Below are positions 1-64,000 of a stretch of DNA of 64,000 nt, in pieces. The DNA is from an uncultured Bdellovibrio sp. (GTDB taxonomy: Bacteria > Bdellovibrionota > Bdellovibrionia > Bdellovibrionales > Bdellovibrionaceae). The translations under genes and the position numbers were made by a program. Within the stretch, counting starts at the first letter, position 1, and every line of letters begins with the position of its first letter. Below the pieces are notes generated by a model that was given only the letters and a program-made list of their open reading frames with translations, made no database searches and was not told the DNA's origin. The DNA is taken from contig CAWVRN010000001.1 in assembly GCA_963932905.1 (NCBI GenBank), positions 448,001 through 512,000 of the forward strand. The letters run 5' to 3'.

Positions 1-516
1 TAATTCCAGCTCTCCGGATTTAATTTTTGGATTTTCGTTTAACCTCAGGAATTCGATGACGTCGTCTTTGATTTCTAGCGGGGCTCCCATCGTGCAACAA
101 CCAAGTCCTTCAACCACGCAGGCCAGATTCAAGTTTTCAACCGCCATGTACACACTACCAATACTGGTCAGATATTTTTCGTCGGCTGAGTTATTTGAAA
201 ATACAAACAGCAAGACGGGTGCATCACCGAGGGTAAAGAAAAATCGTTCTGTGAAATCATACAACGACGGTTTCAATCTTTCTTTCAAAATATCTTTAAT
301 CCCGAGCCATGATTTTTGAGAGTGTTTTAAATATTGGTCACGCATTTGACCCTGAACAACGAAGAATTCCCAGTTTTGTCGATTTTTACCCGAAGGTGCT
401 TGCATCGCACCGGCAAGAATTCGTTCAAGTACTTCTTTTGGTACAGGATCTTTTTTAAATTTACGAATGGATTTGCGGCTTTCTAAAAGTTGGTAAAAAT
501 CTTTTTTGTCTAGCAT
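1..516 (-). CDS. Nitroreductase family protein (3' end runs off the window)
   Basis: Not in the ORF track; translated by hand from ATG at 516: MLDKKDFYQLLESRKSIRKFKKDPVPKEVLERILAGAMQAPSGKNRQNWEFFVV...ENLNLACVVEGLGCC. Contains the RxSIRxF and APSxxNxQxW nitroreductase motifs. Confidence 0.9.
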   Translation of the reverse strand, partial: MLDKKDFYQLLESRKSIRKFKKDPVPKEVLERILAGAMQAPSGKNRQNWEFFVVQGQMRDQYLKHSQKSWLGIKDILKERLKPSLYDFTERFFFTLGDAPVLLFVFSNNSADEKYLTSIGSVYMAVENLNLACVVEGLGCCTMGAPLEIKDDVIEFLRLNENPKIKSGELEL

Positions 517-522
517 AGTCGG

Positions 523-551
523 ATCCTATAACCGCCATTGAAATCTGTAAA
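523..551 (-). promoter_or_regulatory. Sigma70-like promoter of the nitroreductase gene, probably leaderless
   Basis: Minus strand reads TTTACA-17 nt-TAGGAT, ending 6 nt before the ATG. Confidence 0.5.
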
Positions 552-601
552 TGTAAAAAATCTTCAATAGCTTTTGGTATTTTCATTGCCTTTGGCTTGG
601 C

Positions 602-629
602 TTGACAGTCTATAGGCTTAACCTATAGC
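602..629 (+). promoter_or_regulatory. Sigma70-like promoter of tag overlapped by an inverted repeat
   Basis: TTGACA (602-607), 16 nt, TATAGC; inverted repeat CTATAGG-cttaa-CCTATAG at 610-628. Confidence 0.45.
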
Positions 630-657
630 AATTAAATTATCTTCATGGAGTTTCTAA

Positions 658-1233
658 ATGAAAAAACAAAAAGCAGTCGTCAGGTGCGAGTGGGCGAACG
701 GATCGGAAATGATGGCTAAGTATCATGACACCGAATGGGGTCTGCCGACTCATAGCGATCGTCAGCACTATGAATTTTTAGTACTGGAAGGTGCACAGGC
801 TGGACTCAGTTGGGCCACTATTTTAAAACGACGCAAAGGTTACGCTAAAGCCTTTTCCAATTTTGATCCAAAGAAAGTAGCTAAATACACAAAAGCCAAA
901 ATCGATTCTTTACTAAAAGACGAGGGCATCATTCGTAATCGTTTGAAAGTAGAATCAGCAGTTCATAACGCTAAATTATTTTTAGCAATCCAAAAAGAAT
1001 TCGGCAGCTTTGACAAATATGCATGGCAGTTTGTGGGTGGAAAACAAATCAATAGAAAACGTAAAGGTATGAGTGACCTTCAAGCGACATCTCCAGAATC
1101 TGATGCTTTTTCAAAAGATCTGAGAAAGCGTGGATTTAAATTTGTAGGCTCAACCGTGATTTACGCGCATATGCAAGCGGTAGGTATGGTCAACGATCAC
1201 ACCGTGAAATGCTTTCGTCATAAAGACTGCTAA
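658..1233 (+). CDS. tag: DNA-3-methyladenine glycosylase I
   Basis: RCxW, YHDxEWG, LEGAQAGLSW, IIRNRLK, GFKFVG and NDHxxxC motifs. Confidence 0.95.
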   Translation: MKKQKAVVRCEWANGSEMMAKYHDTEWGLPTHSDRQHYEFLVLEGAQAGLSWATILKRRKGYAKAFSNFDPKKVAKYTKAKIDSLLKDEGIIRNRLKVESAVHNAKLFLAIQKEFGSFDKYAWQFVGGKQINRKRKGMSDLQATSPESDAFSKDLRKRGFKFVGSTVIYAHMQAVGMVNDHTVKCFRHKDC

Positions 1234-1287
1234 AACAGATCCAATTTATTGCTGACAGCTGAAAACTAGATTGTTAATACTAGTCGA

Positions 1288-2466
1288 ATGACGTCTACAA
1301 TTGATCTTTGGATCGAATACATTTTACGCTTTTCTCATTTGGTGGCCGGTATTTCCTGGATCGGTAGTTCGTTTTATTTTATCTGGCTTGATAGCAGTTT
1401 TATGCCACCCGAAAAGCCACGTCATAATGTCGAAGGTGAAGTCTACATGGTTCATGGCGGCTTTTATTACCAAGTGGACAAACGAAAAATTTATCCTGGT
1501 GAAATTCCAAAAACACTTCATTGGTTCAAATGGGAAGCAACCCTAACCTGGATCACGGGATTTTTTCTTTTTGCTTTTTTGTATTACTTAAAAGGCGCGA
1601 CTTTGCTGATTAATCCTGAAGCCCTGGCATTGACTCAGTGGCAAGCGATTGGTTTAAGTTTGGGTTTAATTATTGGCTCTTGGTTTGTTTATGATTTGAT
1701 ATGGAATGCAAATCTGATCAAAGTAAAAGCGATAAGTATTTTTCTTTCGCTGTGCTATTTCGTCGCTATGATTTACGGATTAACGCGAATATTCAGTGGG
1801 CGAGGCGCCTTCATATTGATGGGCGTAATCATGGGAAGCTTGATGTTGTTGAACGTATGGGTTCGAATTCTTCCTGGACAAGCCAAAATGCTTAAAGAAG
1901 CCTTGGCCGGACAAGTTCCCGATTATTCTGTCAGTTTGAAATCTAAAGTGCGATCTGTTCACAATACCTATTTTATTTTTCCTGTTTTGTTCATTATGCT
2001 GAGCAATCACTACCCGGGCATTTATGGTCATCAGTACAATTGGGTGCTGTTAATTATCCTCAGTGTGTCGGGCGCTTTGGTTCGTCATACAATGGTAACT
2101 AAAAACACGAAAGAGCGTTGGCTGCTGATTCCTGCCGCGATTGGACTGATGGCTCTTGTTTTCGTAAGTTCAATTCAAGTAAAATCAAGCTCCAATTCCT
2201 CCATGCCCGTGCCAGATAATATGGATTACGCCTACGTAAGAAACATAGTCGAGGCCCGTTGTCAAAGATGCCATAGCACACATAACACCGATGAAAATTT
2301 CAAAGTTCCCCCGAAAGATGTCGTTCTTGAAACCGAAGATCAGCTCAGAAAACACAAAGACTTAATTATCAAGCAAGTTGAAAACAAAGTCATGCCGCTG
2401 GCGAATTTGACGGGCATGACGGATAGTGAGCGTGAAATTTTGGTCAGTTGGATGAAGAAACAGTAG
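1288..2466 (+). CDS. puuD: Membrane urate oxidase/hydroxylase PuuD with C-terminal cytochrome c
   Basis: RFSHLVAGISWIGSSFYF, VHGGFY, LHWFKWEA, RSVHNTY and MLSNHYP motifs; multiple TM helices; CQRCH heme motif (2260-2274) and a distal MP; purine cluster context. Confidence 0.92.
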   Translation: MTSTIDLWIEYILRFSHLVAGISWIGSSFYFIWLDSSFMPPEKPRHNVEGEVYMVHGGFYYQVDKRKIYPGEIPKTLHWFKWEATLTWITGFFLFAFLYYLKGATLLINPEALALTQWQAIGLSLGLIIGSWFVYDLIWNANLIKVKAISIFLSLCYFVAMIYGLTRIFSGRGAFILMGVIMGSLMLLNVWVRILPGQAKMLKEALAGQVPDYSVSLKSKVRSVHNTYFIFPVLFIMLSNHYPGIYGHQYNWVLLIILSVSGALVRHTMVTKNTKERWLLIPAAIGLMALVFVSSIQVKSSSNSSMPVPDNMDYAYVRNIVEARCQRCHSTHNTDENFKVPPKDVVLETEDQLRKHKDLIIKQVENKVMPLANLTGMTDSEREILVSWMKKQ

Positions 2467-5400
2467 CTAGTAAACCAGCACGCGATGAATTCCTCCGTCT
2501 GGGAAAACTTTCACCTTAATCTGCTCTATCGTTTCTTGATTAGAAATTAAAAATTCTTTTTTATTTCCGGCAAATGCTTTTACCGTGGTTCTGGCAGCCA
2601 GTTCAACCCACTGTCCATTTTTCAAGCCCTCTAGGCTGATGGCAGACGGGTTGTTGTTCACGAAATATTTAAAATCTAAAACAACTCTTTTTATCACGGT
2701 CGGTTTACCAAGTTTTAAAACAAGTTCTTCGAAATGACCGGGTTTACGACTGCGGGCGGATTCAAATCCATCGAACATGTGAATCGGAGGAAACGGGGAA
2801 ACAACTTGATCGGCCGGTCCGTAATGTTGGTTGCTGACGCTGACCAGACAACCTCCAAACGCAGCAGAGGCCAGATTGATCGGACGCTTTTTATCCATAA
2901 GTCGTTTTATATTTTTTTCGGTCTCTAGCGCCGAAGCGGCATAAGGAATAGTCAGTGGTTTATGAGATTTTGGAATAACTTCAGTAAACCGGGTAGCGGT
3001 GGCTTCTTCGAAGAGCTTATAATTTTTCGCCTCTTCCGAAGGAAGCTCAGAGTACAAACCTAAACGAGATAATCCCCCATCAGGAAATACATTCACTTTA
3101 ATTTTTGAATACGGTTTTTCGCTGAGAGGACTGGTTTGTTTAATTTTCACGACACCGTGGCCAACTAGATTCTTCTTTGGGAGTATCAAATCCCAGTTTT
3201 TTGCCGCTTCATCGTAGCCGTATAACTCAATCGCTTCGACTTGATTTCCATCATGGTATTTGGTGGAAACTTGAATGTAACGAATAGGTCCCGCCTTCTT
3301 CATTTCAAATTCAAGTGTGTGACGATCGCTGGGATTGTGGCGTACGGATTCCCAACTATCCATCACTTTACCCTGAGCACAAAACAACTGCGGATCAAAG
3401 ATGGGCTGAAACGAACTGAATAGGTTATCAGCTTGAGCAAATCGTTCATCCGTAACTGAGATTACTTTTGCACCCACTGCCAAATTGTATTGTGCTAATG
3501 GATCTACGGGTCCTGTTTCAACAATGGGATCTGGACGACACGGAATGAAGGCATCAAAAATAAGGGCTTTATAGCCTCGATTCACAATTTGTTCTTGCGA
3601 GAATTTTTTGGGATCAAATTCAGTGTGGAATTTATCAAAGGAAATTCCGCTCAGATTCAATGTTCTAATCAATTCTTGTGCAACTTCAGCGATAAACGGT
3701 ACGGCACCGTTGTCGCCGTTAGCAAAAATAACAAAACCCAATCCTTGATCAGGTCCCGCATAGCAATGCATGAACAAGGCGCGGAAACCTTCGTTGGCAC
3801 CTTGATGAATGACGATTTTGTTTTCGCCGGCTTCGGCAATAAATATTCCTAGACCCATGAGGGCCCCCATGAATTCAAAACTGCCTTTGTCACGACCATG
3901 CAGCATCAAAGCGGCCGTATCGTGTGAAATAGAACCGGAGCCTTCAAGATTCTGATACGCACGAGTCAAATGGACCAAGAATTGGGCCATATCAGCAGAA
4001 GAACCCAATCCACCTGCCGCAAACGCGGGAAATTGCAATCGGGTGCCTGGTACTTCTTTCTGCCCATCAAAATAGCCGCATGCATAGTTTTTGCCCGGAA
4101 TATTTTTTAAATTAAACGTTAGGTTTTTAAGCCCCATTTCGGCAAAGAAGGGATATGAAATTTCTTGAATGGTTTTCTTTGTGATGGATTCAATTAAATG
4201 TTCTAGAACCAAAAATCCACCGCCAGAGTAACTGAATTTCTTGCCGGGCTCGTTAATCACTTTTACATCTTTGAGCAGATCTTGCCACACTGGCATTGGT
4301 TTTCCTAGCGGATGTCCTTGAACATAGTGACCACTTAATGCCGTGTGATTTAAAAGGTGCTCCAATTGAACCGCATCAGTGCTGAGCCTAAATGAAGAAC
4401 CTGCTTTTGCAAGCAATGCATTTACGGAAGAATCTAAAGCGATATTATTTTTTTTGAAAAACTCTAAACAGTAGGCCGCGGCCAAAGGTTTACTTAATGA
4501 AGCGATTTCAAACATCGTATCGGCTTGCACATGACCTTCGCCTTTACGACGCTCACCAAAGCTTAATGTCTGAGTCGAATCAAACGCGTTAATAGAAACG
4601 CTAGCACCTACGATCTTGTATTTTTCTAATAAATCCGAAATTTTATTTCGCACGTGATCTAGAGGGTGTTCGATCATACGTTTGCGAGTGATTTCCCACA
4701 ATGCCTCCCGAGCGGCACCGATTTCATCTTGAAATGATCTCTGTAGGCGCATTTTAAGAGCATTCAAAATTTCATCTGCTGATTTATCCTTAGCCGAAAT
4801 TAAAAATTTAAATCCAAATTTCTTTAGATATTCGCTGCCTAGATTTAAAAGTTCTTGGCGTTTGGTTTCGTCTCCAGCTAAGACTTTTTGCTGTTCGGAT
4901 GCGGCTTGTGAATCCAAGGTTTTTTTGGCTTCGCCTATATTTCCATGAAAATAAGCGGCGTCGATGATGTCTTGTTTCGAAAAGGATAATATAATTGTTT
5001 TTGCGTGCTTTGTGTTTAAAACAAAACCCTGAGCCATGGTTTTCGCAAATGCCAGCGATCCACAATGCTCGAAATAATAATTTAAACGCTCGATATAGGC
5101 ATCTAGCTTGAATCGTCCCGGCATCAATTCTTGTGCTGTCGTCCAGGGGTTCTGTGAATCGCGGATTGATTTAATAGTAAAAGGCAAAAGTAACTCGGTT
5201 GCAAATTCGGGCGGCTTAGGATCTGTCATTAATTGCAGCATGAGTTTCATTGCGATCGGGTACCAACGGGCTGTTTCGGCCGTGTATTTTACCTGAACGA
5301 TCTTATCTGGATTCGATAGGTCTTTGCGTATGAAGTGCATTTCTTCGTGAACAATTTTAATAAATTCAGCTTTATCAAATCGGCCATGGTAAAGTTCATG

Positions 5401-7128
5401 CCATACTTCCCAGCGGGAACGTTCAGCGGTCGCCAAATCATCCATCACTCGAACGGAAACTCCATTTACGTGCGCCGGCAGGGCCACACAGCCATTGCCG
5501 CTTAACCAATCTGTAAGGTACTGCAAGGATTGAAACACGTTGTAGCGAATTTCATCCGGGTGATTGTTAGCAATAAAATCAGATTCTTTGATGTCGGCCA
5601 CGATCAACGAACGAACATAATTTTCATCGTTTTCTGATAGTCCTTCAATGTCAGCGCCGTGAATGAAATCCAAAATTTGTTTGTGATACTTGGGTTGCAG
5701 CAGCGACGTCACTAGTTCATCAAGTCCAGCACTGTTGCCAGCGCTATGTTGGCGCCATGCTTCGACCAGCGCTAAACCCAAGCGCACAAAATCAGGATGC
5801 GCGACCCAGAATCCTGATAGATCGCGTTTCATTTGTGTAACGACGTCTTTTATGAAGCCAAGTAAGGTCATTTGAAATGAAGGGGACTGCGGATCCGTAT
5901 CGAGTGGCAAAATACCATACATGCCGCCGACTTTGATTCCGCCTCGCCCGCCAACTACTTTGGCAAGCAGGTGATGTGAGGCTTTGATGTATTTAATGAC
6001 GATGTTAGGGTCCGCTTTGACCGGAATTCTGTAGTGTGAGTCTTCTTTGAAAATTCGTGCTGTGGAAGCCAAGAAATCATGCCAGCCCAGGGAAGCGCCG
6101 ACAAAGTAAGGGTGAAGTGCGTCCATAATTTCGTTCACACGTAAGATGGCGCGGGGATTTTCAAGAACAATCATTAGACGAACAGTACCTAACTGATAAC
6201 TAGGGAATTGCTGTTTTATTTTGCTTTCTGCCGTTGAAATCATTTTCGCCAGGTAAGCCGCTTCTTCTTCATTTTCCAGTTTGGGTACATAAAAGCACAG
6301 TGATTCTGGACGATTCCAATTTTTATACAAGTGCAAAGCGAAATCATACAGGTGCAACGGAATAGGATTTCTATCTTGAAATAAAAATGTACATGGCAAT
6401 GCTAAACCAGGAAAACGTTTAATCGGCAAAGCCAAGTGACCTTTTTCTAGTTCGTAATTCTTTTCATCGCCGCTGACTTTTAGAGTGCCGTCAAAACACG
6501 CCGTCAAATTAACGGCCGCATCAATCAGATCGGCCCGCATTGGTGTTTTAGAATCTTCGTCATCGGCGCCCCATTTAGGATTGAACTTTTGAGTTTTCAA
6601 TAACTCTTCGACAATTTTGGGCTCGTTTTTTATTTTACGATGATAGGAATTCATAGCGTTGATAGCTAATTTCGCGCTATCCGGAGGGCCAAACAGAGTT
6701 ACGTGAGGTCCTTGCAGATACGGCGGGATTGCAGCCACCTGAGCACCCTTGGGGCCGAGGTAATGTTTGTCTTTTGCCCCAAGAACAATGCGACCTTGAT
6801 GATCCTCTAAACCAATAATTGTTTTATAATCACTGTCGGTAATTTCACGTTCAAGCGATGTATTAAAATCCGAGCACGCTTTTACCCGTTCATCGATAAA
6901 TTTTCTATCGATGCGACGCTGCTGAAGAACCTTTTTTAAATCGTCTTTTGTTTCTAGGTACAAATCAGAAAGAAATTTCAAGGCGGACGGAGTTTCTAAT
7001 CCTCCGCCTTCGCCGACTTCCACCATTCCATTTACGGATTTAATTGCCGTCGCATTTTTTAATAAATGATCCGCTAGAGGAGCTGGGATGTAGTCGTGGT
7101 AATATTCGATTTCAAAAAAGGATTTCAT
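2467..7128 (-). CDS. Four-domain fusion: malate synthase + OHCU decarboxylase + beta-lactamase-family serine hydrolase + allantoicase (~1553 aa)
   Basis: One uninterrupted ORF; likely start is ATG 7128, 4 nt after the uraH stop (track start 7161). Malate synthase: ADDEDS, YVPKLE, VLEN, GWHD, WVAHP, MDDLATAE. OHCU decarboxylase: HGNIG..SEQ..YxxKFGFKF. Serine hydrolase: FEIASLSK, YSGGG, HQG. Allantoicase: two repeats, DSWES..FPDGGLSR and DGFES..FPDGGIHR. Confidence 0.88.
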   Translation of the reverse strand: MKSFFEIEYYHDYIPAPLADHLLKNATAIKSVNGMVEVGEGGGLETPSALKFLSDLYLETKDDLKKVLQQRRIDRKFIDERVKACSDFNTSLEREITDSDYKTIIGLEDHQGRIVLGAKDKHYLGPKGAQVAAIPPYLQGPHVTLFGPPDSAKLAINAMNSYHRKIKNEPKIVEELLKTQKFNPKWGADDEDSKTPMRADLIDAAVNLTACFDGTLKVSGDEKNYELEKGHLALPIKRFPGLALPCTFLFQDRNPIPLHLYDFALHLYKNWNRPESLCFYVPKLENEEEAAYLAKMISTAESKIKQQFPSYQLGTVRLMIVLENPRAILRVNEIMDALHPYFVGASLGWHDFLASTARIFKEDSHYRIPVKADPNIVIKYIKASHHLLAKVVGGRGGIKVGGMYGILPLDTDPQSPSFQMTLLGFIKDVVTQMKRDLSGFWVAHPDFVRLGLALVEAWRQHSAGNSAGLDELVTSLLQPKYHKQILDFIHGADIEGLSENDENYVRSLIVADIKESDFIANNHPDEIRYNVFQSLQYLTDWLSGNGCVALPAHVNGVSVRVMDDLATAERSRWEVWHELYHGRFDKAEFIKIVHEEMHFIRKDLSNPDKIVQVKYTAETARWYPIAMKLMLQLMTDPKPPEFATELLLPFTIKSIRDSQNPWTTAQELMPGRFKLDAYIERLNYYFEHCGSLAFAKTMAQGFVLNTKHAKTIILSFSKQDIIDAAYFHGNIGEAKKTLDSQAASEQQKVLAGDETKRQELLNLGSEYLKKFGFKFLISAKDKSADEILNALKMRLQRSFQDEIGAAREALWEITRKRMIEHPLDHVRNKISDLLEKYKIVGASVSINAFDSTQTLSFGERRKGEGHVQADTMFEIASLSKPLAAAYCLEFFKKNNIALDSSVNALLAKAGSSFRLSTDAVQLEHLLNHTALSGHYVQGHPLGKPMPVWQDLLKDVKVINEPGKKFSYSGGGFLVLEHLIESITKKTIQEISYPFFAEMGLKNLTFNLKNIPGKNYACGYFDGQKEVPGTRLQFPAFAAGGLGSSADMAQFLVHLTRAYQNLEGSGSISHDTAALMLHGRDKGSFEFMGALMGLGIFIAEAGENKIVIHQGANEGFRALFMHCYAGPDQGLGFVIFANGDNGAVPFIAEVAQELIRTLNLSGISFDKFHTEFDPKKFSQEQIVNRGYKALIFDAFIPCRPDPIVETGPVDPLAQYNLAVGAKVISVTDERFAQADNLFSSFQPIFDPQLFCAQGKVMDSWESVRHNPSDRHTLEFEMKKAGPIRYIQVSTKYHDGNQVEAIELYGYDEAAKNWDLILPKKNLVGHGVVKIKQTSPLSEKPYSKIKVNVFPDGGLSRLGLYSELPSEEAKNYKLFEEATATRFTEVIPKSHKPLTIPYAASALETEKNIKRLMDKKRPINLASAAFGGCLVSVSNQHYGPADQVVSPFPPIHMFDGFESARSRKPGHFEELVLKLGKPTVIKRVVLDFKYFVNNNPSAISLEGLKNGQWVELAARTTVKAFAGNKKEFLISNQETIEQIKVKVFPDGGIHRVLVY

Positions 7129-7132
7129 AGTA

Positions 7133-7456
7133 CTAGCTGCCTCGGTAGGTGCTGTAACCATATGGGCTTAACAATAAAGGCACGTGGTATTTTCTGTTTG
7201 TGTCTGTGATATTGAACGCAACGGGTACAGCTAAAAAAAACGGAGTTAGATTTTGCTTCTTAAAGTAGTTTTCAATTTCAAAAGTTAAACGGTATTGCGC
7301 GATTTCATAGGGGCAATCAAAATTGATTCGTCCATCACTATTAGTTTTATCTTGTTTTACTTGTGACCACTGATTTCCATTTAATTTTTCTAACGTCACA
7401 GTGACATCTTTAGCTGGCATGCCCAAATTGATGTCCAAAATATGAGTACTAATCAT
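7133..7456 (-). CDS. uraH: 5-hydroxyisourate hydrolase (transthyretin-like)
   Basis: ISTHILD N-terminus, TNSDGR, and YHVPLLLSPYGYSTYRGS C-terminus. Start reassigned to ATG 7456, just after the xdhC stop. Confidence 0.95.
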   Translation of the reverse strand: MISTHILDINLGMPAKDVTVTLEKLNGNQWSQVKQDKTNSDGRINFDCPYEIAQYRLTFEIENYFKKQNLTPFFLAVPVAFNITDTNRKYHVPLLLSPYGYSTYRGS

Positions 7457-7457
7457 G

Positions 7458-8246
7458 TTACGATCCTTTGTTTTCTGATAATTTAGATTTATACGATAGT
7501 ATCTGCGCAGCGATACTAATGGCAATTTCGGGCGGCGTGTTGTCACCGAAATCTAGCCCAATCGGGCAATGTAGTCGCTGAAGAGCCTCATCGGAAACCC
7601 CGAGCTTGCGCAGTTCACCTTTGATCTTTTCACCTTTAAGTTTTGAGCCTATAACGCCAAGAAATGAAAAACGTTGATGCTGCTTCAGGGCTTTCTCTAG
7701 AACGGGAACATCGGCTGCATGTCCTTGAGTCAGCGACATTAAATAAGTTCCGTCGGGTAATGCGTCTACATGATTTGCCAAATTGTCTGTTTGAATTTTT
7801 TTTATGTTGAATGAATCTGGCAATTTATCTACCCATTCTTTGCGGTTATCAAAAACTTGTAGCTGACATGACCACGTTTGCATGACTCGGCACAGTTCCT
7901 GCGAAACATGTCCTGCACCAAAGATCGCCACCGACCAATTACTAAAGAACTGCGTATCAAAAAATACGCTGACCTCACCACCGCAGGTCATTCCAATATC
8001 AGTCTGTAAATTATAAGTTCCCATTGAAGGAGCCGATTTCGCTTGCAGCATTTCAACAGCGCGTTTGATACAAAACCCTTCAATTTTGCCACCGCCTACG
8101 GTTCCAAATCGTAATCCCTCTTTGGTCACCAGCATCTTAGCACCGACTTCTTGAGGTGCACTACCTCGGACGTTTACCAGGGTTACGATCACGTGATCTG
8201 TATGACTGCGGGATACATCACTCAGATGTTCAAGCCAAACGGTCAC
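7458..8246 (-). CDS. xdhC: Xanthine dehydrogenase accessory protein XdhC
   Basis: RGSAP, GTVGGG, GMTCGG, FGAGHV, GVIGS, CPIG and PEIAISIAAQI; GTG start overlaps the xdhB stop. Confidence 0.93.
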   Translation of the reverse strand: MTVWLEHLSDVSRSHTDHVIVTLVNVRGSAPQEVGAKMLVTKEGLRFGTVGGGKIEGFCIKRAVEMLQAKSAPSMGTYNLQTDIGMTCGGEVSVFFDTQFFSNWSVAIFGAGHVSQELCRVMQTWSCQLQVFDNRKEWVDKLPDSFNIKKIQTDNLANHVDALPDGTYLMSLTQGHAADVPVLEKALKQHQRFSFLGVIGSKLKGEKIKGELRKLGVSDEALQRLHCPIGLDFGDNTPPEIAISIAAQILSYKSKLSENKGS

Positions 8247-10603
8247 GGCGTTAACTCTTTCATTTTCATATAAATCTGCTCTTGAGTGGCCGGGATTTTC
8301 AATTTCACAGGTTTATCTAGTTTGGCGACGGCATTTTTTGGTTTATAGTAACTGAGTGCATTTTTCACGGCCGACCAAACGGAAATCGCAAGTAAAAGTG
8401 GCGGCTCACCGACCGCTTTGCTGGCGCGAACGTTACGCACATTAATTTGATTATCAATGAGATGGCATTTAAATACGCGCGGGATATCTTGCACGCTGGG
8501 GATTTTATAAGTACTTGGTGTGTTCGACAGCAGTCGACCATTTTTATAGAATAAGTTTTCTGTAGTTACCCAGCCCATTCCTTGTACAAAGGCACCGGTT
8601 ACTTGCCCATGATCGATGGCCTCATTAATTGGACGTCCTAGATCCATCAGGATTTCCGAGCGTAACACTTTTAATTCACCTGTGTAACGATCGATTGAAA
8701 CTTCGCTGGCCGCTACGCCGTTAGTGAAATAGAAGAATGGGCTACCTTGACCAGTTTCCTTATTATAGAAAATTCCGGGGTATTTGAAATAACCCTGCTG
8801 AGTTAGCGATTGACGATTTAAGTAGGCTTCTAAAACGAGTTCACTAAACGCGATGGTTTCTTTCGGATTTGAATTATCGTACACTTGACCATTTTGAAAT
8901 TCGATCGTTTGCCAATGTTGAACGGCTTCGATTTGAATTTCTGGAGCGGTACCGGCGCCGGCGGTGGGTTTACCACGCCACGCTTTTGGGCGCGCTAGCA
9001 TGGCCTTGGCCACCTTGGCTAGTCGTTCGCGTATACCTTGTGCGGCCGTTAAAGCCGCTTGGCAGTTGATATCGCTACCACTAGAGGCTGCTGTTGCTGA
9101 CGTATTTGGAATTTTCTCGGTAGATGTCGTCATTACTTTTACATCTTCAATAGGAATAGAAAAACATTCCGCAACGACCTGTGCGATTTTGATATTCACA
9201 CCCTGGCCCATTTCGGTGGCGCCTGTAGACACCTGAACGGATCCGTCCATGTGCACATTCACAAGCGCACTACCTTGATTTAAAAAACGAGTTGTAAATG
9301 AAATGCCAAACTTTACTGCTGTTACGGACAAACCTCGATACGTCGAATGATGACTGGCATTGTGGTCGTCTATTTCTTTGCGCCACTGTTTGTATTGCGT
9401 TTGTTTTTCAATATCCGTAAATAGTTGCGGCAAAACACTATCTTCTATTTTTTGCCCATAAGGAGTCGTTTGGTCTTTTTGATATGTGTTTATTTTTCTG
9501 ATTTCTAAAGAGTCTTTTTTCAGAAAAACAGCGATGTCTTCAATAATGGATTCGATAGTGGCAACACCTTTGGGGCCGCCGAATCCACGAAATGCTGTAT
9601 TGGGAGCCGTGTGAGTTTTACAAACTTGTCCGGCCACTTTAAAATTAGGAATGAAGTAGGCGTTATCTAAATGAAGCATAGCGCGTTCCATAATGGCGGT
9701 CGATAGATCGGCGTAGGCGCCGCCGTCAGAAAATAACTCGGCTTTCAAAGCCGTGATTTTCCCTGAATTATCAAAACCCACTTCGTAGAAATTTTTAAAT
9801 GGATTGCGTTTGCCTGTCATGATCATGTCATCATCTTTAGTCAAAATGATGCGTGCCGGGCGTTTTAGTTTCTGTGCCACAAGTGCCGCAAATACGGCAA
9901 AAGGGGCCGCTTGAGATTCTTTGCCTCCAAATGCGCCGCCCATACGCTTAACAACACATACAACTTGGTGATGTCGTAAACCTAAAGCCTCGGCGACTAG
10001 ATGTTGAACTTCCGTAGGATGTTGAGACGAGGAATGAATTTCAATTTGATCGTCTTCTTTAGGGTAAGCAATGGATGCTTGAGATTCTAAATAGAAATGC
10101 TCTTGGCCCGCGATCTCGATGTCCCCTTTTAGTTTATTTGGCGCCGATTTCAATGCATCGTCGACATCACCTCGCTGAATTGTACGCAAAGGACCGATGA
10201 AAAATTTAGTATCGATCGCTTTTTGTAAATCAAGAGTGGGCTCTAGTTCTTCGATCTCTAGTTTGATTTTCGCTTTGGCCTCGTGAAAGATATCCCGTTT
10301 TGTTGAGGCTATTATGGCAATCGGTTCACCGACATACTGAACTTGGTCTTCCGCCAAGAAAACCTGATCGTGAAAAATTGAACCCCACAAATTGTGCTTT
10401 AAATCTTTGTGCGTATAAACACCCAATATTTCGGGCATGGCCAAGCACGCAGTGAAATCTAGTTTCTTAATTTTGCCATAAGCCACGGGACTATAAAACA
10501 CGTCCACGAATACTTCGCCATGAACCAAGGGGCGGTCATCTATGTATTCGGCTTTTCCGACTACGTAACTTCGTCCTGAATCGTGATAGGCGGATTTACT
10601 CAT
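8243..10603 (-). CDS. xdhB: Xanthine dehydrogenase molybdopterin-binding subunit
   Basis: GQEHFYLE, RMGGAFGGKESQ, TAFRGFGGP, KFGISFT, EMGQG, TAASSGSD and SKAVGEPP. Confidence 0.96.
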   Translation of the reverse strand: MSKSAYHDSGRSYVVGKAEYIDDRPLVHGEVFVDVFYSPVAYGKIKKLDFTACLAMPEILGVYTHKDLKHNLWGSIFHDQVFLAEDQVQYVGEPIAIIASTKRDIFHEAKAKIKLEIEELEPTLDLQKAIDTKFFIGPLRTIQRGDVDDALKSAPNKLKGDIEIAGQEHFYLESQASIAYPKEDDQIEIHSSSQHPTEVQHLVAEALGLRHHQVVCVVKRMGGAFGGKESQAAPFAVFAALVAQKLKRPARIILTKDDDMIMTGKRNPFKNFYEVGFDNSGKITALKAELFSDGGAYADLSTAIMERAMLHLDNAYFIPNFKVAGQVCKTHTAPNTAFRGFGGPKGVATIESIIEDIAVFLKKDSLEIRKINTYQKDQTTPYGQKIEDSVLPQLFTDIEKQTQYKQWRKEIDDHNASHHSTYRGLSVTAVKFGISFTTRFLNQGSALVNVHMDGSVQVSTGATEMGQGVNIKIAQVVAECFSIPIEDVKVMTTSTEKIPNTSATAASSGSDINCQAALTAAQGIRERLAKVAKAMLARPKAWRGKPTAGAGTAPEIQIEAVQHWQTIEFQNGQVYDNSNPKETIAFSELVLEAYLNRQSLTQQGYFKYPGIFYNKETGQGSPFFYFTNGVAASEVSIDRYTGELKVLRSEILMDLGRPINEAIDHGQVTGAFVQGMGWVTTENLFYKNGRLLSNTPSTYKIPSVQDIPRVFKCHLIDNQINVRNVRASKAVGEPPLLLAISVWSAVKNALSYYKPKNAVAKLDKPVKLKIPATQEQIYMKMKELTP

Positions 10604-12024
10604 TAGAAATTCTCCTGCACAAATCGATCGAATAAATCTAGGCAGATTTTCGAACGAAATTCAGATGATCCACGCAAATCGGAAATCGGGGTGATGCTGG
10701 CGGCAATCATTTGCTTTGCTTGATCAGCCAAAGCCGACGTCATTTCTTGTCCTTCCAGAACTTTTTCCACATCAAACAGACGTAGGGCCTTAGGACCAAC
10801 GCCACCATAAGCAATTTTGGCTTTTTCGATTTTTTTGTTCTGAGTTTGGAAAACAAAACTTGAATTGACACATGAAATGTCTAAATCACGTCGCTGCGAG
10901 ACTTTGAATAGCCCTATCTTACTTGATTGAGAGTTTGGAATTTTAAAACGAATACTTGTGATAAACTCATCATCTTTTAAATCAAAACTTTTGTAGCCTT
11001 TGATAAAATCAGTGAGTGGCACACTACGCAGACCTTTTGGGCTGAACAGTTCTACGACGGCATCTGCTGTTAACAAATAGGGTGTGGTATCTGCAATGGG
11101 TGACCCATTGGCTAAGTTACCCACAAGGGTGGCCGCATTTTTAATTTGAGGTGATGCGAAGATATTTAAAAACTCAGCAAACTTAGGGCTGCGACCTTCT
11201 AGAAACTTTTGAAGTGTTGTCAAATTTACCCGCGCGCCAACGATCACTTGATCAGCGTCTTGTTTCAGCGCGTACATTTCAGGAATTAAATGCAGACTCA
11301 TTAAATTAATGCCGGGATTTTTACCCTTGTTAATTTGAACACCGATATCGGTCGCGCCAGAAAAGATACGAACTTTAGGATGTAATTTTTTGTATTCAGC
11401 CGCTTGAGTTAATGTAGTGGGCGCAAAAAATTCTTTCTCACCCACAGTAATTTTAATCGGTATTGTTTGGTTGGCCTCTAAATCTTTGGTCAGTTTTTCA
11501 TAGTTATAACATGACTTTAATGGCGCGACTTTTTTGGTGTCTACGGCCATAGCCGCATTGATGATAGGCTGGTATCCAGTGCAACGGCAAAGATTGCCCG
11601 TTACATAGTTTTTAACTTTCTGTTCGGAAATGTTTTTCGTGTTTTCAAACATGCTCGATAAGGCCATGACGAAACCCGGTGTGCAGAATCCACACTGGCC
11701 GCCAAAATTTTTAACCATCGCATCTTGAACTTCGGACAATTGATTATTTTTTTCTAAACCTTCGACGCTAATTATATGCGACATATCCATTAAGAACGAT
11801 GTGCTGATACACGAATTGATGGACATAAATTTATCGGCGTCAGTAGAATGACGTCGATACAGGATTGTGCAGGCACCACAGTCACCTTCGGCGCATACCA
11901 CTTTGGTACCTGTTAGACCGACTTCGTATCGCAATAAGCTACTAAACGGCATAAACGCGCGTTCGCTGCTGATTTTGTGTACGGTTCCGTTAATCGTTAG
12001 TACAATATAGTCTCTGACTTGCAT
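10603..12024 (-). CDS. xdhA: Xanthine dehydrogenase small subunit (2Fe-2S + FAD)
   Basis: GTKVVCAEGDCGACT, QCGFCTPG, GNLCRCTGY, FASPQIKN and GNLANGSPIAD. Confidence 0.96.
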   Translation of the reverse strand: MQVRDYIVLTINGTVHKISSERAFMPFSSLLRYEVGLTGTKVVCAEGDCGACTILYRRHSTDADKFMSINSCISTSFLMDMSHIISVEGLEKNNQLSEVQDAMVKNFGGQCGFCTPGFVMALSSMFENTKNISEQKVKNYVTGNLCRCTGYQPIINAAMAVDTKKVAPLKSCYNYEKLTKDLEANQTIPIKITVGEKEFFAPTTLTQAAEYKKLHPKVRIFSGATDIGVQINKGKNPGINLMSLHLIPEMYALKQDADQVIVGARVNLTTLQKFLEGRSPKFAEFLNIFASPQIKNAATLVGNLANGSPIADTTPYLLTADAVVELFSPKGLRSVPLTDFIKGYKSFDLKDDEFITSIRFKIPNSQSSKIGLFKVSQRRDLDISCVNSSFVFQTQNKKIEKAKIAYGGVGPKALRLFDVEKVLEGQEMTSALADQAKQMIAASITPISDLRGSSEFRSKICLDLFDRFVQENF

Positions 12025-12056
12025 AAAATCCTTTTGTGGATAATTTCAGAAGAGAT

Positions 12057-12557
12057 TTAGTAACTGATCTTATCGACTTTAGATGACCAAATTTGAAATA
12101 CTTTAAGTGCCTCGTCGCGCAACATAGCTTCCATTGGTATTTTTCGTTTTTCAAGTGGCTTAGGAATTTCTTGATAAATAAAATCATCATCGAACTGAAT
12201 TCCAGCCGCATCTGTTTTTGTATTAGCGAAATAAATTTTGTTGATTCGTGCCCAGTAGATAGCGGAAAGACACATGGGACATGGCTCGCAACTGGTGTAA
12301 ATTTCGCACTCTTCTAGACTGAACGTATTTAATTTTTGGCAGGCTTGACGAATAGCTTCAACTTCCGCATGAGCTGTCGGGTCATTGTTTGTAGTTACTT
12401 TGTTCCAGCCTTCACCGACGATGACGTTATCTTTGACGATCACAGCACCAAATGGTCCCCCATTTAATGAAAGGACGTTGTTTTTCGACAACTCGATCGC
12501 ACGTCTCATAAAGTTTAAGCGTAATTCATTTTTTTGTTTCATTTTAGTAGAGTTCAT
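12057..12557 (-). CDS. guaD: Guanine deaminase (cytidine-deaminase fold)
   Basis: GGPFGA, DPTAHAE, EPCPMC, FDD and C-terminal Tyr, as in B. subtilis-type GuaD; first gene of the xdh operon. Confidence 0.88.
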   Translation of the reverse strand: MNSTKMKQKNELRLNFMRRAIELSKNNVLSLNGGPFGAVIVKDNVIVGEGWNKVTTNNDPTAHAEVEAIRQACQKLNTFSLEECEIYTSCEPCPMCLSAIYWARINKIYFANTKTDAAGIQFDDDFIYQEIPKPLEKRKIPMEAMLRDEALKVFQIWSSKVDKISY

Positions 12558-12644
12558 AATCTACTGATTTGCTCATCACATCGCTTTTTTTTCAAGAGAA
12601 ATCGCGTTAAAACTCAAGCTGTTTCGTAAGCGGTCCTTGATCCG

Positions 12645-13253
12645 TTAAGGTTGGCCATTCCTGTATATGATTTGCAGCAAATTTTCATCTTTCTGCATAT
12701 ATTTATAGCCGTAAGAAGCAAGGTAGTTGCTGGCTTCCGCCTGCTCGGGGCTTAAATAAATTGCAAATCGTGATAGCTCGGGGAATGAAAACGGCTTTTT
12801 GGACCAACGGTGGCCGGTGGCGGATGGCCCCGCTTTGGATAAAAATAGAATTTCGGTTTTTAATCTGTCAATAGGGCAGGTATTTTCGCCAGATTTTGCA
12901 GTTTTTGCGTACGTCGATTTTTGAATCGCCTTTAATTTTTTCAATAGAAATTTTTGTTCATCTAACGGTAGATTGACGGTCGCGGGTTTGCCGTGATCGG
13001 GAGCAAAAACCGCGGTTTCGTCAGCTATACAATAACCAGCAATCCAAACCCATGATCCTGAGGCTAAACCGATAGATTTAGATTCCACTAATTTAGGATA
13101 ACCTTTATGGAAGTGAAATTCTTTTTCCAGCGGTGCCAAATCCAATTTAGCTTTCTTCTTATTTTTGTGGCTGGAAAGAACGATAACTTGTTGAGCAGGA
13201 TCTGCCAGTGCAATCAAACCTAAAAGAAAAAAACTAAGAACCAATTTTAACAT
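12645..13253 (-). CDS. Hypothetical exported protein
   Basis: 202-aa ORF with a signal peptide, 8 nt downstream of pepP. Confidence 0.6.
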   Translation of the reverse strand: MLKLVLSFFLLGLIALADPAQQVIVLSSHKNKKKAKLDLAPLEKEFHFHKGYPKLVESKSIGLASGSWVWIAGYCIADETAVFAPDHGKPATVNLPLDEQKFLLKKLKAIQKSTYAKTAKSGENTCPIDRLKTEILFLSKAGPSATGHRWSKKPFSFPELSRFAIYLSPEQAEASNYLASYGYKYMQKDENLLQIIYRNGQP

Positions 13254-13261
13254 TTCGTTTC

Positions 13262-14557
13262 CTATTTTTTTACAACGGCCGTCAAGTTTGACGCCGTACC
13301 TTGGGTGATCAAGATGTCATCTTCGATTCTTACGCCGCCCACGTTAAGCCATTTTTCAGCTTCGTTAAAGTTAATAAAGTCTTTAAATTTCTCGCGATTT
13401 GTCGCATCGTTAAGTAGAGTTTTAATAAAATAACAACCAGGTTCAACCGTGATGAGCATGTTTTCTTTTAGTGGGAAGTCTACGCGAATACGGGCTCCGC
13501 AGTAAAACTTTGGATTTACGTTTTCTTCATGCCCAGTATCGCGGACACGTAGACCCACCAAGTGTCCTACACCATGAGGATAAAATACGGCGATGGCTCC
13601 GGTATCTAAAATTGAATCCACAGAGCCTTTCATGACGTTCATTGAAACTAAACCTTCAGCAATTACTTTTGCGGTGATGCGATGAACTTGATTCCACTCC
13701 ATACCAATTTTGCAATTTTCAATTGCTTGAGTTTGTGCTTTCAAAACTAAATCATATAAAGATTGCTGTTGTGAAGAGAATTTCCCTGAAGCGGCAAACA
13801 CTCGAGTGATATCTACGCAATAGTCGTTGATCTGAGCACCGGCATCGATCAGAACCAATTCACCCTCTTGAACTTTTTTTACGGTCGGGATCGCATGTAG
13901 GACAGCCGCATTCGAGCCTGAACCTACGATGGTGTCGTACGGCATCCCGTGTGAACCATAACGTTGAATTTCGGCTTCGTATTCAATTTGAATTTCACGT
14001 TCGGTAACACCGGGTTTAATAAATGACTTAATTTTCTCATAACCCTTATTCGCAATATCGGCTAAGTCGCGTACGAGTTTAACTTCATCAGCGTCTTTAA
14101 TACGTCGGCATTGATCGAATTTTTCTTTCAATGAAATTTTTAGCGACGTATTTGGTGTTAGCGAAATTTCAAACCACGCTGGAATTTGTCCCAGACCAAT
14201 GATGTTTTTGAATTTATGCTGCTTTAAAAATGCGGGCAGAGTGCTGGCGTCTGAACCTTTAAATGTAAATGGTTGCATGCCTTCCCAGACGCTCTCATCG
14301 CGGGTTACAGGCTGGACAAAATCTTTCCAACCTAATTCCGGCGAGTAGAACACAACTCCATGACTACGGCGATAACCGGAAAGCCAATAATAAGAAGGGT
14401 GTGGAAGGAATGGGTACGTTTGATCTAAACCCCCGGGTTTCGTGTGAGGTTCACCGCAAAAGACCAGTACGCAATCTTCCGGAGTGAGCAGGCGTTTCCA
14501 TTCTGGTTCTAGGCGTTCACGTCTGTGGGCAATTGTCTTTTCGCTAAAAATCATCAT
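13262..14557 (-). CDS. pepP: Xaa-Pro aminopeptidase/prolidase (M24B)
   Basis: AVLH, LIDAG, DITR, HGVGHLVGL, TVEPGCY and GVRIEDD metal-binding motifs; AMP_N-like N-terminus. Confidence 0.9.
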   Translation of the reverse strand: MMIFSEKTIAHRRERLEPEWKRLLTPEDCVLVFCGEPHTKPGGLDQTYPFLPHPSYYWLSGYRRSHGVVFYSPELGWKDFVQPVTRDESVWEGMQPFTFKGSDASTLPAFLKQHKFKNIIGLGQIPAWFEISLTPNTSLKISLKEKFDQCRRIKDADEVKLVRDLADIANKGYEKIKSFIKPGVTEREIQIEYEAEIQRYGSHGMPYDTIVGSGSNAAVLHAIPTVKKVQEGELVLIDAGAQINDYCVDITRVFAASGKFSSQQQSLYDLVLKAQTQAIENCKIGMEWNQVHRITAKVIAEGLVSMNVMKGSVDSILDTGAIAVFYPHGVGHLVGLRVRDTGHEENVNPKFYCGARIRVDFPLKENMLITVEPGCYFIKTLLNDATNREKFKDFINFNEAEKWLNVGGVRIEDDILITQGTASNLTAVVKK

Positions 14558-14640
14558 ATATTGATTCTTTCCTAAACCGGTGTCGAAATCTAGATCTTAG
14601 TAGAGTATCCTTTTTATTCGGCATCGTCTAGAATGTTATT

Positions 14641-15261
14641 ATGATTCATGCCATATTTGTTTTAATTTTTGCATTTGCGATTGGTCAGTTAATCATTGTG
14701 AAGACGAACGATAAGTTTTCAACACGTCGGGATCCGGCGGCGATTAGACAGACTTACGATTTCACTAACTTAAAGGGAAATGCTTTAGATATAGCCTTGA
14801 AACAAAAAATGCTGGGCGACCTGGAAGTGGTTAAGACCGCTGATAATTTTGGGATCTCTTTTGGTCATTTTGCGTTTTCAACTTCAGACGGGCAAAAATT
14901 TTTGGGTTGTGAGTATTACGAAAAAGTAGTGGCTGTCTTTGAAGCGGAAGGGTCAGCAGTCAGCGGTCGAAAGTCCACGATGGAGATCTCGGGCCCTTGC
15001 AAATACTCTGAAAATTTGACGAAAATTCAAGCTGCCCTTATCCCTATCAAAAAAATTATGGGTGATACGCCTCAGGATGGCGAGATGACTTTTCAAGGGG
15101 ACATTCCAGTTAACGTTAAATTTCAAAATTTAACGGATTCATGGCCGACGCAGTGGAATTTAGTGAATGTTCGAATGGAATCACCTCAATACGTTTTTAT
15201 TATCGATCGTAACGAGATTTCCAAAATTATGGGACAGCCCTTGCTGATTTCTGTTCAATAA
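14641..15261 (+). CDS. Hypothetical membrane-anchored protein
   Basis: N-terminal TM helix followed by an 'RRDPAA' segment; two Cys. Confidence 0.7.
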   Translation: MIHAIFVLIFAFAIGQLIIVKTNDKFSTRRDPAAIRQTYDFTNLKGNALDIALKQKMLGDLEVVKTADNFGISFGHFAFSTSDGQKFLGCEYYEKVVAVFEAEGSAVSGRKSTMEISGPCKYSENLTKIQAALIPIKKIMGDTPQDGEMTFQGDIPVNVKFQNLTDSWPTQWNLVNVRMESPQYVFIIDRNEISKIMGQPLLISVQ

Positions 15262-15275
15262 GATAATAATTTCAC

Positions 15276-16268
15276 ATGATTTTTCCTACGGTAACGCCAC
15301 CTTACTGGGCGCCTGAAGGCCATTCGCAAACATTAGTGGCTCATTTAGCTGCGCCATTAATTGGGCCTAAAATTTCTTTTCATGACGAAAATAAAAAACT
15401 GATTTCCTGTTTAGAAGACGATGATAAATTGCTTATCAAATATCATCTGCGTGATCAAAAAAAATGGGTTTTGCTAGCTCATGGTTTGGCTGGGGATAGT
15501 GAATCGCAATACATCAAGCGAATGACTCGTTTAGCATTAGAGAAAAATATTTCGGTTTTACGTTTTAATCATCGTAACTGTGGTGAATCTGTGGGGTATG
15601 CTAACAAGACTTACCATGCTGGTCGTGGTGAAGATATTTACGCGGCCGCAAACTGGGTTCGTTCCAATTATCCTGGTAGTGAAATCATTGTTGTCGGTTT
15701 TTCATTAAGTGGAAATACAGTGCTCGACATGGCGATTCGTTTTGAAGATAAGATTGATATCAAGTGTACCATCGCCGTCAATGCACCGATTGATTTGACT
15801 CAAGCATCAATTAATATCGCACAAAAAGAAAACTTAGCTTACAATAAATACTTTGCTCGACTTTTGCATCTTTCCAACATGAATTTGGCGAAAAAACAAA
15901 AAGGTGGCTTGGGCGAGGTGATTCGAAATACGAAGGTTCCGCGATTTGCGGTTCTTGGTGATTTCGATCAGTTGTTTGTGGCGCCATTAAACGGTTTCAA
16001 GGATGCGTGGGATTACTACAAGCAATGTTCTACAATCGATCGCTTAGATGCGATCAAATCACCCGTAACCATACTGATGGCAAAGGATGATCCGATAGTT
16101 CCATTTCGAATGTATGAAGGTAAAAAATTTAATTCTAATTTTCAAGTTAGGATTGAAAAGACGGGTGGGCATTTGGGCTATCTCTCCCAATCGAAAACAC
16201 CACTCGGCGATAATCGCTGGATGGATTGGTACCTGATTGAACAAATCGTCGAGACGTTTAAAAAATAA
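15276..16268 (+). CDS. YheT-family alpha/beta hydrolase
   Basis: GHSQT, HGLAG, GFSLSG nucleophile elbow, DDPIV and GGHLGY. Confidence 0.88.
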   Translation: MIFPTVTPPYWAPEGHSQTLVAHLAAPLIGPKISFHDENKKLISCLEDDDKLLIKYHLRDQKKWVLLAHGLAGDSESQYIKRMTRLALEKNISVLRFNHRNCGESVGYANKTYHAGRGEDIYAAANWVRSNYPGSEIIVVGFSLSGNTVLDMAIRFEDKIDIKCTIAVNAPIDLTQASINIAQKENLAYNKYFARLLHLSNMNLAKKQKGGLGEVIRNTKVPRFAVLGDFDQLFVAPLNGFKDAWDYYKQCSTIDRLDAIKSPVTILMAKDDPIVPFRMYEGKKFNSNFQVRIEKTGGHLGYLSQSKTPLGDNRWMDWYLIEQIVETFKK

Positions 16269-17055
16269 CACCATCTGGTTTTAATTCATCTGCTAACTTC
16301 ATTTCGGCTTCAGATTGAATCGGCCCAAGAAATACTAATTTCTTACGACGTCTCATTTCCGTAATCATCGATTCATCAACCAATGGTCGATTCAAATACG
16401 ATATAGGAGCGATAAAAACATCACCGCGAATAGAAATAGCCGCCTCCAAACCCAATGTAGCAAAGGATTTCAGGCGAGTGACTTCGGGAATTGACGTTCC
16501 GTATACCCACATCGGTTTTAATTCCTTGATGGCTTTGATGACAATGTCGACGGGTGAATTAATGAGAATGCGGTCTTCCAATTTATTTTTTTCAACAAAA
16601 CTAATGACGTCTTTATGAATGTCAGTCTCGTTCGACAAAATATTTAAAATATAGTGGTCAGTGGTGATGACTTGAAGGGCCTTTTCTAATGGCGTTATGT
16701 TTTCATAAAATTCATTTAGTTCTGCCAGTTTGTAACCGTGAACAAATTTGCCTTTGAATTTCTTTTTGTCGCGCGCCCAAGTCATGAATGCGTCCACATT
16801 AAAATTGTAATCTGAAATCAACACGCGATCGGCGGTCATATAAACATTGATCCATGTCAGGGTCGGTTTGCTGTCAGGTCGCACATGATCTTTAGAGAAA
16901 ACACCCACAGTGATGGGGCGGTTGGTGGTCATGGCACTTGACAGGAAAGGATGCTCAAATGGTTTATAAGGCAACGAAAGGCCCCACATGCGAACGATCA
17001 AGCCAATTAAAAGCGCTATTACTACTGTACCTAAACTAATCAAAAATAACCGCAT
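16258..17055 (-). CDS. Degenerate glycerophosphodiester phosphodiesterase-like protein
   Basis: N-terminal TM helix; 'VYMTADRVLI', 'ITPLEKAL', 'DRILINS' and C-terminal 'DGVI' resemble GDPD, but the catalytic HRG is absent. Confidence 0.55.
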   Translation of the reverse strand: MRLFLISLGTVVIALLIGLIVRMWGLSLPYKPFEHPFLSSAMTTNRPITVGVFSKDHVRPDSKPTLTWINVYMTADRVLISDYNFNVDAFMTWARDKKKFKGKFVHGYKLAELNEFYENITPLEKALQVITTDHYILNILSNETDIHKDVISFVEKNKLEDRILINSPVDIVIKAIKELKPMWVYGTSIPEVTRLKSFATLGLEAAISIRGDVFIAPISYLNRPLVDESMITEMRRRKKLVFLGPIQSEAEMKLADELKPDGVIF

Positions 17056-17156
17056 TTAGAATCCATATCCATAAGTTATTGAGTTTACTTGTTTTTATTT
17101 AAACAATATCAACCATTGTAGAAAATCAATGTACGTTAAAAAAAGACGTATTTAAG

Positions 17157-17185
17157 TTGAAAAACTTTAACTTTTCATTTAGTTT
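17157..17185 (+). promoter_or_regulatory. Sigma70-like promoter of the suf operon
   Basis: TTGAAA-17 nt-TAGTTT upstream of the Rrf2 gene. Confidence 0.4.
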
Positions 17186-17252
17186 TCAGCTGCATACGCA
17201 CTTTTATGAGTAGCTCTAACGAACAATAGCATTTTTAGCAAAGGATAATTGC

Positions 17253-17711
17253 TTGATCCGATTGAGTCGAAAAATGGAATACGCTTTGGTGGCCCTGAAG
17301 TACATGGCTGGGAAAATTCCCGGCGAATTAACTTCAGCTAAAGAGATTTCCGATAAATTTCGTACACCGTTTGATGTCACGGCTCGCGTGATGCAATCGT
17401 TGTCGCAAAAGGGTTTGTTAAAATCCGAGTACGGTCCATTGGGTGGCTACTCGATCGCTAAAGATTTAAACCGTGTTTCTTTCAATGATTTGCTAGAAAT
17501 GATTGAAGGCCCAACACAAATCGTAAAATGCCTGCAAAAAGAAGAAGCCTGTGATGTGCAAGCTCATTGCAATATCGTATCGCCGGTCCAAGCGTTGAAC
17601 CAAAAATTAATACAATTTTATTCCAGTCTAAAATTAAAAGACATCGTTGTGGGTCAAATTCCAGCAGCGAAATCAGTAGAAATGATGAATGAGGGTATAA
17701 GTGGAAAATAA
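17253..17711 (+). CDS. Rrf2-family Fe-S regulator (IscR-like)
   Basis: EYAL, EIS, GLLKSxxGxxGGY winged helix and three Cys ([14 protein letters not shown]); first gene of the suf operon. Confidence 0.9.
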
Positions 17712-19152
17712 GAAGTCAGCATCAGCTGGACCCTTGCAAGAGGATTACGCATACAAATACGGTTTTGAAACTGAAATCGAAGCCGATGCCGTTCAAAAAG
17801 GTTTGAACGAAGATATCATCCGTTTGATTTCTTCTAAAAAAGAAGAACCAAGCTGGATGCTAGATTACCGTTTGAAAGCGTTCGCGCATTGGAAAACATT
17901 GAAAGAGCCGAAATGGTCCGGTTTAAAATACTCTGCCATCGATTTCCAAGATATTTGCTATTATTCTGCACCAAAGAAAAAAGAGGGTCCTAAGTCACTA
18001 GATGAACTTGATCCTGAGTTAATCAAAACTTTTGAAAAATTAGGTATTCCGTTGGGAGAACAAAAGCGTATCTCTGGCGTAGCCGTAGACGTGGTGTTTG
18101 ACTCGGTTTCGGTAGCAACGACTCATAAAGAAGAGCTAGATAAAGTTGGTGTTGTATTTTGCTCAATCAGCGAAGCCATTAAAACGCATCCAGATTTAGT
18201 TAAGAAATATTTGGGCTCGGTAGTTCCTATCACGGACAATTTCTATGCGGCATTGAACGCGGCTGTATTTACGGACGGTTCGTTCTGCTATATTCCTAAA
18301 GGTGTTCGTTGCCCAATGGATTTATCTACCTACTTTCGTATCAACGCGAAAGAAACAGGACAATTCGAAAGAACATTGCTTGTAGCGGATGAAGGTTCCT
18401 ACGTGAATTATCTAGAAGGTTGCACGGCACCTCAACGTGATGAAAATCAATTGCACGCAGCGGTTGTCGAATTAATTGCGCTTGATAATGCGGAAATTAA
18501 ATACTCAACAGTTCAGAACTGGTACACGGGCGATAAAGAAGGCCGCGGCGGTATCTACAATTTCGTAACCAAGCGCGGGAAATGTGCAGGCAAGAAATCT
18601 AAGATCTCGTGGACGCAAGTTGAATCAGGCTCTGCGATCACTTGGAAATATCCGTCAGTTATTTTGCAAGGTGATGAATCGGAAGGCTCTTTCTATTCTG
18701 TGGCCCTAACGCATGACTACATGCAGGCGGATACGGGCACGAAGATGATCCATATCGGCAAGAACACAAAGAGCACGATTATCTCGAAAGGTATTTCAGT
18801 AGATAAATCATCGAATGCCTATCGTGGCCTGGTGAAGATTATGCCGTCAGCGGAAAACGCTCGTAATTATTCGCAGTGTGATTCGATGTTGGTGGGTTCA
18901 AAATCATCAGCGCACACGTATCCATACATTGATGTAAAAAACAAAACAGCACATATCGAACACGAAGCGACTACATCTAGAATCAGCGAAGATCAAATTT
19001 TCTATCTTCAATCACGTGGTTTGAATATGGAGAAGTCCATTTCAATGCTGGTTAATGGATTCTGTAAAGACGTGTTCAAACAATTGCCACTAGAATTTTC
19101 AGTCGAGGCAGTGAAGTTAATTGAAATGAAATTGGAAAACTCAGTAGGGTAA
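17701..19152 (+). CDS. sufB: Fe-S cluster assembly protein SufB
   Basis: [39 protein letters not shown] and EHEA. Confidence 0.98.
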
Positions 19153-19162
19153 TGGAGAAAGA

Positions 19163-19915
19163 ATGTTAGAAATTAAAAACCTAAAAGCCGAAGTTGACGG
19201 GAAAGAAATCCTAAAAGGTTTAAATTTAAAAGTGAACGCAGGTGAAGTGCACGCGATCATGGGACCAAATGGTTCTGGTAAAAGTTCACTCTCTAAAGTT
19301 ATCGCGGGTCATCCGTCGTATTCAGTTACGGGTGGTGAAATCCTATACGATATTAATTTTCAGCCGAAAGATATCGCCGACATGGATCCAGACGAACGCG
19401 CTAAAGAAGGTATCTTTTTAGCGTTTCAATATCCAGTCGAAGTTCCTGGTGTGAGCAATTTCAATTTCTTAATGACATCGTTTAATTCGATTCTTGAGCA
19501 CCAAGGGTCGGAGCCACTGACAGAAGCTGAATTCAAAAGTTACCTAGATAAAAAGATGAACATCATATCACTGCGCCCGGACTTCCTTGAGCGCGGAGTA
19601 AATTCAGGTTTTTCTGGAGGCGAGAAAAAGAAGAACGAAATTTTGCAAATGGCAGTATTAGCTCCGCGTCTTTCTATTCTAGATGAAACAGATTCGGGCT
19701 TAGATATCGATGCTTTGAAAGTGGTTTCTGAAGGTGTTAACAAAATTAAATCTAAAAACAACGCGATTGTTTTAATCACGCATTATCAACGTTTATTGGA
19801 TTATATCAAACCAGATTTCATTCACGTGTTATATCAAGGACGCATCGTAAAAACGGGCGGACCAGAATTAGCACTGGAACTTGAGAAAAATGGTTACGAC
19901 GGATTCTTGCAATGA
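19163..19915 (+). CDS. sufC: Fe-S assembly ATPase SufC
   Basis: GPNGSGKS, FQYPVEVPGV, GFSGGEKK, LDETDSGLDIDA and ITHYQRLL. Confidence 0.98.
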   Translation: MLEIKNLKAEVDGKEILKGLNLKVNAGEVHAIMGPNGSGKSSLSKVIAGHPSYSVTGGEILYDINFQPKDIADMDPDERAKEGIFLAFQYPVEVPGVSNFNFLMTSFNSILEHQGSEPLTEAEFKSYLDKKMNIISLRPDFLERGVNSGFSGGEKKKNEILQMAVLAPRLSILDETDSGLDIDALKVVSEGVNKIKSKNNAIVLITHYQRLLDYIKPDFIHVLYQGRIVKTGGPELALELEKNGYDGFLQ

Positions 19916-21201
19916 ATATTATAAATTCGTTTGATTCTTTTTTAATGGAAGCTCAAAAGTTCCCGCACGTCGCAGATTGGAACTCGAAGCAACGTCATAA
20001 GGAAGAATTAGTTAAATCAGGTCTGCCAACTCGCAAACAAGAGTCTTGGAGAAATACATCGCTTAAGTTCCTAAGTGAAAATGATTTCAAGCCAGCGAGT
20101 CATTCACCAACTCAACTGCCTGATGGTGTTCTTGCATTAGCTTCATCGAAAATGATCGATGGCTGCCATACGCTAGTTTTCTTAAATGGATTCTATATGT
20201 CAGGCCTTTCAAGATTTGACGTTAATACTGTTTTTATTAACGAAAATACAAAGAAAGACTCTTCATTTCAAGGTGACGTAGATAGTGTGTCTATTCATCA
20301 CCTAAATGAAATTTACAACTTAAACCCAATTGATATTACAATTAAATCGGATTTAACTCAGCCTCTTCAGATTTTGAACTTAACCCATTTAATGGATGGC
20401 CTGCCATTGGCGATCTCTCCGAAAGTGAATGTGACCGTTAAATCTAACAAAGAGGCAAAAATTGTGCTTTCGCATGTAGGCGAACATCAAGCTCGGTATT
20501 TTACGAATGGTATGTTTACATTTGCCATAGAGAAAGAAGCCCGTGTTGAACTTGTAAACCATATAAATCAAAGTACGAATGCTTATCATTTTGATTTCGT
20601 AGGTATCACTGTGGAAACATCGGCAACTGTTCGGTATTTTGAATTGAATTTGAACGCGCAATTAACTCGTCACGAATTTGTTTTGGAATTAAACGGTGAA
20701 CATATTCAGGCCGAGGTATTAGGCGCATCGTATTTAAAGCAAAATCAGCATTGCGATAGTCAAACTTACATCAATCATCACAAGGGTAGCTGCCATACGG
20801 AACAGGTCTATAAAGCACTTCTGGATGATGAATCACGTAGCGTATTTTCAGGAACTGTTTTCATCGCTGAAGGTATCGCGAAAACAGATTCAGCTCAATT
20901 AAATCAAAACCTATTGTTATCTGATAAAGTTGAGGTAAACAGCAAGCCGATCCTGAGAATATTTTCTGACGACGTAAAAGCGTCTCATGGTTCAACAATG
21001 GGTAAAATTCAAGAAGACGAAATATTCTACCTTCAATCGCGTTCAATCAGCCGTCCCAAAGCGATTGAATTGTTGGGGCAAGGTTTCTTAAACGAAATCG
21101 TTTTAAGAATGGGTTCTGATGTTTTGAAAAGACATTTTTCTAAAGAGTTACTAAATGAATTAGGAATGCAGAGAAAAGCAAAGTTAAAGGTAGTGAAATA
21201 G
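19912..21201 (+). CDS. sufD: Fe-S cluster assembly protein SufD
   Basis: LPTRKQESWRNT, NQNLLLS, KPILRIFSDDVKASHG and FYLQSR. Confidence 0.93.
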   Translation: MNIINSFDSFLMEAQKFPHVADWNSKQRHKEELVKSGLPTRKQESWRNTSLKFLSENDFKPASHSPTQLPDGVLALASSKMIDGCHTLVFLNGFYMSGLSRFDVNTVFINENTKKDSSFQGDVDSVSIHHLNEIYNLNPIDITIKSDLTQPLQILNLTHLMDGLPLAISPKVNVTVKSNKEAKIVLSHVGEHQARYFTNGMFTFAIEKEARVELVNHINQSTNAYHFDFVGITVETSATVRYFELNLNAQLTRHEFVLELNGEHIQAEVLGASYLKQNQHCDSQTYINHHKGSCHTEQVYKALLDDESRSVFSGTVFIAEGIAKTDSAQLNQNLLLSDKVEVNSKPILRIFSDDVKASHGSTMGKIQEDEIFYLQSRSISRPKAIELLGQGFLNEIVLRMGSDVLKRHFSKELLNELGMQRKAKLKVVK

Positions 21202-21205
21202 AATT

Positions 21206-22429
21206 ATGCAGTTAAACGACATTAAACAGATAAAATCATTATTCCCGACCCTTCACCAAAAGGTGAATGGTCATGATTTGGTTTATCTGGACAGTGCTGC
21301 GACGACGATGAAACCAATATCGGTTATTGAACGTATCACTCGCTATTACCAAATGGATAATTCTAACGTACATCGAGGGGCACATTTTCTAAGCCAACGA
21401 GGAACGGATGAGTTTGAAAAAGCCCGACATACGGTAGCCGAGTTTATCAATGCAAAACTGGATTCAGAGGTTATTTTTACACGTGGTACGACAGAGTCGA
21501 TAAATTTGGTTTCTTCTTCGTACGGTCGTCATTTTTTAAAAGAAGGTGACGAAGTTATCCTAACGATCATGGAACATCATGCGAATGTAGTTCCTTGGCA
21601 TGTTCTCAAAACTGAAAAGGGTGTCGTATTAAAATACGTTTACCTAACTGAAGATGGCCAATTAGATCTTGAGCAGCTTAAAAAACTAGTGAGTGCAAAA
21701 ACTAAATTAGTCACCGTCACCGGTTGTTCAAATACGTTAGGTACATTCACCGATCTAAAGGCGATCGTAGCGATCGCAAAGTCAGTTTCTGCTAAAGTTT
21801 TAGTGGATGCGGCTCAATTGGTTTCCCAGCATAAAATTGACGTGCAGGAGTTAGATTGCGATTTTCTGGTATTCTCGGGTCACAAGCTATTCGGTCCAAC
21901 AGGTATTGGTGTGTTGTATGCCAAGCAAGAACTCTTAGAACAAATGCCTCCCTACCAAACTGGTGGATCGATGATTTTAGAGGTAACTGAGCAGGCAACG
22001 ACCTTTCATAGACCGCCATTCAGATTCGAAGCAGGTACTCCGCACATTGAAGGCGTAGTGGGTTTGATGTCGGCGATCCAATTCTTTAACTCCATTGATA
22101 AAACTTGGCTGCGGTCGCATGAAGATAAAATACTAAGCGCGGCAACCAGTGAATTAGAAAAGCTAGGCGATGTGATTGTTTACGGAAGCAAAACAAATAA
22201 GGCTCCGGTTTTATCGTTTAACCTAAAAGGTGTTCATAATTCCGATGTCGCGGCTTTGATGGACCAGCAAGGTGTTGCGGTACGTTCGGGTCATCACTGT
22301 ACTCAACCATTGATGAAGTATTTTAATACAGTGGGAACTGTTCGAGCTTCGTTTTCAATTTATAATGATTTGAATGATGTGGAAAAGTTTGTGGCCAGCG
22401 TGAAGAAGGCAAAGGATCTTTTATTATGA
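21206..22429 (+). CDS. sufS: Cysteine desulfurase, group II
   Basis: YLDSAATT, NVHRG, EHHAN, FSGHK (PLP Lys), FEAGTP and RSGHHCTQP. Confidence 0.96.
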   Translation: MQLNDIKQIKSLFPTLHQKVNGHDLVYLDSAATTMKPISVIERITRYYQMDNSNVHRGAHFLSQRGTDEFEKARHTVAEFINAKLDSEVIFTRGTTESINLVSSSYGRHFLKEGDEVILTIMEHHANVVPWHVLKTEKGVVLKYVYLTEDGQLDLEQLKKLVSAKTKLVTVTGCSNTLGTFTDLKAIVAIAKSVSAKVLVDAAQLVSQHKIDVQELDCDFLVFSGHKLFGPTGIGVLYAKQELLEQMPPYQTGGSMILEVTEQATTFHRPPFRFEAGTPHIEGVVGLMSAIQFFNSIDKTWLRSHEDKILSAATSELEKLGDVIVYGSKTNKAPVLSFNLKGVHNSDVAALMDQQGVAVRSGHHCTQPLMKYFNTVGTVRASFSIYNDLNDVEKFVASVKKAKDLLL

Positions 22430-22989
22430 GTGAAAATTTTGATTTACTTGTACGTATTCAAGAAACACCAAATCCGAATGCGTGGAAATTCGTTTTGAAT
22501 AAAACGGTACTTGATGAAGGCAAAGCGACCTACATCGAGCCTAAGGAAGCAGAAAACAATCTATTAGCGCGTAGTTTGTTTGAAATATCGGGTGTAAAAC
22601 AAGTTCATTTTTTTCAGAATGTTGTGACGATTACTCACACATTTGATTCCGAACCGGATGAAATTCACAAAAATGTGACTTCTGTTCTGCAAACTCGCAT
22701 GCCGGCCCATAATCCTAAGCAAACTAAAGTTGATGAAAAGAAGATGGCCAGAGCTAGTTTACCGCCGGAAGTTCAGAAAATTGAAACTATCTTGGATGAA
22801 ACAATTCGCCCGGGATTGCAAGGTGATGGTGGTGACTTAGCTGTGATCAAATATGAAGATAACAAGCTATACGTTCATTACGAAGGCGCATGCGGTACAT
22901 GTCCAAGTTCAACCTCAGGAACACTGATGGCTATCGAAGGAATTTTGCGTGAACAGTTCAATGAACAGATCGAAGTTATCCCTTTATAA
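22426..22989 (+). CDS. Nfu-type Fe-S carrier (Nfu_N + NifU C-terminal domain)
   Basis: ETPNPNAWKF, IRPGLQGDGGD and GACGTCPSS. Confidence 0.92.
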   Translation: MSENFDLLVRIQETPNPNAWKFVLNKTVLDEGKATYIEPKEAENNLLARSLFEISGVKQVHFFQNVVTITHTFDSEPDEIHKNVTSVLQTRMPAHNPKQTKVDEKKMARASLPPEVQKIETILDETIRPGLQGDGGDLAVIKYEDNKLYVHYEGACGTCPSSTSGTLMAIEGILREQFNEQIEVIPL

Positions 22990-23223
22990 CGAACTATAAT
23001 GGCCGTGAAATGGAACGGCCGTTCTACCGGCCTCATTGCGTATGGTCGGTCCTTGCAAGGAAATCTCCAATGCTTTTGCTTGTCAAAATTTTTGACGTTT
23101 GTGAATTTGTTACCGGAAACATCTATAAAAATACGATAAAAATGCAAAAAAGAAGAACTTATTGCAGAACTAGTTTAGATTAGACAGCGAATCTAAATCT
23201 CTATTTTTAAATAGGAGTTTATC

Positions 23224-23766
23224 ATGTTTACTACAAATAAAACTTTTGCATCGGTTATTGGGTTTTTAATCTTGTCAGTATCTGCGCACGCTTCTAATGT
23301 TTCTATAGCGCAAGCAGGGAAACAGTGTTCAGGTGAAATTGCAATCCCTTCTATTAGTTGCATCAACCCGGACGGCGTTGATGAGGGACAAGAGTTGCAT
23401 GATGTACGTCTCTATGTAATGGAATTTCAAGATTGCAAAAATGGTAATATCAGTTCACTAACAAAAAATATTTCAGGCTTCGTGTTCTCTGAAGAAGCTT
23501 CCGAGGCGACTACTACGGTAGCCTTCAGTGGTCAACGCATTCATTTTGATGATCGTGTTGATGATTTAACAGCTGAGCTACCAAGAACTGCAGTTATACA
23601 AACAGCAAAATCTAAGTTTCTTTTAGATATCACTGGTGAAGAAGTTCCTTTGTATGAAGGAGCCGATATAACTCATGATTACGCGTTCAACGGTACATTC
23701 AAAAAAGTAAACGCCCAAGGTGCTACCTTGAGCGCTGGTCGTATTCTTTGTACAGTAAGCCGCTAG
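23224..23766 (+). CDS. Hypothetical secreted protein
   Basis: AGGAG RBS; signal peptide ending in AHA; four Cys. Confidence 0.7.
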   Translation: MFTTNKTFASVIGFLILSVSAHASNVSIAQAGKQCSGEIAIPSISCINPDGVDEGQELHDVRLYVMEFQDCKNGNISSLTKNISGFVFSEEASEATTTVAFSGQRIHFDDRVDDLTAELPRTAVIQTAKSKFLLDITGEEVPLYEGADITHDYAFNGTFKKVNAQGATLSAGRILCTVSR

Positions 23767-23778
23767 AAACTTTTTAGT

Positions 23779-24384
23779 CTAGCGTTGAATTTTAGGCTCT
23801 TGAGATCTTAGGTCTTGAGGGCTTTCGCTGGAAAATTCTAACTTTTGAATTTTGTCAGCGTTAGAGGCCTCGAATTTTTGTTTCGCAATAAATTCTTGAG
23901 AATCTTCTGGACGACTTGAAATCAAAGCGACGTTGCTAACCGGCGTATCGCCGATGACTGTTCCAGCCGTCAACGTCACTAGTTTTTTTTCATTATTTGA
24001 ATAGCCTTTAACTATTATGGATACTTCGACTGGTTCCTCAGCATAAACGCCTTCCAATTGACCTTCTATATCACCGTCAACAATGGATACGCCTTCTGGT
24101 AATAACCATTGGTATGTCACCACATTATTTGAAGACTTTAATAATGTGATATAGCCCGTGATTTCTGTTTCGTCATTTGGGTTGTCTGCAATGTCTGGTG
24201 CTTCTAATTGAACGTTCACAAAAGACAGTGATTTACCCATTTTCGCATTGAACAACAACGAAGTCAGTGTGGGACTTTGTTTACCAGAGGCCGATGATTG
24301 CATTAAGTAGTCTGCCGATGCATAGCCTAGACCGAACATGGCCGTAAAAACAAAAACGAATTGCAATATACGAGTTTTATACAT
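23779..24384 (-). CDS. Hypothetical exported beta-rich protein, partner of the upstream metallopeptidase
   Basis: Likely ATG at 24384, 2 nt after the upstream stop; signal/TM segment; 'YQWLLPEGV' beta-sandwich-like pattern. Confidence 0.65.
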   Translation of the reverse strand: MYKTRILQFVFVFTAMFGLGYASADYLMQSSASGKQSPTLTSLLFNAKMGKSLSFVNVQLEAPDIADNPNDETEITGYITLLKSSNNVVTYQWLLPEGVSIVDGDIEGQLEGVYAEEPVEVSIIVKGYSNNEKKLVTLTAGTVIGDTPVSNVALISSRPEDSQEFIAKQKFEASNADKIQKLEFSSESPQDLRSQEPKIQR

Positions 24385-24386
24385 TT

Positions 24387-26309
24387 TTAATTTTGTGGAC
24401 ATAAATCCCTCTGTGTTGATCCTGAAATTTTTTGAACTCGATAACGAGCAGTTTCACCTACCGCTGCCGAGCTTTTGCCATATGTATTTGCTTTAACATC
24501 TAGTAAATAGGTGCCAGCAGTCAGCTGACTCAGACCAAAACCTTCACTACCAGATTCAAGTGATCCGTAAGTGCGGGCGCTTTTCTTTACAATGTCTGAA
24601 CTTTGTAAGCCTGATTCTTTTTCCTTGTAGTCGTCAAAGTAAGTATAGCCTTGTTTGTATAAATATAGATCTAGATCGACGTTATTAGATACCGTGCAAC
24701 CTGAATCACCAGGACCACTTGGGTTTGCGGGACCAGTCGGATACGCCGCACACTGGAAGTATGTGATTTGGATCGTTGCATTTGCATCGATATCTTGTTG
24801 AGTTACTTCTAAGCGATAGAAGTCATTTGAGCGTAACTGGTTCGACATTTTGTAAATAGGGCATGTTGAACCATAGCATGTGGTTTTGTCTGCAACAGGG
24901 CTTAGTTCACGAGTCGCACATGAATTCAAAGCTACTTCAGAAAATGTATTATTGTATTCTGCAAATGTTTTTGATTGTTTTTCATTATTTAGAACCGCGG
25001 TCCAATATGTGGTATTGCCTGAATAGGAAGCCGTAATGATTTGATCTAAACGTGACGTTAACAAATGCATCGAGCGAAAAACTTTACTACTAGAATGAAA
25101 TCCATTAACAGAATCTGTAAATACATTCCAGATTTCTTTGAACGGAATCCCTGCCCCATAAGGATAACTTGAAGATGCATTTTGCACGATTTTGAAAAGT
25201 GTACGAGTAATTGATAACTCGCGGAAATTACCTTCACCTGCTAAGGTTGATCTATCATAAAGAGTGCTTGTTCCGTCTTCACTTAATCGGAAGTATACGT
25301 TTTGTGTGCATGTTCCTGTTTCGGCAGAATCATTGCAGAATCCCGCAGTATCTAAATAGGTATTAATACCTTGGGCAGCAGCTTGAAAAAAGTTAGCAAA
25401 ACCTTCACTCCACGCTAAACGTGGATCAATAACAGCGTCACCATTGTGGTATCCACCCGGAGAATCTGTTTTGCCATAAACGTCTTCAAGGAAATGACCA
25501 TATTCGTGTAATACAACGCTTGTGTCAAAGTGATCAGTATCGGCTTGGCTAACGTTGCCGTCCTTGCCACCAAGTATAAATAGTTTTCTTTCACCCGGTT
25601 TATAGAATGATAACAAATTGTTTGGGTAACCAAAATATGCATAAGGATTAAATCCTGCTTTCCAATAGACCGTTACTTTTTCAGCAACGAAATTGGCATC
25701 ATTAGTTTGCGTGCGGATATACTGGTTTGCTTTATAAATAGAGGCCAAAATATGAAAAGCGCCGCCTTCAATTTTAGCACTTTCTGACATGCGGGCTTTT
25801 GCTAACACGGATAAACCACCAATGTCACTGGTAGCAGCGGTAGCGCTTGTTTCGATAGAGTAGGGTTGATTCAAGTTCGTTTCTTCTAAAACGCTTAATT
25901 TAATTTTAGAATTGAAAGCACGCGACAGAACACGCACACGAACTGTACCAGTGTTTTTGCTCACTTGAAGTGAGAAATTACCGTTCTCATCTGTATTGCC
26001 GCATTGAATTTGATCACCATTACCATTTAAAACTTCAATTTCTGCGTAAGGAATTACGGCAGTGGCTGGATTGCCTGATAGTGCGTAAATCGTGCCCTGA
26101 TTTGTAGCTGTTGTGGTGATCGGTCGATATTGGTAGCTAGCGTTTCCTGAAAGAGTCAATGCATCGGCGTAACTGCGAACATCTAGACAATTGGTCGTCT
26201 CGCTAGCTGTTGGTGTAGCTGACGAATCGTCACCACCGCCACCATTCGAACAAGAAATCAGCACAGAAATTGATCCCAGCAATAGTAGATTGAGCATGAA
26301 TTTAGGCAT
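24387..26309 (-). CDS. Lipoprotein, putative zinc metallopeptidase
   Basis: Lipobox VLISC; low-complexity tether; HEYGH at 25494-25508 with downstream AWSEGFANFF; C-terminal DLDLYLY/GTYLLDV (PPC-like). Confidence 0.75.
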   Translation of the reverse strand: MPKFMLNLLLLGSISVLISCSNGGGGDDSSATPTASETTNCLDVRSYADALTLSGNASYQYRPITTTATNQGTIYALSGNPATAVIPYAEIEVLNGNGDQIQCGNTDENGNFSLQVSKNTGTVRVRVLSRAFNSKIKLSVLEETNLNQPYSIETSATAATSDIGGLSVLAKARMSESAKIEGGAFHILASIYKANQYIRTQTNDANFVAEKVTVYWKAGFNPYAYFGYPNNLLSFYKPGERKLFILGGKDGNVSQADTDHFDTSVVLHEYGHFLEDVYGKTDSPGGYHNGDAVIDPRLAWSEGFANFFQAAAQGINTYLDTAGFCNDSAETGTCTQNVYFRLSEDGTSTLYDRSTLAGEGNFRELSITRTLFKIVQNASSSYPYGAGIPFKEIWNVFTDSVNGFHSSSKVFRSMHLLTSRLDQIITASYSGNTTYWTAVLNNEKQSKTFAEYNNTFSEVALNSCATRELSPVADKTTCYGSTCPIYKMSNQLRSNDFYRLEVTQQDIDANATIQITYFQCAAYPTGPANPSGPGDSGCTVSNNVDLDLYLYKQGYTYFDDYKEKESGLQSSDIVKKSARTYGSLESGSEGFGLSQLTAGTYLLDVKANTYGKSSAAVGETARYRVQKISGSTQRDLCPQN

Positions 26310-26315
26310 GTTTTC

Positions 26316-26342
26316 TTATCGGACTATTGACTTAAGACCTAA
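26316..26342 (-). promoter_or_regulatory. Sigma28 (FliA)-like promoter
   Basis: TTAG-N15-TCCGATAA, ending 6 nt before ATG 26309. Confidence 0.55.
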
Positions 26343-26420
26343 GTACTTTGTTTGCTTTATTTTGAGATGATTATTAGGGATTTTGACTTGAGTTTAGATT
26401 TAATAACTACAATATAAGAT

Positions 26421-28076
26421 ATGAATCAAAATCTGTCGAAAAGGTACTCGATTTATCGGGAAATTTTATTAGAAACGAAGAATCGTTCTTTTTTAGGTAT
26501 AGGCATTAATATCCTGTTTTCCTTATTGCTTCTTGTAACTGTGTATAGTCTTTTTGGGTTTCAAGCGAAATTTTTTGCGTTGGTGTCTTTAATTTTACTA
26601 GTGAGTCTAACTCGATGGATTCATTTGGCCAGTTTTGATTTAATAGGCTATCGACTTTGGCATCTGATTTTTAGTGTATTGATCGCATGCACGGGATCTT
26701 TGTGGTCAGCTCTAATTTATCTATCGGTAGATCAATATCATTCGGATATCAAGATTTTGACTTTGATCCATATGATATTTTCCGGAATGATGGCGACCGC
26801 ATCCTATAGTCTAGCTCTTTCAAAACGTGATTATTATCTGTTTGGAACTCAACTGATGCTGGCACCGCTAATGTTTTTTATTCTGAACAATGAGTCAGAA
26901 TTAAATAACGGATTTTTATTTGCAACGCTCATGCTATTTTTTATTCTAATTTCATTAGTTCGTAGAGATTATGCAAACCAGTGGTTTAACGTGCTTAATC
27001 AGAAGAATGAACTTCGCCTAATTATCAATTCCTTTCCTGGCGGAGTTTCACTCATCAAAGACAAAAAATATATCTATGTAAACGAGCTAGTTTCGCAATT
27101 TACGGGAATCCAGCCGAACTTATTCGTTAACGAACCTGTCGGCTTTGCACGCGCCGACGATGCATTTTCGTCGATATACGAACAGTTTGAAAAATCAAAT
27201 TTGAAAAGCGTGATTCAGGAGGTATTTTTAACTATCGGCGGTACCTCTAAGTTATTCTTACTAATTTTGAAACGAATGGAAGAAGATGATTCGATTATCA
27301 TCGCTATCACTCTGGATATTCATGAGCAGCGTCAAAACGAGATAGCACTGCAATCCGCCGCAAAAATGGCGGCCCTCGGAGAAATGTCCAGCAGCTTGGC
27401 TCATGAAATCAATAACCCATTGGCTGTTATTTCGGCGCAAGTAACTCAACTTTCAAGAATTATTGAAAGTACAACATTTCCAGAATCCGAGAAAAGCAAG
27501 TTTGATGTGGGCTTGCAAAGAATCTACAAAACAGTATTTAGAATCTCGGAAATAATTAAGGGATTGCGACAAATTGCCCGGAACGATACGTCAGATCCTA
27601 AACAGATTTCCAAAATACAAGATATCGTCAAAGAAACTATTTCATTATGTGAAACTAAATGTCGCAATTACGGGATCGAAATCAAATATAATATGGACAG
27701 CGAGGGGGCTTGGGTCAGTTGCCATCCGGCTCAGCTGTCCCAAGTAGTTCTGAACTTGTTAAATAACTCCATCTATGCCGTAGAAACATTGCCGGAAAAG
27801 TGGATTGAGATATCTTTAAAAAAATTCCAAGGTAGTTTCACCTTAAAAGTGAAAGATAGCGGAAATGGTATAGATAAAGCCGTTGTCGATAAGATTATGA
27901 CACCGTTTTTTACGACTAAGCCGACGGGGAAAGGTACTGGATTAGGATTAAGCATTTCTAAATCCATTATCGAACAGCATGATGGCGAGTTCTACTATGA
28001 TTCCAGTGAAAGGAACACGTCGTTTGTTATCAATCTTCCGCTGTCATCTGAACCCGATGGTAAAGCTACAGTTTAA
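26421..28076 (+). CDS. Membrane sensor histidine kinase (multi-TM + PAS-like + HisKA/HATPase)
   Basis: About 6 TM helices; LAHEINNPL H-box, NLLNNS, DSGNGI and PFFTTKPTGKGTGLGL. Confidence 0.92.
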   Translation: MNQNLSKRYSIYREILLETKNRSFLGIGINILFSLLLLVTVYSLFGFQAKFFALVSLILLVSLTRWIHLASFDLIGYRLWHLIFSVLIACTGSLWSALIYLSVDQYHSDIKILTLIHMIFSGMMATASYSLALSKRDYYLFGTQLMLAPLMFFILNNESELNNGFLFATLMLFFILISLVRRDYANQWFNVLNQKNELRLIINSFPGGVSLIKDKKYIYVNELVSQFTGIQPNLFVNEPVGFARADDAFSSIYEQFEKSNLKSVIQEVFLTIGGTSKLFLLILKRMEEDDSIIIAITLDIHEQRQNEIALQSAAKMAALGEMSSSLAHEINNPLAVISAQVTQLSRIIESTTFPESEKSKFDVGLQRIYKTVFRISEIIKGLRQIARNDTSDPKQISKIQDIVKETISLCETKCRNYGIEIKYNMDSEGAWVSCHPAQLSQVVLNLLNNSIYAVETLPEKWIEISLKKFQGSFTLKVKDSGNGIDKAVVDKIMTPFFTTKPTGKGTGLGLSISKSIIEQHDGEFYYDSSERNTSFVINLPLSSEPDGKATV

Positions 28077-29694
28077 TTTGATTTTTCAAATATTCGGTAA
28101 TTAAAAATACCGAGACTGAATTGCCACCAAGTGATTCTTTCCCTTGCGAAGTTACCCAAAGGTACTTTCCATCGGGAGAAATCGACAAACCGACCGGATA
28201 AGAATCAACGGGAACGCGACCGAGTACAGATAAGTCGGTTGATTTGGCTATAATAATTTCGCTGCCGTTGTTTGAAGTTAAGAATAGGTAATCAAATTTG
28301 GGATGAACTTTAAAACTGCGAACACCCAAGCCAACGAATTTCTTGTCATATTTAAAATCGGTGCCAGTGATGTCTATTTTTTCACCAACGTGGCCATTAA
28401 ATAAATCAATCATGCTTTTGAAAGGAACTTTCACGATTGTTCCTGAAGAATTGCAGCCAATGAATATGTCTTTGCCGTCTTTAGAAAAATGAATGTCGCG
28501 AGGGCCGGGTTGTAGTCCCATCACTGTGCCCAAGAATTCGAATTTATTCTTTAGATCTTTTTTAAAGATGGAAATTCCGCCACCCTTCATGCGAGTTACA
28601 AACAGGTACTGACTATCGTGGCTGAATGCCAAGCCACGCACGCAAAATCCACAGTCCTTATCACGATTGGCTTTTAAGTTCTTCAAGGACTGCTTTTTTT
28701 CGACAACAAGTAGTTGATGTTCTTTGAATTCTTCCGGTTTACTGGAAGAGATATCATAAACACCGACGGTGTTGTCGCCCCAGTTTGAAATCGCAATCCA
28801 TTTTTGGTCGGGTGACTTTTCAATGTATTTGGAAATAGGTCCCGTTCCCATGATACGAACAATTTTTCGATTTTTAATATCGACAACTGCAACGGCGGAT
28901 GTCAGTTGTCCCAGTTCGTCATAGTTCTTTCGATAGTACGTCGTCCAAAGATATGTATTGTTATGTGTGACGATGCTTTCTACCGGTTTTCCAGTAAAGC
29001 CTTTAGCCATTTTGGTGTCTTGTTTATAGGTAAATGGTGGCTTTTTATCCGCAAGACTTGCTATGGCGTCTTTGTCAAATTGATGCTTAATCACGGCAAC
29101 CTTTTCAGAACCATCACTTTTAAAAAATAATGTTTTTGCGCCTTCCAAAGACTGAACAAAAGCCATGTCGCCGGCATCTGAAAAAGAAACTGATTTCGGC
29201 GAAAATATATCTTGGTCATAGTGATCATTTTTTATTTCAATTTTGTTGTTGTAAGATTGCCAACGATTAATCAGGCTTAATTTCACAGGCGATTCTTCTG
29301 GTAATGATTGGCTAAAAATATCGACATTTTTTCGAAACTGATTTGTTTTTGCACCGCTATTGATGACTCGTAAGTTTTCTTTGGCTGCCGGCATAAATTG
29401 GGGGACTAGTTTGTGGGTTGGATCCAGTTTCAATGTGGTTTCCCAATTGGTGACTACCTTTTGCCATTCGCCCAACTTCCAGTAAGACCAGCCAATTTCG
29501 TAGTGGGCATCCCTGCATTTCGGATCTGCTTTTATTGCTTCGTTGTATAAATCGACCGCCTCTAGTGTGCGATTTCCGGCTTGGGCTGCGTAGCCCCTTT
29601 TTACTTTTTCGTCAGCGACTTTCTCTTCGCATTTTGGAATTTCAGCGGACCATGAAAATAAGGAAAGAAAAAGCAAATTAGCTAGAATGGACAT
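28066..29694 (-). CDS. Exported TPR + beta-propeller (YVTN/YncE-like) protein
   Basis: Signal peptide; TPR helices (YNEAIKADP, AHYEIGWSY); repeated SPD/FSxD propeller blades. Confidence 0.75.
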   Translation of the reverse strand: MSILANLLFLSLFSWSAEIPKCEEKVADEKVKRGYAAQAGNRTLEAVDLYNEAIKADPKCRDAHYEIGWSYWKLGEWQKVVTNWETTLKLDPTHKLVPQFMPAAKENLRVINSGAKTNQFRKNVDIFSQSLPEESPVKLSLINRWQSYNNKIEIKNDHYDQDIFSPKSVSFSDAGDMAFVQSLEGAKTLFFKSDGSEKVAVIKHQFDKDAIASLADKKPPFTYKQDTKMAKGFTGKPVESIVTHNNTYLWTTYYRKNYDELGQLTSAVAVVDIKNRKIVRIMGTGPISKYIEKSPDQKWIAISNWGDNTVGVYDISSSKPEEFKEHQLLVVEKKQSLKNLKANRDKDCGFCVRGLAFSHDSQYLFVTRMKGGGISIFKKDLKNKFEFLGTVMGLQPGPRDIHFSKDGKDIFIGCNSSGTIVKVPFKSMIDLFNGHVGEKIDITGTDFKYDKKFVGLGVRSFKVHPKFDYLFLTSNNGSEIIIAKSTDLSVLGRVPVDSYPVGLSISPDGKYLWVTSQGKESLGGNSVSVFLITEYLKNQIKL

Positions 29695-30368
29695 AGAGTT
29701 TTTTCCGATTCAAATTCAAAAAAACGTTTCCATTTGGACAAGAATAGTTTTTCGTTCGTTTGAAAGTGCTTTTTCGCAAATTCGAGTTGGCGTGATATAT
29801 TTTTGTTCATTCTAGAAATGGCAGACTTGGTATTAGACGGTTGGCGTGGTTGTTTTTCTAGTTTCAAATGTTTTTCTAAAAGTTTCACTTGTTCCGAGAG
29901 CTCTTGAACCATCGAACAATCTAATGTAAACGCGTTGAAATTTTCTTTTTCTTGGATAACGATCTTTTTAAATTTCTCCAGCTGACTGAGCATTAGACCT
30001 TCTTTGCGATGGCTGACGGCGATCCAGTCTAGTGTATCAAATGAGTCGGGGAAAATAGGATAGATCTGCGATCGGTATTCGAACAAAAAAGAACTTTCGT
30101 AGATTTTCTTTTCTTCTTGGTTGCAAGTTAAAACCAAATTCGGATCGGGCTTAGCTAGAATTTTCTGACTTAGATATTCTAAGCGGCGATTCGGGAACTT
30201 ATTTGGTAAAAGCTGTTTGAATTTGGTTTGATAGTTTTGGCTGATTTTTTCCATACTCTGTGATGAAAAATTACACACTAAATTATTACGGACGTAACCG
30301 TTTTCTATCTTTAAAAAATAGCCGGTCGAAAAGATCAAAATTGTTAAGAAAAGAGCTACGCGCATCAC
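29682..30368 (-). CDS. Hypothetical membrane-anchored helical protein
   Basis: 228-aa ORF with an N-terminal hydrophobic segment; overlaps the start of the next gene. Confidence 0.6.
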   Translation of the reverse strand: MMRVALFLTILIFSTGYFLKIENGYVRNNLVCNFSSQSMEKISQNYQTKFKQLLPNKFPNRRLEYLSQKILAKPDPNLVLTCNQEEKKIYESSFLFEYRSQIYPIFPDSFDTLDWIAVSHRKEGLMLSQLEKFKKIVIQEKENFNAFTLDCSMVQELSEQVKLLEKHLKLEKQPRQPSNTKSAISRMNKNISRQLEFAKKHFQTNEKLFLSKWKRFFEFESEKTLCPF

Positions 30369-30436
30369 ACCTTAAATTCGGCATTTTTCTATATATAAAA
30401 ACTAGACCTAAGACCAAAGAAAGAAACCGTGTATTT

Positions 30437-30444
30437 TCCGATAA
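30437..30444 (+). promoter_or_regulatory. Sigma28-like -10 element
   Basis: TCCGATAA 6 nt before ATG 30451; the -35 match is weak. Confidence 0.4.
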
Positions 30445-30450
30445 GTCTGT

Positions 30451-31947
30451 ATGAAATTAAGCTTCAAGGATTTTGCAAGCATTTCTAATCTGTTTGCGGT
30501 GCCTATTCTTATTATTGATCCGGACTCAAAATCCGTTTCCTATTGCAATGAATACTTTGAAGAGTTGACCGGAAAAACAGTCGATCAAGTAAAGGGCGAA
30601 GATGTTTATGATTTATTCGTTCCTCAAAATCGTATAAAAATAGATGCTATTATTGATCTTGCTGTCGGCGACAAGAATTTTGTTCGTATTAGCGAGAAAG
30701 ACCTAGAAATCAAACGCAGATCAGGTCGTAAATGCCCAGTCGATGTTTTTTGTAAAGTCGTTCAGTTAACAAGGGGCAAAGTGGTCGTTTTTTCGTTAAT
30801 TGACCTTTCTGAGGTTAAGGAAAAGCAACAAGAACGTGAATTTTTAATTAATCAAAATTTGCGCTCAGCAAAGTTGGCAGATCTGGGACGTCTCGCTCAA
30901 GGTATCGCACACGAATTAAACAACCCTTTAAGCGTGATTATTGGAAATCTTGAAATGCTAAATCTTGCAAAAGCCAAGCAGGGCGTCACTTTCGAGATGG
31001 TCCAAAAAAGCCTAGCTTCGATGTCTAGGAATTCCAATCGCATGTCTTTGATCGTCAAAAAACTTTTGAATTTTTATAAAACAGAAGACGTTCATTTTAA
31101 AGAGGTCAATACCACCGAAATTATTCGCGAAGTTATCAGTGAAAATGAATATTTCATGAATTTCAATAGAATTAGTCTTTATTTGGACGTGACCGATGTG
31201 AAGATTGTGTGTGATCGTTTGTATATCAAACAAGTTCTAACCAACTTGATGAAAAATGCGATCGCGGCTATCGAAACTCAAAAGACATCTAGGATGATAA
31301 CGGTAAAAGGTGAAGACGTTCTCGGCGAATACATTATTTCTGTGAATAACAATGGCGTTCCGATGTCTGACGAAATTAAAAATAAAATTTTTACACCATT
31401 TTTTACAACTAAAGATGTTGGTGAAGGTGTAGGACTGAGTCTGTATCTATCCGAAAAGATTATGAAGATTCATCATGGCAGTATTTCGTTCGAAAGTAAC
31501 TATAAGTCAGGTACAACATTCTTTTTACATTTCCCGAAAAGCAACGCCAACCTTAGTAGTGAGCCTGAATCCAAAGTCCTGATCGTCAGTCAGGAAGCCA
31601 CGTTCCGGTCGTTCCTTTTTAACAAGTTAGAGCAAGATCAATTTAAAATCATCGAGGCACAAAACCTGTCTGAATCGAAAAACCTATTTCACCATCCCCT
31701 ATCGGCCATCGTGATTGACGGCAGCGATCCTGACCTATTTAAAAATACACTGTTAAATGATCTATTGAGTTTAAGTCCAGCGTTTCCGGTGATTCTGTTC
31801 TATCCGCCAGAATTTGATTTGAAATTGAAATTTTTAAAGACGAAGAATCTTTATTTTTATCCAAAGCCAATCAGAAAAGACGACTACGATGATATGATTC
31901 GGCTTATCCGTAAACGTCAAGGGCAAGGTAATAAAAGAGCGTCTTAG
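30451..31947 (+). CDS. Cytoplasmic PAS histidine kinase with a degenerate C-terminal receiver
   Basis: PAS (YCNEYFEELTG), IAHELNNPL, NLMKNA and PFFTTKDVGEG; receiver-like KVLIV..IVID..KPI. Confidence 0.88.
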   Translation: MKLSFKDFASISNLFAVPILIIDPDSKSVSYCNEYFEELTGKTVDQVKGEDVYDLFVPQNRIKIDAIIDLAVGDKNFVRISEKDLEIKRRSGRKCPVDVFCKVVQLTRGKVVVFSLIDLSEVKEKQQEREFLINQNLRSAKLADLGRLAQGIAHELNNPLSVIIGNLEMLNLAKAKQGVTFEMVQKSLASMSRNSNRMSLIVKKLLNFYKTEDVHFKEVNTTEIIREVISENEYFMNFNRISLYLDVTDVKIVCDRLYIKQVLTNLMKNAIAAIETQKTSRMITVKGEDVLGEYIISVNNNGVPMSDEIKNKIFTPFFTTKDVGEGVGLSLYLSEKIMKIHHGSISFESNYKSGTTFFLHFPKSNANLSSEPESKVLIVSQEATFRSFLFNKLEQDQFKIIEAQNLSESKNLFHHPLSAIVIDGSDPDLFKNTLLNDLLSLSPAFPVILFYPPEFDLKLKFLKTKNLYFYPKPIRKDDYDDMIRLIRKRQGQGNKRAS

Positions 31948-32834
31948 TTCTTACTTAGAAAATCGTTTACTGTTTTACACGCCAATCTAAATGGATCCAT
32001 TTCTTTATCCACCGATTCTGTCGTTTTGTTTCCCGCGGTTGCCGATGTGGCACCGCCTCTCAGAGCCGGCCCCTGCTCGGGCTTCTTAGAACAGATATTG
32101 CTGGCCATTTTTTGGTTCGAATTTTTAATTACATACGTAACATCTCGAATCTTGGCGGTGACGGTTTTAATTTTGGAATCCCGTATTATGCCTACGGGAA
32201 CAGATTTTTTGTTCGCTTTTTCTAACGCTTCGGTAATGTCCGTCAGATTTTCCGTGCGAACGCCATTTACTTTTATAATGATGTCATCGAATTGCAACAC
32301 GCCATTTTTTTCCTCGGTATCGATATCTTTTAGTTGCACTCCGGCCTTGAAGTCCTTTGTTATCGCGTGAACCATTTCACGACTAATTTGTTCAGTGTCG
32401 GACATTCCATCGATAATGCTCATTTTTCCTTTACATTGAAAAACGATAGTGTGTCGTGGGTAAGTGGTAGTGACGGGAACAATGTTGTAATTGGTGTACG
32501 TGGTTTTGTTATTAAGTCGGTAAGAATTGGAATACGCATTTAGCGTTGTAGACGAGGTACTTTCATCAACAGGCTGACTCATCAAAGCGAACTCTGATCT
32601 TTTGGCGCAGTATTCAAGCGCACCCAGCTGAGAATATTCCATCGACGAAAAACTGCCCGTGAATTCATTTCCATTGAAAGAACTTAGATAAGCGCCTTTA
32701 TTTTTTGTATCTTCGGTGATCGAGTTTCCATAGTAGCTGTCTTTCTCGCCATATTTCGTAGCGGTCATGCAAGAGATAGTTGAAATTGTTACTAAACTAA
32801 TGAAAAGCCAATTATATAAATATGATTTCATCAT
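31944..32834 (-). CDS. PDZ-domain lipoprotein
   Basis: Lipobox TISC; 'LQFDDIIIKVNG..IIRDSK' PDZ pattern. Confidence 0.7.
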   Translation of the reverse strand: MMKSYLYNWLFISLVTISTISCMTATKYGEKDSYYGNSITEDTKNKGAYLSSFNGNEFTGSFSSMEYSQLGALEYCAKRSEFALMSQPVDESTSSTTLNAYSNSYRLNNKTTYTNYNIVPVTTTYPRHTIVFQCKGKMSIIDGMSDTEQISREMVHAITKDFKAGVQLKDIDTEEKNGVLQFDDIIIKVNGVRTENLTDITEALEKANKKSVPVGIIRDSKIKTVTAKIRDVTYVIKNSNQKMASNICSKKPEQGPALRGGATSATAGNKTTESVDKEMDPFRLACKTVNDFLSKN

Positions 32835-32868
32835 GGTTTATTCTTTAACACCCAGAAATCGATTAGGC

Positions 32869-32902
32869 AAAAAAAATCCCGATTTTTTAGATCGGGATTT
32901 TT
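32869..32902 (-). terminator. Intrinsic terminator of clpPX
   Basis: AAAAATCCCGAT-tttttag-ATCGGGATTTTT stem-loop with a U-tract on the minus strand. Confidence 0.85.
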
Positions 32903-32924
32903 AGTTATTATTCTAATTAGATTC

Positions 32925-34217
32925 CTATGCGCTTTCGGCCGGATCGTTGGACTTAGCCTTCTTGATTTCTTCTTCTGTTTTGAAGACTAAACCTGGAGTA
33001 CCTTTTGACGTAATCACGGTGTCGTCGATCAAAACCTCTTTTAAGTTAGTTTTTGAAGGAACGTCGAACATGATGTCTAACATCGCCGTTTCAAGTACTG
33101 CTCTTAGACCACGCGCGCCTGTACGGCGTTTGATGGCTGTCTGAGCAATGGCTTTAAGCGCTTTGTCAGTGAATTTTAAATCAATGCCTTCATAAGTGAA
33201 TAGCTTTTGATATTGTTTCGTGATCGCGTTTTTTGGGCGAATCAAGATATCGATCAAAGCATCTTCAGATAATGGATCAAGGACTGCCATCACCGGCAGA
33301 CGACCAATGAATTCAGGAATCATACCGAAACGAACTAAATCGTCTGGTTCAACACTTTGTAGAATGTTGACGGATTCATCTTTTTCTTTACCTGTTTTGA
33401 TGTCAGCAGCAATACCCATTGTTCTGTTTGAAGTACGGCCTTCGATGATTTTTTCCAAACCTACGAATGCGCCACCGCAAATGAACAAGATATTAGAAGT
33501 ATCTACTTGGATAAATTCTTGTTGAGGATGTTTACGACCACCTTTTGGAGGCAAGTTCGCTACCGTTCCTTCTAAGATTTTTAATAATGCTTGCTGAACG
33601 CCTTCGCCCGATACGTCACGAGTGATGGAAGGATTCTCTGATTTTCTAGAGATTTTATCGATTTCATCGATATAGATAACGCCTTTTTGTGCGCGTTCTA
33701 CATCGTAATCAGCCGCTTGCAGTAAGTTTAATACTACGTTCTCGACGTCTTCACCGACATAACCGGCTTCAGTTAACGTTGTCGCATCCGCCATCGCGAA
33801 TGGAACATTCAAGATTTTGGCGATTGTTTGTGCCAGCAATGTTTTACCAGAACCCGTTGGTCCGATTAACATGATATTCGATTTTTGAAGTTCGATATCG
33901 TTGCTTTTCTTGTTAGTACTGATGTTATTAATACGTTTATAGTGATTGTGTACCGCAACTGACAAAGACTTCTTCGCTTGTTGTTGGCCGATAACGAAAT
34001 CATCTAAATGTGTTTTGATATCTAAAGGTTTTGGTACTTTGAAAACGCCTTTCGCAGACGTCTCGCGATCCTTTTCCTCGTCGATAATGTCATTACATAA
34101 ATCGATACATTCATCACAAATGTAAACACCGGGGCCGGCGATCAGTTTTTTAACTTCCTTTTGGCCTTTTCCGCAAAAACTACAGCGTAAACTGCCTTGA
34201 GCTGTTGAAGATGACAT
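32925..34217 (-). CDS. clpX: ATP-dependent Clp protease ATPase subunit
   Basis: CSFC..CDEC zinc finger, [28 protein letters not shown] and GGRKHP. Confidence 0.99.
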
Positions 34218-34221
34218 TCGC

Positions 34222-34827
34222 TTATCCTTTGATTAATTTTCTTGGTTCTACAATGTGATCGACTAAACCAAATTCTTTTGCTTCTTGAGGGCTCATAAAA
34301 TTATCACGCTCCATCGCTGCGAAAAGTTTATCGTAAGTTTGAGTCGTATGAGTTTGATAAATTTTAGTAAGCTTTTCTTTTGTTTTCACTAATTCACGTG
34401 CATGAATTTCGATATCAGTTACCTGACCACCTAATCCGCCACCACCCAAGTGAGGTTGATGGATCATGATACGTGTATTTGGCAAAGAGTAACGTTTTCC
34501 TTTAGCGCCCGCTGTTAGTAGCAGGGAACCCATACTGGCCGCCATACCCATACAGTAAGTCGCCACATCGCACTTTACAAATTGCATAATATCGTAAAGA
34601 GCTAATCCGCTGGATACACTTCCACCCGGCGAATTGATGTATAAATGAATATCTTTTTCTGGATTATCCACTTCCAAAAACAACATCTGTGCGATGATTG
34701 CATTGGCAACATCATCAGTTACGGCTGATCCAAGGATGATGATGCGATCTTTAAGTAGGCGTGAGTAGATGTCATACGAGCGCTCGCCTTTAGAAGTTTG
34801 CTCGATAACGTAAGGAATTAGTGCCAC
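34222..34827 (-). CDS. clpP: Clp protease proteolytic subunit
   Basis: [25 protein letters not shown] and MIHQP. Confidence 0.99.
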
Positions 34828-34872
34828 TGTGGTTCTCCTGAAAATGAATTACGTGTTCGTTCTCTTGAATCT

Positions 34873-34899
34873 TTATCGGCGGCTTTTAGAAGTACTTTA
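34873..34899 (-). promoter_or_regulatory. Consensus sigma28 (FliA) promoter of clpPX
   Basis: Exact TAAA-N15-GCCGATAA on the minus strand. Confidence 0.8.
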
Positions 34900-34982
34900 T
34901 TTAAAAAGGCCTTGAAGAATCAATTAACTATGATACGACTAAAGGTCTAAATTCAACCAGCTTTGAACCACGGAGTCATAAC

Positions 34983-36500
34983 ATGACAATCGATTTAATT
35001 TCACAAGACCTTGATTCAGCCATCAGCTCAAAATCAAACACAGTTTTAGTTCTTTTCAGTAGTTTAGGTGACGATAAAGACAAAAAGCCAGTGTTGCATA
35101 ATAAATCTGTTGCGAAACATCTTGAGACAAATCTAGAAGAGAAATCCATTACGGGTAAGTCCGGCGAAACAGTCCTATTCCGAGAATTTGCTCACGCATC
35201 TTGTCGTCATTTGTTGGTTGTTGGTCTAGGTTCTACCAAAGAATTAACTCACGAATCATTCCGCCAAGTCGCAGCGTCTATTTACGATGCCGTAAAAGCC
35301 TCTAAAGCAGAAGAAGCCTTTATCGATTTCGAATCATTACCTGCGAAAATGAAAAACGAAGATAATATACAGGCTACTGTAGAGGGTTTGCTTCTAACTT
35401 CGTATGAATTTAACGAACTAAAATCTAAAAAAGATAAAAAGCCGGCCTCTGATATGCTTTTCCACATGGTTTTAAAAGAATCTAAAAATGCCGGTTATAA
35501 AAAAGCCTTCTCTGAAGGTTTAGCGTTGGCAGACACTGTTAATTTTGCTCGTTTCCTTGGTGATATGCCGGGTAATTTGATGACGCCGGATATCTTAGCA
35601 AAGAAGGCCGTCGAAGCGGCGAAAAGCGTAAAAGTAAAAGCCACTGTTTGGGATAAGGCGCGTATTAAGAAAGAAAAAATGGGCGGTTTACTGGGTGTTT
35701 CAATGGGTTCCGATCAGGAACCTCGTTTTATCGTTCTTGAATACAATGGTGCTGCTAAAACTAAAAAACCGGTTGTCTTCGTAGGTAAAGGTTTAACTTT
35801 TGACTGCGGTGGTATCAGCATTAAGCCATCAGCAGCGATGGAAGAAATGAAATACGATATGTGCGGCGGTGCTAACGTGATCGCAACCGTGCTTGCCGTA
35901 GCGAAATTGAAGTTAAAAGTAAATGTTATGGGTATCGTACCAGCGACTGAAAACATGCCTGGACCATCGGCGACTAAACCAGGTGATATCCACACAGCTC
36001 GTAATGGAAAAACATTTGAAGTGAACAATACAGATGCCGAAGGTCGCTTGATCCTAAGTGATGCTCTTGTGTACGCCTGTGAGCAAAAACCAGAAATCGT
36101 AATTGATGCTGCGACTTTGACGGGCGCGATGGTTGTGGCTTTGGGTAATACCCACACAGGTTACTTTACTCGTAATGAAAAATTGAAAAAAACAATCGAA
36201 GAAGCCGCTAAAGCTTCTGGTGAATGGGTATGGAACATGCCTTTAACTGATTTCCATGTGCAAGATATGAAAGGTACATACGCCGATCTATCAAACATCT
36301 CTGCAGGTAAAGGTGCGGGGTCTGCCACGGCAGCCGCGTTCTTGGAACAATTCGTTGAAGAGGGCATTCCATGGGCTCACTTCGATATCGCGGGTACTGG
36401 CTGGTCAGTAGGCAATCGTCTAAAATATTGCCCTAAAAAAGGCGCTAGTGGCGCTATGATCAGAACGTTCGTGGAGATTGCTAGAAGTTTTGAAAGATAG
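34983..36500 (+). CDS. pepA: Leucyl aminopeptidase (M17)
   Basis: VGKGLTFDCGG, MKYDMCG, NTDAEGRL, ATLTGA and WAHFDIAG. Confidence 0.97.
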   Translation: MTIDLISQDLDSAISSKSNTVLVLFSSLGDDKDKKPVLHNKSVAKHLETNLEEKSITGKSGETVLFREFAHASCRHLLVVGLGSTKELTHESFRQVAASIYDAVKASKAEEAFIDFESLPAKMKNEDNIQATVEGLLLTSYEFNELKSKKDKKPASDMLFHMVLKESKNAGYKKAFSEGLALADTVNFARFLGDMPGNLMTPDILAKKAVEAAKSVKVKATVWDKARIKKEKMGGLLGVSMGSDQEPRFIVLEYNGAAKTKKPVVFVGKGLTFDCGGISIKPSAAMEEMKYDMCGGANVIATVLAVAKLKLKVNVMGIVPATENMPGPSATKPGDIHTARNGKTFEVNNTDAEGRLILSDALVYACEQKPEIVIDAATLTGAMVVALGNTHTGYFTRNEKLKKTIEEAAKASGEWVWNMPLTDFHVQDMKGTYADLSNISAGKGAGSATAAAFLEQFVEEGIPWAHFDIAGTGWSVGNRLKYCPKKGASGAMIRTFVEIARSFER

Positions 36501-38244
36501 TCTTTTATCTCAGCCTCTACGTTATTTTATATCTAAGAACAGAAAATCCTTTGGCATTGGATTGGCGCTTTTAATAGCCACCAATGCCTTAGACTCGGCC
36601 ACACCTTTAGTTCTAAAGATCGCCATTGATACTATCTCTGCTGGAAATTTTGAACCAACGGAACTTCTAAAAACTGCCGCTCTATTTTTTGCTGTCATGT
36701 TTATGCTGGCAGCGACTCGATTTGGTTGGCGTATATTCTGGAGCGACTATCATACATCGGCGGCGGACGAACTTCGCAATCGCGTTTTTAATCATTATTC
36801 GCAAATGGGCCCTAGATTCTACACGAAAAATTCAGTGGGCGAGATGATGAGTTTAATCACGAACGATGTGCAATTTTTTAGAAACGGAATTGGACCTGGT
36901 TTGTTAATTCTGATCGACGGCATCAGTTTAATCATTCTTATAGTTCCGTCGATGATTTATCTTAGTCCAAGTTGGACCGCAAAATGTTTGGTCTTTATCG
37001 CGATCGTTCCATTTTTCATTCATGCGATTACTAAACGCATTGGTGCTTTGTCGAAAGAACAGCAAGCGATGCTAGCGCGATTAACCAGTTTCACTCAGGA
37101 ATTAGTTTCCGGTGTTAAGATCGTGAAAATATTCTCGATGGAATCGCAGCGATCAGAGAAATACCAAGAACTCAGCAAAGAATATCTGGATAAATCAAAT
37201 CAGCTAAACCGCGTGGATTCATTCTTTAATCCTTTGATGCAGATGGCGGTCGCGACCGGAACCATTATTTTACTATATATCGGCGGCGGTGAAGTGATTT
37301 CGGGCGTAGTGACGCTAGGAAGTTTCGTCGCGTTTCAGCGTTATATTAATAAAATCATCTGGCCATTTTCGGCCTTAGGCTATGGATTATCTCAAATGCA
37401 AAAAGGCCGAAGTGCGTTTGAGCGGATCAAAGCTCTGTTAGAAGAGCCGGTAGAATTCCCGGATCTTTTCAATCAGGCGAAGACAGCGCATGTTGCGTCC
37501 GTCGATTCGATAGAATTAAGAAACGTAGGATTTAAATACGGCGAAGTTGACGTCCTTAAAAATATAAATTTAAAAATAAACAAAGGTCAGTTTATTGGGA
37601 TCACCGGCCCCGTCGGTGCGGGCAAATCAACACTTCTTCATTTGCTAGTCGACTACCTAGGAAACTATTCAGGCCAGATTTTACTTAACGGTAAAGATTA
37701 TAACCAGTACGCAAAGTCAGAAATCTGGAAATCAGTTAAGATGGTTCCACAAGAGCCGTTCCTGTTTAGCTCTACGATTCGTAATAACGTAATTTTATCT
37801 TCAGCTAGCAATGAACAGCAGTTAAATTCGATCATTTCGATGGTGGATTTCGACAAGGACATGAAGACACTAGAGCGCGGCTTAGAGACTTTCGTGGGCG
37901 AGAAAGGTGTTCAGCTGTCGGGCGGGCAAAAGCAGCGCCTGACATTGGCTCGCGGCGTGTACGCGAAACCTGATGTGATTTTGCTGGATGACACCCTAAG
38001 TGCCCTGGATACCAAGACGGAAGCTAATGTTCGTGATCATTTGTTTAGATCTAGTAAAGATCAAATCAGAGTGATCGTGGCTAACAAGGTTCAGTCGTTG
38101 ATGAACGCCGATCAAATCGTGGTTTTATCGGAGGGGCAAATTGAAGCCGTTGGGACGCATAAGGAACTACTAGAAAAATCCAAATTCTATCTAAATCAGT
38201 GGCGATTGCAGCAGATGAACGATGCGGGGAATACCCATGCATAG
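36478..38244 (+). CDS. ABC exporter half-transporter (MdlA/YheI-like)
   Basis: TM domain plus NBD: GPVGAGKS, LSGGQKQR, degenerate Walker B (LLDD) and switch (ANK). Start codon uncertain. Confidence 0.9.
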   Translation: MLEVLKDSLLSQPLRYFISKNRKSFGIGLALLIATNALDSATPLVLKIAIDTISAGNFEPTELLKTAALFFAVMFMLAATRFGWRIFWSDYHTSAADELRNRVFNHYSQMGPRFYTKNSVGEMMSLITNDVQFFRNGIGPGLLILIDGISLIILIVPSMIYLSPSWTAKCLVFIAIVPFFIHAITKRIGALSKEQQAMLARLTSFTQELVSGVKIVKIFSMESQRSEKYQELSKEYLDKSNQLNRVDSFFNPLMQMAVATGTIILLYIGGGEVISGVVTLGSFVAFQRYINKIIWPFSALGYGLSQMQKGRSAFERIKALLEEPVEFPDLFNQAKTAHVASVDSIELRNVGFKYGEVDVLKNINLKINKGQFIGITGPVGAGKSTLLHLLVDYLGNYSGQILLNGKDYNQYAKSEIWKSVKMVPQEPFLFSSTIRNNVILSSASNEQQLNSIISMVDFDKDMKTLERGLETFVGEKGVQLSGGQKQRLTLARGVYAKPDVILLDDTLSALDTKTEANVRDHLFRSSKDQIRVIVANKVQSLMNADQIVVLSEGQIEAVGTHKELLEKSKFYLNQWRLQQMNDAGNTHA

Positions 38245-40009
38245 TTTTTCTGAAGATAAAGAAACTACTCGGTTGAACTACAAACAGCTTTTCAAAAAGC
38301 TAAGTCCTTTCTTGGCGCGACGAAAAGGCAGTTTGGTATGGGTTACGTTTCTAGTGTTGGCAGCGGCGCTCAGTGGCCGTGCGATTCCATTTTTTATTGG
38401 CTACACAATTGATAATGCCATCGTTAAAAAAGATTGGGATTTGCTGCTTTATTGCACCATCGGTTATGCGGTTCTTGAAATTTTAAATTCCGTCTTTGAA
38501 TTCTTGCAAGTTTACGAATTTCAAAAACTAGGGAACAAGGTATTACTTGATATTCGATCGAAAATTCTATTTGTCGTACAGCGAATTCCGATGACTTATT
38601 TCAATAAGACTCCGGCAGGGCGAATCGTCACACGCGCAACAAATGATGTTTCACAAATTGGCGAAATATTCAGTGATGGCGTAGTTAAAGTATTTATTCA
38701 GCTTATCGTTTTGATTTCGATTGTTACTTCGATGATGTTGATATCGGTGAAACTAACAGTCATTTGTTTGATTTCGGCGCCACTATTTTTCTACTTGGGA
38801 ATTAGAATTACCAATAAAATCAAAGAAACTCTACGCGTTTCCAAGATCGCGACGTCGGCCTTGAATTCATTCATTGCTGAAAGCTTGAATGGCATGAAGA
38901 TCATTCAGATGTATCAATTGTCACGTTCAAAGATGGATCATTTTGAATTTCTATCCGGCGATTTGAAAAAGGTGTCGCTACAGTCGACTCGGAATTATGC
39001 GATGATGATGCCCATTTTGAATTTATTCAATGGTTTGATTCTAGCCAGCGCATTGTACTTTAGTGGGATTCTAGGTCAACAAGACGGAATTAAAGTCGGT
39101 CTTGTAATCACCTTCTTTCTGCATGCTTTAGATTTCGTTCATCCATTCCGTGATATTATCGAAAAGTATCAGTCGTTCCAAAACAGCTTAACCAGTGCTG
39201 AACGTGTGTTCACTTTGTTAGAAGAGCCTATCGAACCGGGTTATAGTTTGCCGCATGTTTCGCAGAAATTAGGAAACACAATTGAATTTAAAAACTTGAG
39301 TTTTAAATACCAAGATACGCAAACTACCGTTCTAAAAAATCTTTCGCTTACTATTAAAGATCGTCAGTCCGTAGGTGTGGTGGGAAGAACGGGTGCTGGG
39401 AAATCAACGTTGGTTCATTTATTGTTGAATTTGTACCCGCCGCCACCTAATGAATTATTCATTGGCGGGCACGCTATCGAAACGATCCCGCTGACTCAGC
39501 TACGTCACAAGATAAATTGCGTACAGCAAGATCTGTTTTTATTTAAGGGAACAATATTCGAGAATCTGACTTTAGGTTCCGCACGAATTCCAGAAGATCG
39601 CGTCTACCGAGTTGCTGCCGAAATTGGTTTGATGGATTACCTAGCGAAAACCCAGCGCACATTGGCTCACCCGGTAGAAGAATCGGGCGCTAATTTAAGT
39701 ACCGGTGAAAAGCAGTTGATTTCGTTTGCACGTATTTTGATTTTTGATCCCGAGATAGTGATTTTGGATGAAGCGACGTCAAATATAGATTCACAGATGG
39801 AACAATTGCTGCAAACGGCGTCTAAGAAACTAATTCAAAATCGCACATCGATTGTGATTGCCCATCGCCTATCTACTATATTTAGCTGTGATCGAATTCT
39901 GGTATTAGAAAATGGCCGTGTGATTGAAGACGGATCTCCTCAAGAACTAGCGGCCAGAGATTCTGAGTTTAAAAAAATGCTAAACGATCAATCTTATAAA
40001 AATTTGTAG
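38237..40009 (+). CDS. ABC exporter half-transporter (MdlB/YheH-like)
   Basis: GRIVTRATND, GRTGAGKS, LSTGEKQ, LDEATS and IAHRLST; ATG 38237 follows GGGGA. Confidence 0.92.
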   Translation: MHSFSEDKETTRLNYKQLFKKLSPFLARRKGSLVWVTFLVLAAALSGRAIPFFIGYTIDNAIVKKDWDLLLYCTIGYAVLEILNSVFEFLQVYEFQKLGNKVLLDIRSKILFVVQRIPMTYFNKTPAGRIVTRATNDVSQIGEIFSDGVVKVFIQLIVLISIVTSMMLISVKLTVICLISAPLFFYLGIRITNKIKETLRVSKIATSALNSFIAESLNGMKIIQMYQLSRSKMDHFEFLSGDLKKVSLQSTRNYAMMMPILNLFNGLILASALYFSGILGQQDGIKVGLVITFFLHALDFVHPFRDIIEKYQSFQNSLTSAERVFTLLEEPIEPGYSLPHVSQKLGNTIEFKNLSFKYQDTQTTVLKNLSLTIKDRQSVGVVGRTGAGKSTLVHLLLNLYPPPPNELFIGGHAIETIPLTQLRHKINCVQQDLFLFKGTIFENLTLGSARIPEDRVYRVAAEIGLMDYLAKTQRTLAHPVEESGANLSTGEKQLISFARILIFDPEIVILDEATSNIDSQMEQLLQTASKKLIQNRTSIVIAHRLSTIFSCDRILVLENGRVIEDGSPQELAARDSEFKKMLNDQSYKNL

Positions 40010-41220
40010 AATCCCATACAGGCATTCTGAACAGATGTTGGTTTCGTCTTGAAAAAACTCGCCAAGGCTTCAAAAAATCTAGCTTTAATTTTTGGATCTA
40101 ATCCTCCGTCAGCATACGATTTTTTCAAAACGATGTGTAAGTAGCGACGAGACATGTTCGTCTCAAAGAATGATGAAGGAAATGGAAGTGATAAATTAAC
40201 GGTGTGCTGATTAGATAACGATGCTGGTCCCATGCGATTAGTACCGATAAATGGTGCATAGAATGTGTTTTTGTAAGCACCGCTACTGGTGAAAATACGC
40301 TTTCCCGCTGCGGGTAATTCACGTGCTTCCATGTAGAAACCAAAACCTGCGCCGCCGTAAACTTCTAATATTGGGGCAAAGGCACGCTTTAGTGATTCAA
40401 AATCAAAAAACAAATCAAGCATCCAAGCCGATTTATCGTCCACACGAACACGAGAAATACCAAATCCAAATGACGTTCCTAAATAGAATCCAAAATTAGG
40501 CGAAATCCATCTTTTTAACGGCGTTTTCGAAATCACAAAGTCGTAAATGATTTTTCCTAATGTGGCTCCAGCACCGGCAACCACATAAGAATTCATGCCA
40601 AACGTGTTACTGCGAACGAATTGCTCGCTTTTTTGGTAGAACACGCCATTCAGTGAATTAACAAGACCTTGTATCATTTTATATGGTGGCTTGACCTTAA
40701 ATCTCAAAAACATTTTTTCCATGCTGCCGGCAATTCCTGTTAGGAACGCGTGTTTTTTAGAAAGGAATGTTCTTAGTTCTGCTTCTGTTAGATTTTCAAG
40801 GCCCGAATTAATAGCTTCTACTGATTCTTTCGAGAACTGAAGTTTGTATTTTTTAAATTCGTTAATCAAGGCAAGGCGGCTTTTAGAACCACTGTCGTTG
40901 TCGTCTCTTTCAATAACGCCCCAGTTTACTTTGGGACCGAATGGGATAGTTAATGAAGTTAATTTTGTGCCTTTTTCGATATCAGGATTGGAGTTCGTTC
41001 TGATCATCTCCATCAGTTCGGCTTTTGAATATTTATCTAATAAACCGCCATCGAAATTTTTAGAATTGTAATTGAACATCAACTCTTCTTGTTGAGTTGA
41101 CGGAAGGGGTTGATCCGATTGAATCAAAAAATTTGCGAAACTGACAGGCTCGTCGGCGGCCAGGGCAAGTGACGCTGTAAATGAGAATCCAACAATAAGT
41201 AGTAAAAGTTTTTTCAGCAT
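39994..41220 (-). CDS. Hypothetical secreted protein
   Basis: Signal peptide ending in ALA; AGGA RBS; C-terminal tail CMGFYKFL. Confidence 0.7.
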   Translation of the reverse strand: MLKKLLLLIVGFSFTASLALAADEPVSFANFLIQSDQPLPSTQQEELMFNYNSKNFDGGLLDKYSKAELMEMIRTNSNPDIEKGTKLTSLTIPFGPKVNWGVIERDDNDSGSKSRLALINEFKKYKLQFSKESVEAINSGLENLTEAELRTFLSKKHAFLTGIAGSMEKMFLRFKVKPPYKMIQGLVNSLNGVFYQKSEQFVRSNTFGMNSYVVAGAGATLGKIIYDFVISKTPLKRWISPNFGFYLGTSFGFGISRVRVDDKSAWMLDLFFDFESLKRAFAPILEVYGGAGFGFYMEARELPAAGKRIFTSSGAYKNTFYAPFIGTNRMGPASLSNQHTVNLSLPFPSSFFETNMSRRYLHIVLKKSYADGGLDPKIKARFFEALASFFKTKPTSVQNACMGFYKFL

Positions 41221-41302
41221 AGTTTCCTGCGTCGTTAATATAACGAACTATGTAGAAAAGTGATGCTGTCTAAACTTTGAACATTACTTTTTACAATTTT
41301 TA

Positions 41303-42049
41303 CTAAATGAAGCGGTGGAAGTGCCACTGCTTTGATTTGGCAATTTCTTGCAATTGGTATTCTGATTTATAAAGGCGATCTTCCCGATTGGCGGCGCTAA
41401 CCGCAAGTCTTAAACGAGTCGAATACTCCAATAACTCAACGTCGCCTTCAGAATTTCCCACCGCTAAAAACGGAGGGTCTTTGTGCTTTTGCTTGTAGCC
41501 TTCGACTTTGCCCGCTCTATAAGTAATTACTCCATGTTTTTGATCGGTGACGATACCGTCTTTGACCAAAGTTTCCACACCGATAACATCGGTATTTTGC
41601 AGGCCCAAATAGCGAGCTCCCGGTTCAACGGCCCAGCTAATGGAAGCCGTGACAATTTTGATGGTTACGCCACTAGAACTAAGTAACTGGATCAGTTTTT
41701 TCTGATCATCAAAAACCGGAAATGGCTGAAGGCTTTTAAGTGCCTCATCTGACCATTTTCGAACTTGTTCCAACGTTTGGCCTTTGTAGATTTGAGCTAA
41801 CCATAAATAAGCGTCACGAGGATCTGAATTTTTCTTTTTCAGCTCTAGATAATGTTCCCAAGGGTTTGGCGGCAATTCCACTAGACGATTGTCTATCGTG
41901 TAATGAAACAGATTTTCCCCTAAATCAGTGTCCCACAAAGTGCCGTCGGCATCGAAAAGCGCTACTAGAGGCGATTGATTTTTCTTGAGTTCTGCCAGGG
42001 TTTCATTTAACTGTTTCCAAAAAGTTTCGGGATAAGATTTGTATTTCAT
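41303..42049 (-). CDS. HAD-superfamily hydrolase (phosphoserine-phosphatase-like)
   Basis: FDADGTLW, IVTAS, GK and GNSEGD motifs; start moved to ATG 42049. Confidence 0.85.
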   Translation of the reverse strand: MKYKSYPETFWKQLNETLAELKKNQSPLVALFDADGTLWDTDLGENLFHYTIDNRLVELPPNPWEHYLELKKKNSDPRDAYLWLAQIYKGQTLEQVRKWSDEALKSLQPFPVFDDQKKLIQLLSSSGVTIKIVTASISWAVEPGARYLGLQNTDVIGVETLVKDGIVTDQKHGVITYRAGKVEGYKQKHKDPPFLAVGNSEGDVELLEYSTRLRLAVSAANREDRLYKSEYQLQEIAKSKQWHFHRFI

Positions 42050-42101
42050 TAATTGAAACCCTAGCTTAATATAAGTACACTGTCCATAGTAAGAGAGAAT
42101 C

Positions 42102-42575
42102 ATGAGTTTTTACTGCCGAGTATTGCAAAAAGAAGATATTGAAGAGCTACTTGATTTCGAAACCAAAAAACTGATCGAAATTGAACAGAATGAAATGGAA
42201 CGCGAGTTCATCAAGTGGAATTCCCGCTGGAGAAAAGAGTCTCTTGAGCATTATGCCCAACTAGGCTGGAGCTTTATAGCCCGTAATCCAGAAATCAAAT
42301 CTTCGTTTTCCACTGAAGGGCAATTGGTAGGGTATTTTACAGCCCAGCCACTGTTATTCTTAGACGGTCAAACTCAGTCTCTATGGGTAGAACATTTGTC
42401 TTATTCTGCGCTTCAGGCACGTGACGAATTAGTTGAAATCGCGTATCGGTTGTCACGGGATAAGCATTTTCAACGGGTCTATTTTTTAAACAACCAGGGC
42501 GTAGTTAATTCTGTGAATGCCTTCAAGCCAGAGTCTTGGAATCCACAGATGATGTACGTAAAGACAACAAAATGA
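42102..42575 (+). CDS. Hypothetical protein, GNAT-like fold
   Basis: 'GQLVGYF', 'LWVEHL' and 'ELVEIAYR' resemble GNAT strands; stop overlaps the glpD start (ATGA). Confidence 0.55.
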   Translation: MSFYCRVLQKEDIEELLDFETKKLIEIEQNEMEREFIKWNSRWRKESLEHYAQLGWSFIARNPEIKSSFSTEGQLVGYFTAQPLLFLDGQTQSLWVEHLSYSALQARDELVEIAYRLSRDKHFQRVYFLNNQGVVNSVNAFKPESWNPQMMYVKTTK

Positions 42576-44167
42576 ATCCACTAGGCCGCGACCAACGAAA
42601 TCAAAATATTACTCGAATGAATCGCGAAATTTTTGATTTGCTAGTTATCGGTGGCGGTATCACAGGCGCGGGTGTAGCTCGTGATGCCAGTTCCAGAAAT
42701 ATGAAAGTCGCATTGGTTGAAGCCAGTGATTTCGCCTCAGGAACCTCGTCTCGTTCCAGTAAACTGATCCACGGCGGTATTCGCTATTTAGAAAATATGG
42801 AATTCAAATTGGTGTTTGAGGCGCTGTCAGAGCGTAGAACATTATTTGAAATAGCCCCGCATCTGGTTCATCCCATGCGTTTTATGATTCCGCTATTTAA
42901 AGATTCTCGGGTCACCTTTTTTAAAATGGGTCTCGGGATGTGGTTGTACGATATCCTTTCGTTATTCCAAGCTCCCGAAGTTCATAAAAAATTGGCAGCC
43001 AAAGAAACAATTTCGACTCAGTCCGAGCTGAAAGAAACTAATCTTGTCGGATCGTATATTTATTACGATGCTTATATGGATGATGACCGTTTGACGATTG
43101 AAACGATTCGATCCGCATCTAACTTTGGTGCCGCTATAGGGAATTATTTAAAAGTTCTAAGTATAACTAAATCGAAAGATCTTTATTTAGTCGATTTGGT
43201 CGACATGCTTGATCAAACTCAGATCCAAATTAAAACTAAGCAAATCGTTAGCTGTACGGGCCCTTGGACAGATATTTTCGGCAGCCAAATTGAAAAAGGC
43301 TGGAAGAAACGACTGCGCCCAACAAAAGGCATTCACTTAATTTTACATAGAAAAAAACTGCCTCTACATCAAGCCATTGTAATGGGAGCTGAAAAAAGTA
43401 ATCGTATTATTTTTGGTATTCCACGTGGCGATTATATTATTGTGGGAACTACGGACACCGATTTTTCTGCTGATCCTGCAACGGTGAATTCTGATAAGGT
43501 CGATGTGGAATACCTGTTACAGGTTTTAAAATCTTATTTTCCAAATTCAAATGTAACAGTCAGTGATATTTTGTCTTCTTACTCGGGCGTTCGTCCTTTG
43601 GTAAAAGATGATTCGGATACACCAAATACAACCAGCCGTGAACACTTGATCTTTAAAGATCCGATGGGCATCGTTCACGTTACTGGCGGCAAATACACGA
43701 CCTATCGTAAAATGGCACAAGATGCGGTTCAAACTTTGTTAAAAGAGTTACCTTATGAAAAACGAGTGGAGTTTAAACAATCACGCACTCTTGAACCAAT
43801 AAATGATTTAGTTTCAGAAGTAAGTTATCGCGAATTTATTTCGCAAGATAGATCTGGTGAGGAAAAGAAACTGGCAGAACGATATGGTCCGGAAGCTCTT
43901 GTGATTCTTCGTCCTCAAGGAAATTACAGTTTGTTGCAAAGGGAAGTAGTTTTTCACATTGAGAACACAATGTGCCTAAGCATCCCTGATTTCTATATTC
44001 GCCGATCAAATTTATTCTTATACTACCGCGATCACGGCCTAAGTAAATTCGAAGAAATTTCGCAGGTTTTCAAAGATAAACTTGGCTACACCGATAAACA
44101 AATTGGAAATGATCTTGATTCTCTGCACGCTACCATCAAAAAAGAAATGGGCTGGAAAAATACCTGA
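42572..44167 (+). CDS. glpD: FAD-dependent glycerol-3-phosphate dehydrogenase
   Basis: VIGGGITG, DFASGTSSRSSKLIHGGIRYL, GTTD, GVRPL and GGKYTTYR. Confidence 0.93.
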   Translation: MNPLGRDQRNQNITRMNREIFDLLVIGGGITGAGVARDASSRNMKVALVEASDFASGTSSRSSKLIHGGIRYLENMEFKLVFEALSERRTLFEIAPHLVHPMRFMIPLFKDSRVTFFKMGLGMWLYDILSLFQAPEVHKKLAAKETISTQSELKETNLVGSYIYYDAYMDDDRLTIETIRSASNFGAAIGNYLKVLSITKSKDLYLVDLVDMLDQTQIQIKTKQIVSCTGPWTDIFGSQIEKGWKKRLRPTKGIHLILHRKKLPLHQAIVMGAEKSNRIIFGIPRGDYIIVGTTDTDFSADPATVNSDKVDVEYLLQVLKSYFPNSNVTVSDILSSYSGVRPLVKDDSDTPNTTSREHLIFKDPMGIVHVTGGKYTTYRKMAQDAVQTLLKELPYEKRVEFKQSRTLEPINDLVSEVSYREFISQDRSGEEKKLAERYGPEALVILRPQGNYSLLQREVVFHIENTMCLSIPDFYIRRSNLFLYYRDHGLSKFEEISQVFKDKLGYTDKQIGNDLDSLHATIKKEMGWKNT

Positions 44168-44186
44168 TCATCTTCGACGATAGTGT

Positions 44187-45542
44187 CTAAGCTATAAATG
44201 CTTTATGCAAACGCTTCAAAGCATCTTCAGCTGCAGAATCTTTCACTAAGAAACAGAAATTGTGTTTGCTGGCTCCAAGACAAATCATTCGTACGTTGAT
44301 GTCAGGAATGGATTCGAAAATCTTTTTCGCTAAACCCGAAGTGTGAATGATATTGTTACCGATTAAGGACACCAAAGATAAATTATCTTCAATGTGAACT
44401 TCAGCAATGGCTTCTAGCTTTTTGAAAAGCTCCTTGTTCTGTAACGTAACCTCATCAAGAGTCATCGAAACCGAAATTTCAGATGTAGTAATGGCATCAA
44501 CAGAAACTTTATGTTCATTGAAAATAGTAAATACTTGAAACAAGAAACCATGGGCCTGCAACATTTCTGGAGTTGAAAGTGTCACTAGTACTTGCTTGCG
44601 ACGTAGAGCCATCGCGCGAATCAGAGGCTGATTTTCAACTTCTTTGCGTACCCAAGTGCCCCCTTTGTTTGCGTCAAAACTTGAACCCACGAAAACCGGG
44701 ATATTCTTGCGTATCGCTGGAAGAAGGGTTGCTGGGTGCAGAACTTTAGCACCGAAGGTAGCTAGCTCGGACGCTTCTTTGAATGAAATTTCATCAATGA
44801 CTTTGGCTTCTTTAACAAGGCGGGGATCTGTCGTTAGAATTCCTGTCACGTCCGTCCAAATTTCACAGGTAGTGGCGTTGATACCTTCGGCCAATATGGC
44901 AGCTGAAAAATCACTGCCGCCGCGACCTAATGTCGTGGTGTGGCCTTCCATTGTCGATCCGATAAAGCCTTGAGTCACACCGACATCATTACCTTTAACT
45001 ACGGCTGAGAAAAATTCAGGACCGTGCTTGTTGATGTAGTCTTGATTCGGTTTTGCTTTCCCAAACATATCATCTGTCTTTAAAATTTCGCGGGCATCAT
45101 ACAAAATGGCCTTGCGGTTTTGGCCGGCCAGTTCATTAGTCATAGCCTGAGTGAATAGGACCGAAGACATACGCTCCCCTAGACTTTGCAACGCATCTAA
45201 TGCTTTAAGGGATAAATCTTTTAAGTAGAATACGCCCTTGATAATTGACTCTAGTTCCTGAAATAAATTGGTCAGTTTCGCATGTCCCGCGGAATCCAGT
45301 TTTAGATCCTGAGCAATCACCAAATGGCGTTTGCGGATGTCTTCAATCAAAGTCTCTAATTGTGGCCATTCATGATTTAAAGCCTTATTTCCCAAGGCAA
45401 TCAGGAGGTTCGTCGTGCCTGAAGTCGCTGAAACTACGACCAGATTGGCATTTTGGCTCAAGCTCACCTGAGCACTTCGCTTCATGCATTGGGCATCGCC
45501 CATTGAGGTTCCACCAAATTTAGATACTACGATAGTTTTCAT
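44187..45542 (-). CDS. lysC: Aspartokinase (lysine-sensitive type III-like)
   Basis: KFGGTS, VVSA, TTLGRGGSD, WTDV and FGAKVLHP; two ACT domains. Confidence 0.93.
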   Translation of the reverse strand: MKTIVVSKFGGTSMGDAQCMKRSAQVSLSQNANLVVVSATSGTTNLLIALGNKALNHEWPQLETLIEDIRKRHLVIAQDLKLDSAGHAKLTNLFQELESIIKGVFYLKDLSLKALDALQSLGERMSSVLFTQAMTNELAGQNRKAILYDAREILKTDDMFGKAKPNQDYINKHGPEFFSAVVKGNDVGVTQGFIGSTMEGHTTTLGRGGSDFSAAILAEGINATTCEIWTDVTGILTTDPRLVKEAKVIDEISFKEASELATFGAKVLHPATLLPAIRKNIPVFVGSSFDANKGGTWVRKEVENQPLIRAMALRRKQVLVTLSTPEMLQAHGFLFQVFTIFNEHKVSVDAITTSEISVSMTLDEVTLQNKELFKKLEAIAEVHIEDNLSLVSLIGNNIIHTSGLAKKIFESIPDINVRMICLGASKHNFCFLVKDSAAEDALKRLHKAFIA

Positions 45543-45673
45543 GAATTCTCCGCGTGAACGTTCTCGAAGAGACGCTTATAACGGAATTTTTTTAAGTCGT
45601 GTATTTCCGAGTCTAATGATGCTAAGCGTTTTTTTGGTCGAGTTGGGCTGATCAAATTGCATAAATATCTGCA

Positions 45674-45702
45674 TTGACTCTTATTTTATCGAAACCTACA
45701 CT
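45674..45702 (+). promoter_or_regulatory. Sigma70-like promoter of mreB
   Basis: TTGACT-17 nt-TACACT. Confidence 0.65.
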
Positions 45703-45757
45703 CTTTATATTACGTCAAAATATCGGTTTATTTCACCTTTTTGACTCTAACTTATAA

Positions 45758-46825
<1,068 letters not shown>

Positions 46826-46827
46826 TA

Positions 46828-47295
46828 ATGGAGAAGGTGGATCTTAAATTAAAAAACGATCCCTTTGACGTTAAATCGTTGGTCCGCCCTCTATCTTTGT
46901 TCTTTTTTTTTTCGTTGATGAACGAAACTAAATCGATTCATTACACGATCAAAACCATCGAAAAGTTGAAAAAATTAAAGCCTGGAACTGACATCGGTAA
47001 AATGATGATCAAAATTGCGTCCGATCTTTTAACTAAAAGTAACAACACTGAAGTGTACATTACAAAAAATGTGGGCGAGTTTTGGATTCTTCCAATGGAT
47101 TTAGAATTAGGTCCTTGGAAAGAATTCCATAAAAAAATTTCTAAGAAAGAATTGGTGTCATTGTTGTGGGGGCTTGTAATCAAAGTTCCCGAAGACGATA
47201 TCACAGACGCTTTAGGTATCAGTCAAGGAACTCATAGATATAGGATTTCAAGCGCACTGAAACAGTTAGGTTCGAACACATTTTTATTAAAATAG
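46828..47295 (+). CDS. Degenerate ECF-sigma-like protein (region-4 HTH only)
   Basis: C-terminal EDDITDALGISQGTHRYRISSALKQL resembles ECF region 4.2; region 2 is not recognisable. Confidence 0.55.
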   Translation: MEKVDLKLKNDPFDVKSLVRPLSLFFFFSLMNETKSIHYTIKTIEKLKKLKPGTDIGKMMIKIASDLLTKSNNTEVYITKNVGEFWILPMDLELGPWKEFHKKISKKELVSLLWGLVIKVPEDDITDALGISQGTHRYRISSALKQLGSNTFLLK

Positions 47296-47311
47296 TAAAC
47301 AGGGGCCGTAA

Positions 47312-48343
47312 GTGGAGTTTATAAAACTTAAAAAGAATAAAAGCCGAGAGATGAGTGACTTTGTCGCGAATCATCTTCTTTTTGAGTACGCCCGCAATAC
47401 ATTGGATTCGGAGAGAAAAAAATCGGTTGAGAAGGCGTTAGAATCGGCACCGGAATTACAAAATGAATTTATTAAATTAATTAATGGTATTCAGTATTGT
47501 GAAAAATTAAGTGAAACATTAATAAACGATGCCGCTGTTAAACAGATTGAACTTCAGTCGTCGCAAGTGAACTTTATTGTCAATCGTTTGCGTTGGCATC
47601 AATGGCCGCTGGGATTTAGATGGTTGGTTGAAGCTGGTGTCGTAGCCTTGCTTTTAGTGATTGTCCTGAATGTGCTTCCACTAAACAGACTTATTCATTT
47701 AAACGACGGTTCTGACAGTCAAACGATCGTGGCTGAAGTAAACCGTAAAAAGAAACCGGATTTAGGCGAAACTCCAGAAGCCAATGTTGAGAAACCGGAT
47801 TTCACGGATGAAGAAGTTAAGCAGCCAACGACAGTAGCCGCAAAAGATAAAACTCAGTCAGTCAAAACTAACGACCCTAAATTGGTAACACCATCGGTGG
47901 AAACGAAACCGGTCGCAGTCAAGCAACCAGAGCCACCGCCTGTTGCTATTCCAAAACCGATGACCCAACCAGTGGCCGCAGTGAGCTCTCCAGAGACAGA
48001 AAAACCGGCAAAATCTACGGGCTGGATTTATCGTGGACAGTTCCTAGTAACAAATGCTGAGGCCGTTTCGCCAAAAATTAAAGACAAAATTAAAGAACTC
48101 GGTGGACAAAAAGCCGGGGAAGTTGAAATTGGTTGGTTGAAAACGCCGAATGTATATTATTTCCATTTTACCGTTCCCGAGGCTAAGTTGGGCGAACTGG
48201 AAGCACTACTTAAAGATTACTCGACAGGAAAGATCGTAAAAGAAGCGCATCCCAGGGTAATGCCAGATGGAATTATTCGTATGCTTTTCACGGTTGAAGA
48301 GAAAGCGGCTGACGCCAAGGCTGCGGCCCCTGAAGACAAGTAA
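47312..48343 (+). CDS. Anti-sigma-like membrane protein
   Basis: N-terminal LLFEYARNTLDSERKKSVEKAL (anti-sigma-like, no HxxxCxxC); one TM helix; Pro-rich linker; small C-terminal alpha/beta domain. Confidence 0.55.
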   Translation: MEFIKLKKNKSREMSDFVANHLLFEYARNTLDSERKKSVEKALESAPELQNEFIKLINGIQYCEKLSETLINDAAVKQIELQSSQVNFIVNRLRWHQWPLGFRWLVEAGVVALLLVIVLNVLPLNRLIHLNDGSDSQTIVAEVNRKKKPDLGETPEANVEKPDFTDEEVKQPTTVAAKDKTQSVKTNDPKLVTPSVETKPVAVKQPEPPPVAIPKPMTQPVAAVSSPETEKPAKSTGWIYRGQFLVTNAEAVSPKIKDKIKELGGQKAGEVEIGWLKTPNVYYFHFTVPEAKLGELEALLKDYSTGKIVKEAHPRVMPDGIIRMLFTVEEKAADAKAAAPEDK

Positions 48344-48379
48344 CTAGAAAACAAATAACTATTTAAGGTTTTTCATCGG

Positions 48380-50320
48380 ATGAGAAAAATAGTTTTAAAG
48401 CGTAAAAAATCGAAACGCTCGATCAGAACCATTATTATTTCATGGTTTTTGTTGCTTTCATTATTACCTTTAATTTTCGTGGCTTATTATTCAACCGTAA
48501 AATACGAACAAGCGATCGATAAAGAATTATTACAACGACTTTCTGTCAATTCACGCGAAATCGAAGTTATCCTAGCTGACTTTAAGTCGGGTCTACAAGT
48601 TCGTCGTGATCGTTATCTAAAAGATCCTTATTTGATTTACAACCTTTCTATAAGCGATCGTCAAACTCTGAACCAGCTTGGCTCTGAATATATTATGCAG
48701 GAGTTTTCTTCAGAACTTATTTTTTTCAATCGCGAAGCTCGACAGGTAGCGAAAGTGATTAAAAACGACAAGAATGAAGTTATCTCGGTTTCTAGCCGCG
48801 ACGAAGCCACGTTCTTGTCGGACAAATATATTTCTGTTTTAAAAACTAGCAAAGATATACCAATCCTTGAATATGATAGGGATCGAATTTTACTGACGCT
48901 GTTGTCGCGTGTAAATAATCAAAGTAAAAAAACAATCGGATATATTCAGCAAAAAATTTATCTAGATAGTGCATTCATTTCACGTCTAAAAAATAGATTG
49001 AAATTGGAATTTGTTCTAGGCAAAGAAGACAGCACAATCATTTTGGCCAGTTTCAAAGCCGCTCAAGCATCGAACATTTTTAGCCGTATTCAATCGGTTG
49101 CTTATTCTAAAGATCCCATTGTTGAAGTTCCCATTAAAAATACTCCCTATGGTTTCTACGTTTCGTTTATGGAATGGGGACATTCACGATTTCTATTGTC
49201 ATTAGGGGTTTCAAAATCAGATTCGCGTGAGGTTCTAAAAAATATCAATTTGGCTTATTTCAGCGTCGTTGGTGTCGTTATCATATTTCTAATTATTACC
49301 GTTATTATTACTAGTAAATGGATTTTGGCGCCGTTAAATAACCTGGTGGATGCACTTCATTCATTTGAAACTCAGGAACAAGCTGTCACCATTCCCGTAA
49401 AAAATGATACAGAAATTGGTTTGCTGACCGAAAGTTTCAATCAGATGAGTATCAACATCTCGCAAGCTAGGAATGATCTAAAGAAAAAGGTGCAGGAATT
49501 AGAAGCCGCCAATCGTGAGCTGAAGGAAACTCAAAAAAAGCTTGTTCATTCAGCCAAGATGATTTCCCTCGGCGAGCTTGTGGCGGGTGTAGCCCATGAA
49601 TTGAATAATCCCATCAGTTTCATTTACAGTAATATGAGTTATTTGCGCGACTATTCATCAAAATTAATTGACCTGGTTCGCTTGGCCAGCGCGGAACCGG
49701 CCGCTTTGGAAAAGAAAAAATCCGAAGTCGAATTTGACTATATTGTGAAAGATTTACCGAAGTTAATTTCGTCTTGTGAAGAAGGTGCTCGACGGACTCG
49801 TGATATCGTTCTTGGCCTAAGAAATTTTTCTCGGATTGACGAATCTCAAATTAAGGAAGTGGATATCCGCGAAACAATCGACACTACATTAAATTTACTT
49901 CAGGGCGAGATAAAAAATCGTATTGAAATTAAAAAAGACTATGAGCCGATTCCGATGATTAAATGTTTTGCGAGTCAGTTAAGCCAAGTTTTTGTAAATT
50001 TGCTTTCGAATGCTATTCAAGCCATTTCCGGAAATGGTACCATTTGGATTCACGTCAATTTAATAAAAGGTAAAGAAAATTGGGTACAGATATCGATCCA
50101 AGATAGTGGTAGCGGTATTTCATCAGAGAACTTAGATAAGATTTTTGATCCTTTCTTCACGACTAAAGGTGTGGGGCAAGGTACTGGTTTGGGCTTAAGT
50201 ATTACTTATGGAATTATTCAAAAGCACGGTGGTGATATTCAAGTTAAATCACAGCTAGATGTCGGTACAGAGTTTATTATACAGCTTCCGATAGAGCCTA
50301 AACTCAGTAAACAGTCCTAA
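48380..50320 (+). CDS. HAMP-domain sensor histidine kinase
   Basis: Two TM helices flanking a periplasmic domain; HAMP ([12 protein letters not shown]), [14 protein letters not shown] and GQGTGLGL. Confidence 0.93.
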
Positions 50321-50341
50321 GTCCTAAATTTATATATGTAC

Positions 50342-50368
50342 TTAATTTTTCAATAGGGTAACCGATCT
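50342..50368 (+). promoter_or_regulatory. Possible sigma28-like promoter of the motAB-like operon
   Basis: TTAA-N15-ACCGATCT, 7 nt before ATG 50376; no RBS. Confidence 0.4.
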
Positions 50369-50375
50369 TCTATGT

Positions 50376-51332
50376 ATGAATTTATCGTCGCTACTTGGCA
50401 CGGCCATCATTAGTTTCGTTTTGTTTTTCGGCGTCCTAAAAGGGTCGAAGAATCCTGAAATATTTTTGAATGCCCACGCGTTAATGTTGGTGCTGGGTGG
50501 TACACTGGGCGTAACACTGCTTGCATTTCCCTTTAGAAAATTGAAAGAGATGCTAGATTTCCTGATCTACGGCCTATTCTTCAAAAAGAAAACTGAAGAT
50601 TTATTTGTTGTGGCTGACTTAATTCGGATTGCCGAAGAATACCGAAAGGACCCACATGGATTTATCAATAACTATTCTGTGGCGAATCCGTTTCTAAAGG
50701 AAGCTCTTAAGTTATTATCTAAAAATGCACTTTCTTATGAAGATTTACTATTGATCGTTAAAAACCGTCGTGATTCGTTCAAAAAACGCTACCAAGAAGA
50801 TCATAAAATGTTGCTGTCTATTTCCAAATTCCCGCCGGGATTGGGACTACTTGGTGCTTCGTCCGGTATGATCGAGATGATGATTGGTCTAAATTCCTCA
50901 GGTATGGATGGTATCGGTAATGCTATGGCCGTCGCGCTCGTTGCTACGTTCTGGGGTATCGCGATTGCGAACTTTGTATTTTTGCCACTTGCCGACTATG
51001 CCGCTCGAGTTGCGTCGGAAGATTTTTTCACTCGTAGCTTAGTTGTTCATGGTATTTCACTTATCAAGCAGGGGATGGCTCCGAAAATTATTGCAGAAAC
51101 GCTGATCAGTCAGTTACCTATCAGAGATCAAGTATATTTAAGAAATATTTTCTTTAAATCGGCGGTGGTTGGATCAGGTTTGGCAAGCTATACGGCTCCG
51201 CCAAGTTCAGGTACTGGTGCTAAATCAGAAATTTCTGTAATCACACCGATGGCGCCGACTATTGGTGGCAAAAAAACAGATCAGGACAAAACAAACGTAT
51301 TAGAGTTTCCAAAAACTGGCTCCGAGGAATAG
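50376..51332 (+). CDS. MotA/PomA-family ion-channel subunit
   Basis: VLGGT, PPGLGLLG and MAVALVATFWGIAIANFVFLPLA TM motifs; extra low-complexity C-terminal tail. Confidence 0.88.
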   Translation: MNLSSLLGTAIISFVLFFGVLKGSKNPEIFLNAHALMLVLGGTLGVTLLAFPFRKLKEMLDFLIYGLFFKKKTEDLFVVADLIRIAEEYRKDPHGFINNYSVANPFLKEALKLLSKNALSYEDLLLIVKNRRDSFKKRYQEDHKMLLSISKFPPGLGLLGASSGMIEMMIGLNSSGMDGIGNAMAVALVATFWGIAIANFVFLPLADYAARVASEDFFTRSLVVHGISLIKQGMAPKIIAETLISQLPIRDQVYLRNIFFKSAVVGSGLASYTAPPSSGTGAKSEISVITPMAPTIGGKKTDQDKTNVLEFPKTGSEE

Positions 51333-51335
51333 TTT

Positions 51336-52484
51336 ATGTCGGAACCGCGTAAGGACGAAGATTTTTACTCAGACAACGAACATGAGGAAAATCATATCGA
51401 TGAAAAATGGCTAATTAGTTATTCCGATATGATGACGCTGCTGTTTGGTTTCTTCGTTATGATGTACGTACTTTCTACGTCCAACAAAGCAAAAATGGAA
51501 GAAGCTCTTCAGCAAATTTCCAAAGAAGGTTTTAATACCGAAAAAGTAGTACAAAAAGCAGATGATCCTAAGCCTGTAACTACCAATATGGAAAAAACGG
51601 CTCCAGCGGCCGATGACATTCTTATTGAACTTAAGAAAAAAGAAGAAAAAAAGAAAAAGGAAATGGAAGACAGCCTGATTCAAGCCAAGGCAGAAGTTGC
51701 GAAAAACGAAGAAGAACTAAAGCAAGCATTAGAAAAAATCAAAAAATTAGAAGAAAGCCAAGCGACTGTTTCAATCGATAAAACAGATCAAGAAAAGAAA
51801 TTAAAAGAATACGAAGAAAAAATGAAGTTGCTAGAGAAAGCGGCTTTAGAAAAAGACGAAGAGTTGAAAAAAATTGCAATTGAGAAAGACGAAGAAATCA
51901 AACGACTTTCAGCGGCAAGCAGTGCCCAACAAAAGGATGCTAGTAAAGCCAAAGATGATGCTGACTTGTTAAAAAAATTGAAAAAGAACCTGATCGAATT
52001 AGAGAGTAATTTAAAATTAGCTGATGTGAAATCAAAAGAGTTGGCTAAAGAAAACGCAATGCTTAAGCAAAAAATTGATGATACGCCAAAAATTAAGGAC
52101 GATGATCATTTTATGATGGTTTTCGTTCGCTGGGAAACAGAGAAGCATGATATCGATATGATTATCGAGGATCCCAAGGGTAACATATTTAACTATAAAA
52201 AAAGAACCTTAGCAAACGTGCCAGGCGAGTTTGTCGTTGATAGTACACAAGGTCCAGGAGTTGAATCTTGGGTAACAAATAAAACTATCGAAGGCACATA
52301 CAAAGTTACGTTTAAATTCTATAACCAGTACGGTAATAAAAAAGATGCTGTAATTAAACCTTCAATTTTTAACAATTTAAAGGTAGAAAAATTACCAGAT
52401 ATAACGCTTAATTTTTCACAGAAGAAAGAAAAAACAGTACTGATTAAAGTTGCGAAAGATGGCCAGTTTACGGTAGTTCAATGA
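51336..52484 (+). CDS. MotB-like protein: MotB TM + coiled coil + YfaP/DUF2135-like domain, no OmpA domain
   Basis: WLISYSDMMTLLFGFFVMMY with Asp31; E/K-rich coiled coil; C-terminal W..DIDM..DPKG..DSTQGPGVE..GTYKV..FY. Confidence 0.8.
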   Translation: MSEPRKDEDFYSDNEHEENHIDEKWLISYSDMMTLLFGFFVMMYVLSTSNKAKMEEALQQISKEGFNTEKVVQKADDPKPVTTNMEKTAPAADDILIELKKKEEKKKKEMEDSLIQAKAEVAKNEEELKQALEKIKKLEESQATVSIDKTDQEKKLKEYEEKMKLLEKAALEKDEELKKIAIEKDEEIKRLSAASSAQQKDASKAKDDADLLKKLKKNLIELESNLKLADVKSKELAKENAMLKQKIDDTPKIKDDDHFMMVFVRWETEKHDIDMIIEDPKGNIFNYKKRTLANVPGEFVVDSTQGPGVESWVTNKTIEGTYKVTFKFYNQYGNKKDAVIKPSIFNNLKVEKLPDITLNFSQKKEKTVLIKVAKDGQFTVVQ

Positions 52485-53788
52485 TTTCTAAAATCCACCA
52501 CATCTTCCTGATTCTATTTCTACTTCCAGCATTTTGTTATGCGGGCGTTGAAGTGTTTGAAAAAAAAGGAACTGGTGATGACTGGGTCAAATCCACATTT
52601 CCAAATAAAATATCGTTGACGTTTATGCCAATCGCTTCAAAACCGGGACGACGATTAACTTATAAAGGGACTATTACTTTTCCTAAAGATTTGGCTTCGG
52701 CTGAACAAGGCAGTGAAACTACGTCGGTTACCGTTGAAAGAAATGTACTTTATGTTCAGGTTTTATCTTTCGAAGAAAGAATCAAAATTAAATATGCTGA
52801 CAAATCAGAAACAGAAATTAAATTGGTTACGACCGAACCTCGGTTTCGATTATATAGCGAAAAATGTAAAGAATTGCTGATCAATGTTCGCGTTGCACCT
52901 GTTGTGAAAACCGCAGTTATTCCACCATTTGCAATGGGCATCAGCTGCGACAAATATGAAGATAAACTCATCATGGTAGTGTCCATACCCGCGGACATCG
53001 AACCCGGTGAAGGTTCACTGGTCGAGGGTGGCGGCAAAGGTGAATCGTGGAAGTTTTATGAATTGCCTTCGACAGCACGTGATGATGGTGTCATCGGCGG
53101 GATTAAGTACAGGGTTAAGAACGTTGACGTGGCACTGTCGCTGCAAAATTTTCGACTAAAGAAAAAAGAAGAAGAGACAAAAAAAGAATTGGTCAGCAAA
53201 GATCCAAGTTATTTTCAAGATATGCATTTTGGAATCGGAACTAAGAGCTTGGCGTTCACAGCGGGTGAAATTAGTTCATCGACAAGTGGAATTTCGCTGG
53301 AAGCTGGAATTTTATCAAAGCCAATTTGGAAACAGTTTCAACTCGGTGTCTCTTATACAACCGCTTTAGTTTCCAATGACGAAAATAGTATTTCGTTCTC
53401 TGATTTTTCTGGAATCTTAGGCTATTCAATTCCATTTAAAAAATCTAAACTCATGCCATTTGGTTTTGCGAAGCTTGTTGATTTCTTACATAAATCTACG
53501 CAAACGCGATTGCAAGCGACTTTGGCCGGTGTTGGAGTTGATTATAGGTATGAACTTGCACGTGGTCAGATTTCACTCAATTTAGAGATGGGCATTTTTG
53601 CTGCTAAAGGAATATCATCACAGATGCGCTACGAGCTAGGCTACCAGTACTATATAAAAGAAAAATCGAAATTGGGTTTAGGTATTTATTACGATAATCA
53701 AGATTTCAAAGCCGTCAACACAGCAGGTGAAGGGCGTACTTTTAAAGAGGGAAATATCTTGTTGAAAGTCGTTCTGAACAGCCTCTAG
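52481..53788 (+). CDS. Exported beta-rich protein with a probable C-terminal outer-membrane beta-barrel
   Basis: Signal peptide; ATGA overlap with the motB-like gene; alternating amphipathic strands (GVGVDYRY, YELGYQYY, LGLGIYY). Confidence 0.6.
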   Translation: MISKIHHIFLILFLLPAFCYAGVEVFEKKGTGDDWVKSTFPNKISLTFMPIASKPGRRLTYKGTITFPKDLASAEQGSETTSVTVERNVLYVQVLSFEERIKIKYADKSETEIKLVTTEPRFRLYSEKCKELLINVRVAPVVKTAVIPPFAMGISCDKYEDKLIMVVSIPADIEPGEGSLVEGGGKGESWKFYELPSTARDDGVIGGIKYRVKNVDVALSLQNFRLKKKEEETKKELVSKDPSYFQDMHFGIGTKSLAFTAGEISSSTSGISLEAGILSKPIWKQFQLGVSYTTALVSNDENSISFSDFSGILGYSIPFKKSKLMPFGFAKLVDFLHKSTQTRLQATLAGVGVDYRYELARGQISLNLEMGIFAAKGISSQMRYELGYQYYIKEKSKLGLGIYYDNQDFKAVNTAGEGRTFKEGNILLKVVLNSL

Positions 53789-53886
53789 CTTTATATTTGC
53801 AACTACAAGTCTCAAATTGAGAATGCCTTATTGCATTTAAGAAAATTTTAAAGTCGTCGAAAAGTTTATGGTAGACTAGAGGTGAG

Positions 53887-54516
53887 ATGAAGACTCAAAA
53901 GCCGAAGAAAAACGACAATTTTGCTGCCTACTTACTAGGTTTGTTTTTCCTAGCTTCGTCGGCGTTGTTCGGCGTATTTGTAATTTCTGACGACCATGGT
54001 ACTGTCGCAGGACAAACAGAAGGCCAGAGTGATTTTTCGTCGACTCGCAATATCACTGAACTTGATAAGGTAAATGATCATCTGAAGAGTGTTGCTGATA
54101 AAATGGAATATGAACGTTTGAAAACATTGGTTGCTAATTTGAAGGCTAGTCGCGATACGGGACCGTCGACTCCCATTGTTCAGAACAACGATGATCAGCC
54201 CATTGTTGAATTAGAGAATGATTTACGTGAAAAGCAAATGGCTCAACAATTAGGTCGAACGAATGAAATAAAACGCCCCGCCACTGATCCGCGATCATTG
54301 GTGTACAATTCGGTAATTGAAGATCGTCAGTTGGCTAAAGCCAAAGAGGAAGAACGTATACGCCAAGCTAAGGAATTCGTGGCAAAAGCCCGTAAAGAAG
54401 GTTGGATAGTTAATTTAGATTCAGACTTTAAAATCAAATCTTATCGTCACGTAGATGATATGCCGGACCAGAATCCTGAAAAGGATTATCGTGGTTTCCC
54501 GGTCGTTCCCAAGTAA
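53887..54516 (+). CDS. Hypothetical membrane-anchored protein
   Basis: GAGGTG RBS; one N-terminal TM helix; helical body. Confidence 0.7.
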   Translation: MKTQKPKKNDNFAAYLLGLFFLASSALFGVFVISDDHGTVAGQTEGQSDFSSTRNITELDKVNDHLKSVADKMEYERLKTLVANLKASRDTGPSTPIVQNNDDQPIVELENDLREKQMAQQLGRTNEIKRPATDPRSLVYNSVIEDRQLAKAKEEERIRQAKEFVAKARKEGWIVNLDSDFKIKSYRHVDDMPDQNPEKDYRGFPVVPK

Positions 54517-54677
54517 TCCAAGACTTAAATCTGACGTTTTGAAACACTTAATTTTGATTTAAATCAAATGTTGCTTATTTGCACCTATTCTTGCCGTTTT
54601 TCTTAGTCGTTGAGTCATCCAGCCCCAGTTGTCTTCATAAAATAAAAAGCATAGAATTTCGTACATAGGAGCAAAAT

Positions 54678-55271
54678 ATGAAAATGAGTATTCTATTTTT
54701 ATTAGCGCTATCATTATTTATCACAAATTGTGGACCTAAGGCGTTCGTAAAAGGTCAGTACGATGATGTTCAAAGAGAAAATCTACTGAACGATCAATGG
54801 TCCGAAACTGACATGCAAAATGCAGTGAAAGATTTAGTTGCTAGTTTAGTTAGTCATCCCTCAATCGCAAATGCGAAAACACCCCCAGTGGTGATGGTGA
54901 CTCAGCTACAAAATAAAACAAGCGAGCACATTGATACGCAAAGTATTATGGATATGTTCCGGGTCGAGTTAATGAATTCAGGCAAAGTAGAATTTATCGA
55001 TAAAGAAGCTCGTCAAGATATCAAAGATGAATATGACTACCAAAATTCTGGCGTAGTTTCTGAGGAATCTAAAAAGGGACCTGGCGGCCAAATCGGTGCT
55101 GATTTTATTGTTAATGGTCGTATGGATTCGATCGTTCAAGAAGTAGGCAAAGATAAAACTGTTTATTACAAAATGACGATGAATTTGACGAACCTAAAAA
55201 CATCTAAAATGGTTTGGTCAAACTACAAACAAATGAGAAAACAATTTAAAAAGAAATCTGTTGGTTTATAA
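54678..55271 (+). CDS. lpoB: Penicillin-binding protein activator LpoB-family lipoprotein
   Basis: Lipobox ITNC; NKTSEHID, IGADF..G and YYKMTMNL..W motifs. Confidence 0.85.
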   Translation: MKMSILFLLALSLFITNCGPKAFVKGQYDDVQRENLLNDQWSETDMQNAVKDLVASLVSHPSIANAKTPPVVMVTQLQNKTSEHIDTQSIMDMFRVELMNSGKVEFIDKEARQDIKDEYDYQNSGVVSEESKKGPGGQIGADFIVNGRMDSIVQEVGKDKTVYYKMTMNLTNLKTSKMVWSNYKQMRKQFKKKSVGL

Positions 55272-55302
55272 TTAACAGCTGTTCTAACCGGCAAGCAACT
55301 AT

Positions 55303-56559
55303 ATGAAAAAAATCAAATTCACTTTGAAATCTTCAGCAATAGTTGCTTGCTTGCTATTTACTGCTTGCGCTACTTATCAAAGTAAAGTTTTTAAAAGTCG
55401 ACAACTAGTAGAATCTGGCCAAGTTTCTGAAGCCACCCAACAATTAAAAATATTAGCGGATCAAGAAAGTGACGATCAATTGATTTACACTTTAGATTAT
55501 GCGACTTTGCTGCAGTACTCGGGTGATCTTAAACAAAGTAATAATTATTTTTTCAATGCTTTGAAACTAATAGATAAGTTTGATTATCAGTCTATAAGTC
55601 GCGTGACTGGGTCGTTGTTATTTAACGAAGAAATGGTTCAGTACAAGGGTGATACATTCGAAAAAATCTTCGTAAATGCCTATCTAGCATTGAATTTCTT
55701 GGAACTGAATGATTTGGATGCGGCACTAGTGGAAACTCGTAGAATTAACGAAAAATATCAAAAATATCGTCAGGAAGAAAAAAAGAATTTCGAAATGAAT
55801 TCTTTTGCCACTTACTTGTCAGCCATGATTTGGGAAGCCGATGGAAAATATGATGATGCGTACATCGCCTACAAAGACGCGTATAAAATTGATAGAAATA
55901 TTGGTTTGATTGATGATGATTTAATTCGTACGGCGAAAAAATCGCAGCGAATGGATGACTATAGAAAACTAAAAATGGACTTCCCAAATGTAAAAGAAGA
56001 TCCAAGTTGGTATGATAAATCGATGGGTGAAGTGATAGTGATTTTCCAAAACGGTTGGGGGGCAAGGAAAGATTTTAATCCCCATAGCCCTCGATTTCCG
56101 ATTTTAAGATCGGTTCCCGCGGAAAGTCGAAACGCCAGAATCAGTTTGGATCCAGTCGATAAAACAGGATCGCACTATCTAGGACAAACCGAATTCATAT
56201 ACAGCGTCGATGAAGCGGCGATCAAAACATTACTAGAAGACCAAGGTTCCCTTGCGGCGCGAAGAATAGGCGGAATCGTGGCGAAAGAAGTCGCTGCCGA
56301 TCAGATTCGGCAAAAAAACGAACTCCTAGGTTTCGTAGCGGCCGTTGCCATGCACGCCTCTGATAGAGCGGATCTAAGGCAATGGTCGTTTTTACCAAAA
56401 GAATTCCAAATGGTAAGAATCCGCGTAAAACCGGGTAAATACAAAGTCAGACTGACCACGCAAAATCGTTACAGCGAAACTGCTGGTAACAGCATTCTAG
56501 AGAAAGAAATCGATATCCGCGCAGGAAAAACTCGCTTCATAAATTGGCGTCAATTCTAA
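55303..56559 (+). CDS. COG3014-like TPR lipoprotein
   Basis: Lipobox FTAC; YKGDTFEK..ALNFL..ALVETRR and ADLRQWSFLP; next to lpoB, as is usual for this family. Confidence 0.8.
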   Translation: MKKIKFTLKSSAIVACLLFTACATYQSKVFKSRQLVESGQVSEATQQLKILADQESDDQLIYTLDYATLLQYSGDLKQSNNYFFNALKLIDKFDYQSISRVTGSLLFNEEMVQYKGDTFEKIFVNAYLALNFLELNDLDAALVETRRINEKYQKYRQEEKKNFEMNSFATYLSAMIWEADGKYDDAYIAYKDAYKIDRNIGLIDDDLIRTAKKSQRMDDYRKLKMDFPNVKEDPSWYDKSMGEVIVIFQNGWGARKDFNPHSPRFPILRSVPAESRNARISLDPVDKTGSHYLGQTEFIYSVDEAAIKTLLEDQGSLAARRIGGIVAKEVAADQIRQKNELLGFVAAVAMHASDRADLRQWSFLPKEFQMVRIRVKPGKYKVRLTTQNRYSETAGNSILEKEIDIRAGKTRFINWRQF

Positions 56560-56688
56560 TTGGTCAAAATCTGCGTTCTTTTACAATCACCATAAATTAG
56601 TTTAGGGTGATTCCATTTTAATTCATTAATCAGGACTTTTTTCCAATATTTAGTATCAAAGTCTAATCCAGAAAACTTGAACCCAGAC

Positions 56689-56715
56689 TTAACTATCTGC
56701 TTAATCAGCCGAACT
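56689..56715 (+). promoter_or_regulatory. Sigma28-like promoter
   Basis: TTAA-N15-GCCGAACT. Confidence 0.5.
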
Positions 56716-56753
56716 AATAGCGTATTAGTTTAATTTTTATTTTTGGAGGCCCA

Positions 56754-57986
56754 ATGAATAGCAGCACTAGTTGGCAGCAATGCAAACGAATCATCGCGAT
56801 ACTGATGACAATCACGTTGATCGCTGGTTGCGGAAAAGAAGCGGAAGACGATACCAGCTCGAGCTCTTCTACTTCATCAGGGAATAATCCTACTTTGGGA
56901 GTAGTGCAAGACGACGCTTTTTATGTACGAGTTTTTGACGAAGAGAAGTTTCCTTACTACATGAGTAAGCTGGGCGATTTCAATACGAAATGCGCAATTG
57001 CCTCCGGGTCATCAGCGCAAAATTTGGATTGCGTACTTGATATGAACGAATTAGATCTTTACTTCCATGGTGTTTCGTTTCAGTACAACGTTCCAAGTGG
57101 CATGTGCAGTTACTTTTCGCGATCCACGTACTGGTATTATAACTACGAGGTTGGCTATGGACCTAGTACCTTTGTTCGCAATGAAACTAAAGATGCCAGT
57201 GGTAATTTAGTAAGTAGCTCTTGTGTTATCGACGGTGTAACTCAAGCCGGCTGTTCCAATTCTGAGTCTTCTTATGGAACTGATGGTCCTTCCTGTATTT
57301 ATAACTATACAGCATCTGGTGGTCCAAATTGCTGTATGGGTAGCTACACCAAAACTGTTAACACAACGACTCCGTCAGGCACCACATCGACTTCAGAAGT
57401 TTTAGGTTGGGGTGGTAATTACGCTGGGTGTATTGGTGGCGCCGGTAAAACAAATTGGACTGAACTTGACAAAGTGGGTAAGCCGGTCGGTGTAATTGAA
57501 TATACCCCGTCAACAGGTCTCAACCAAAAATACGATGTCACCGGACCTCAGTTTAAATCGAATACTGGTTTAAACATTCCAATCGCAAATTTTTACACCG
57601 CAAGCAAACACACCCATGGTGCCTATGTCGGCTCTACGACATCGTCCTATCCATATATTGTCGACCCCATCGATGATAGGAGTGGAAGTCCTTTACCATC
57701 AGGTAACCCAGCCTACACGTGGACTTGTTATGACAGAAATCTAGAGATAGTTAATCGAATTCGGGTTTATATTCGTGAATGGAATACCAATAAAGAATTT
57801 GTTAAATACGGAACTACCAGCGGAGCCTCAGGAGATCCAGACATTTCGGGCTTTGAGGGAACCGAATGTGATTATACAAGTTCAATGGGTGGCCGATGTA
57901 ATGACAGGACTGACTTAGACGATAATACTTTTACTAACTACAATTCAACCACGAAACCTTTGTTATTTCCTAACGAAGAATACTAA
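56754..57986 (+). CDS. Cys-rich lipoprotein of unknown function
   Basis: GGAGG RBS; lipobox IAGC; Ser-rich tether; 12 further Cys. Confidence 0.8.
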   Translation: MNSSTSWQQCKRIIAILMTITLIAGCGKEAEDDTSSSSSTSSGNNPTLGVVQDDAFYVRVFDEEKFPYYMSKLGDFNTKCAIASGSSAQNLDCVLDMNELDLYFHGVSFQYNVPSGMCSYFSRSTYWYYNYEVGYGPSTFVRNETKDASGNLVSSSCVIDGVTQAGCSNSESSYGTDGPSCIYNYTASGGPNCCMGSYTKTVNTTTPSGTTSTSEVLGWGGNYAGCIGGAGKTNWTELDKVGKPVGVIEYTPSTGLNQKYDVTGPQFKSNTGLNIPIANFYTASKHTHGAYVGSTTSSYPYIVDPIDDRSGSPLPSGNPAYTWTCYDRNLEIVNRIRVYIREWNTNKEFVKYGTTSGASGDPDISGFEGTECDYTSSMGGRCNDRTDLDDNTFTNYNSTTKPLLFPNEEY

Positions 57987-57989
57987 TTC

Positions 57990-58021
57990 ATAGAATTCTC
58001 TTCGTCCGAAGAGAATTCTAT
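57990..58021. terminator. Long hairpin between convergent genes, probably a bidirectional terminator
   Basis: Perfect 15-bp inverted repeat ATAGAATTCTCTTCG-tc-CGAAGAGAATTCTAT overlapping the cheX-like stop. Confidence 0.7.
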
Positions 58022-58866
58022 TTCGTAACTCCGCTACTCATGCTGATTTCCATATAGAAATCTCCCGCTTCCGATTTGAATGGCAGTATAATCGAACCCT
58101 GATCGTTCAAGTGTGAAACCGACAAATCTTTTGCGCGAACAATGGCGGGAATGGCTTTCTCGAAAGAATGGCCATTTTCATTCAAGACTCTCTTCGCATG
58201 ACCGAAAATCATATTCAGGATTTCGCCGGCGCCATCTTCTAGATCCTTAGTGATTTCTTTGTAATCTTCGCTCAGCATTTTCGACATGATAAAGAGAAAT
58301 ACTTTTGAGGGAAAACAGATCGAGATATTTCCATTGAAGGCTTTGCTTGTGATCCCAATGACTCCTAAAATATCGATCGATGGTAATTTAGTATCTTTGG
58401 TTTTTAATAGTGGTTTATCGATTGTTACCGTCACCTGGCACTGAACATCTAGAGTTTTGATCGCACCTTCGATAAAGGGATTGATGAACGAGACATCGAG
58501 TTTAGATCCGCCACCTCCGGCTTTGGGCGCAGAACCCGCTCTCTGAGGAACTTCCGAGATGGACTCAACCAGTTTTAAAACATTATCCATTCCTTCAGAC
58601 TTAATCAGAGTCGTCGTGGCTTTTAATCCGGTTAGTACATACATTTGAAATTTTGGTTTTTTTTGCGAGAGGGCGAGTTGGGTAAGAACTTTAAAACCCT
58701 TGTAACTGACATGTTGATCGTCAGTATTTAATACGATCGCCTCTAATTTTTCATTTTTTTCCATTTCGCTTTTAACGTCAGCGGCTATGGATTCCGCAAA
58801 TTCTTGCGTTATTTCTTCTACCATGTCGTAAACGATCGACTTTTCATCCTTGTTCTTTGTAAACAT
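58018..58866 (-). CDS. CheX-family phosphatase with an N-terminal STAS-like domain
   Basis: FINPFI, GVIGIT, GEILNMIFG (ExxN) and AIP; N-terminal GFKVLTQL..LIKSEGMDNVL..ESISE. Confidence 0.8.
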   Translation of the reverse strand: MFTKNKDEKSIVYDMVEEITQEFAESIAADVKSEMEKNEKLEAIVLNTDDQHVSYKGFKVLTQLALSQKKPKFQMYVLTGLKATTTLIKSEGMDNVLKLVESISEVPQRAGSAPKAGGGGSKLDVSFINPFIEGAIKTLDVQCQVTVTIDKPLLKTKDTKLPSIDILGVIGITSKAFNGNISICFPSKVFLFIMSKMLSEDYKEITKDLEDGAGEILNMIFGHAKRVLNENGHSFEKAIPAIVRAKDLSVSHLNDQGSIILPFKSEAGDFYMEISMSSGVTK

Positions 58867-59003
58867 AGATTCGCTCCATCAACATCAACTTTGTGTGCCT
58901 GCAGTGATAAGCTTTTCATGTTGTAGAATAGAATCAATTGAGAAATTAAAGGCTAGCCTTAGAGTGGGCAGAGTTTTTGACTAACTCCTCAAGAAATCTG
59001 GAC

Positions 59004-59030
59004 AAAAAAAAGGACCCAGAGGGTCCTTTT
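59004..59030 (-). terminator. Intrinsic terminator of the PhaR-like gene
   Basis: AAAAGGACCC-aga-GGGTCCTTTT with a U-tract on the minus strand. Confidence 0.85.
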
Positions 59031-59071
59031 ATCGAAAACTTAAGTTTCATCTACCAGCCTAGTATTGAGCC

Positions 59072-59136
59072 AGGCTGCTTGGTTGCATTCTAGCTTAGCT
59101 AGGCTGACTAATTTGCATTCTAGCTTAGCTAGAATG
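59072..59136. repeat. Short tandem duplication with a palindromic core
   Basis: TTGCATTCTAGCTTAGCTAG at 59083-59102 and 59113-59132; CATTCTAGCT-T-AGCTAGAATG inverted repeat at 59116-59136. Confidence 0.85.
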
Positions 59137-59724
59137 TGGAAGCTGATTTAAGTTAGGATTGTGGGTTGGTAAATTGGGAGTTTCTTCTTCTTGTGAAGCA
59201 CCTGATAGAACTGTCGCTTTTTCAGCTGCGATTTTTACAGTTGTATCTGGATTGTAGCGTGTCGCTGCGTTCACAATTCTGTTTTCTAGATTGTTTTTGA
59301 TCTCTTCAGTAGCCAACTTTTCGATTAATTGTTGGTTCTGAGCTTGTTTCGTCATGTAATCTTGAGGAAACGCGCCTAGTTTTGCTAGGTAGCTAGAGAT
59401 GCTGCCGTTTGCATTTTGGATAATTTCGCGAAGTGTGAAAAGTGGAGCATATTGAGCTGACTTTTTCTCTGCTTCGAAAATGATCTGAGTTAACGTTGCG
59501 GCTGTGATGTCGTTTTTAGATTTGTTATCAATAACCATCACTTCTTCATTTGTGCGGATCATTTTAGCGATATCATCTAAAGTAACATAACAACTTTGTT
59601 GTGTGTCGTATAACTTACGATTTTGGTATCTTTTGATGATCTTAACTTTTGAGTTTGGTTTAGATAACCCTAAAGTTGATGTAGTGCTCATTGGAGCCTG
59701 GGTAGAATCGTTTTGACTGATCAT
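59125..59724 (-). CDS. PhaR-type (PHB accumulation regulator) DNA-binding domain protein
   Basis: IIKRYQNRKLYDTQQSCYVTLDDI..VIDNKSKNDIT..LTQII; GGGAGG RBS. Confidence 0.88.
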   Translation of the reverse strand: MISQNDSTQAPMSTTSTLGLSKPNSKVKIIKRYQNRKLYDTQQSCYVTLDDIAKMIRTNEEVMVIDNKSKNDITAATLTQIIFEAEKKSAQYAPLFTLREIIQNANGSISSYLAKLGAFPQDYMTKQAQNQQLIEKLATEEIKNNLENRIVNAATRYNPDTTVKIAAEKATVLSGASQEEETPNLPTHNPNLNQLPHSS

Positions 59725-59787
59725 TTTGCCTCCCTTGGAAAAACCCCTTCAAATCAAATTGATAGGTAGGTTCGTATGACAAGGCGC

Positions 59788-59816
59788 AAACTAGCCGTGC
59801 CGCATAGGGCTGTCAA
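59788..59816 (-). promoter_or_regulatory. Sigma70-like promoter of the PhaR-like gene
   Basis: TTGACA-17 nt-TAGTTT on the minus strand. Confidence 0.65.
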
Positions 59817-59932
59817 GCAATGTTGAAAAAAAAGTCACATATGCGCCGCAGAAATCTTTAATTAAGACCGGTTTTAAAGGGTTTTAGGTTAGAAAACTCG
59901 ATCTTTTTTTAAATTATTTTAGTTCTGGGGCT

Positions 59933-59959
59933 TAAGTCTTACAGACGTTCATCCGAAAT
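59933..59959 (+). promoter_or_regulatory. Sigma28-like promoter
   Basis: TAAG-N15-TCCGAAAT. Confidence 0.45.
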
Positions 59960-59993
59960 AGAGAGTGTCGCCTAACTATTATCGGAGTGTTTA

Positions 59994-60419
59994 GTGAAAA
60001 CCAATGAAAATCAACAGCTTACAGGTTGGGATCTGGTAACATTGTTATCTTTGATCGTGTTAACTCTGGTTAGTTACGGCAGTTATTCAAGACATATTTT
60101 CAGTTCAGAAAATATTTCATCGGATCAAATCAAAGCCGAGATTTTGGCCTATCAAGCGGCCCAGATTTTTCTGTTAAGAAATGTCGAGAAAAAGACCTCA
60201 CAGTCCAGAAACATCGCCTCGGAAAGTAGCTCTTCGGTCGTAACGTTGGGTGAAGACGCTAGTGGCAAGCCATATAAATTTCAAGTTGTTCAGGACGGTA
60301 GGGATAACTACCGCGTGCTTTTATCCAACGAAACCGAGTCCGCCAATGACGGTTTGAAATCAGACGTCGAGATAAAAATCGACCTGTCAAAATCCCCGGA
60401 AATTGAGCCAGCGACCTAG
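59994..60419 (+). CDS. Hypothetical membrane-anchored protein
   Basis: GGAG RBS; GTG start; N-terminal TM helix. Confidence 0.65.
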   Translation: MKTNENQQLTGWDLVTLLSLIVLTLVSYGSYSRHIFSSENISSDQIKAEILAYQAAQIFLLRNVEKKTSQSRNIASESSSSVVTLGEDASGKPYKFQVVQDGRDNYRVLLSNETESANDGLKSDVEIKIDLSKSPEIEPAT

Positions 60420-60440
60420 GTCCATTTTTTCCCATTTTAT

Positions 60441-60468
60441 TCAAGCAATGTCTCACCAGCGCCGAAGT
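60441..60468 (+). promoter_or_regulatory. Sigma28-like promoter
   Basis: TCAAG-N15-GCCGAAGT upstream of the TPR lipoprotein. Confidence 0.5.
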
Positions 60469-60486
60469 GTCTCATAGAGGTGCTAC

Positions 60487-62322
60487 ATGTTTAAGCGAAT
60501 ACTAGAGACAACAATTCTAAGCTTAGCAATTTTGATCTCTAGCTGTGCACATAAGGGAAGTTCATCGGATGGTTCCTACTACAAAGAGTCTTCTTATCGT
60601 GATGGTAATACGGCTCCCAAACAGTTTACACCGCCAGCGTTGTTAACAGAATCAGATAAAATGGATCCATTCTATGTGCGAACTCAAGCGGATTATCATT
60701 ACTCATTAGGTGAAGCGTACTCTTTGGAAGGTCAAACTCAGAAGGCGGTTGAGTCATTTCAGACCGTGTTAGTTTACGATGCGAATTCATCCAGTGTGAG
60801 AACGCGTTTAGCGAAAGAGTATCTGAAACTTGGACAAATCAACAAATCGATCGAGCAAGTTAAATTTGTCATAGAAAAAAACGGTGATAACAAAGATGCA
60901 CGATTATTATTGGCTGGTTTGTACACTACAATTCGTTCCTACCCACAAGCGATTGAACAATACGAATTTGTTTTAAATAAATACCCTGACTACTACGAAG
61001 CTAATATTTACTTAGCGGCAGTGTATTCGGAAACTCAGCAGTACGAAAAATCAGTGAAATTGTTTGAAAAAGTATTGGTTTTACCAGACTACGCAAACAA
61101 GCACCTGATTCACTATTACATTGGTAGAATCCGCGAGGAAGAAAATGCAGAGAAGAATTTTAAATTAGCGGAACAAAGCTATAAAAAATCAATGGAATTG
61201 AAACCAGAATTCGTGGACGCCGTGATAGCACTGGGTGCTTTGTATAAAAACCAAAAGCAAGATGCCAAAGCGATGGCTTTATATCAATCATTCCAAAAGA
61301 CTAAAGGGCCTAATGTTAAAATTGCAGAAATATTGTCACAAATGTACATCGAGCAACAAAAATTCGATGAAGCGTTTGAACAATTAGAAGTGTTAGAAGC
61401 GCAAACGGACGATCCGTTGGCAATCAAAGTAAGAATGGCACTTATCCTGATCGAAAAGAAAATGTTCGATCGAGCGATTGGGAAATTGGAAGAGATTCTA
61501 AGAATTGCGCCAGAGTCTGATAAAATTCGTTTCTACTTAGCGGCGGTTTACGAAGAAACTAAGAAAGATGAAATGGCGGTTAACCATTATCTGAAAATTC
61601 AACCTTCAAGTCCTTTCTATGGCGAATCAATGGTTCACGCTGGCTATTTATTAAAAAATATAGGTCAGCTGGATAAAGCCGTAACCGTATTGGCCAAAGC
61701 CTACGAAAATAAAAAGGACTATCCACAAATCTATGCGATGTATGCCTCGTTGTTGGATGAAGCTAAGGACTATAAAAAAGCACTTGAAGTTTTAGGTGTT
61801 GGTTTAGAGAAATACCCAGACAATGCTCAATTACATTTTTACTATGGAACTATTTATGATCGTACGGGTGATAAAGAAAAAGTTATCGCAAATATGCAGA
61901 AGGTGATCGAACTAGATCCAAATCATTCGCAAGGTTTGAATTATTTAGCATTCACTTGGGCAGAAATGGATAAAAATATGGACGAAGCGGAAAAATTAGC
62001 TCGCAGGGCGGTTACGCTGGATCCAGAAGATGGTTACATATTAGATACGCTAGGATGGATTCTGTTCAAGCGTGGTAACAAAAAAGAAGCGTTGAAGTTT
62101 CTTGAAGCCGCTAGCAAATTTCAACCAACTGTGGGAATTATTGCGGAACATTTAGGTGATATTTACCGTGATCTTTCAATGGTTGAAAAAGCTAAATCGA
62201 TGTATAAAAAGGCATTTGATTTAGAAATCGATAAAAAGAAAGCCAAAGAATTGGAGCAGAAAATTCTAGCGATCGAAAATCAAGCCGTTCCAGAGCGTAC
62301 TCCGGCCAGTATAGGGAAATAG
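60487..62322 (+). CDS. TPR-repeat lipoprotein
   Basis: Lipobox ISSC; many TPRs; C-terminal LNYLAFTWAE..ILDTLGW..EHLGD pattern. Confidence 0.9.
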   Translation: MFKRILETTILSLAILISSCAHKGSSSDGSYYKESSYRDGNTAPKQFTPPALLTESDKMDPFYVRTQADYHYSLGEAYSLEGQTQKAVESFQTVLVYDANSSSVRTRLAKEYLKLGQINKSIEQVKFVIEKNGDNKDARLLLAGLYTTIRSYPQAIEQYEFVLNKYPDYYEANIYLAAVYSETQQYEKSVKLFEKVLVLPDYANKHLIHYYIGRIREEENAEKNFKLAEQSYKKSMELKPEFVDAVIALGALYKNQKQDAKAMALYQSFQKTKGPNVKIAEILSQMYIEQQKFDEAFEQLEVLEAQTDDPLAIKVRMALILIEKKMFDRAIGKLEEILRIAPESDKIRFYLAAVYEETKKDEMAVNHYLKIQPSSPFYGESMVHAGYLLKNIGQLDKAVTVLAKAYENKKDYPQIYAMYASLLDEAKDYKKALEVLGVGLEKYPDNAQLHFYYGTIYDRTGDKEKVIANMQKVIELDPNHSQGLNYLAFTWAEMDKNMDEAEKLARRAVTLDPEDGYILDTLGWILFKRGNKKEALKFLEAASKFQPTVGIIAEHLGDIYRDLSMVEKAKSMYKKAFDLEIDKKKAKELEQKILAIENQAVPERTPASIGK

Positions 62323-62434
62323 TCCCCGCTGCCGTTCAGTTTCAAAAATAACGAAACAATTTGTCTTATATATTAAGGATAGGTTGTTTCTTTTTTCTTG
62401 TTAAGATCGCAGATTGCTGAGTATTCTTTGAGCC

Positions 62435-63070
62435 ATGATGAAATGGTTTTCAATATTGATTCTAGTGTTGCCTCTATTAAATATTAGCTGTGCAATGAAA
62501 ATGAAAAAAGACGGTTCTGATTCTTTAGGCGGTGATGAGCTTAAAGGAACGCCGATGAGTTGGGAAACCAAAGCCGCAATTCGGGACATTCGAAAAAACA
62601 AAACCAATCAAGTAACTATCGATATGGTTGCGATTAAAAATCAAAAATTGCGGTTGGAAGCTTCAGCTACATTGGGTTATCAAGTTGGTTCATTAGTTAT
62701 GAGTCCAAATGAATTTATCGCGGTGATTTATCCGCATAAGAAAATTTTTAAGGGCCCACTGAATGAACGCAGTTTGGCCAAGACATTTAATATTCCAATT
62801 CCGCCAACGGCTTTGTATGCTATTGCTTATGACGAGCCCATTCGTGGTTGGAAATGCCAGTTTGATGCGAACAAAGTTGTCAGTTTATGTGACGGCGGAG
62901 TTTCTAAAGTGGAATGGTTGAACAGGAAAGAAGGCTCCAAGCTGATTAAAATTTCGTCGGCGACAATTGAAATAACGTGGTTTTTCAAAGCGCCAGAGCC
63001 TAAAGAGTTAACTCCGGAATTATTTGTGGCTGAATTACCTAACGGTTATCAAGTTCAAGAACTTAAATAG
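62435..63070 (+). CDS. Lipoprotein with a possible LolB/DUF4292-like fold
   Basis: Lipobox NISC; 'LRLEASATLGYQV' and 'FVAELPNGY' resemble LolA/LolB-fold patterns; follows the TPR gene. Confidence 0.55.
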   Translation: MMKWFSILILVLPLLNISCAMKMKKDGSDSLGGDELKGTPMSWETKAAIRDIRKNKTNQVTIDMVAIKNQKLRLEASATLGYQVGSLVMSPNEFIAVIYPHKKIFKGPLNERSLAKTFNIPIPPTALYAIAYDEPIRGWKCQFDANKVVSLCDGGVSKVEWLNRKEGSKLIKISSATIEITWFFKAPEPKELTPELFVAELPNGYQVQELK

Positions 63071-63074
63071 TTTT

Positions 63075-63422
63075 CTAAGTTCGTTTTCTTTTCTTAAGAA
63101 AATTAAATAGAAATTTCAGAGTGGGCCAAAACACGATTGCCACCAACGCCCAGCCTGCAGTAACTCCAATTGAGGCTCCCGGCGTTCCTCCTAAATAAGC
63201 AATGCCCATCCCAATCACTGGCATTGGGAAAACGAACATAAAAAACAAGCTCAAAGCCGCCAATATTCCACATTGTATGTAGGGAATTGTCGCGGGGGTT
63301 GTTTTACGCCACCATTGAAATGCAAAGATGAGTGGAATCAGCATTCCGATAATCAATGTCGATATAAACTGAGCCGAAAAGACAGCTGCTGGAGTCCAAG
63401 TCATCATTATACTCTCGACCAT
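63075..63422 (-). CDS. Small integral membrane protein
   Basis: 115 aa with about 3 hydrophobic helices and a basic C-terminus. Confidence 0.6.
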   Translation of the reverse strand: MVESIMMTWTPAAVFSAQFISTLIIGMLIPLIFAFQWWRKTTPATIPYIQCGILAALSLFFMFVFPMPVIGMGIAYLGGTPGASIGVTAGWALVAIVFWPTLKFLFNFLKKRKRT

Positions 63423-63672
63423 ATCGTTATTAGTTGTAAGCTAAATCGCATATGTTCATTCTAAAAACGATTTCAGTTACATAAGTCAAAGTTATACAAA
63501 AGATAAAAATCTCATTTAGACTCGACCAAGGGTTGGCTAAAATCAAATAATTGTGAAATTTCATTTATCAATTACTAACCTAAATCAAGTTTGGCATAAT
63601 CTAAGTATAGAACCACTAGCAGCCATTTATCGAATGGTTGCCTGTTGTTCATTTGAATCCAGGGAGTGATTT

Positions 63673-64000
63673 ATGAGCGACAATATCAATTTTAGTTCCA
63701 TAGTTCAAAATTGGAAAAATACAAGCCAGACATCAAAGATGCATTGGTCAGGGACTCTGGACGAATACCTGAAAATGGTAAAACAAAATCCGAAAATTAC
63801 TCGCAACGCCTTTCAACGTATGTACGACATGATCGTCGAATCGGGCAGCGAAAAATATATTGATTTCAAAAAAGAAGTTGTTCGCTATAAATTCTTCGAC
63901 GATGCAGCTAACAACGGTAAAGATGCCGTCTTTGGATTAGATATCATGTTGATGAAACTAGTGAACGTGCTTAAAGCCGCAGCGCTAGGTTACGGAACGG
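63673..64000 (+). CDS. prkA: PrkA/YeaG-family serine kinase, 5' part only
   Basis: Not in the ORF track; GGGAG RBS; translated by hand: MSDNINF..WSGTLDEYL..RNAFQRMYDMI..RYKFFDD..VFGLD..LVNVLKAAALGYGT. Confidence 0.88.
   Translation, partial: MSDNINFSSIVQNWKNTSQTSKMHWSGTLDEYLKMVKQNPKITRNAFQRMYDMIVESGSEKYIDFKKEVVRYKFFDDAANNGKDAVFGLDIMLMKLVNVLKAAALGYGT

Follow-up and report, generated by a model that had tools for sequence, protein, structure and literature searches.

A flagellar-type stator with a predicted swapped MotB anchor, co-inherited with an outer-membrane barrel protein, from Bdellovibrionota

Introduction

In GldLM (type IX secretion/gliding), ExbBD-TonB and TolQR-TolA, an ion-driven unit resides in the inner membrane and a periplasm-spanning part works on an outer-membrane partner. 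Stators of the flagellum are set apart from such systems in the FIT/GIT scheme of Puente-Lelievre et al. (2025), where the presence of a plug and an OmpA-type anchor distinguishes the flagellar members (FIT); the plug is typically absent from the non-flagellar relatives (PMC12505986). Here, a three-gene operon is described from a 64-kb window (the whole stretch of DNA that was analysed). Judging from the structural model of the MotB C-terminal domain, its MotA and MotB make up a stator of the flagellar type whose anchor has been exchanged.

Results

Operon layout and promoter

The operon lies on the forward strand and comprises a motA-like gene for the ion-channel subunit (50376-51332, 318 aa), a motB-like gene with a swapped periplasmic part (51336-52484, 382 aa) and a third gene for an exported outer-membrane protein (52481-53788, 435 aa); re-read from the sequence, all three open reading frames fall exactly where the first-pass annotation had placed them. 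Between the stop codon of motA and the ATG of motB lie 3 nt (with GAGGA upstream of motB), and the ATG of the third gene overlaps the motB TGA as ATGA (52481-52484), in agreement with the proposed coupling of these two genes. The absence of flagellar genes nearby, also claimed earlier, holds for the remainder of the 64-kb window, where no flagellar structural family was found; a CheX-domain gene is located in the same window (58018-58866, reverse strand). Conserved core synteny surrounds the locus, with mreB upstream and lpoB downstream.

Directly 5' of motA stands a conserved sigma-28 (FliA)-type promoter-like element that had been overlooked in the earlier description (TTAA-N15-ACCGATCT, 50342-50368, forward strand), which stops 8 nt short of the ATG of motA. 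Its CCGAT core and T(T/C/A)AA box are kept in 6/6 orthologous loci, and the intergenic sequence farther upstream varies. Across the family, the motif is found upstream of motA at 8 of 27 loci (for random 123-nt windows the figure is 0.7%). For the attack phase of Bdellovibrio, a consensus of TTAAG-N16-CCGATA has been published, and the sigma-28-type factor is described as driving many non-flagellar attack-phase genes as well (PMC3627812). As a sequence motif, the element suggests expression of the operon in the motile attack phase.

The MotA-like subunit and its clade

The MotA-like protein matches Pfam MotA_ExbB (2.4e-15) and can be aligned by phmmer against the PDB to solved flagellar MotA (residues 10-254, 6ysf, 4.2e-23) and PomA (residues 1-243, 8bri, 2.2e-18), as expected of an A-subunit built from four TM helices plus a cytoplasmic domain. 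The NCBIfam PomA/MotA/MotP models give it 63-99 bits, well short of their cut-offs (237-394); the top score of 98.9 bits compares with a PomA cut-off of 341, which places the protein outside these equivalogs. At the rotor-contact stretch, where solved stators read R-(R/K)-(E/G)-G-(L/F)-L-x-L-E, the protein has YRKDPHGFINNY (50640-50675, forward strand, residues 89-100). R90 is retained and the Glu position is occupied by Asn, leaving the charged pair (Arg and Glu eight residues apart) incomplete. Furthermore, a C-terminal tail (from ~51138, forward strand, ~residue 255) extends 60-70 aa past the end of solved MotAs. The alignment to solved MotA/PomA thus bears out the earlier picture of a MotA with channel helices kept, rotor-contact loop altered and an extra tail.

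All MotAs that partner the swapped-anchor MotB (29/29) fall in one clade (SH-aLRT 99), nested among the PomA-type, OmpA-partnered stators of the phylum; on this phylogeny, the swapped-anchor stators are of single origin. The closest OmpA-partnered relatives of the clade are encoded in operons that are not flagellar (vWA-TPR-MotAB, and MotAB with a FliG_M/C fusion), and the stator of another non-flagellar MotAB module (L116) is among its nearest relatives. Of 21 OmpA-partnered MotAs from the phylum, 90% have the rotor Glu, whereas the corresponding column holds no conserved residue among the 29 clade members and is accompanied by a 2-4 aa deletion. By this alignment, the otherwise conserved Glu of the rotor contact is lost from the clade; an H-PF(L)xE motif is specific to its 29 members.

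The MotB-like subunit: motor part, stalk and head

The TM helix with Asp31 and the plug region (51378-51521, forward strand, residues 15-62) match MotB_plug (PF13677, Pfam 1.6e-16). The Asp31 codon is GAT at 51426-51428, where the essential Asp of the TM motif had been placed. With its channel helices, TM Asp and plug, the MotA-MotB pair retains the core ion-driven unit of the MotA5B2 type. An OmpA-like peptidoglycan-binding domain, stated earlier to be missing, finds no match in the MotB-like protein in Pfam at E<=10 and none in NCBIfam; the NCBIfam MotB/MotD models cover the N-terminal part only and remain below their cut-offs (best 57.7 vs 283).

In place of the anchor there is a charged, heptad-periodic stalk (51618-52070, forward strand, residues 95-245), a predicted coiled coil of 151 residues that matches the ~150-aa charged coiled coil of the first-pass annotation. 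It contains zero Pro or Gly and 54% E/K/D/R/Q. Its hydrophobic periodicity at 3.5 residues is 1.97 (0.23+-0.23 in shuffled sequences; matched by 1/2000 shuffles), and the predicted coiled coil would be ~22 nm long if fully helical.

The stalk is followed by a C-terminal all-beta head (52110-52481, forward strand, residues 259-382), the folded part beginning at about residue 260 and hence at ~52110, as reported before. Its AlphaFold2 model (pLDDT 94.2, pTM 0.86) is all-beta and devoid of helices. In structure it resembles TerD, on which most of the head can be superposed (2qz7: Z 10.4 over 122 aa, rmsd 3.4, Foldseek E 4.9e-4, TM 0.59; 2kxt: Z 9.1 over 126 aa), a likeness of fold only, with no sequence match. 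The jelly-roll C-domains of subtilisin-like proteases (Tk-SP 3afg, KP-43 1wmd and CspA/CspC) resemble it at Z 6.3-7.3, that of Tk-SP with Z 7.3 over 79 aa (rmsd 2.0, 19% identity). A W..D(L/I)D(L/M)..DP.G motif is common to the head and Tk-SP at a non-significant E of 0.25-0.34, and no significant sequence relationship of the head to TerD or to the subtilisin C-domains was found. TerD binds calcium (according to the entry title), the resemblance of the MotB head to it being one of fold only; the tip of a MotB stalk is a new context for a domain of the TerD/jelly-roll type. A divergent peptidoglycan binder was considered for the head and rejected, since the model is all-beta, TerD-like or jelly-roll-like, and without helices. 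A stalk with heptad periodicity, tipped by the TerD-like all-beta head, has taken the place of the peptidoglycan anchor in MotB.

The YfaP/DUF2135-like label given earlier to this domain is not upheld: PF09906 matches neither the C-domain nor the whole MotB-like protein at E<=10, nor any of 62 relatives at E<=0.001 (0/62), and a whole-genome PF09906 scan picked a different gene (at C18). Alignment of the head by hhalign to seven DUF2135 proteins of the genus was weak (E=0.38) and in the expected register. The one pointer to DUF2135 came from a language-model look-alike search, in which the top ESM Atlas cluster (0.91, 198 shared features) carried this family on 21% of its members. Of the predicted outcome of a Pfam scan, the presence of MotB_plug and the absence of OmpA therefore stand, and DUF2135 does not.

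The outer-membrane partner

The third protein begins with a signal peptide (52481-52543, forward strand, residues 1-21). Its model (pLDDT 85.9) has two periplasmic beta-sandwich domains (52547-53149, forward strand, residues 23-223), a disordered linker and a closed, antiparallel 10-stranded barrel (53213-53779, forward strand, residues 245-433) like those of solved outer-membrane proteins. The barrel matches pOmpT (Z 20.8 over 186 aa), OpcA (Z 19.9) and the Legionella Dot/Icm porin I (Z 18.6), over 183-186 aa, and the Foldseek match to OpcA has an E of 8e-6. No Pfam family was assigned to the protein, the weak Porin_4/OMP_b-brl matches reaching only 0.013-0.016. Signal peptide, barrel model and fold matches together agree with the earlier prediction of an exported beta-rich outer-membrane protein. 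C129, C156 and a G185-K186 motif are invariant in 25 homologues, and its paralogues terminate in Y or F. The ten-stranded fold is that of OpcA, the omptins OmpT/Pla and the Legionella porin, from which the third protein differs by its short loops and its two additional N-terminal periplasmic domains.

Distribution and wider module

An exhaustive search with the head domain returned 453 representative clusters at E<=1e-3; among the relatives scanned, MotB_plug was found in 43/62 and OmpA in 0/62. The family is almost wholly confined to Bdellovibrionota: 17 of 18 named contigs with a swapped-anchor MotB belong to this phylum, and 19 of 301 sampled genomes of the phylum carry it. One carrier contig is labelled Bacteriovorax stolpii, which can be cultured.

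In same-genus genomes, the third gene is adjacent to the swapped-anchor MotB or lies in the same module. It occurs within 10 kb of the locus in 12/18 loci of one set and 12/18 of another (the sets overlap by three, so that the 36 loci include 33 distinct ones). The full-length third protein (E<1e-50) is present in 14 of the 301 genomes, and 14/14 also carry the swapped-anchor MotB; no genome of this sample has it without that MotB. The anticipated conservation of the three genes is thereby supported, the third gene staying with MotB in relatives. The protein co-inherited with the swapped-anchor MotB is an outer-membrane barrel that carries two beta-sandwich domains in the periplasm.

Many loci additionally contain an S8 peptidase lipoprotein and two large lipoproteins (p804 and p905), components that the earlier description had missed. 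The third gene adjoins S8-p804-p905 even when it is unlinked from motAB. The same genome also harbours a paralogous set (two third-gene paralogues, S8, p804, p905, motB and motA), and its placement inside a flagellar cluster was likewise not noticed before.

Discussion

Proposed function

The MotB anchor is replaced by a stalk and head and the stator is inherited with a barrel protein; the motor therefore probably powers some cell-surface job other than swimming. The preferred reading, to which a probability of roughly 0.55 is given, is that the system is a non-flagellar inner-to-outer-membrane energy transducer. In such a transducer, the stalk of the MotB dimer would span the periplasm, and the barrel protein would offer its periplasmic domains as the docking site for the MotB heads. 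Before the heads have docked, the plug would keep the channel closed, as it does in flagellar stators. Once ions flow, the stalk would be turned or pulled against the MotA ring, much as in GldLM or TonB/TolA, and an outer-membrane complex would receive the work. In the fuller modules, that complex may include the subtilisin-type (S8) lipoprotein and the two large lipoproteins, with surface protease deployment, adhesin movement and envelope work during predation as candidate outputs.

Certain observations count against the transducer. The family linker ranges from 81 to 399 aa (median 185, over those 43 of the 59 aligned rows in which the TM motif could be recognised), which is hard to reconcile with a single fixed periplasmic span. 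In addition, the third protein was undetected in three MotB carriers, namely G129 and G315 (one genus, high-quality) and G240 (89% complete).

Alternative explanations

A rather unlikely alternative is an accessory flagellar stator, in which MotB is held by an outer-membrane protein scaffold and the MotA ring still turns FliG. The third protein would serve as this scaffold, perhaps arranged in a ring close to the basal body of a sheathed flagellum, and protein scaffolds for stators are known (MotX/MotY, PflA/PflB). Several findings that favour the accessory stator also weigh against the non-flagellar reading: R90 is kept in MotA, the canonical motAB of the same genome shares the sigma-28-type promoter, and the paralogous set lies between flgI/flgJ-like and fliL-fliM-fliN genes. 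All carriers tested for FliM are flagellated (18/18), so there is no flagellum-free carrier to prove independence from the flagellum. The clade also has its ancestry among PomA-type stators and still possesses the plug, a flagellar-stator trait in the FIT/GIT scheme (PMC12505986). Nevertheless, the rotor-contact Glu and its helix, conserved in the 21 OmpA-partnered MotAs, are unconserved in the 29 clade MotAs. The flagellar neighbourhood is not retained even within the genus (0/3 loci of G007), and flagellar queries gave 0 matches at the 36 loci (33 distinct) of other genomes, in line with the non-flagellar setting first proposed; FliG_C had no match near the variant loci in 18 carriers. Moreover, the carriers hold at least one further MotB_plug gene (except G057, with one match only), and the other conserved members of the module are the S8 peptidase and large lipoproteins rather than flagellar parts.

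A Tol-Pal-like envelope tether or force sensor, which would staple the outer to the inner membrane or sense strain (e.g. during prey entry) with no dedicated cargo or surface output, is considered unlikely. The architecture (inner-membrane motor, periplasm-spanning stalk and outer-membrane partner) would suit it; the three-gene operon in the window has no cargo-like gene, and a histidine kinase gene stands directly upstream in the six closest loci. Set against this is the persistent linkage of the third gene to two large lipoproteins and an S8 peptidase whose D/H/S motifs are intact, a linkage that points to a surface output. The patchy occurrence of the system, in 19/301 genomes, is also unlike that of a housekeeping envelope system.

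Zorya, too, has put a MotAB-type unit to a use other than motility, but a Zorya-like anti-phage defence motor, suggested as one role in the first-pass annotation, is highly improbable: PADLOC matches none of six proteins scanned save for two chance-level matches to neighbouring genes, its ZorA/ZorB models matching neither the MotA-like, the MotB-like nor the third protein; the module lacks a nuclease or effector gene, MotA lacks the long ZorA-type tail, MotB lacks a peptidoglycan-binding domain, and the locus sits in core synteny. The broader earlier proposal of a distinct ion-driven trans-envelope machine is favoured by the swapped anchor, the barrel linkage and the lost rotor Glu, and is not borne out as regards Pfam DUF2135 membership and a defence role.

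Comparison with known systems

If the transducer reading is true, a torque generator has been re-tooled into an envelope-spanning energy transducer, and predatory bacteria possess a previously unrecognised powered cell-surface machine. Tentatively, this could constitute a further kind of proton-motive-force-to-outer-membrane transducer beside Ton, Tol and GldLM, derived from a flagellar stator, in which the MotB dimer is a rotating or pulling periplasmic shaft whose TerD-like heads engage the barrel and energise a surface subtilisin-lipoprotein complex of predators in the attack phase.

With flagellar MotA5B2/PomA5B2, the operon shares a MotA alignable over its full length, a MotB with TM Asp and plug, and adjacent, coupled motA and motB genes. 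It differs from them in the stalk and TerD-like head instead of an OmpA-type domain, in the clade-wide loss of the rotor Glu and scores far below the NCBIfam equivalog cut-offs, and in its linkage to an outer-membrane barrel and lipoproteins rather than flagellar genes. Other non-flagellar MotAB modules, in which a FliF-FliG fusion has a stator of its own, retain a MotB of the OmpA type alongside a FliG-like partner, whereas here the MotB anchor is swapped and the variant loci of 18 carriers have no FliG_C gene close by. The logic of GldLM, ExbBD-TonB and TolQR-TolA may, by analogy, be the same; nevertheless, the operon has no sequence membership in these systems, Pfam finding only MotA_ExbB and MotB_plug. 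The periplasmic reach is provided by a coiled coil within the MotB-type subunit and not by a separate TonB/TolA or by GldM-type domains, and a plug is present, unlike in the typical non-flagellar relatives of the FIT/GIT survey (PMC12505986). The clade breaks the FIT/GIT split: it has flagellar-type descent and a plug, yet its anchor is swapped, its rotor Glu is lost and an outer-membrane barrel is inherited along with it.

Operon organisation and the MotA/MotB core

The three open reading frames of the operon, all on the forward strand, lie exactly where the first-pass annotation had placed them: the motA-like gene at 50376-51332 (318 aa), the motB-like gene at 51336-52484 (382 aa) and the third gene at 52481-53788 (435 aa). 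A gap of 3 nt, with GAGGA in front, separates the motA stop from the motB start, and the motB stop and third-gene start overlap as ATGA. Proteins nearly identical to those encoded here bear the names Bdellovibrio sp. or Bdellovibrionaceae, in keeping with an organism of the Bdellovibrio group. The core of the system is a MotAB-type ion unit with a plug, and it looks intact. The MotA-like protein matches MotA_ExbB (Pfam, 2.4e-15) and aligns over its first 254 residues with solved flagellar MotA/PomA chains (6ysf, 4e-23; 8bri, 2e-18); the NCBIfam PomA, MotA and MotP models score it at 63-99 bits vs cut-offs of 237-394. As had been noticed earlier, MotB retains the transmembrane aspartate (Asp31, 51426-51428). 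Of the domain content then expected from a Pfam scan of MotB, the plug was recovered (MotB_plug, 1.6e-16) and an OmpA domain was absent, even at E<=10, but DUF2135 gave no match.

Upstream, between mreB and motA (46828-50320), a gene for a HAMP histidine kinase is accompanied by two ORFs that match no Pfam family, one of 155 aa and one of 343 aa, the longer having a TM segment and a stretch rich in Pro; gene order from mreB to motA is maintained in the six closest loci (L056-L061). Downstream (53887-57986), a membrane-anchored protein of 209 aa is encoded together with three lipoproteins: one of the LpoB family (5.7e-42), one of 418 aa and a Cys-rich one of 410 aa. The order of all but the Cys-rich one is conserved in the closest loci. 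A reverse-strand gene (58018-58866), whose 282-aa product contains a CheX phosphatase domain (4.7e-20), represents the sole chemotaxis/motility-related family of the 64-kb window apart from the operon. Elsewhere, a reverse-strand open frame of 1564 aa (2467-7161) with malate-synthase, OHCU-decarboxylase, beta-lactamase-fold and allantoicase domains adjoins transthyretin/HIUase, XdhC and xanthine-dehydrogenase genes, and is either an over-long ORF call or a fusion of an unusual kind within a cluster for purine breakdown. The 13 sequencing runs listed for the sequence are DNA-type metagenomes, mostly of groundwater, with no RNA run among them.

The MotB stalk and head domain

The periplasmic part of MotB has been swapped. 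Residues 95-245 lack Pro and Gly altogether, 54% of them are charged or polar, and their hydrophobic periodicity at 3.5 residues was equalled in 1 of 2000 shuffles; the stalk would be ~22 nm long if helical. Across the family, stalk length ranges from 81 to 399 aa with a median of 185 (43 of 59 rows). The C-terminal domain, modelled from a 60-row alignment, is confidently predicted as an all-beta sandwich (pLDDT 94.2, pTM 0.86), and because this model has no helices, a disguised OmpA-type peptidoglycan binder is ruled out. In structural comparison TerD proteins rank first (Foldseek E 4.9e-4, TM 0.59; Z 10.4 over 122 residues), followed by jelly-roll domains from the C-terminus of subtilisin-like proteases, with Tk-SP (Z 7.3 over 79 residues, rmsd 2.0) ahead of CspA and KP-43. 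Family-conserved residues of the head include the motifs H-D-x-D, D-P-x-G and G-P-G-x-E.

The label "DUF2135-like", originally attached to this head, was not borne out: the Pfam model matches neither MotB nor 62 relatives. Scanning the genome with that model retrieves a different gene, and comparison of the head profile with the family of the latter is not significant (E 0.38), although the same motifs are aligned; a language-model search alone favours DUF2135 (score 0.91; DUF2135 on 21% of cluster members). Part of the head (query residues 65-116) is also matched in 15 stretches of P0088, a giant surface-type protein of 3676 aa with Big_3, Bact_surface_Ig-like and DUF285 repeats.

Distribution and descent

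When the head domain was searched for exhaustively, 453 representative clusters were returned at E<=1e-3 (220 of those at E<=1e-10), the domain being C-terminal in nearly all matches, within proteins of 300-450 aa. Among 62 scanned matches, MotB_plug was present in 43 and OmpA and DUF2135 in none; the 19 plug-less matches are mostly short fragments. Related loci were sought with a 14-row C-domain alignment, and 17 of the 18 named contigs carrying the head belong to Bdellovibrionota. The sole match outside the phylum among them (L073; 31% identity) lies on a 6.5-kb contig titled Candidatus Competibacterales MAG and could reflect a binning error or gene transfer. In an even sample of 301 phylum genomes, matches were found in 19, across 17 of 169 genera; a genus with 18 sampled genomes yielded just one, weak and non-MotB.

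A MotA tree (quick search, no bootstraps) was built from 50 sequences, 29 encoded beside a variant MotB (plug and stalk with an all-beta head in place of the OmpA anchor) and 21 beside OmpA-type MotBs of the same phylum. The 29 variant-partnered MotAs group together in a single clade (SH-aLRT 99*) that is embedded among sequences of the PomA type, and their nearest OmpA-partnered relatives also sit in non-flagellar operons, of two types. Among these nearest relatives are the MotAs of L104 (G001:C98) and L105 (G004:C17), two loci of one genus encoding a giant protein of either 1632 or 2117 aa, vWA and TPR proteins, MotA, an OmpA-type MotB of ~350 aa and two unknown ORFs, which may constitute another non-flagellar stator system. 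L116 (G237:C11), likewise among them, combines a FliG_M/FliG_C fusion and a cNMP-binding protein with MotA and an OmpA-type MotB; in several further places, genes for FliG_M/FliG_C-domain proteins of 590-850 aa stand beside their own MotA/MotB genes of the OmpA type.

The third protein and its partner genes

The third gene encodes a predicted outer-membrane barrel with periplasmic domains that is co-inherited with the variant MotB. In the model (pLDDT 85.9), a signal helix and two beta-sandwich domains (residues 23-117 and 123-223) are followed, after a disordered linker, by a barrel of 10 strands (245-433). This barrel resembles pOmpT (Z 20.8), OpcA (Z 19.9; Foldseek E 8e-6) and a Dot/Icm porin of Legionella (Z 18.6); a PDB sequence search with the third-protein profile gave no match at E<=10. 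A G-K-G-E motif and a pair of Cys residues in the third protein are conserved across the family.

The third gene lies immediately 3' of motB in six same-genus genomes, within 10 kb of motAB in 12 of the 18 named-contig loci and in 12 of the 18 phylum-sample loci, and at all three variant motAB loci of G007, a genome of the same genus as that of the window (G000). Full-length matches (E<1e-50) occur in 14 of 301 genomes, every one of which carries the variant MotB, and the three matches in genomes devoid of it are weak and barrel-only; since the genomes are kin, this co-occurrence is not an independent statistical test. The three-gene linkage was upheld for most loci, but the third gene is unlinked in G120 and G021, and no third protein was detected in three carriers, G129 and G315 (one genus) and G240. 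Candidate divergent analogues beside motB in G021 and G129 were rejected (hhalign E 0.54 and 0.34, no relationship).

Many loci, including 6 of 18 in the named-contig set and 5 of 18 in the phylum sample, additionally encode a ~1150-aa subtilisin-domain (S8) lipoprotein together with p804 and p905, large lipoproteins of 804 and 905 aa. The S8 domain (Pfam, 7.6e-45) has intact D/H/S motifs, and its nearest NCBIfam models, mycosin and dentilisin PrtP, score below cut-off; PDB sequence searches gave no match for p804 and only a chance-level match for p905. Because the third gene still adjoins S8-p804-p905 where it is unlinked from motAB (G120, G021), the family seems to consist of an inner-membrane pair and an outer-membrane set; the window locus is its short three-gene form. 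At L086 (G190:C1:2846100-2866000), a 2281-aa fibre protein with Bdello_MAT_N (mosaic adhesive trimer, 7.7e-43) and Peptidase_S74 is encoded directly upstream of the variant motA-motB. Downstream follow genes for three proteins (633, 611 and 1178 aa, with an NHL repeat in the 1178-aa one), and after these come two barrel-protein paralogues.

Relation to the flagellum

The conserved rotor contact has been lost. Among the 21 OmpA-partnered MotAs, conservation of the rotor-contact helix, with its Arg and Glu, is good (Glu in 90%); the 29 clade MotAs have no conserved residue at these columns, a deletion of 2-4 residues and, just past them, a new conserved H-PF(L)xE motif. The altered loop already pointed out in the window's MotA is real, with Arg kept and Asn in place of Glu.

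One alternative, an unlikely one, is an accessory flagellar stator kept in place by a scaffold at the outer membrane. A paralogous pair on another contig of G000 (MotB 36% identical, same architecture) is flanked by flgF-G-A-H-I with a rod-binding gene and by fliL-M-N-O-P, and this location counts against a non-flagellar reading. However, the setting is not conserved: the same seven-gene module has no flagellar match on either side in G007, and flagellar queries gave 0 matches in the 18 named-contig loci and 0 in the 18 phylum-sample loci, which, with 3 in common, amount to 33 distinct loci. The G000 module itself (C19:6498-19820; loci L054, L002) has two paralogues of the third gene along with a 1166-aa S8 lipoprotein, p804 and a glycine-rich p905, with motB and motA on the opposite strand.

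FliM is present in all 18 carriers tested, none of which is flagellum-free, and since all carriers but one have at least one further MotB_plug gene, the variant pair comes in addition to ordinary stators. Morehouse et al. reportedly described three Bdellovibrio motAB pairs in 2011. A dedicated FliG-like partner was sought and rejected, as none of the extra FliG_C genes of the 18 carriers lies near a variant locus. In G000, with its canonical fliG on C2, a second, weak FliG_C-like gene (C8:31103-31966, reverse strand; 287 aa, 38.9 bits) is followed by a gene for a 334-aa exported protein and has no adjoining motAB.

Predicted expression

A candidate sigma-28-type promoter, TTAA-N15-ACCGATCT, ends eight nt ahead of the motA ATG and would make the motA transcript almost leaderless; its boxes are kept in 6/6 orthologous loci. 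Of 27 family loci, 8 have a similar motif ahead of motA, in most cases 8-9 nt from the ATG, against 0.7% of random windows; the strict form has 48 occurrences in the genome vs ~11 expected. The canonical motAB of G000 has TCAA-N15-GCCGATTA upstream, and the flagellar-cluster paralogue has no such motif. According to PMC3627812, 92 of the 140 attack-phase promoters of B. bacteriovorus have the FliA-type consensus TTAAG-N16-CCGATA, those of many non-flagellar genes included. Since this consensus also heads non-flagellar genes, the motif argues for a predicted attack-phase expression of the operon and not specifically for a flagellar role.

Proposed mechanism and comparison with known systems

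In the mechanism that we favour, the coiled coil of a MotB dimer would span the periplasm and its heads would dock on the periplasmic domains of the barrel protein. Docking would free the plug, ion flow would then move the stalk against the MotA ring, and this motion might perform work on the outer-membrane set, by analogy with GldLM or TonB/TolA. Docking, plug release and stalk-driven work are given a probability of roughly 0.55; stalk lengths of 81-399 aa and the three carriers lacking the third gene do not fit neatly. A Tol-Pal-like tether or sensor is slightly less probable than the accessory stator. Defence, a role entertained at first pass, is very improbable because PADLOC finds no match.

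A literature search on Bdellovibrio and non-flagellar MotB, DUF2135 and related motors, supplements aside, found no published account of this MotB architecture. The variant pair has the same descent and core parts as the flagellar-type stator, but falls outside it by the defining features, since it lacks both the OmpA anchor and a conserved rotor Glu and scores under the equivalog cut-offs. In the 2025 scheme outlined in PMC12505986, MotAB relatives split into flagellar units, which combine a plug with an anchor of the OmpA type, and generic units, in which the plug is typically absent; the variant clade straddles the divide as drawn there.
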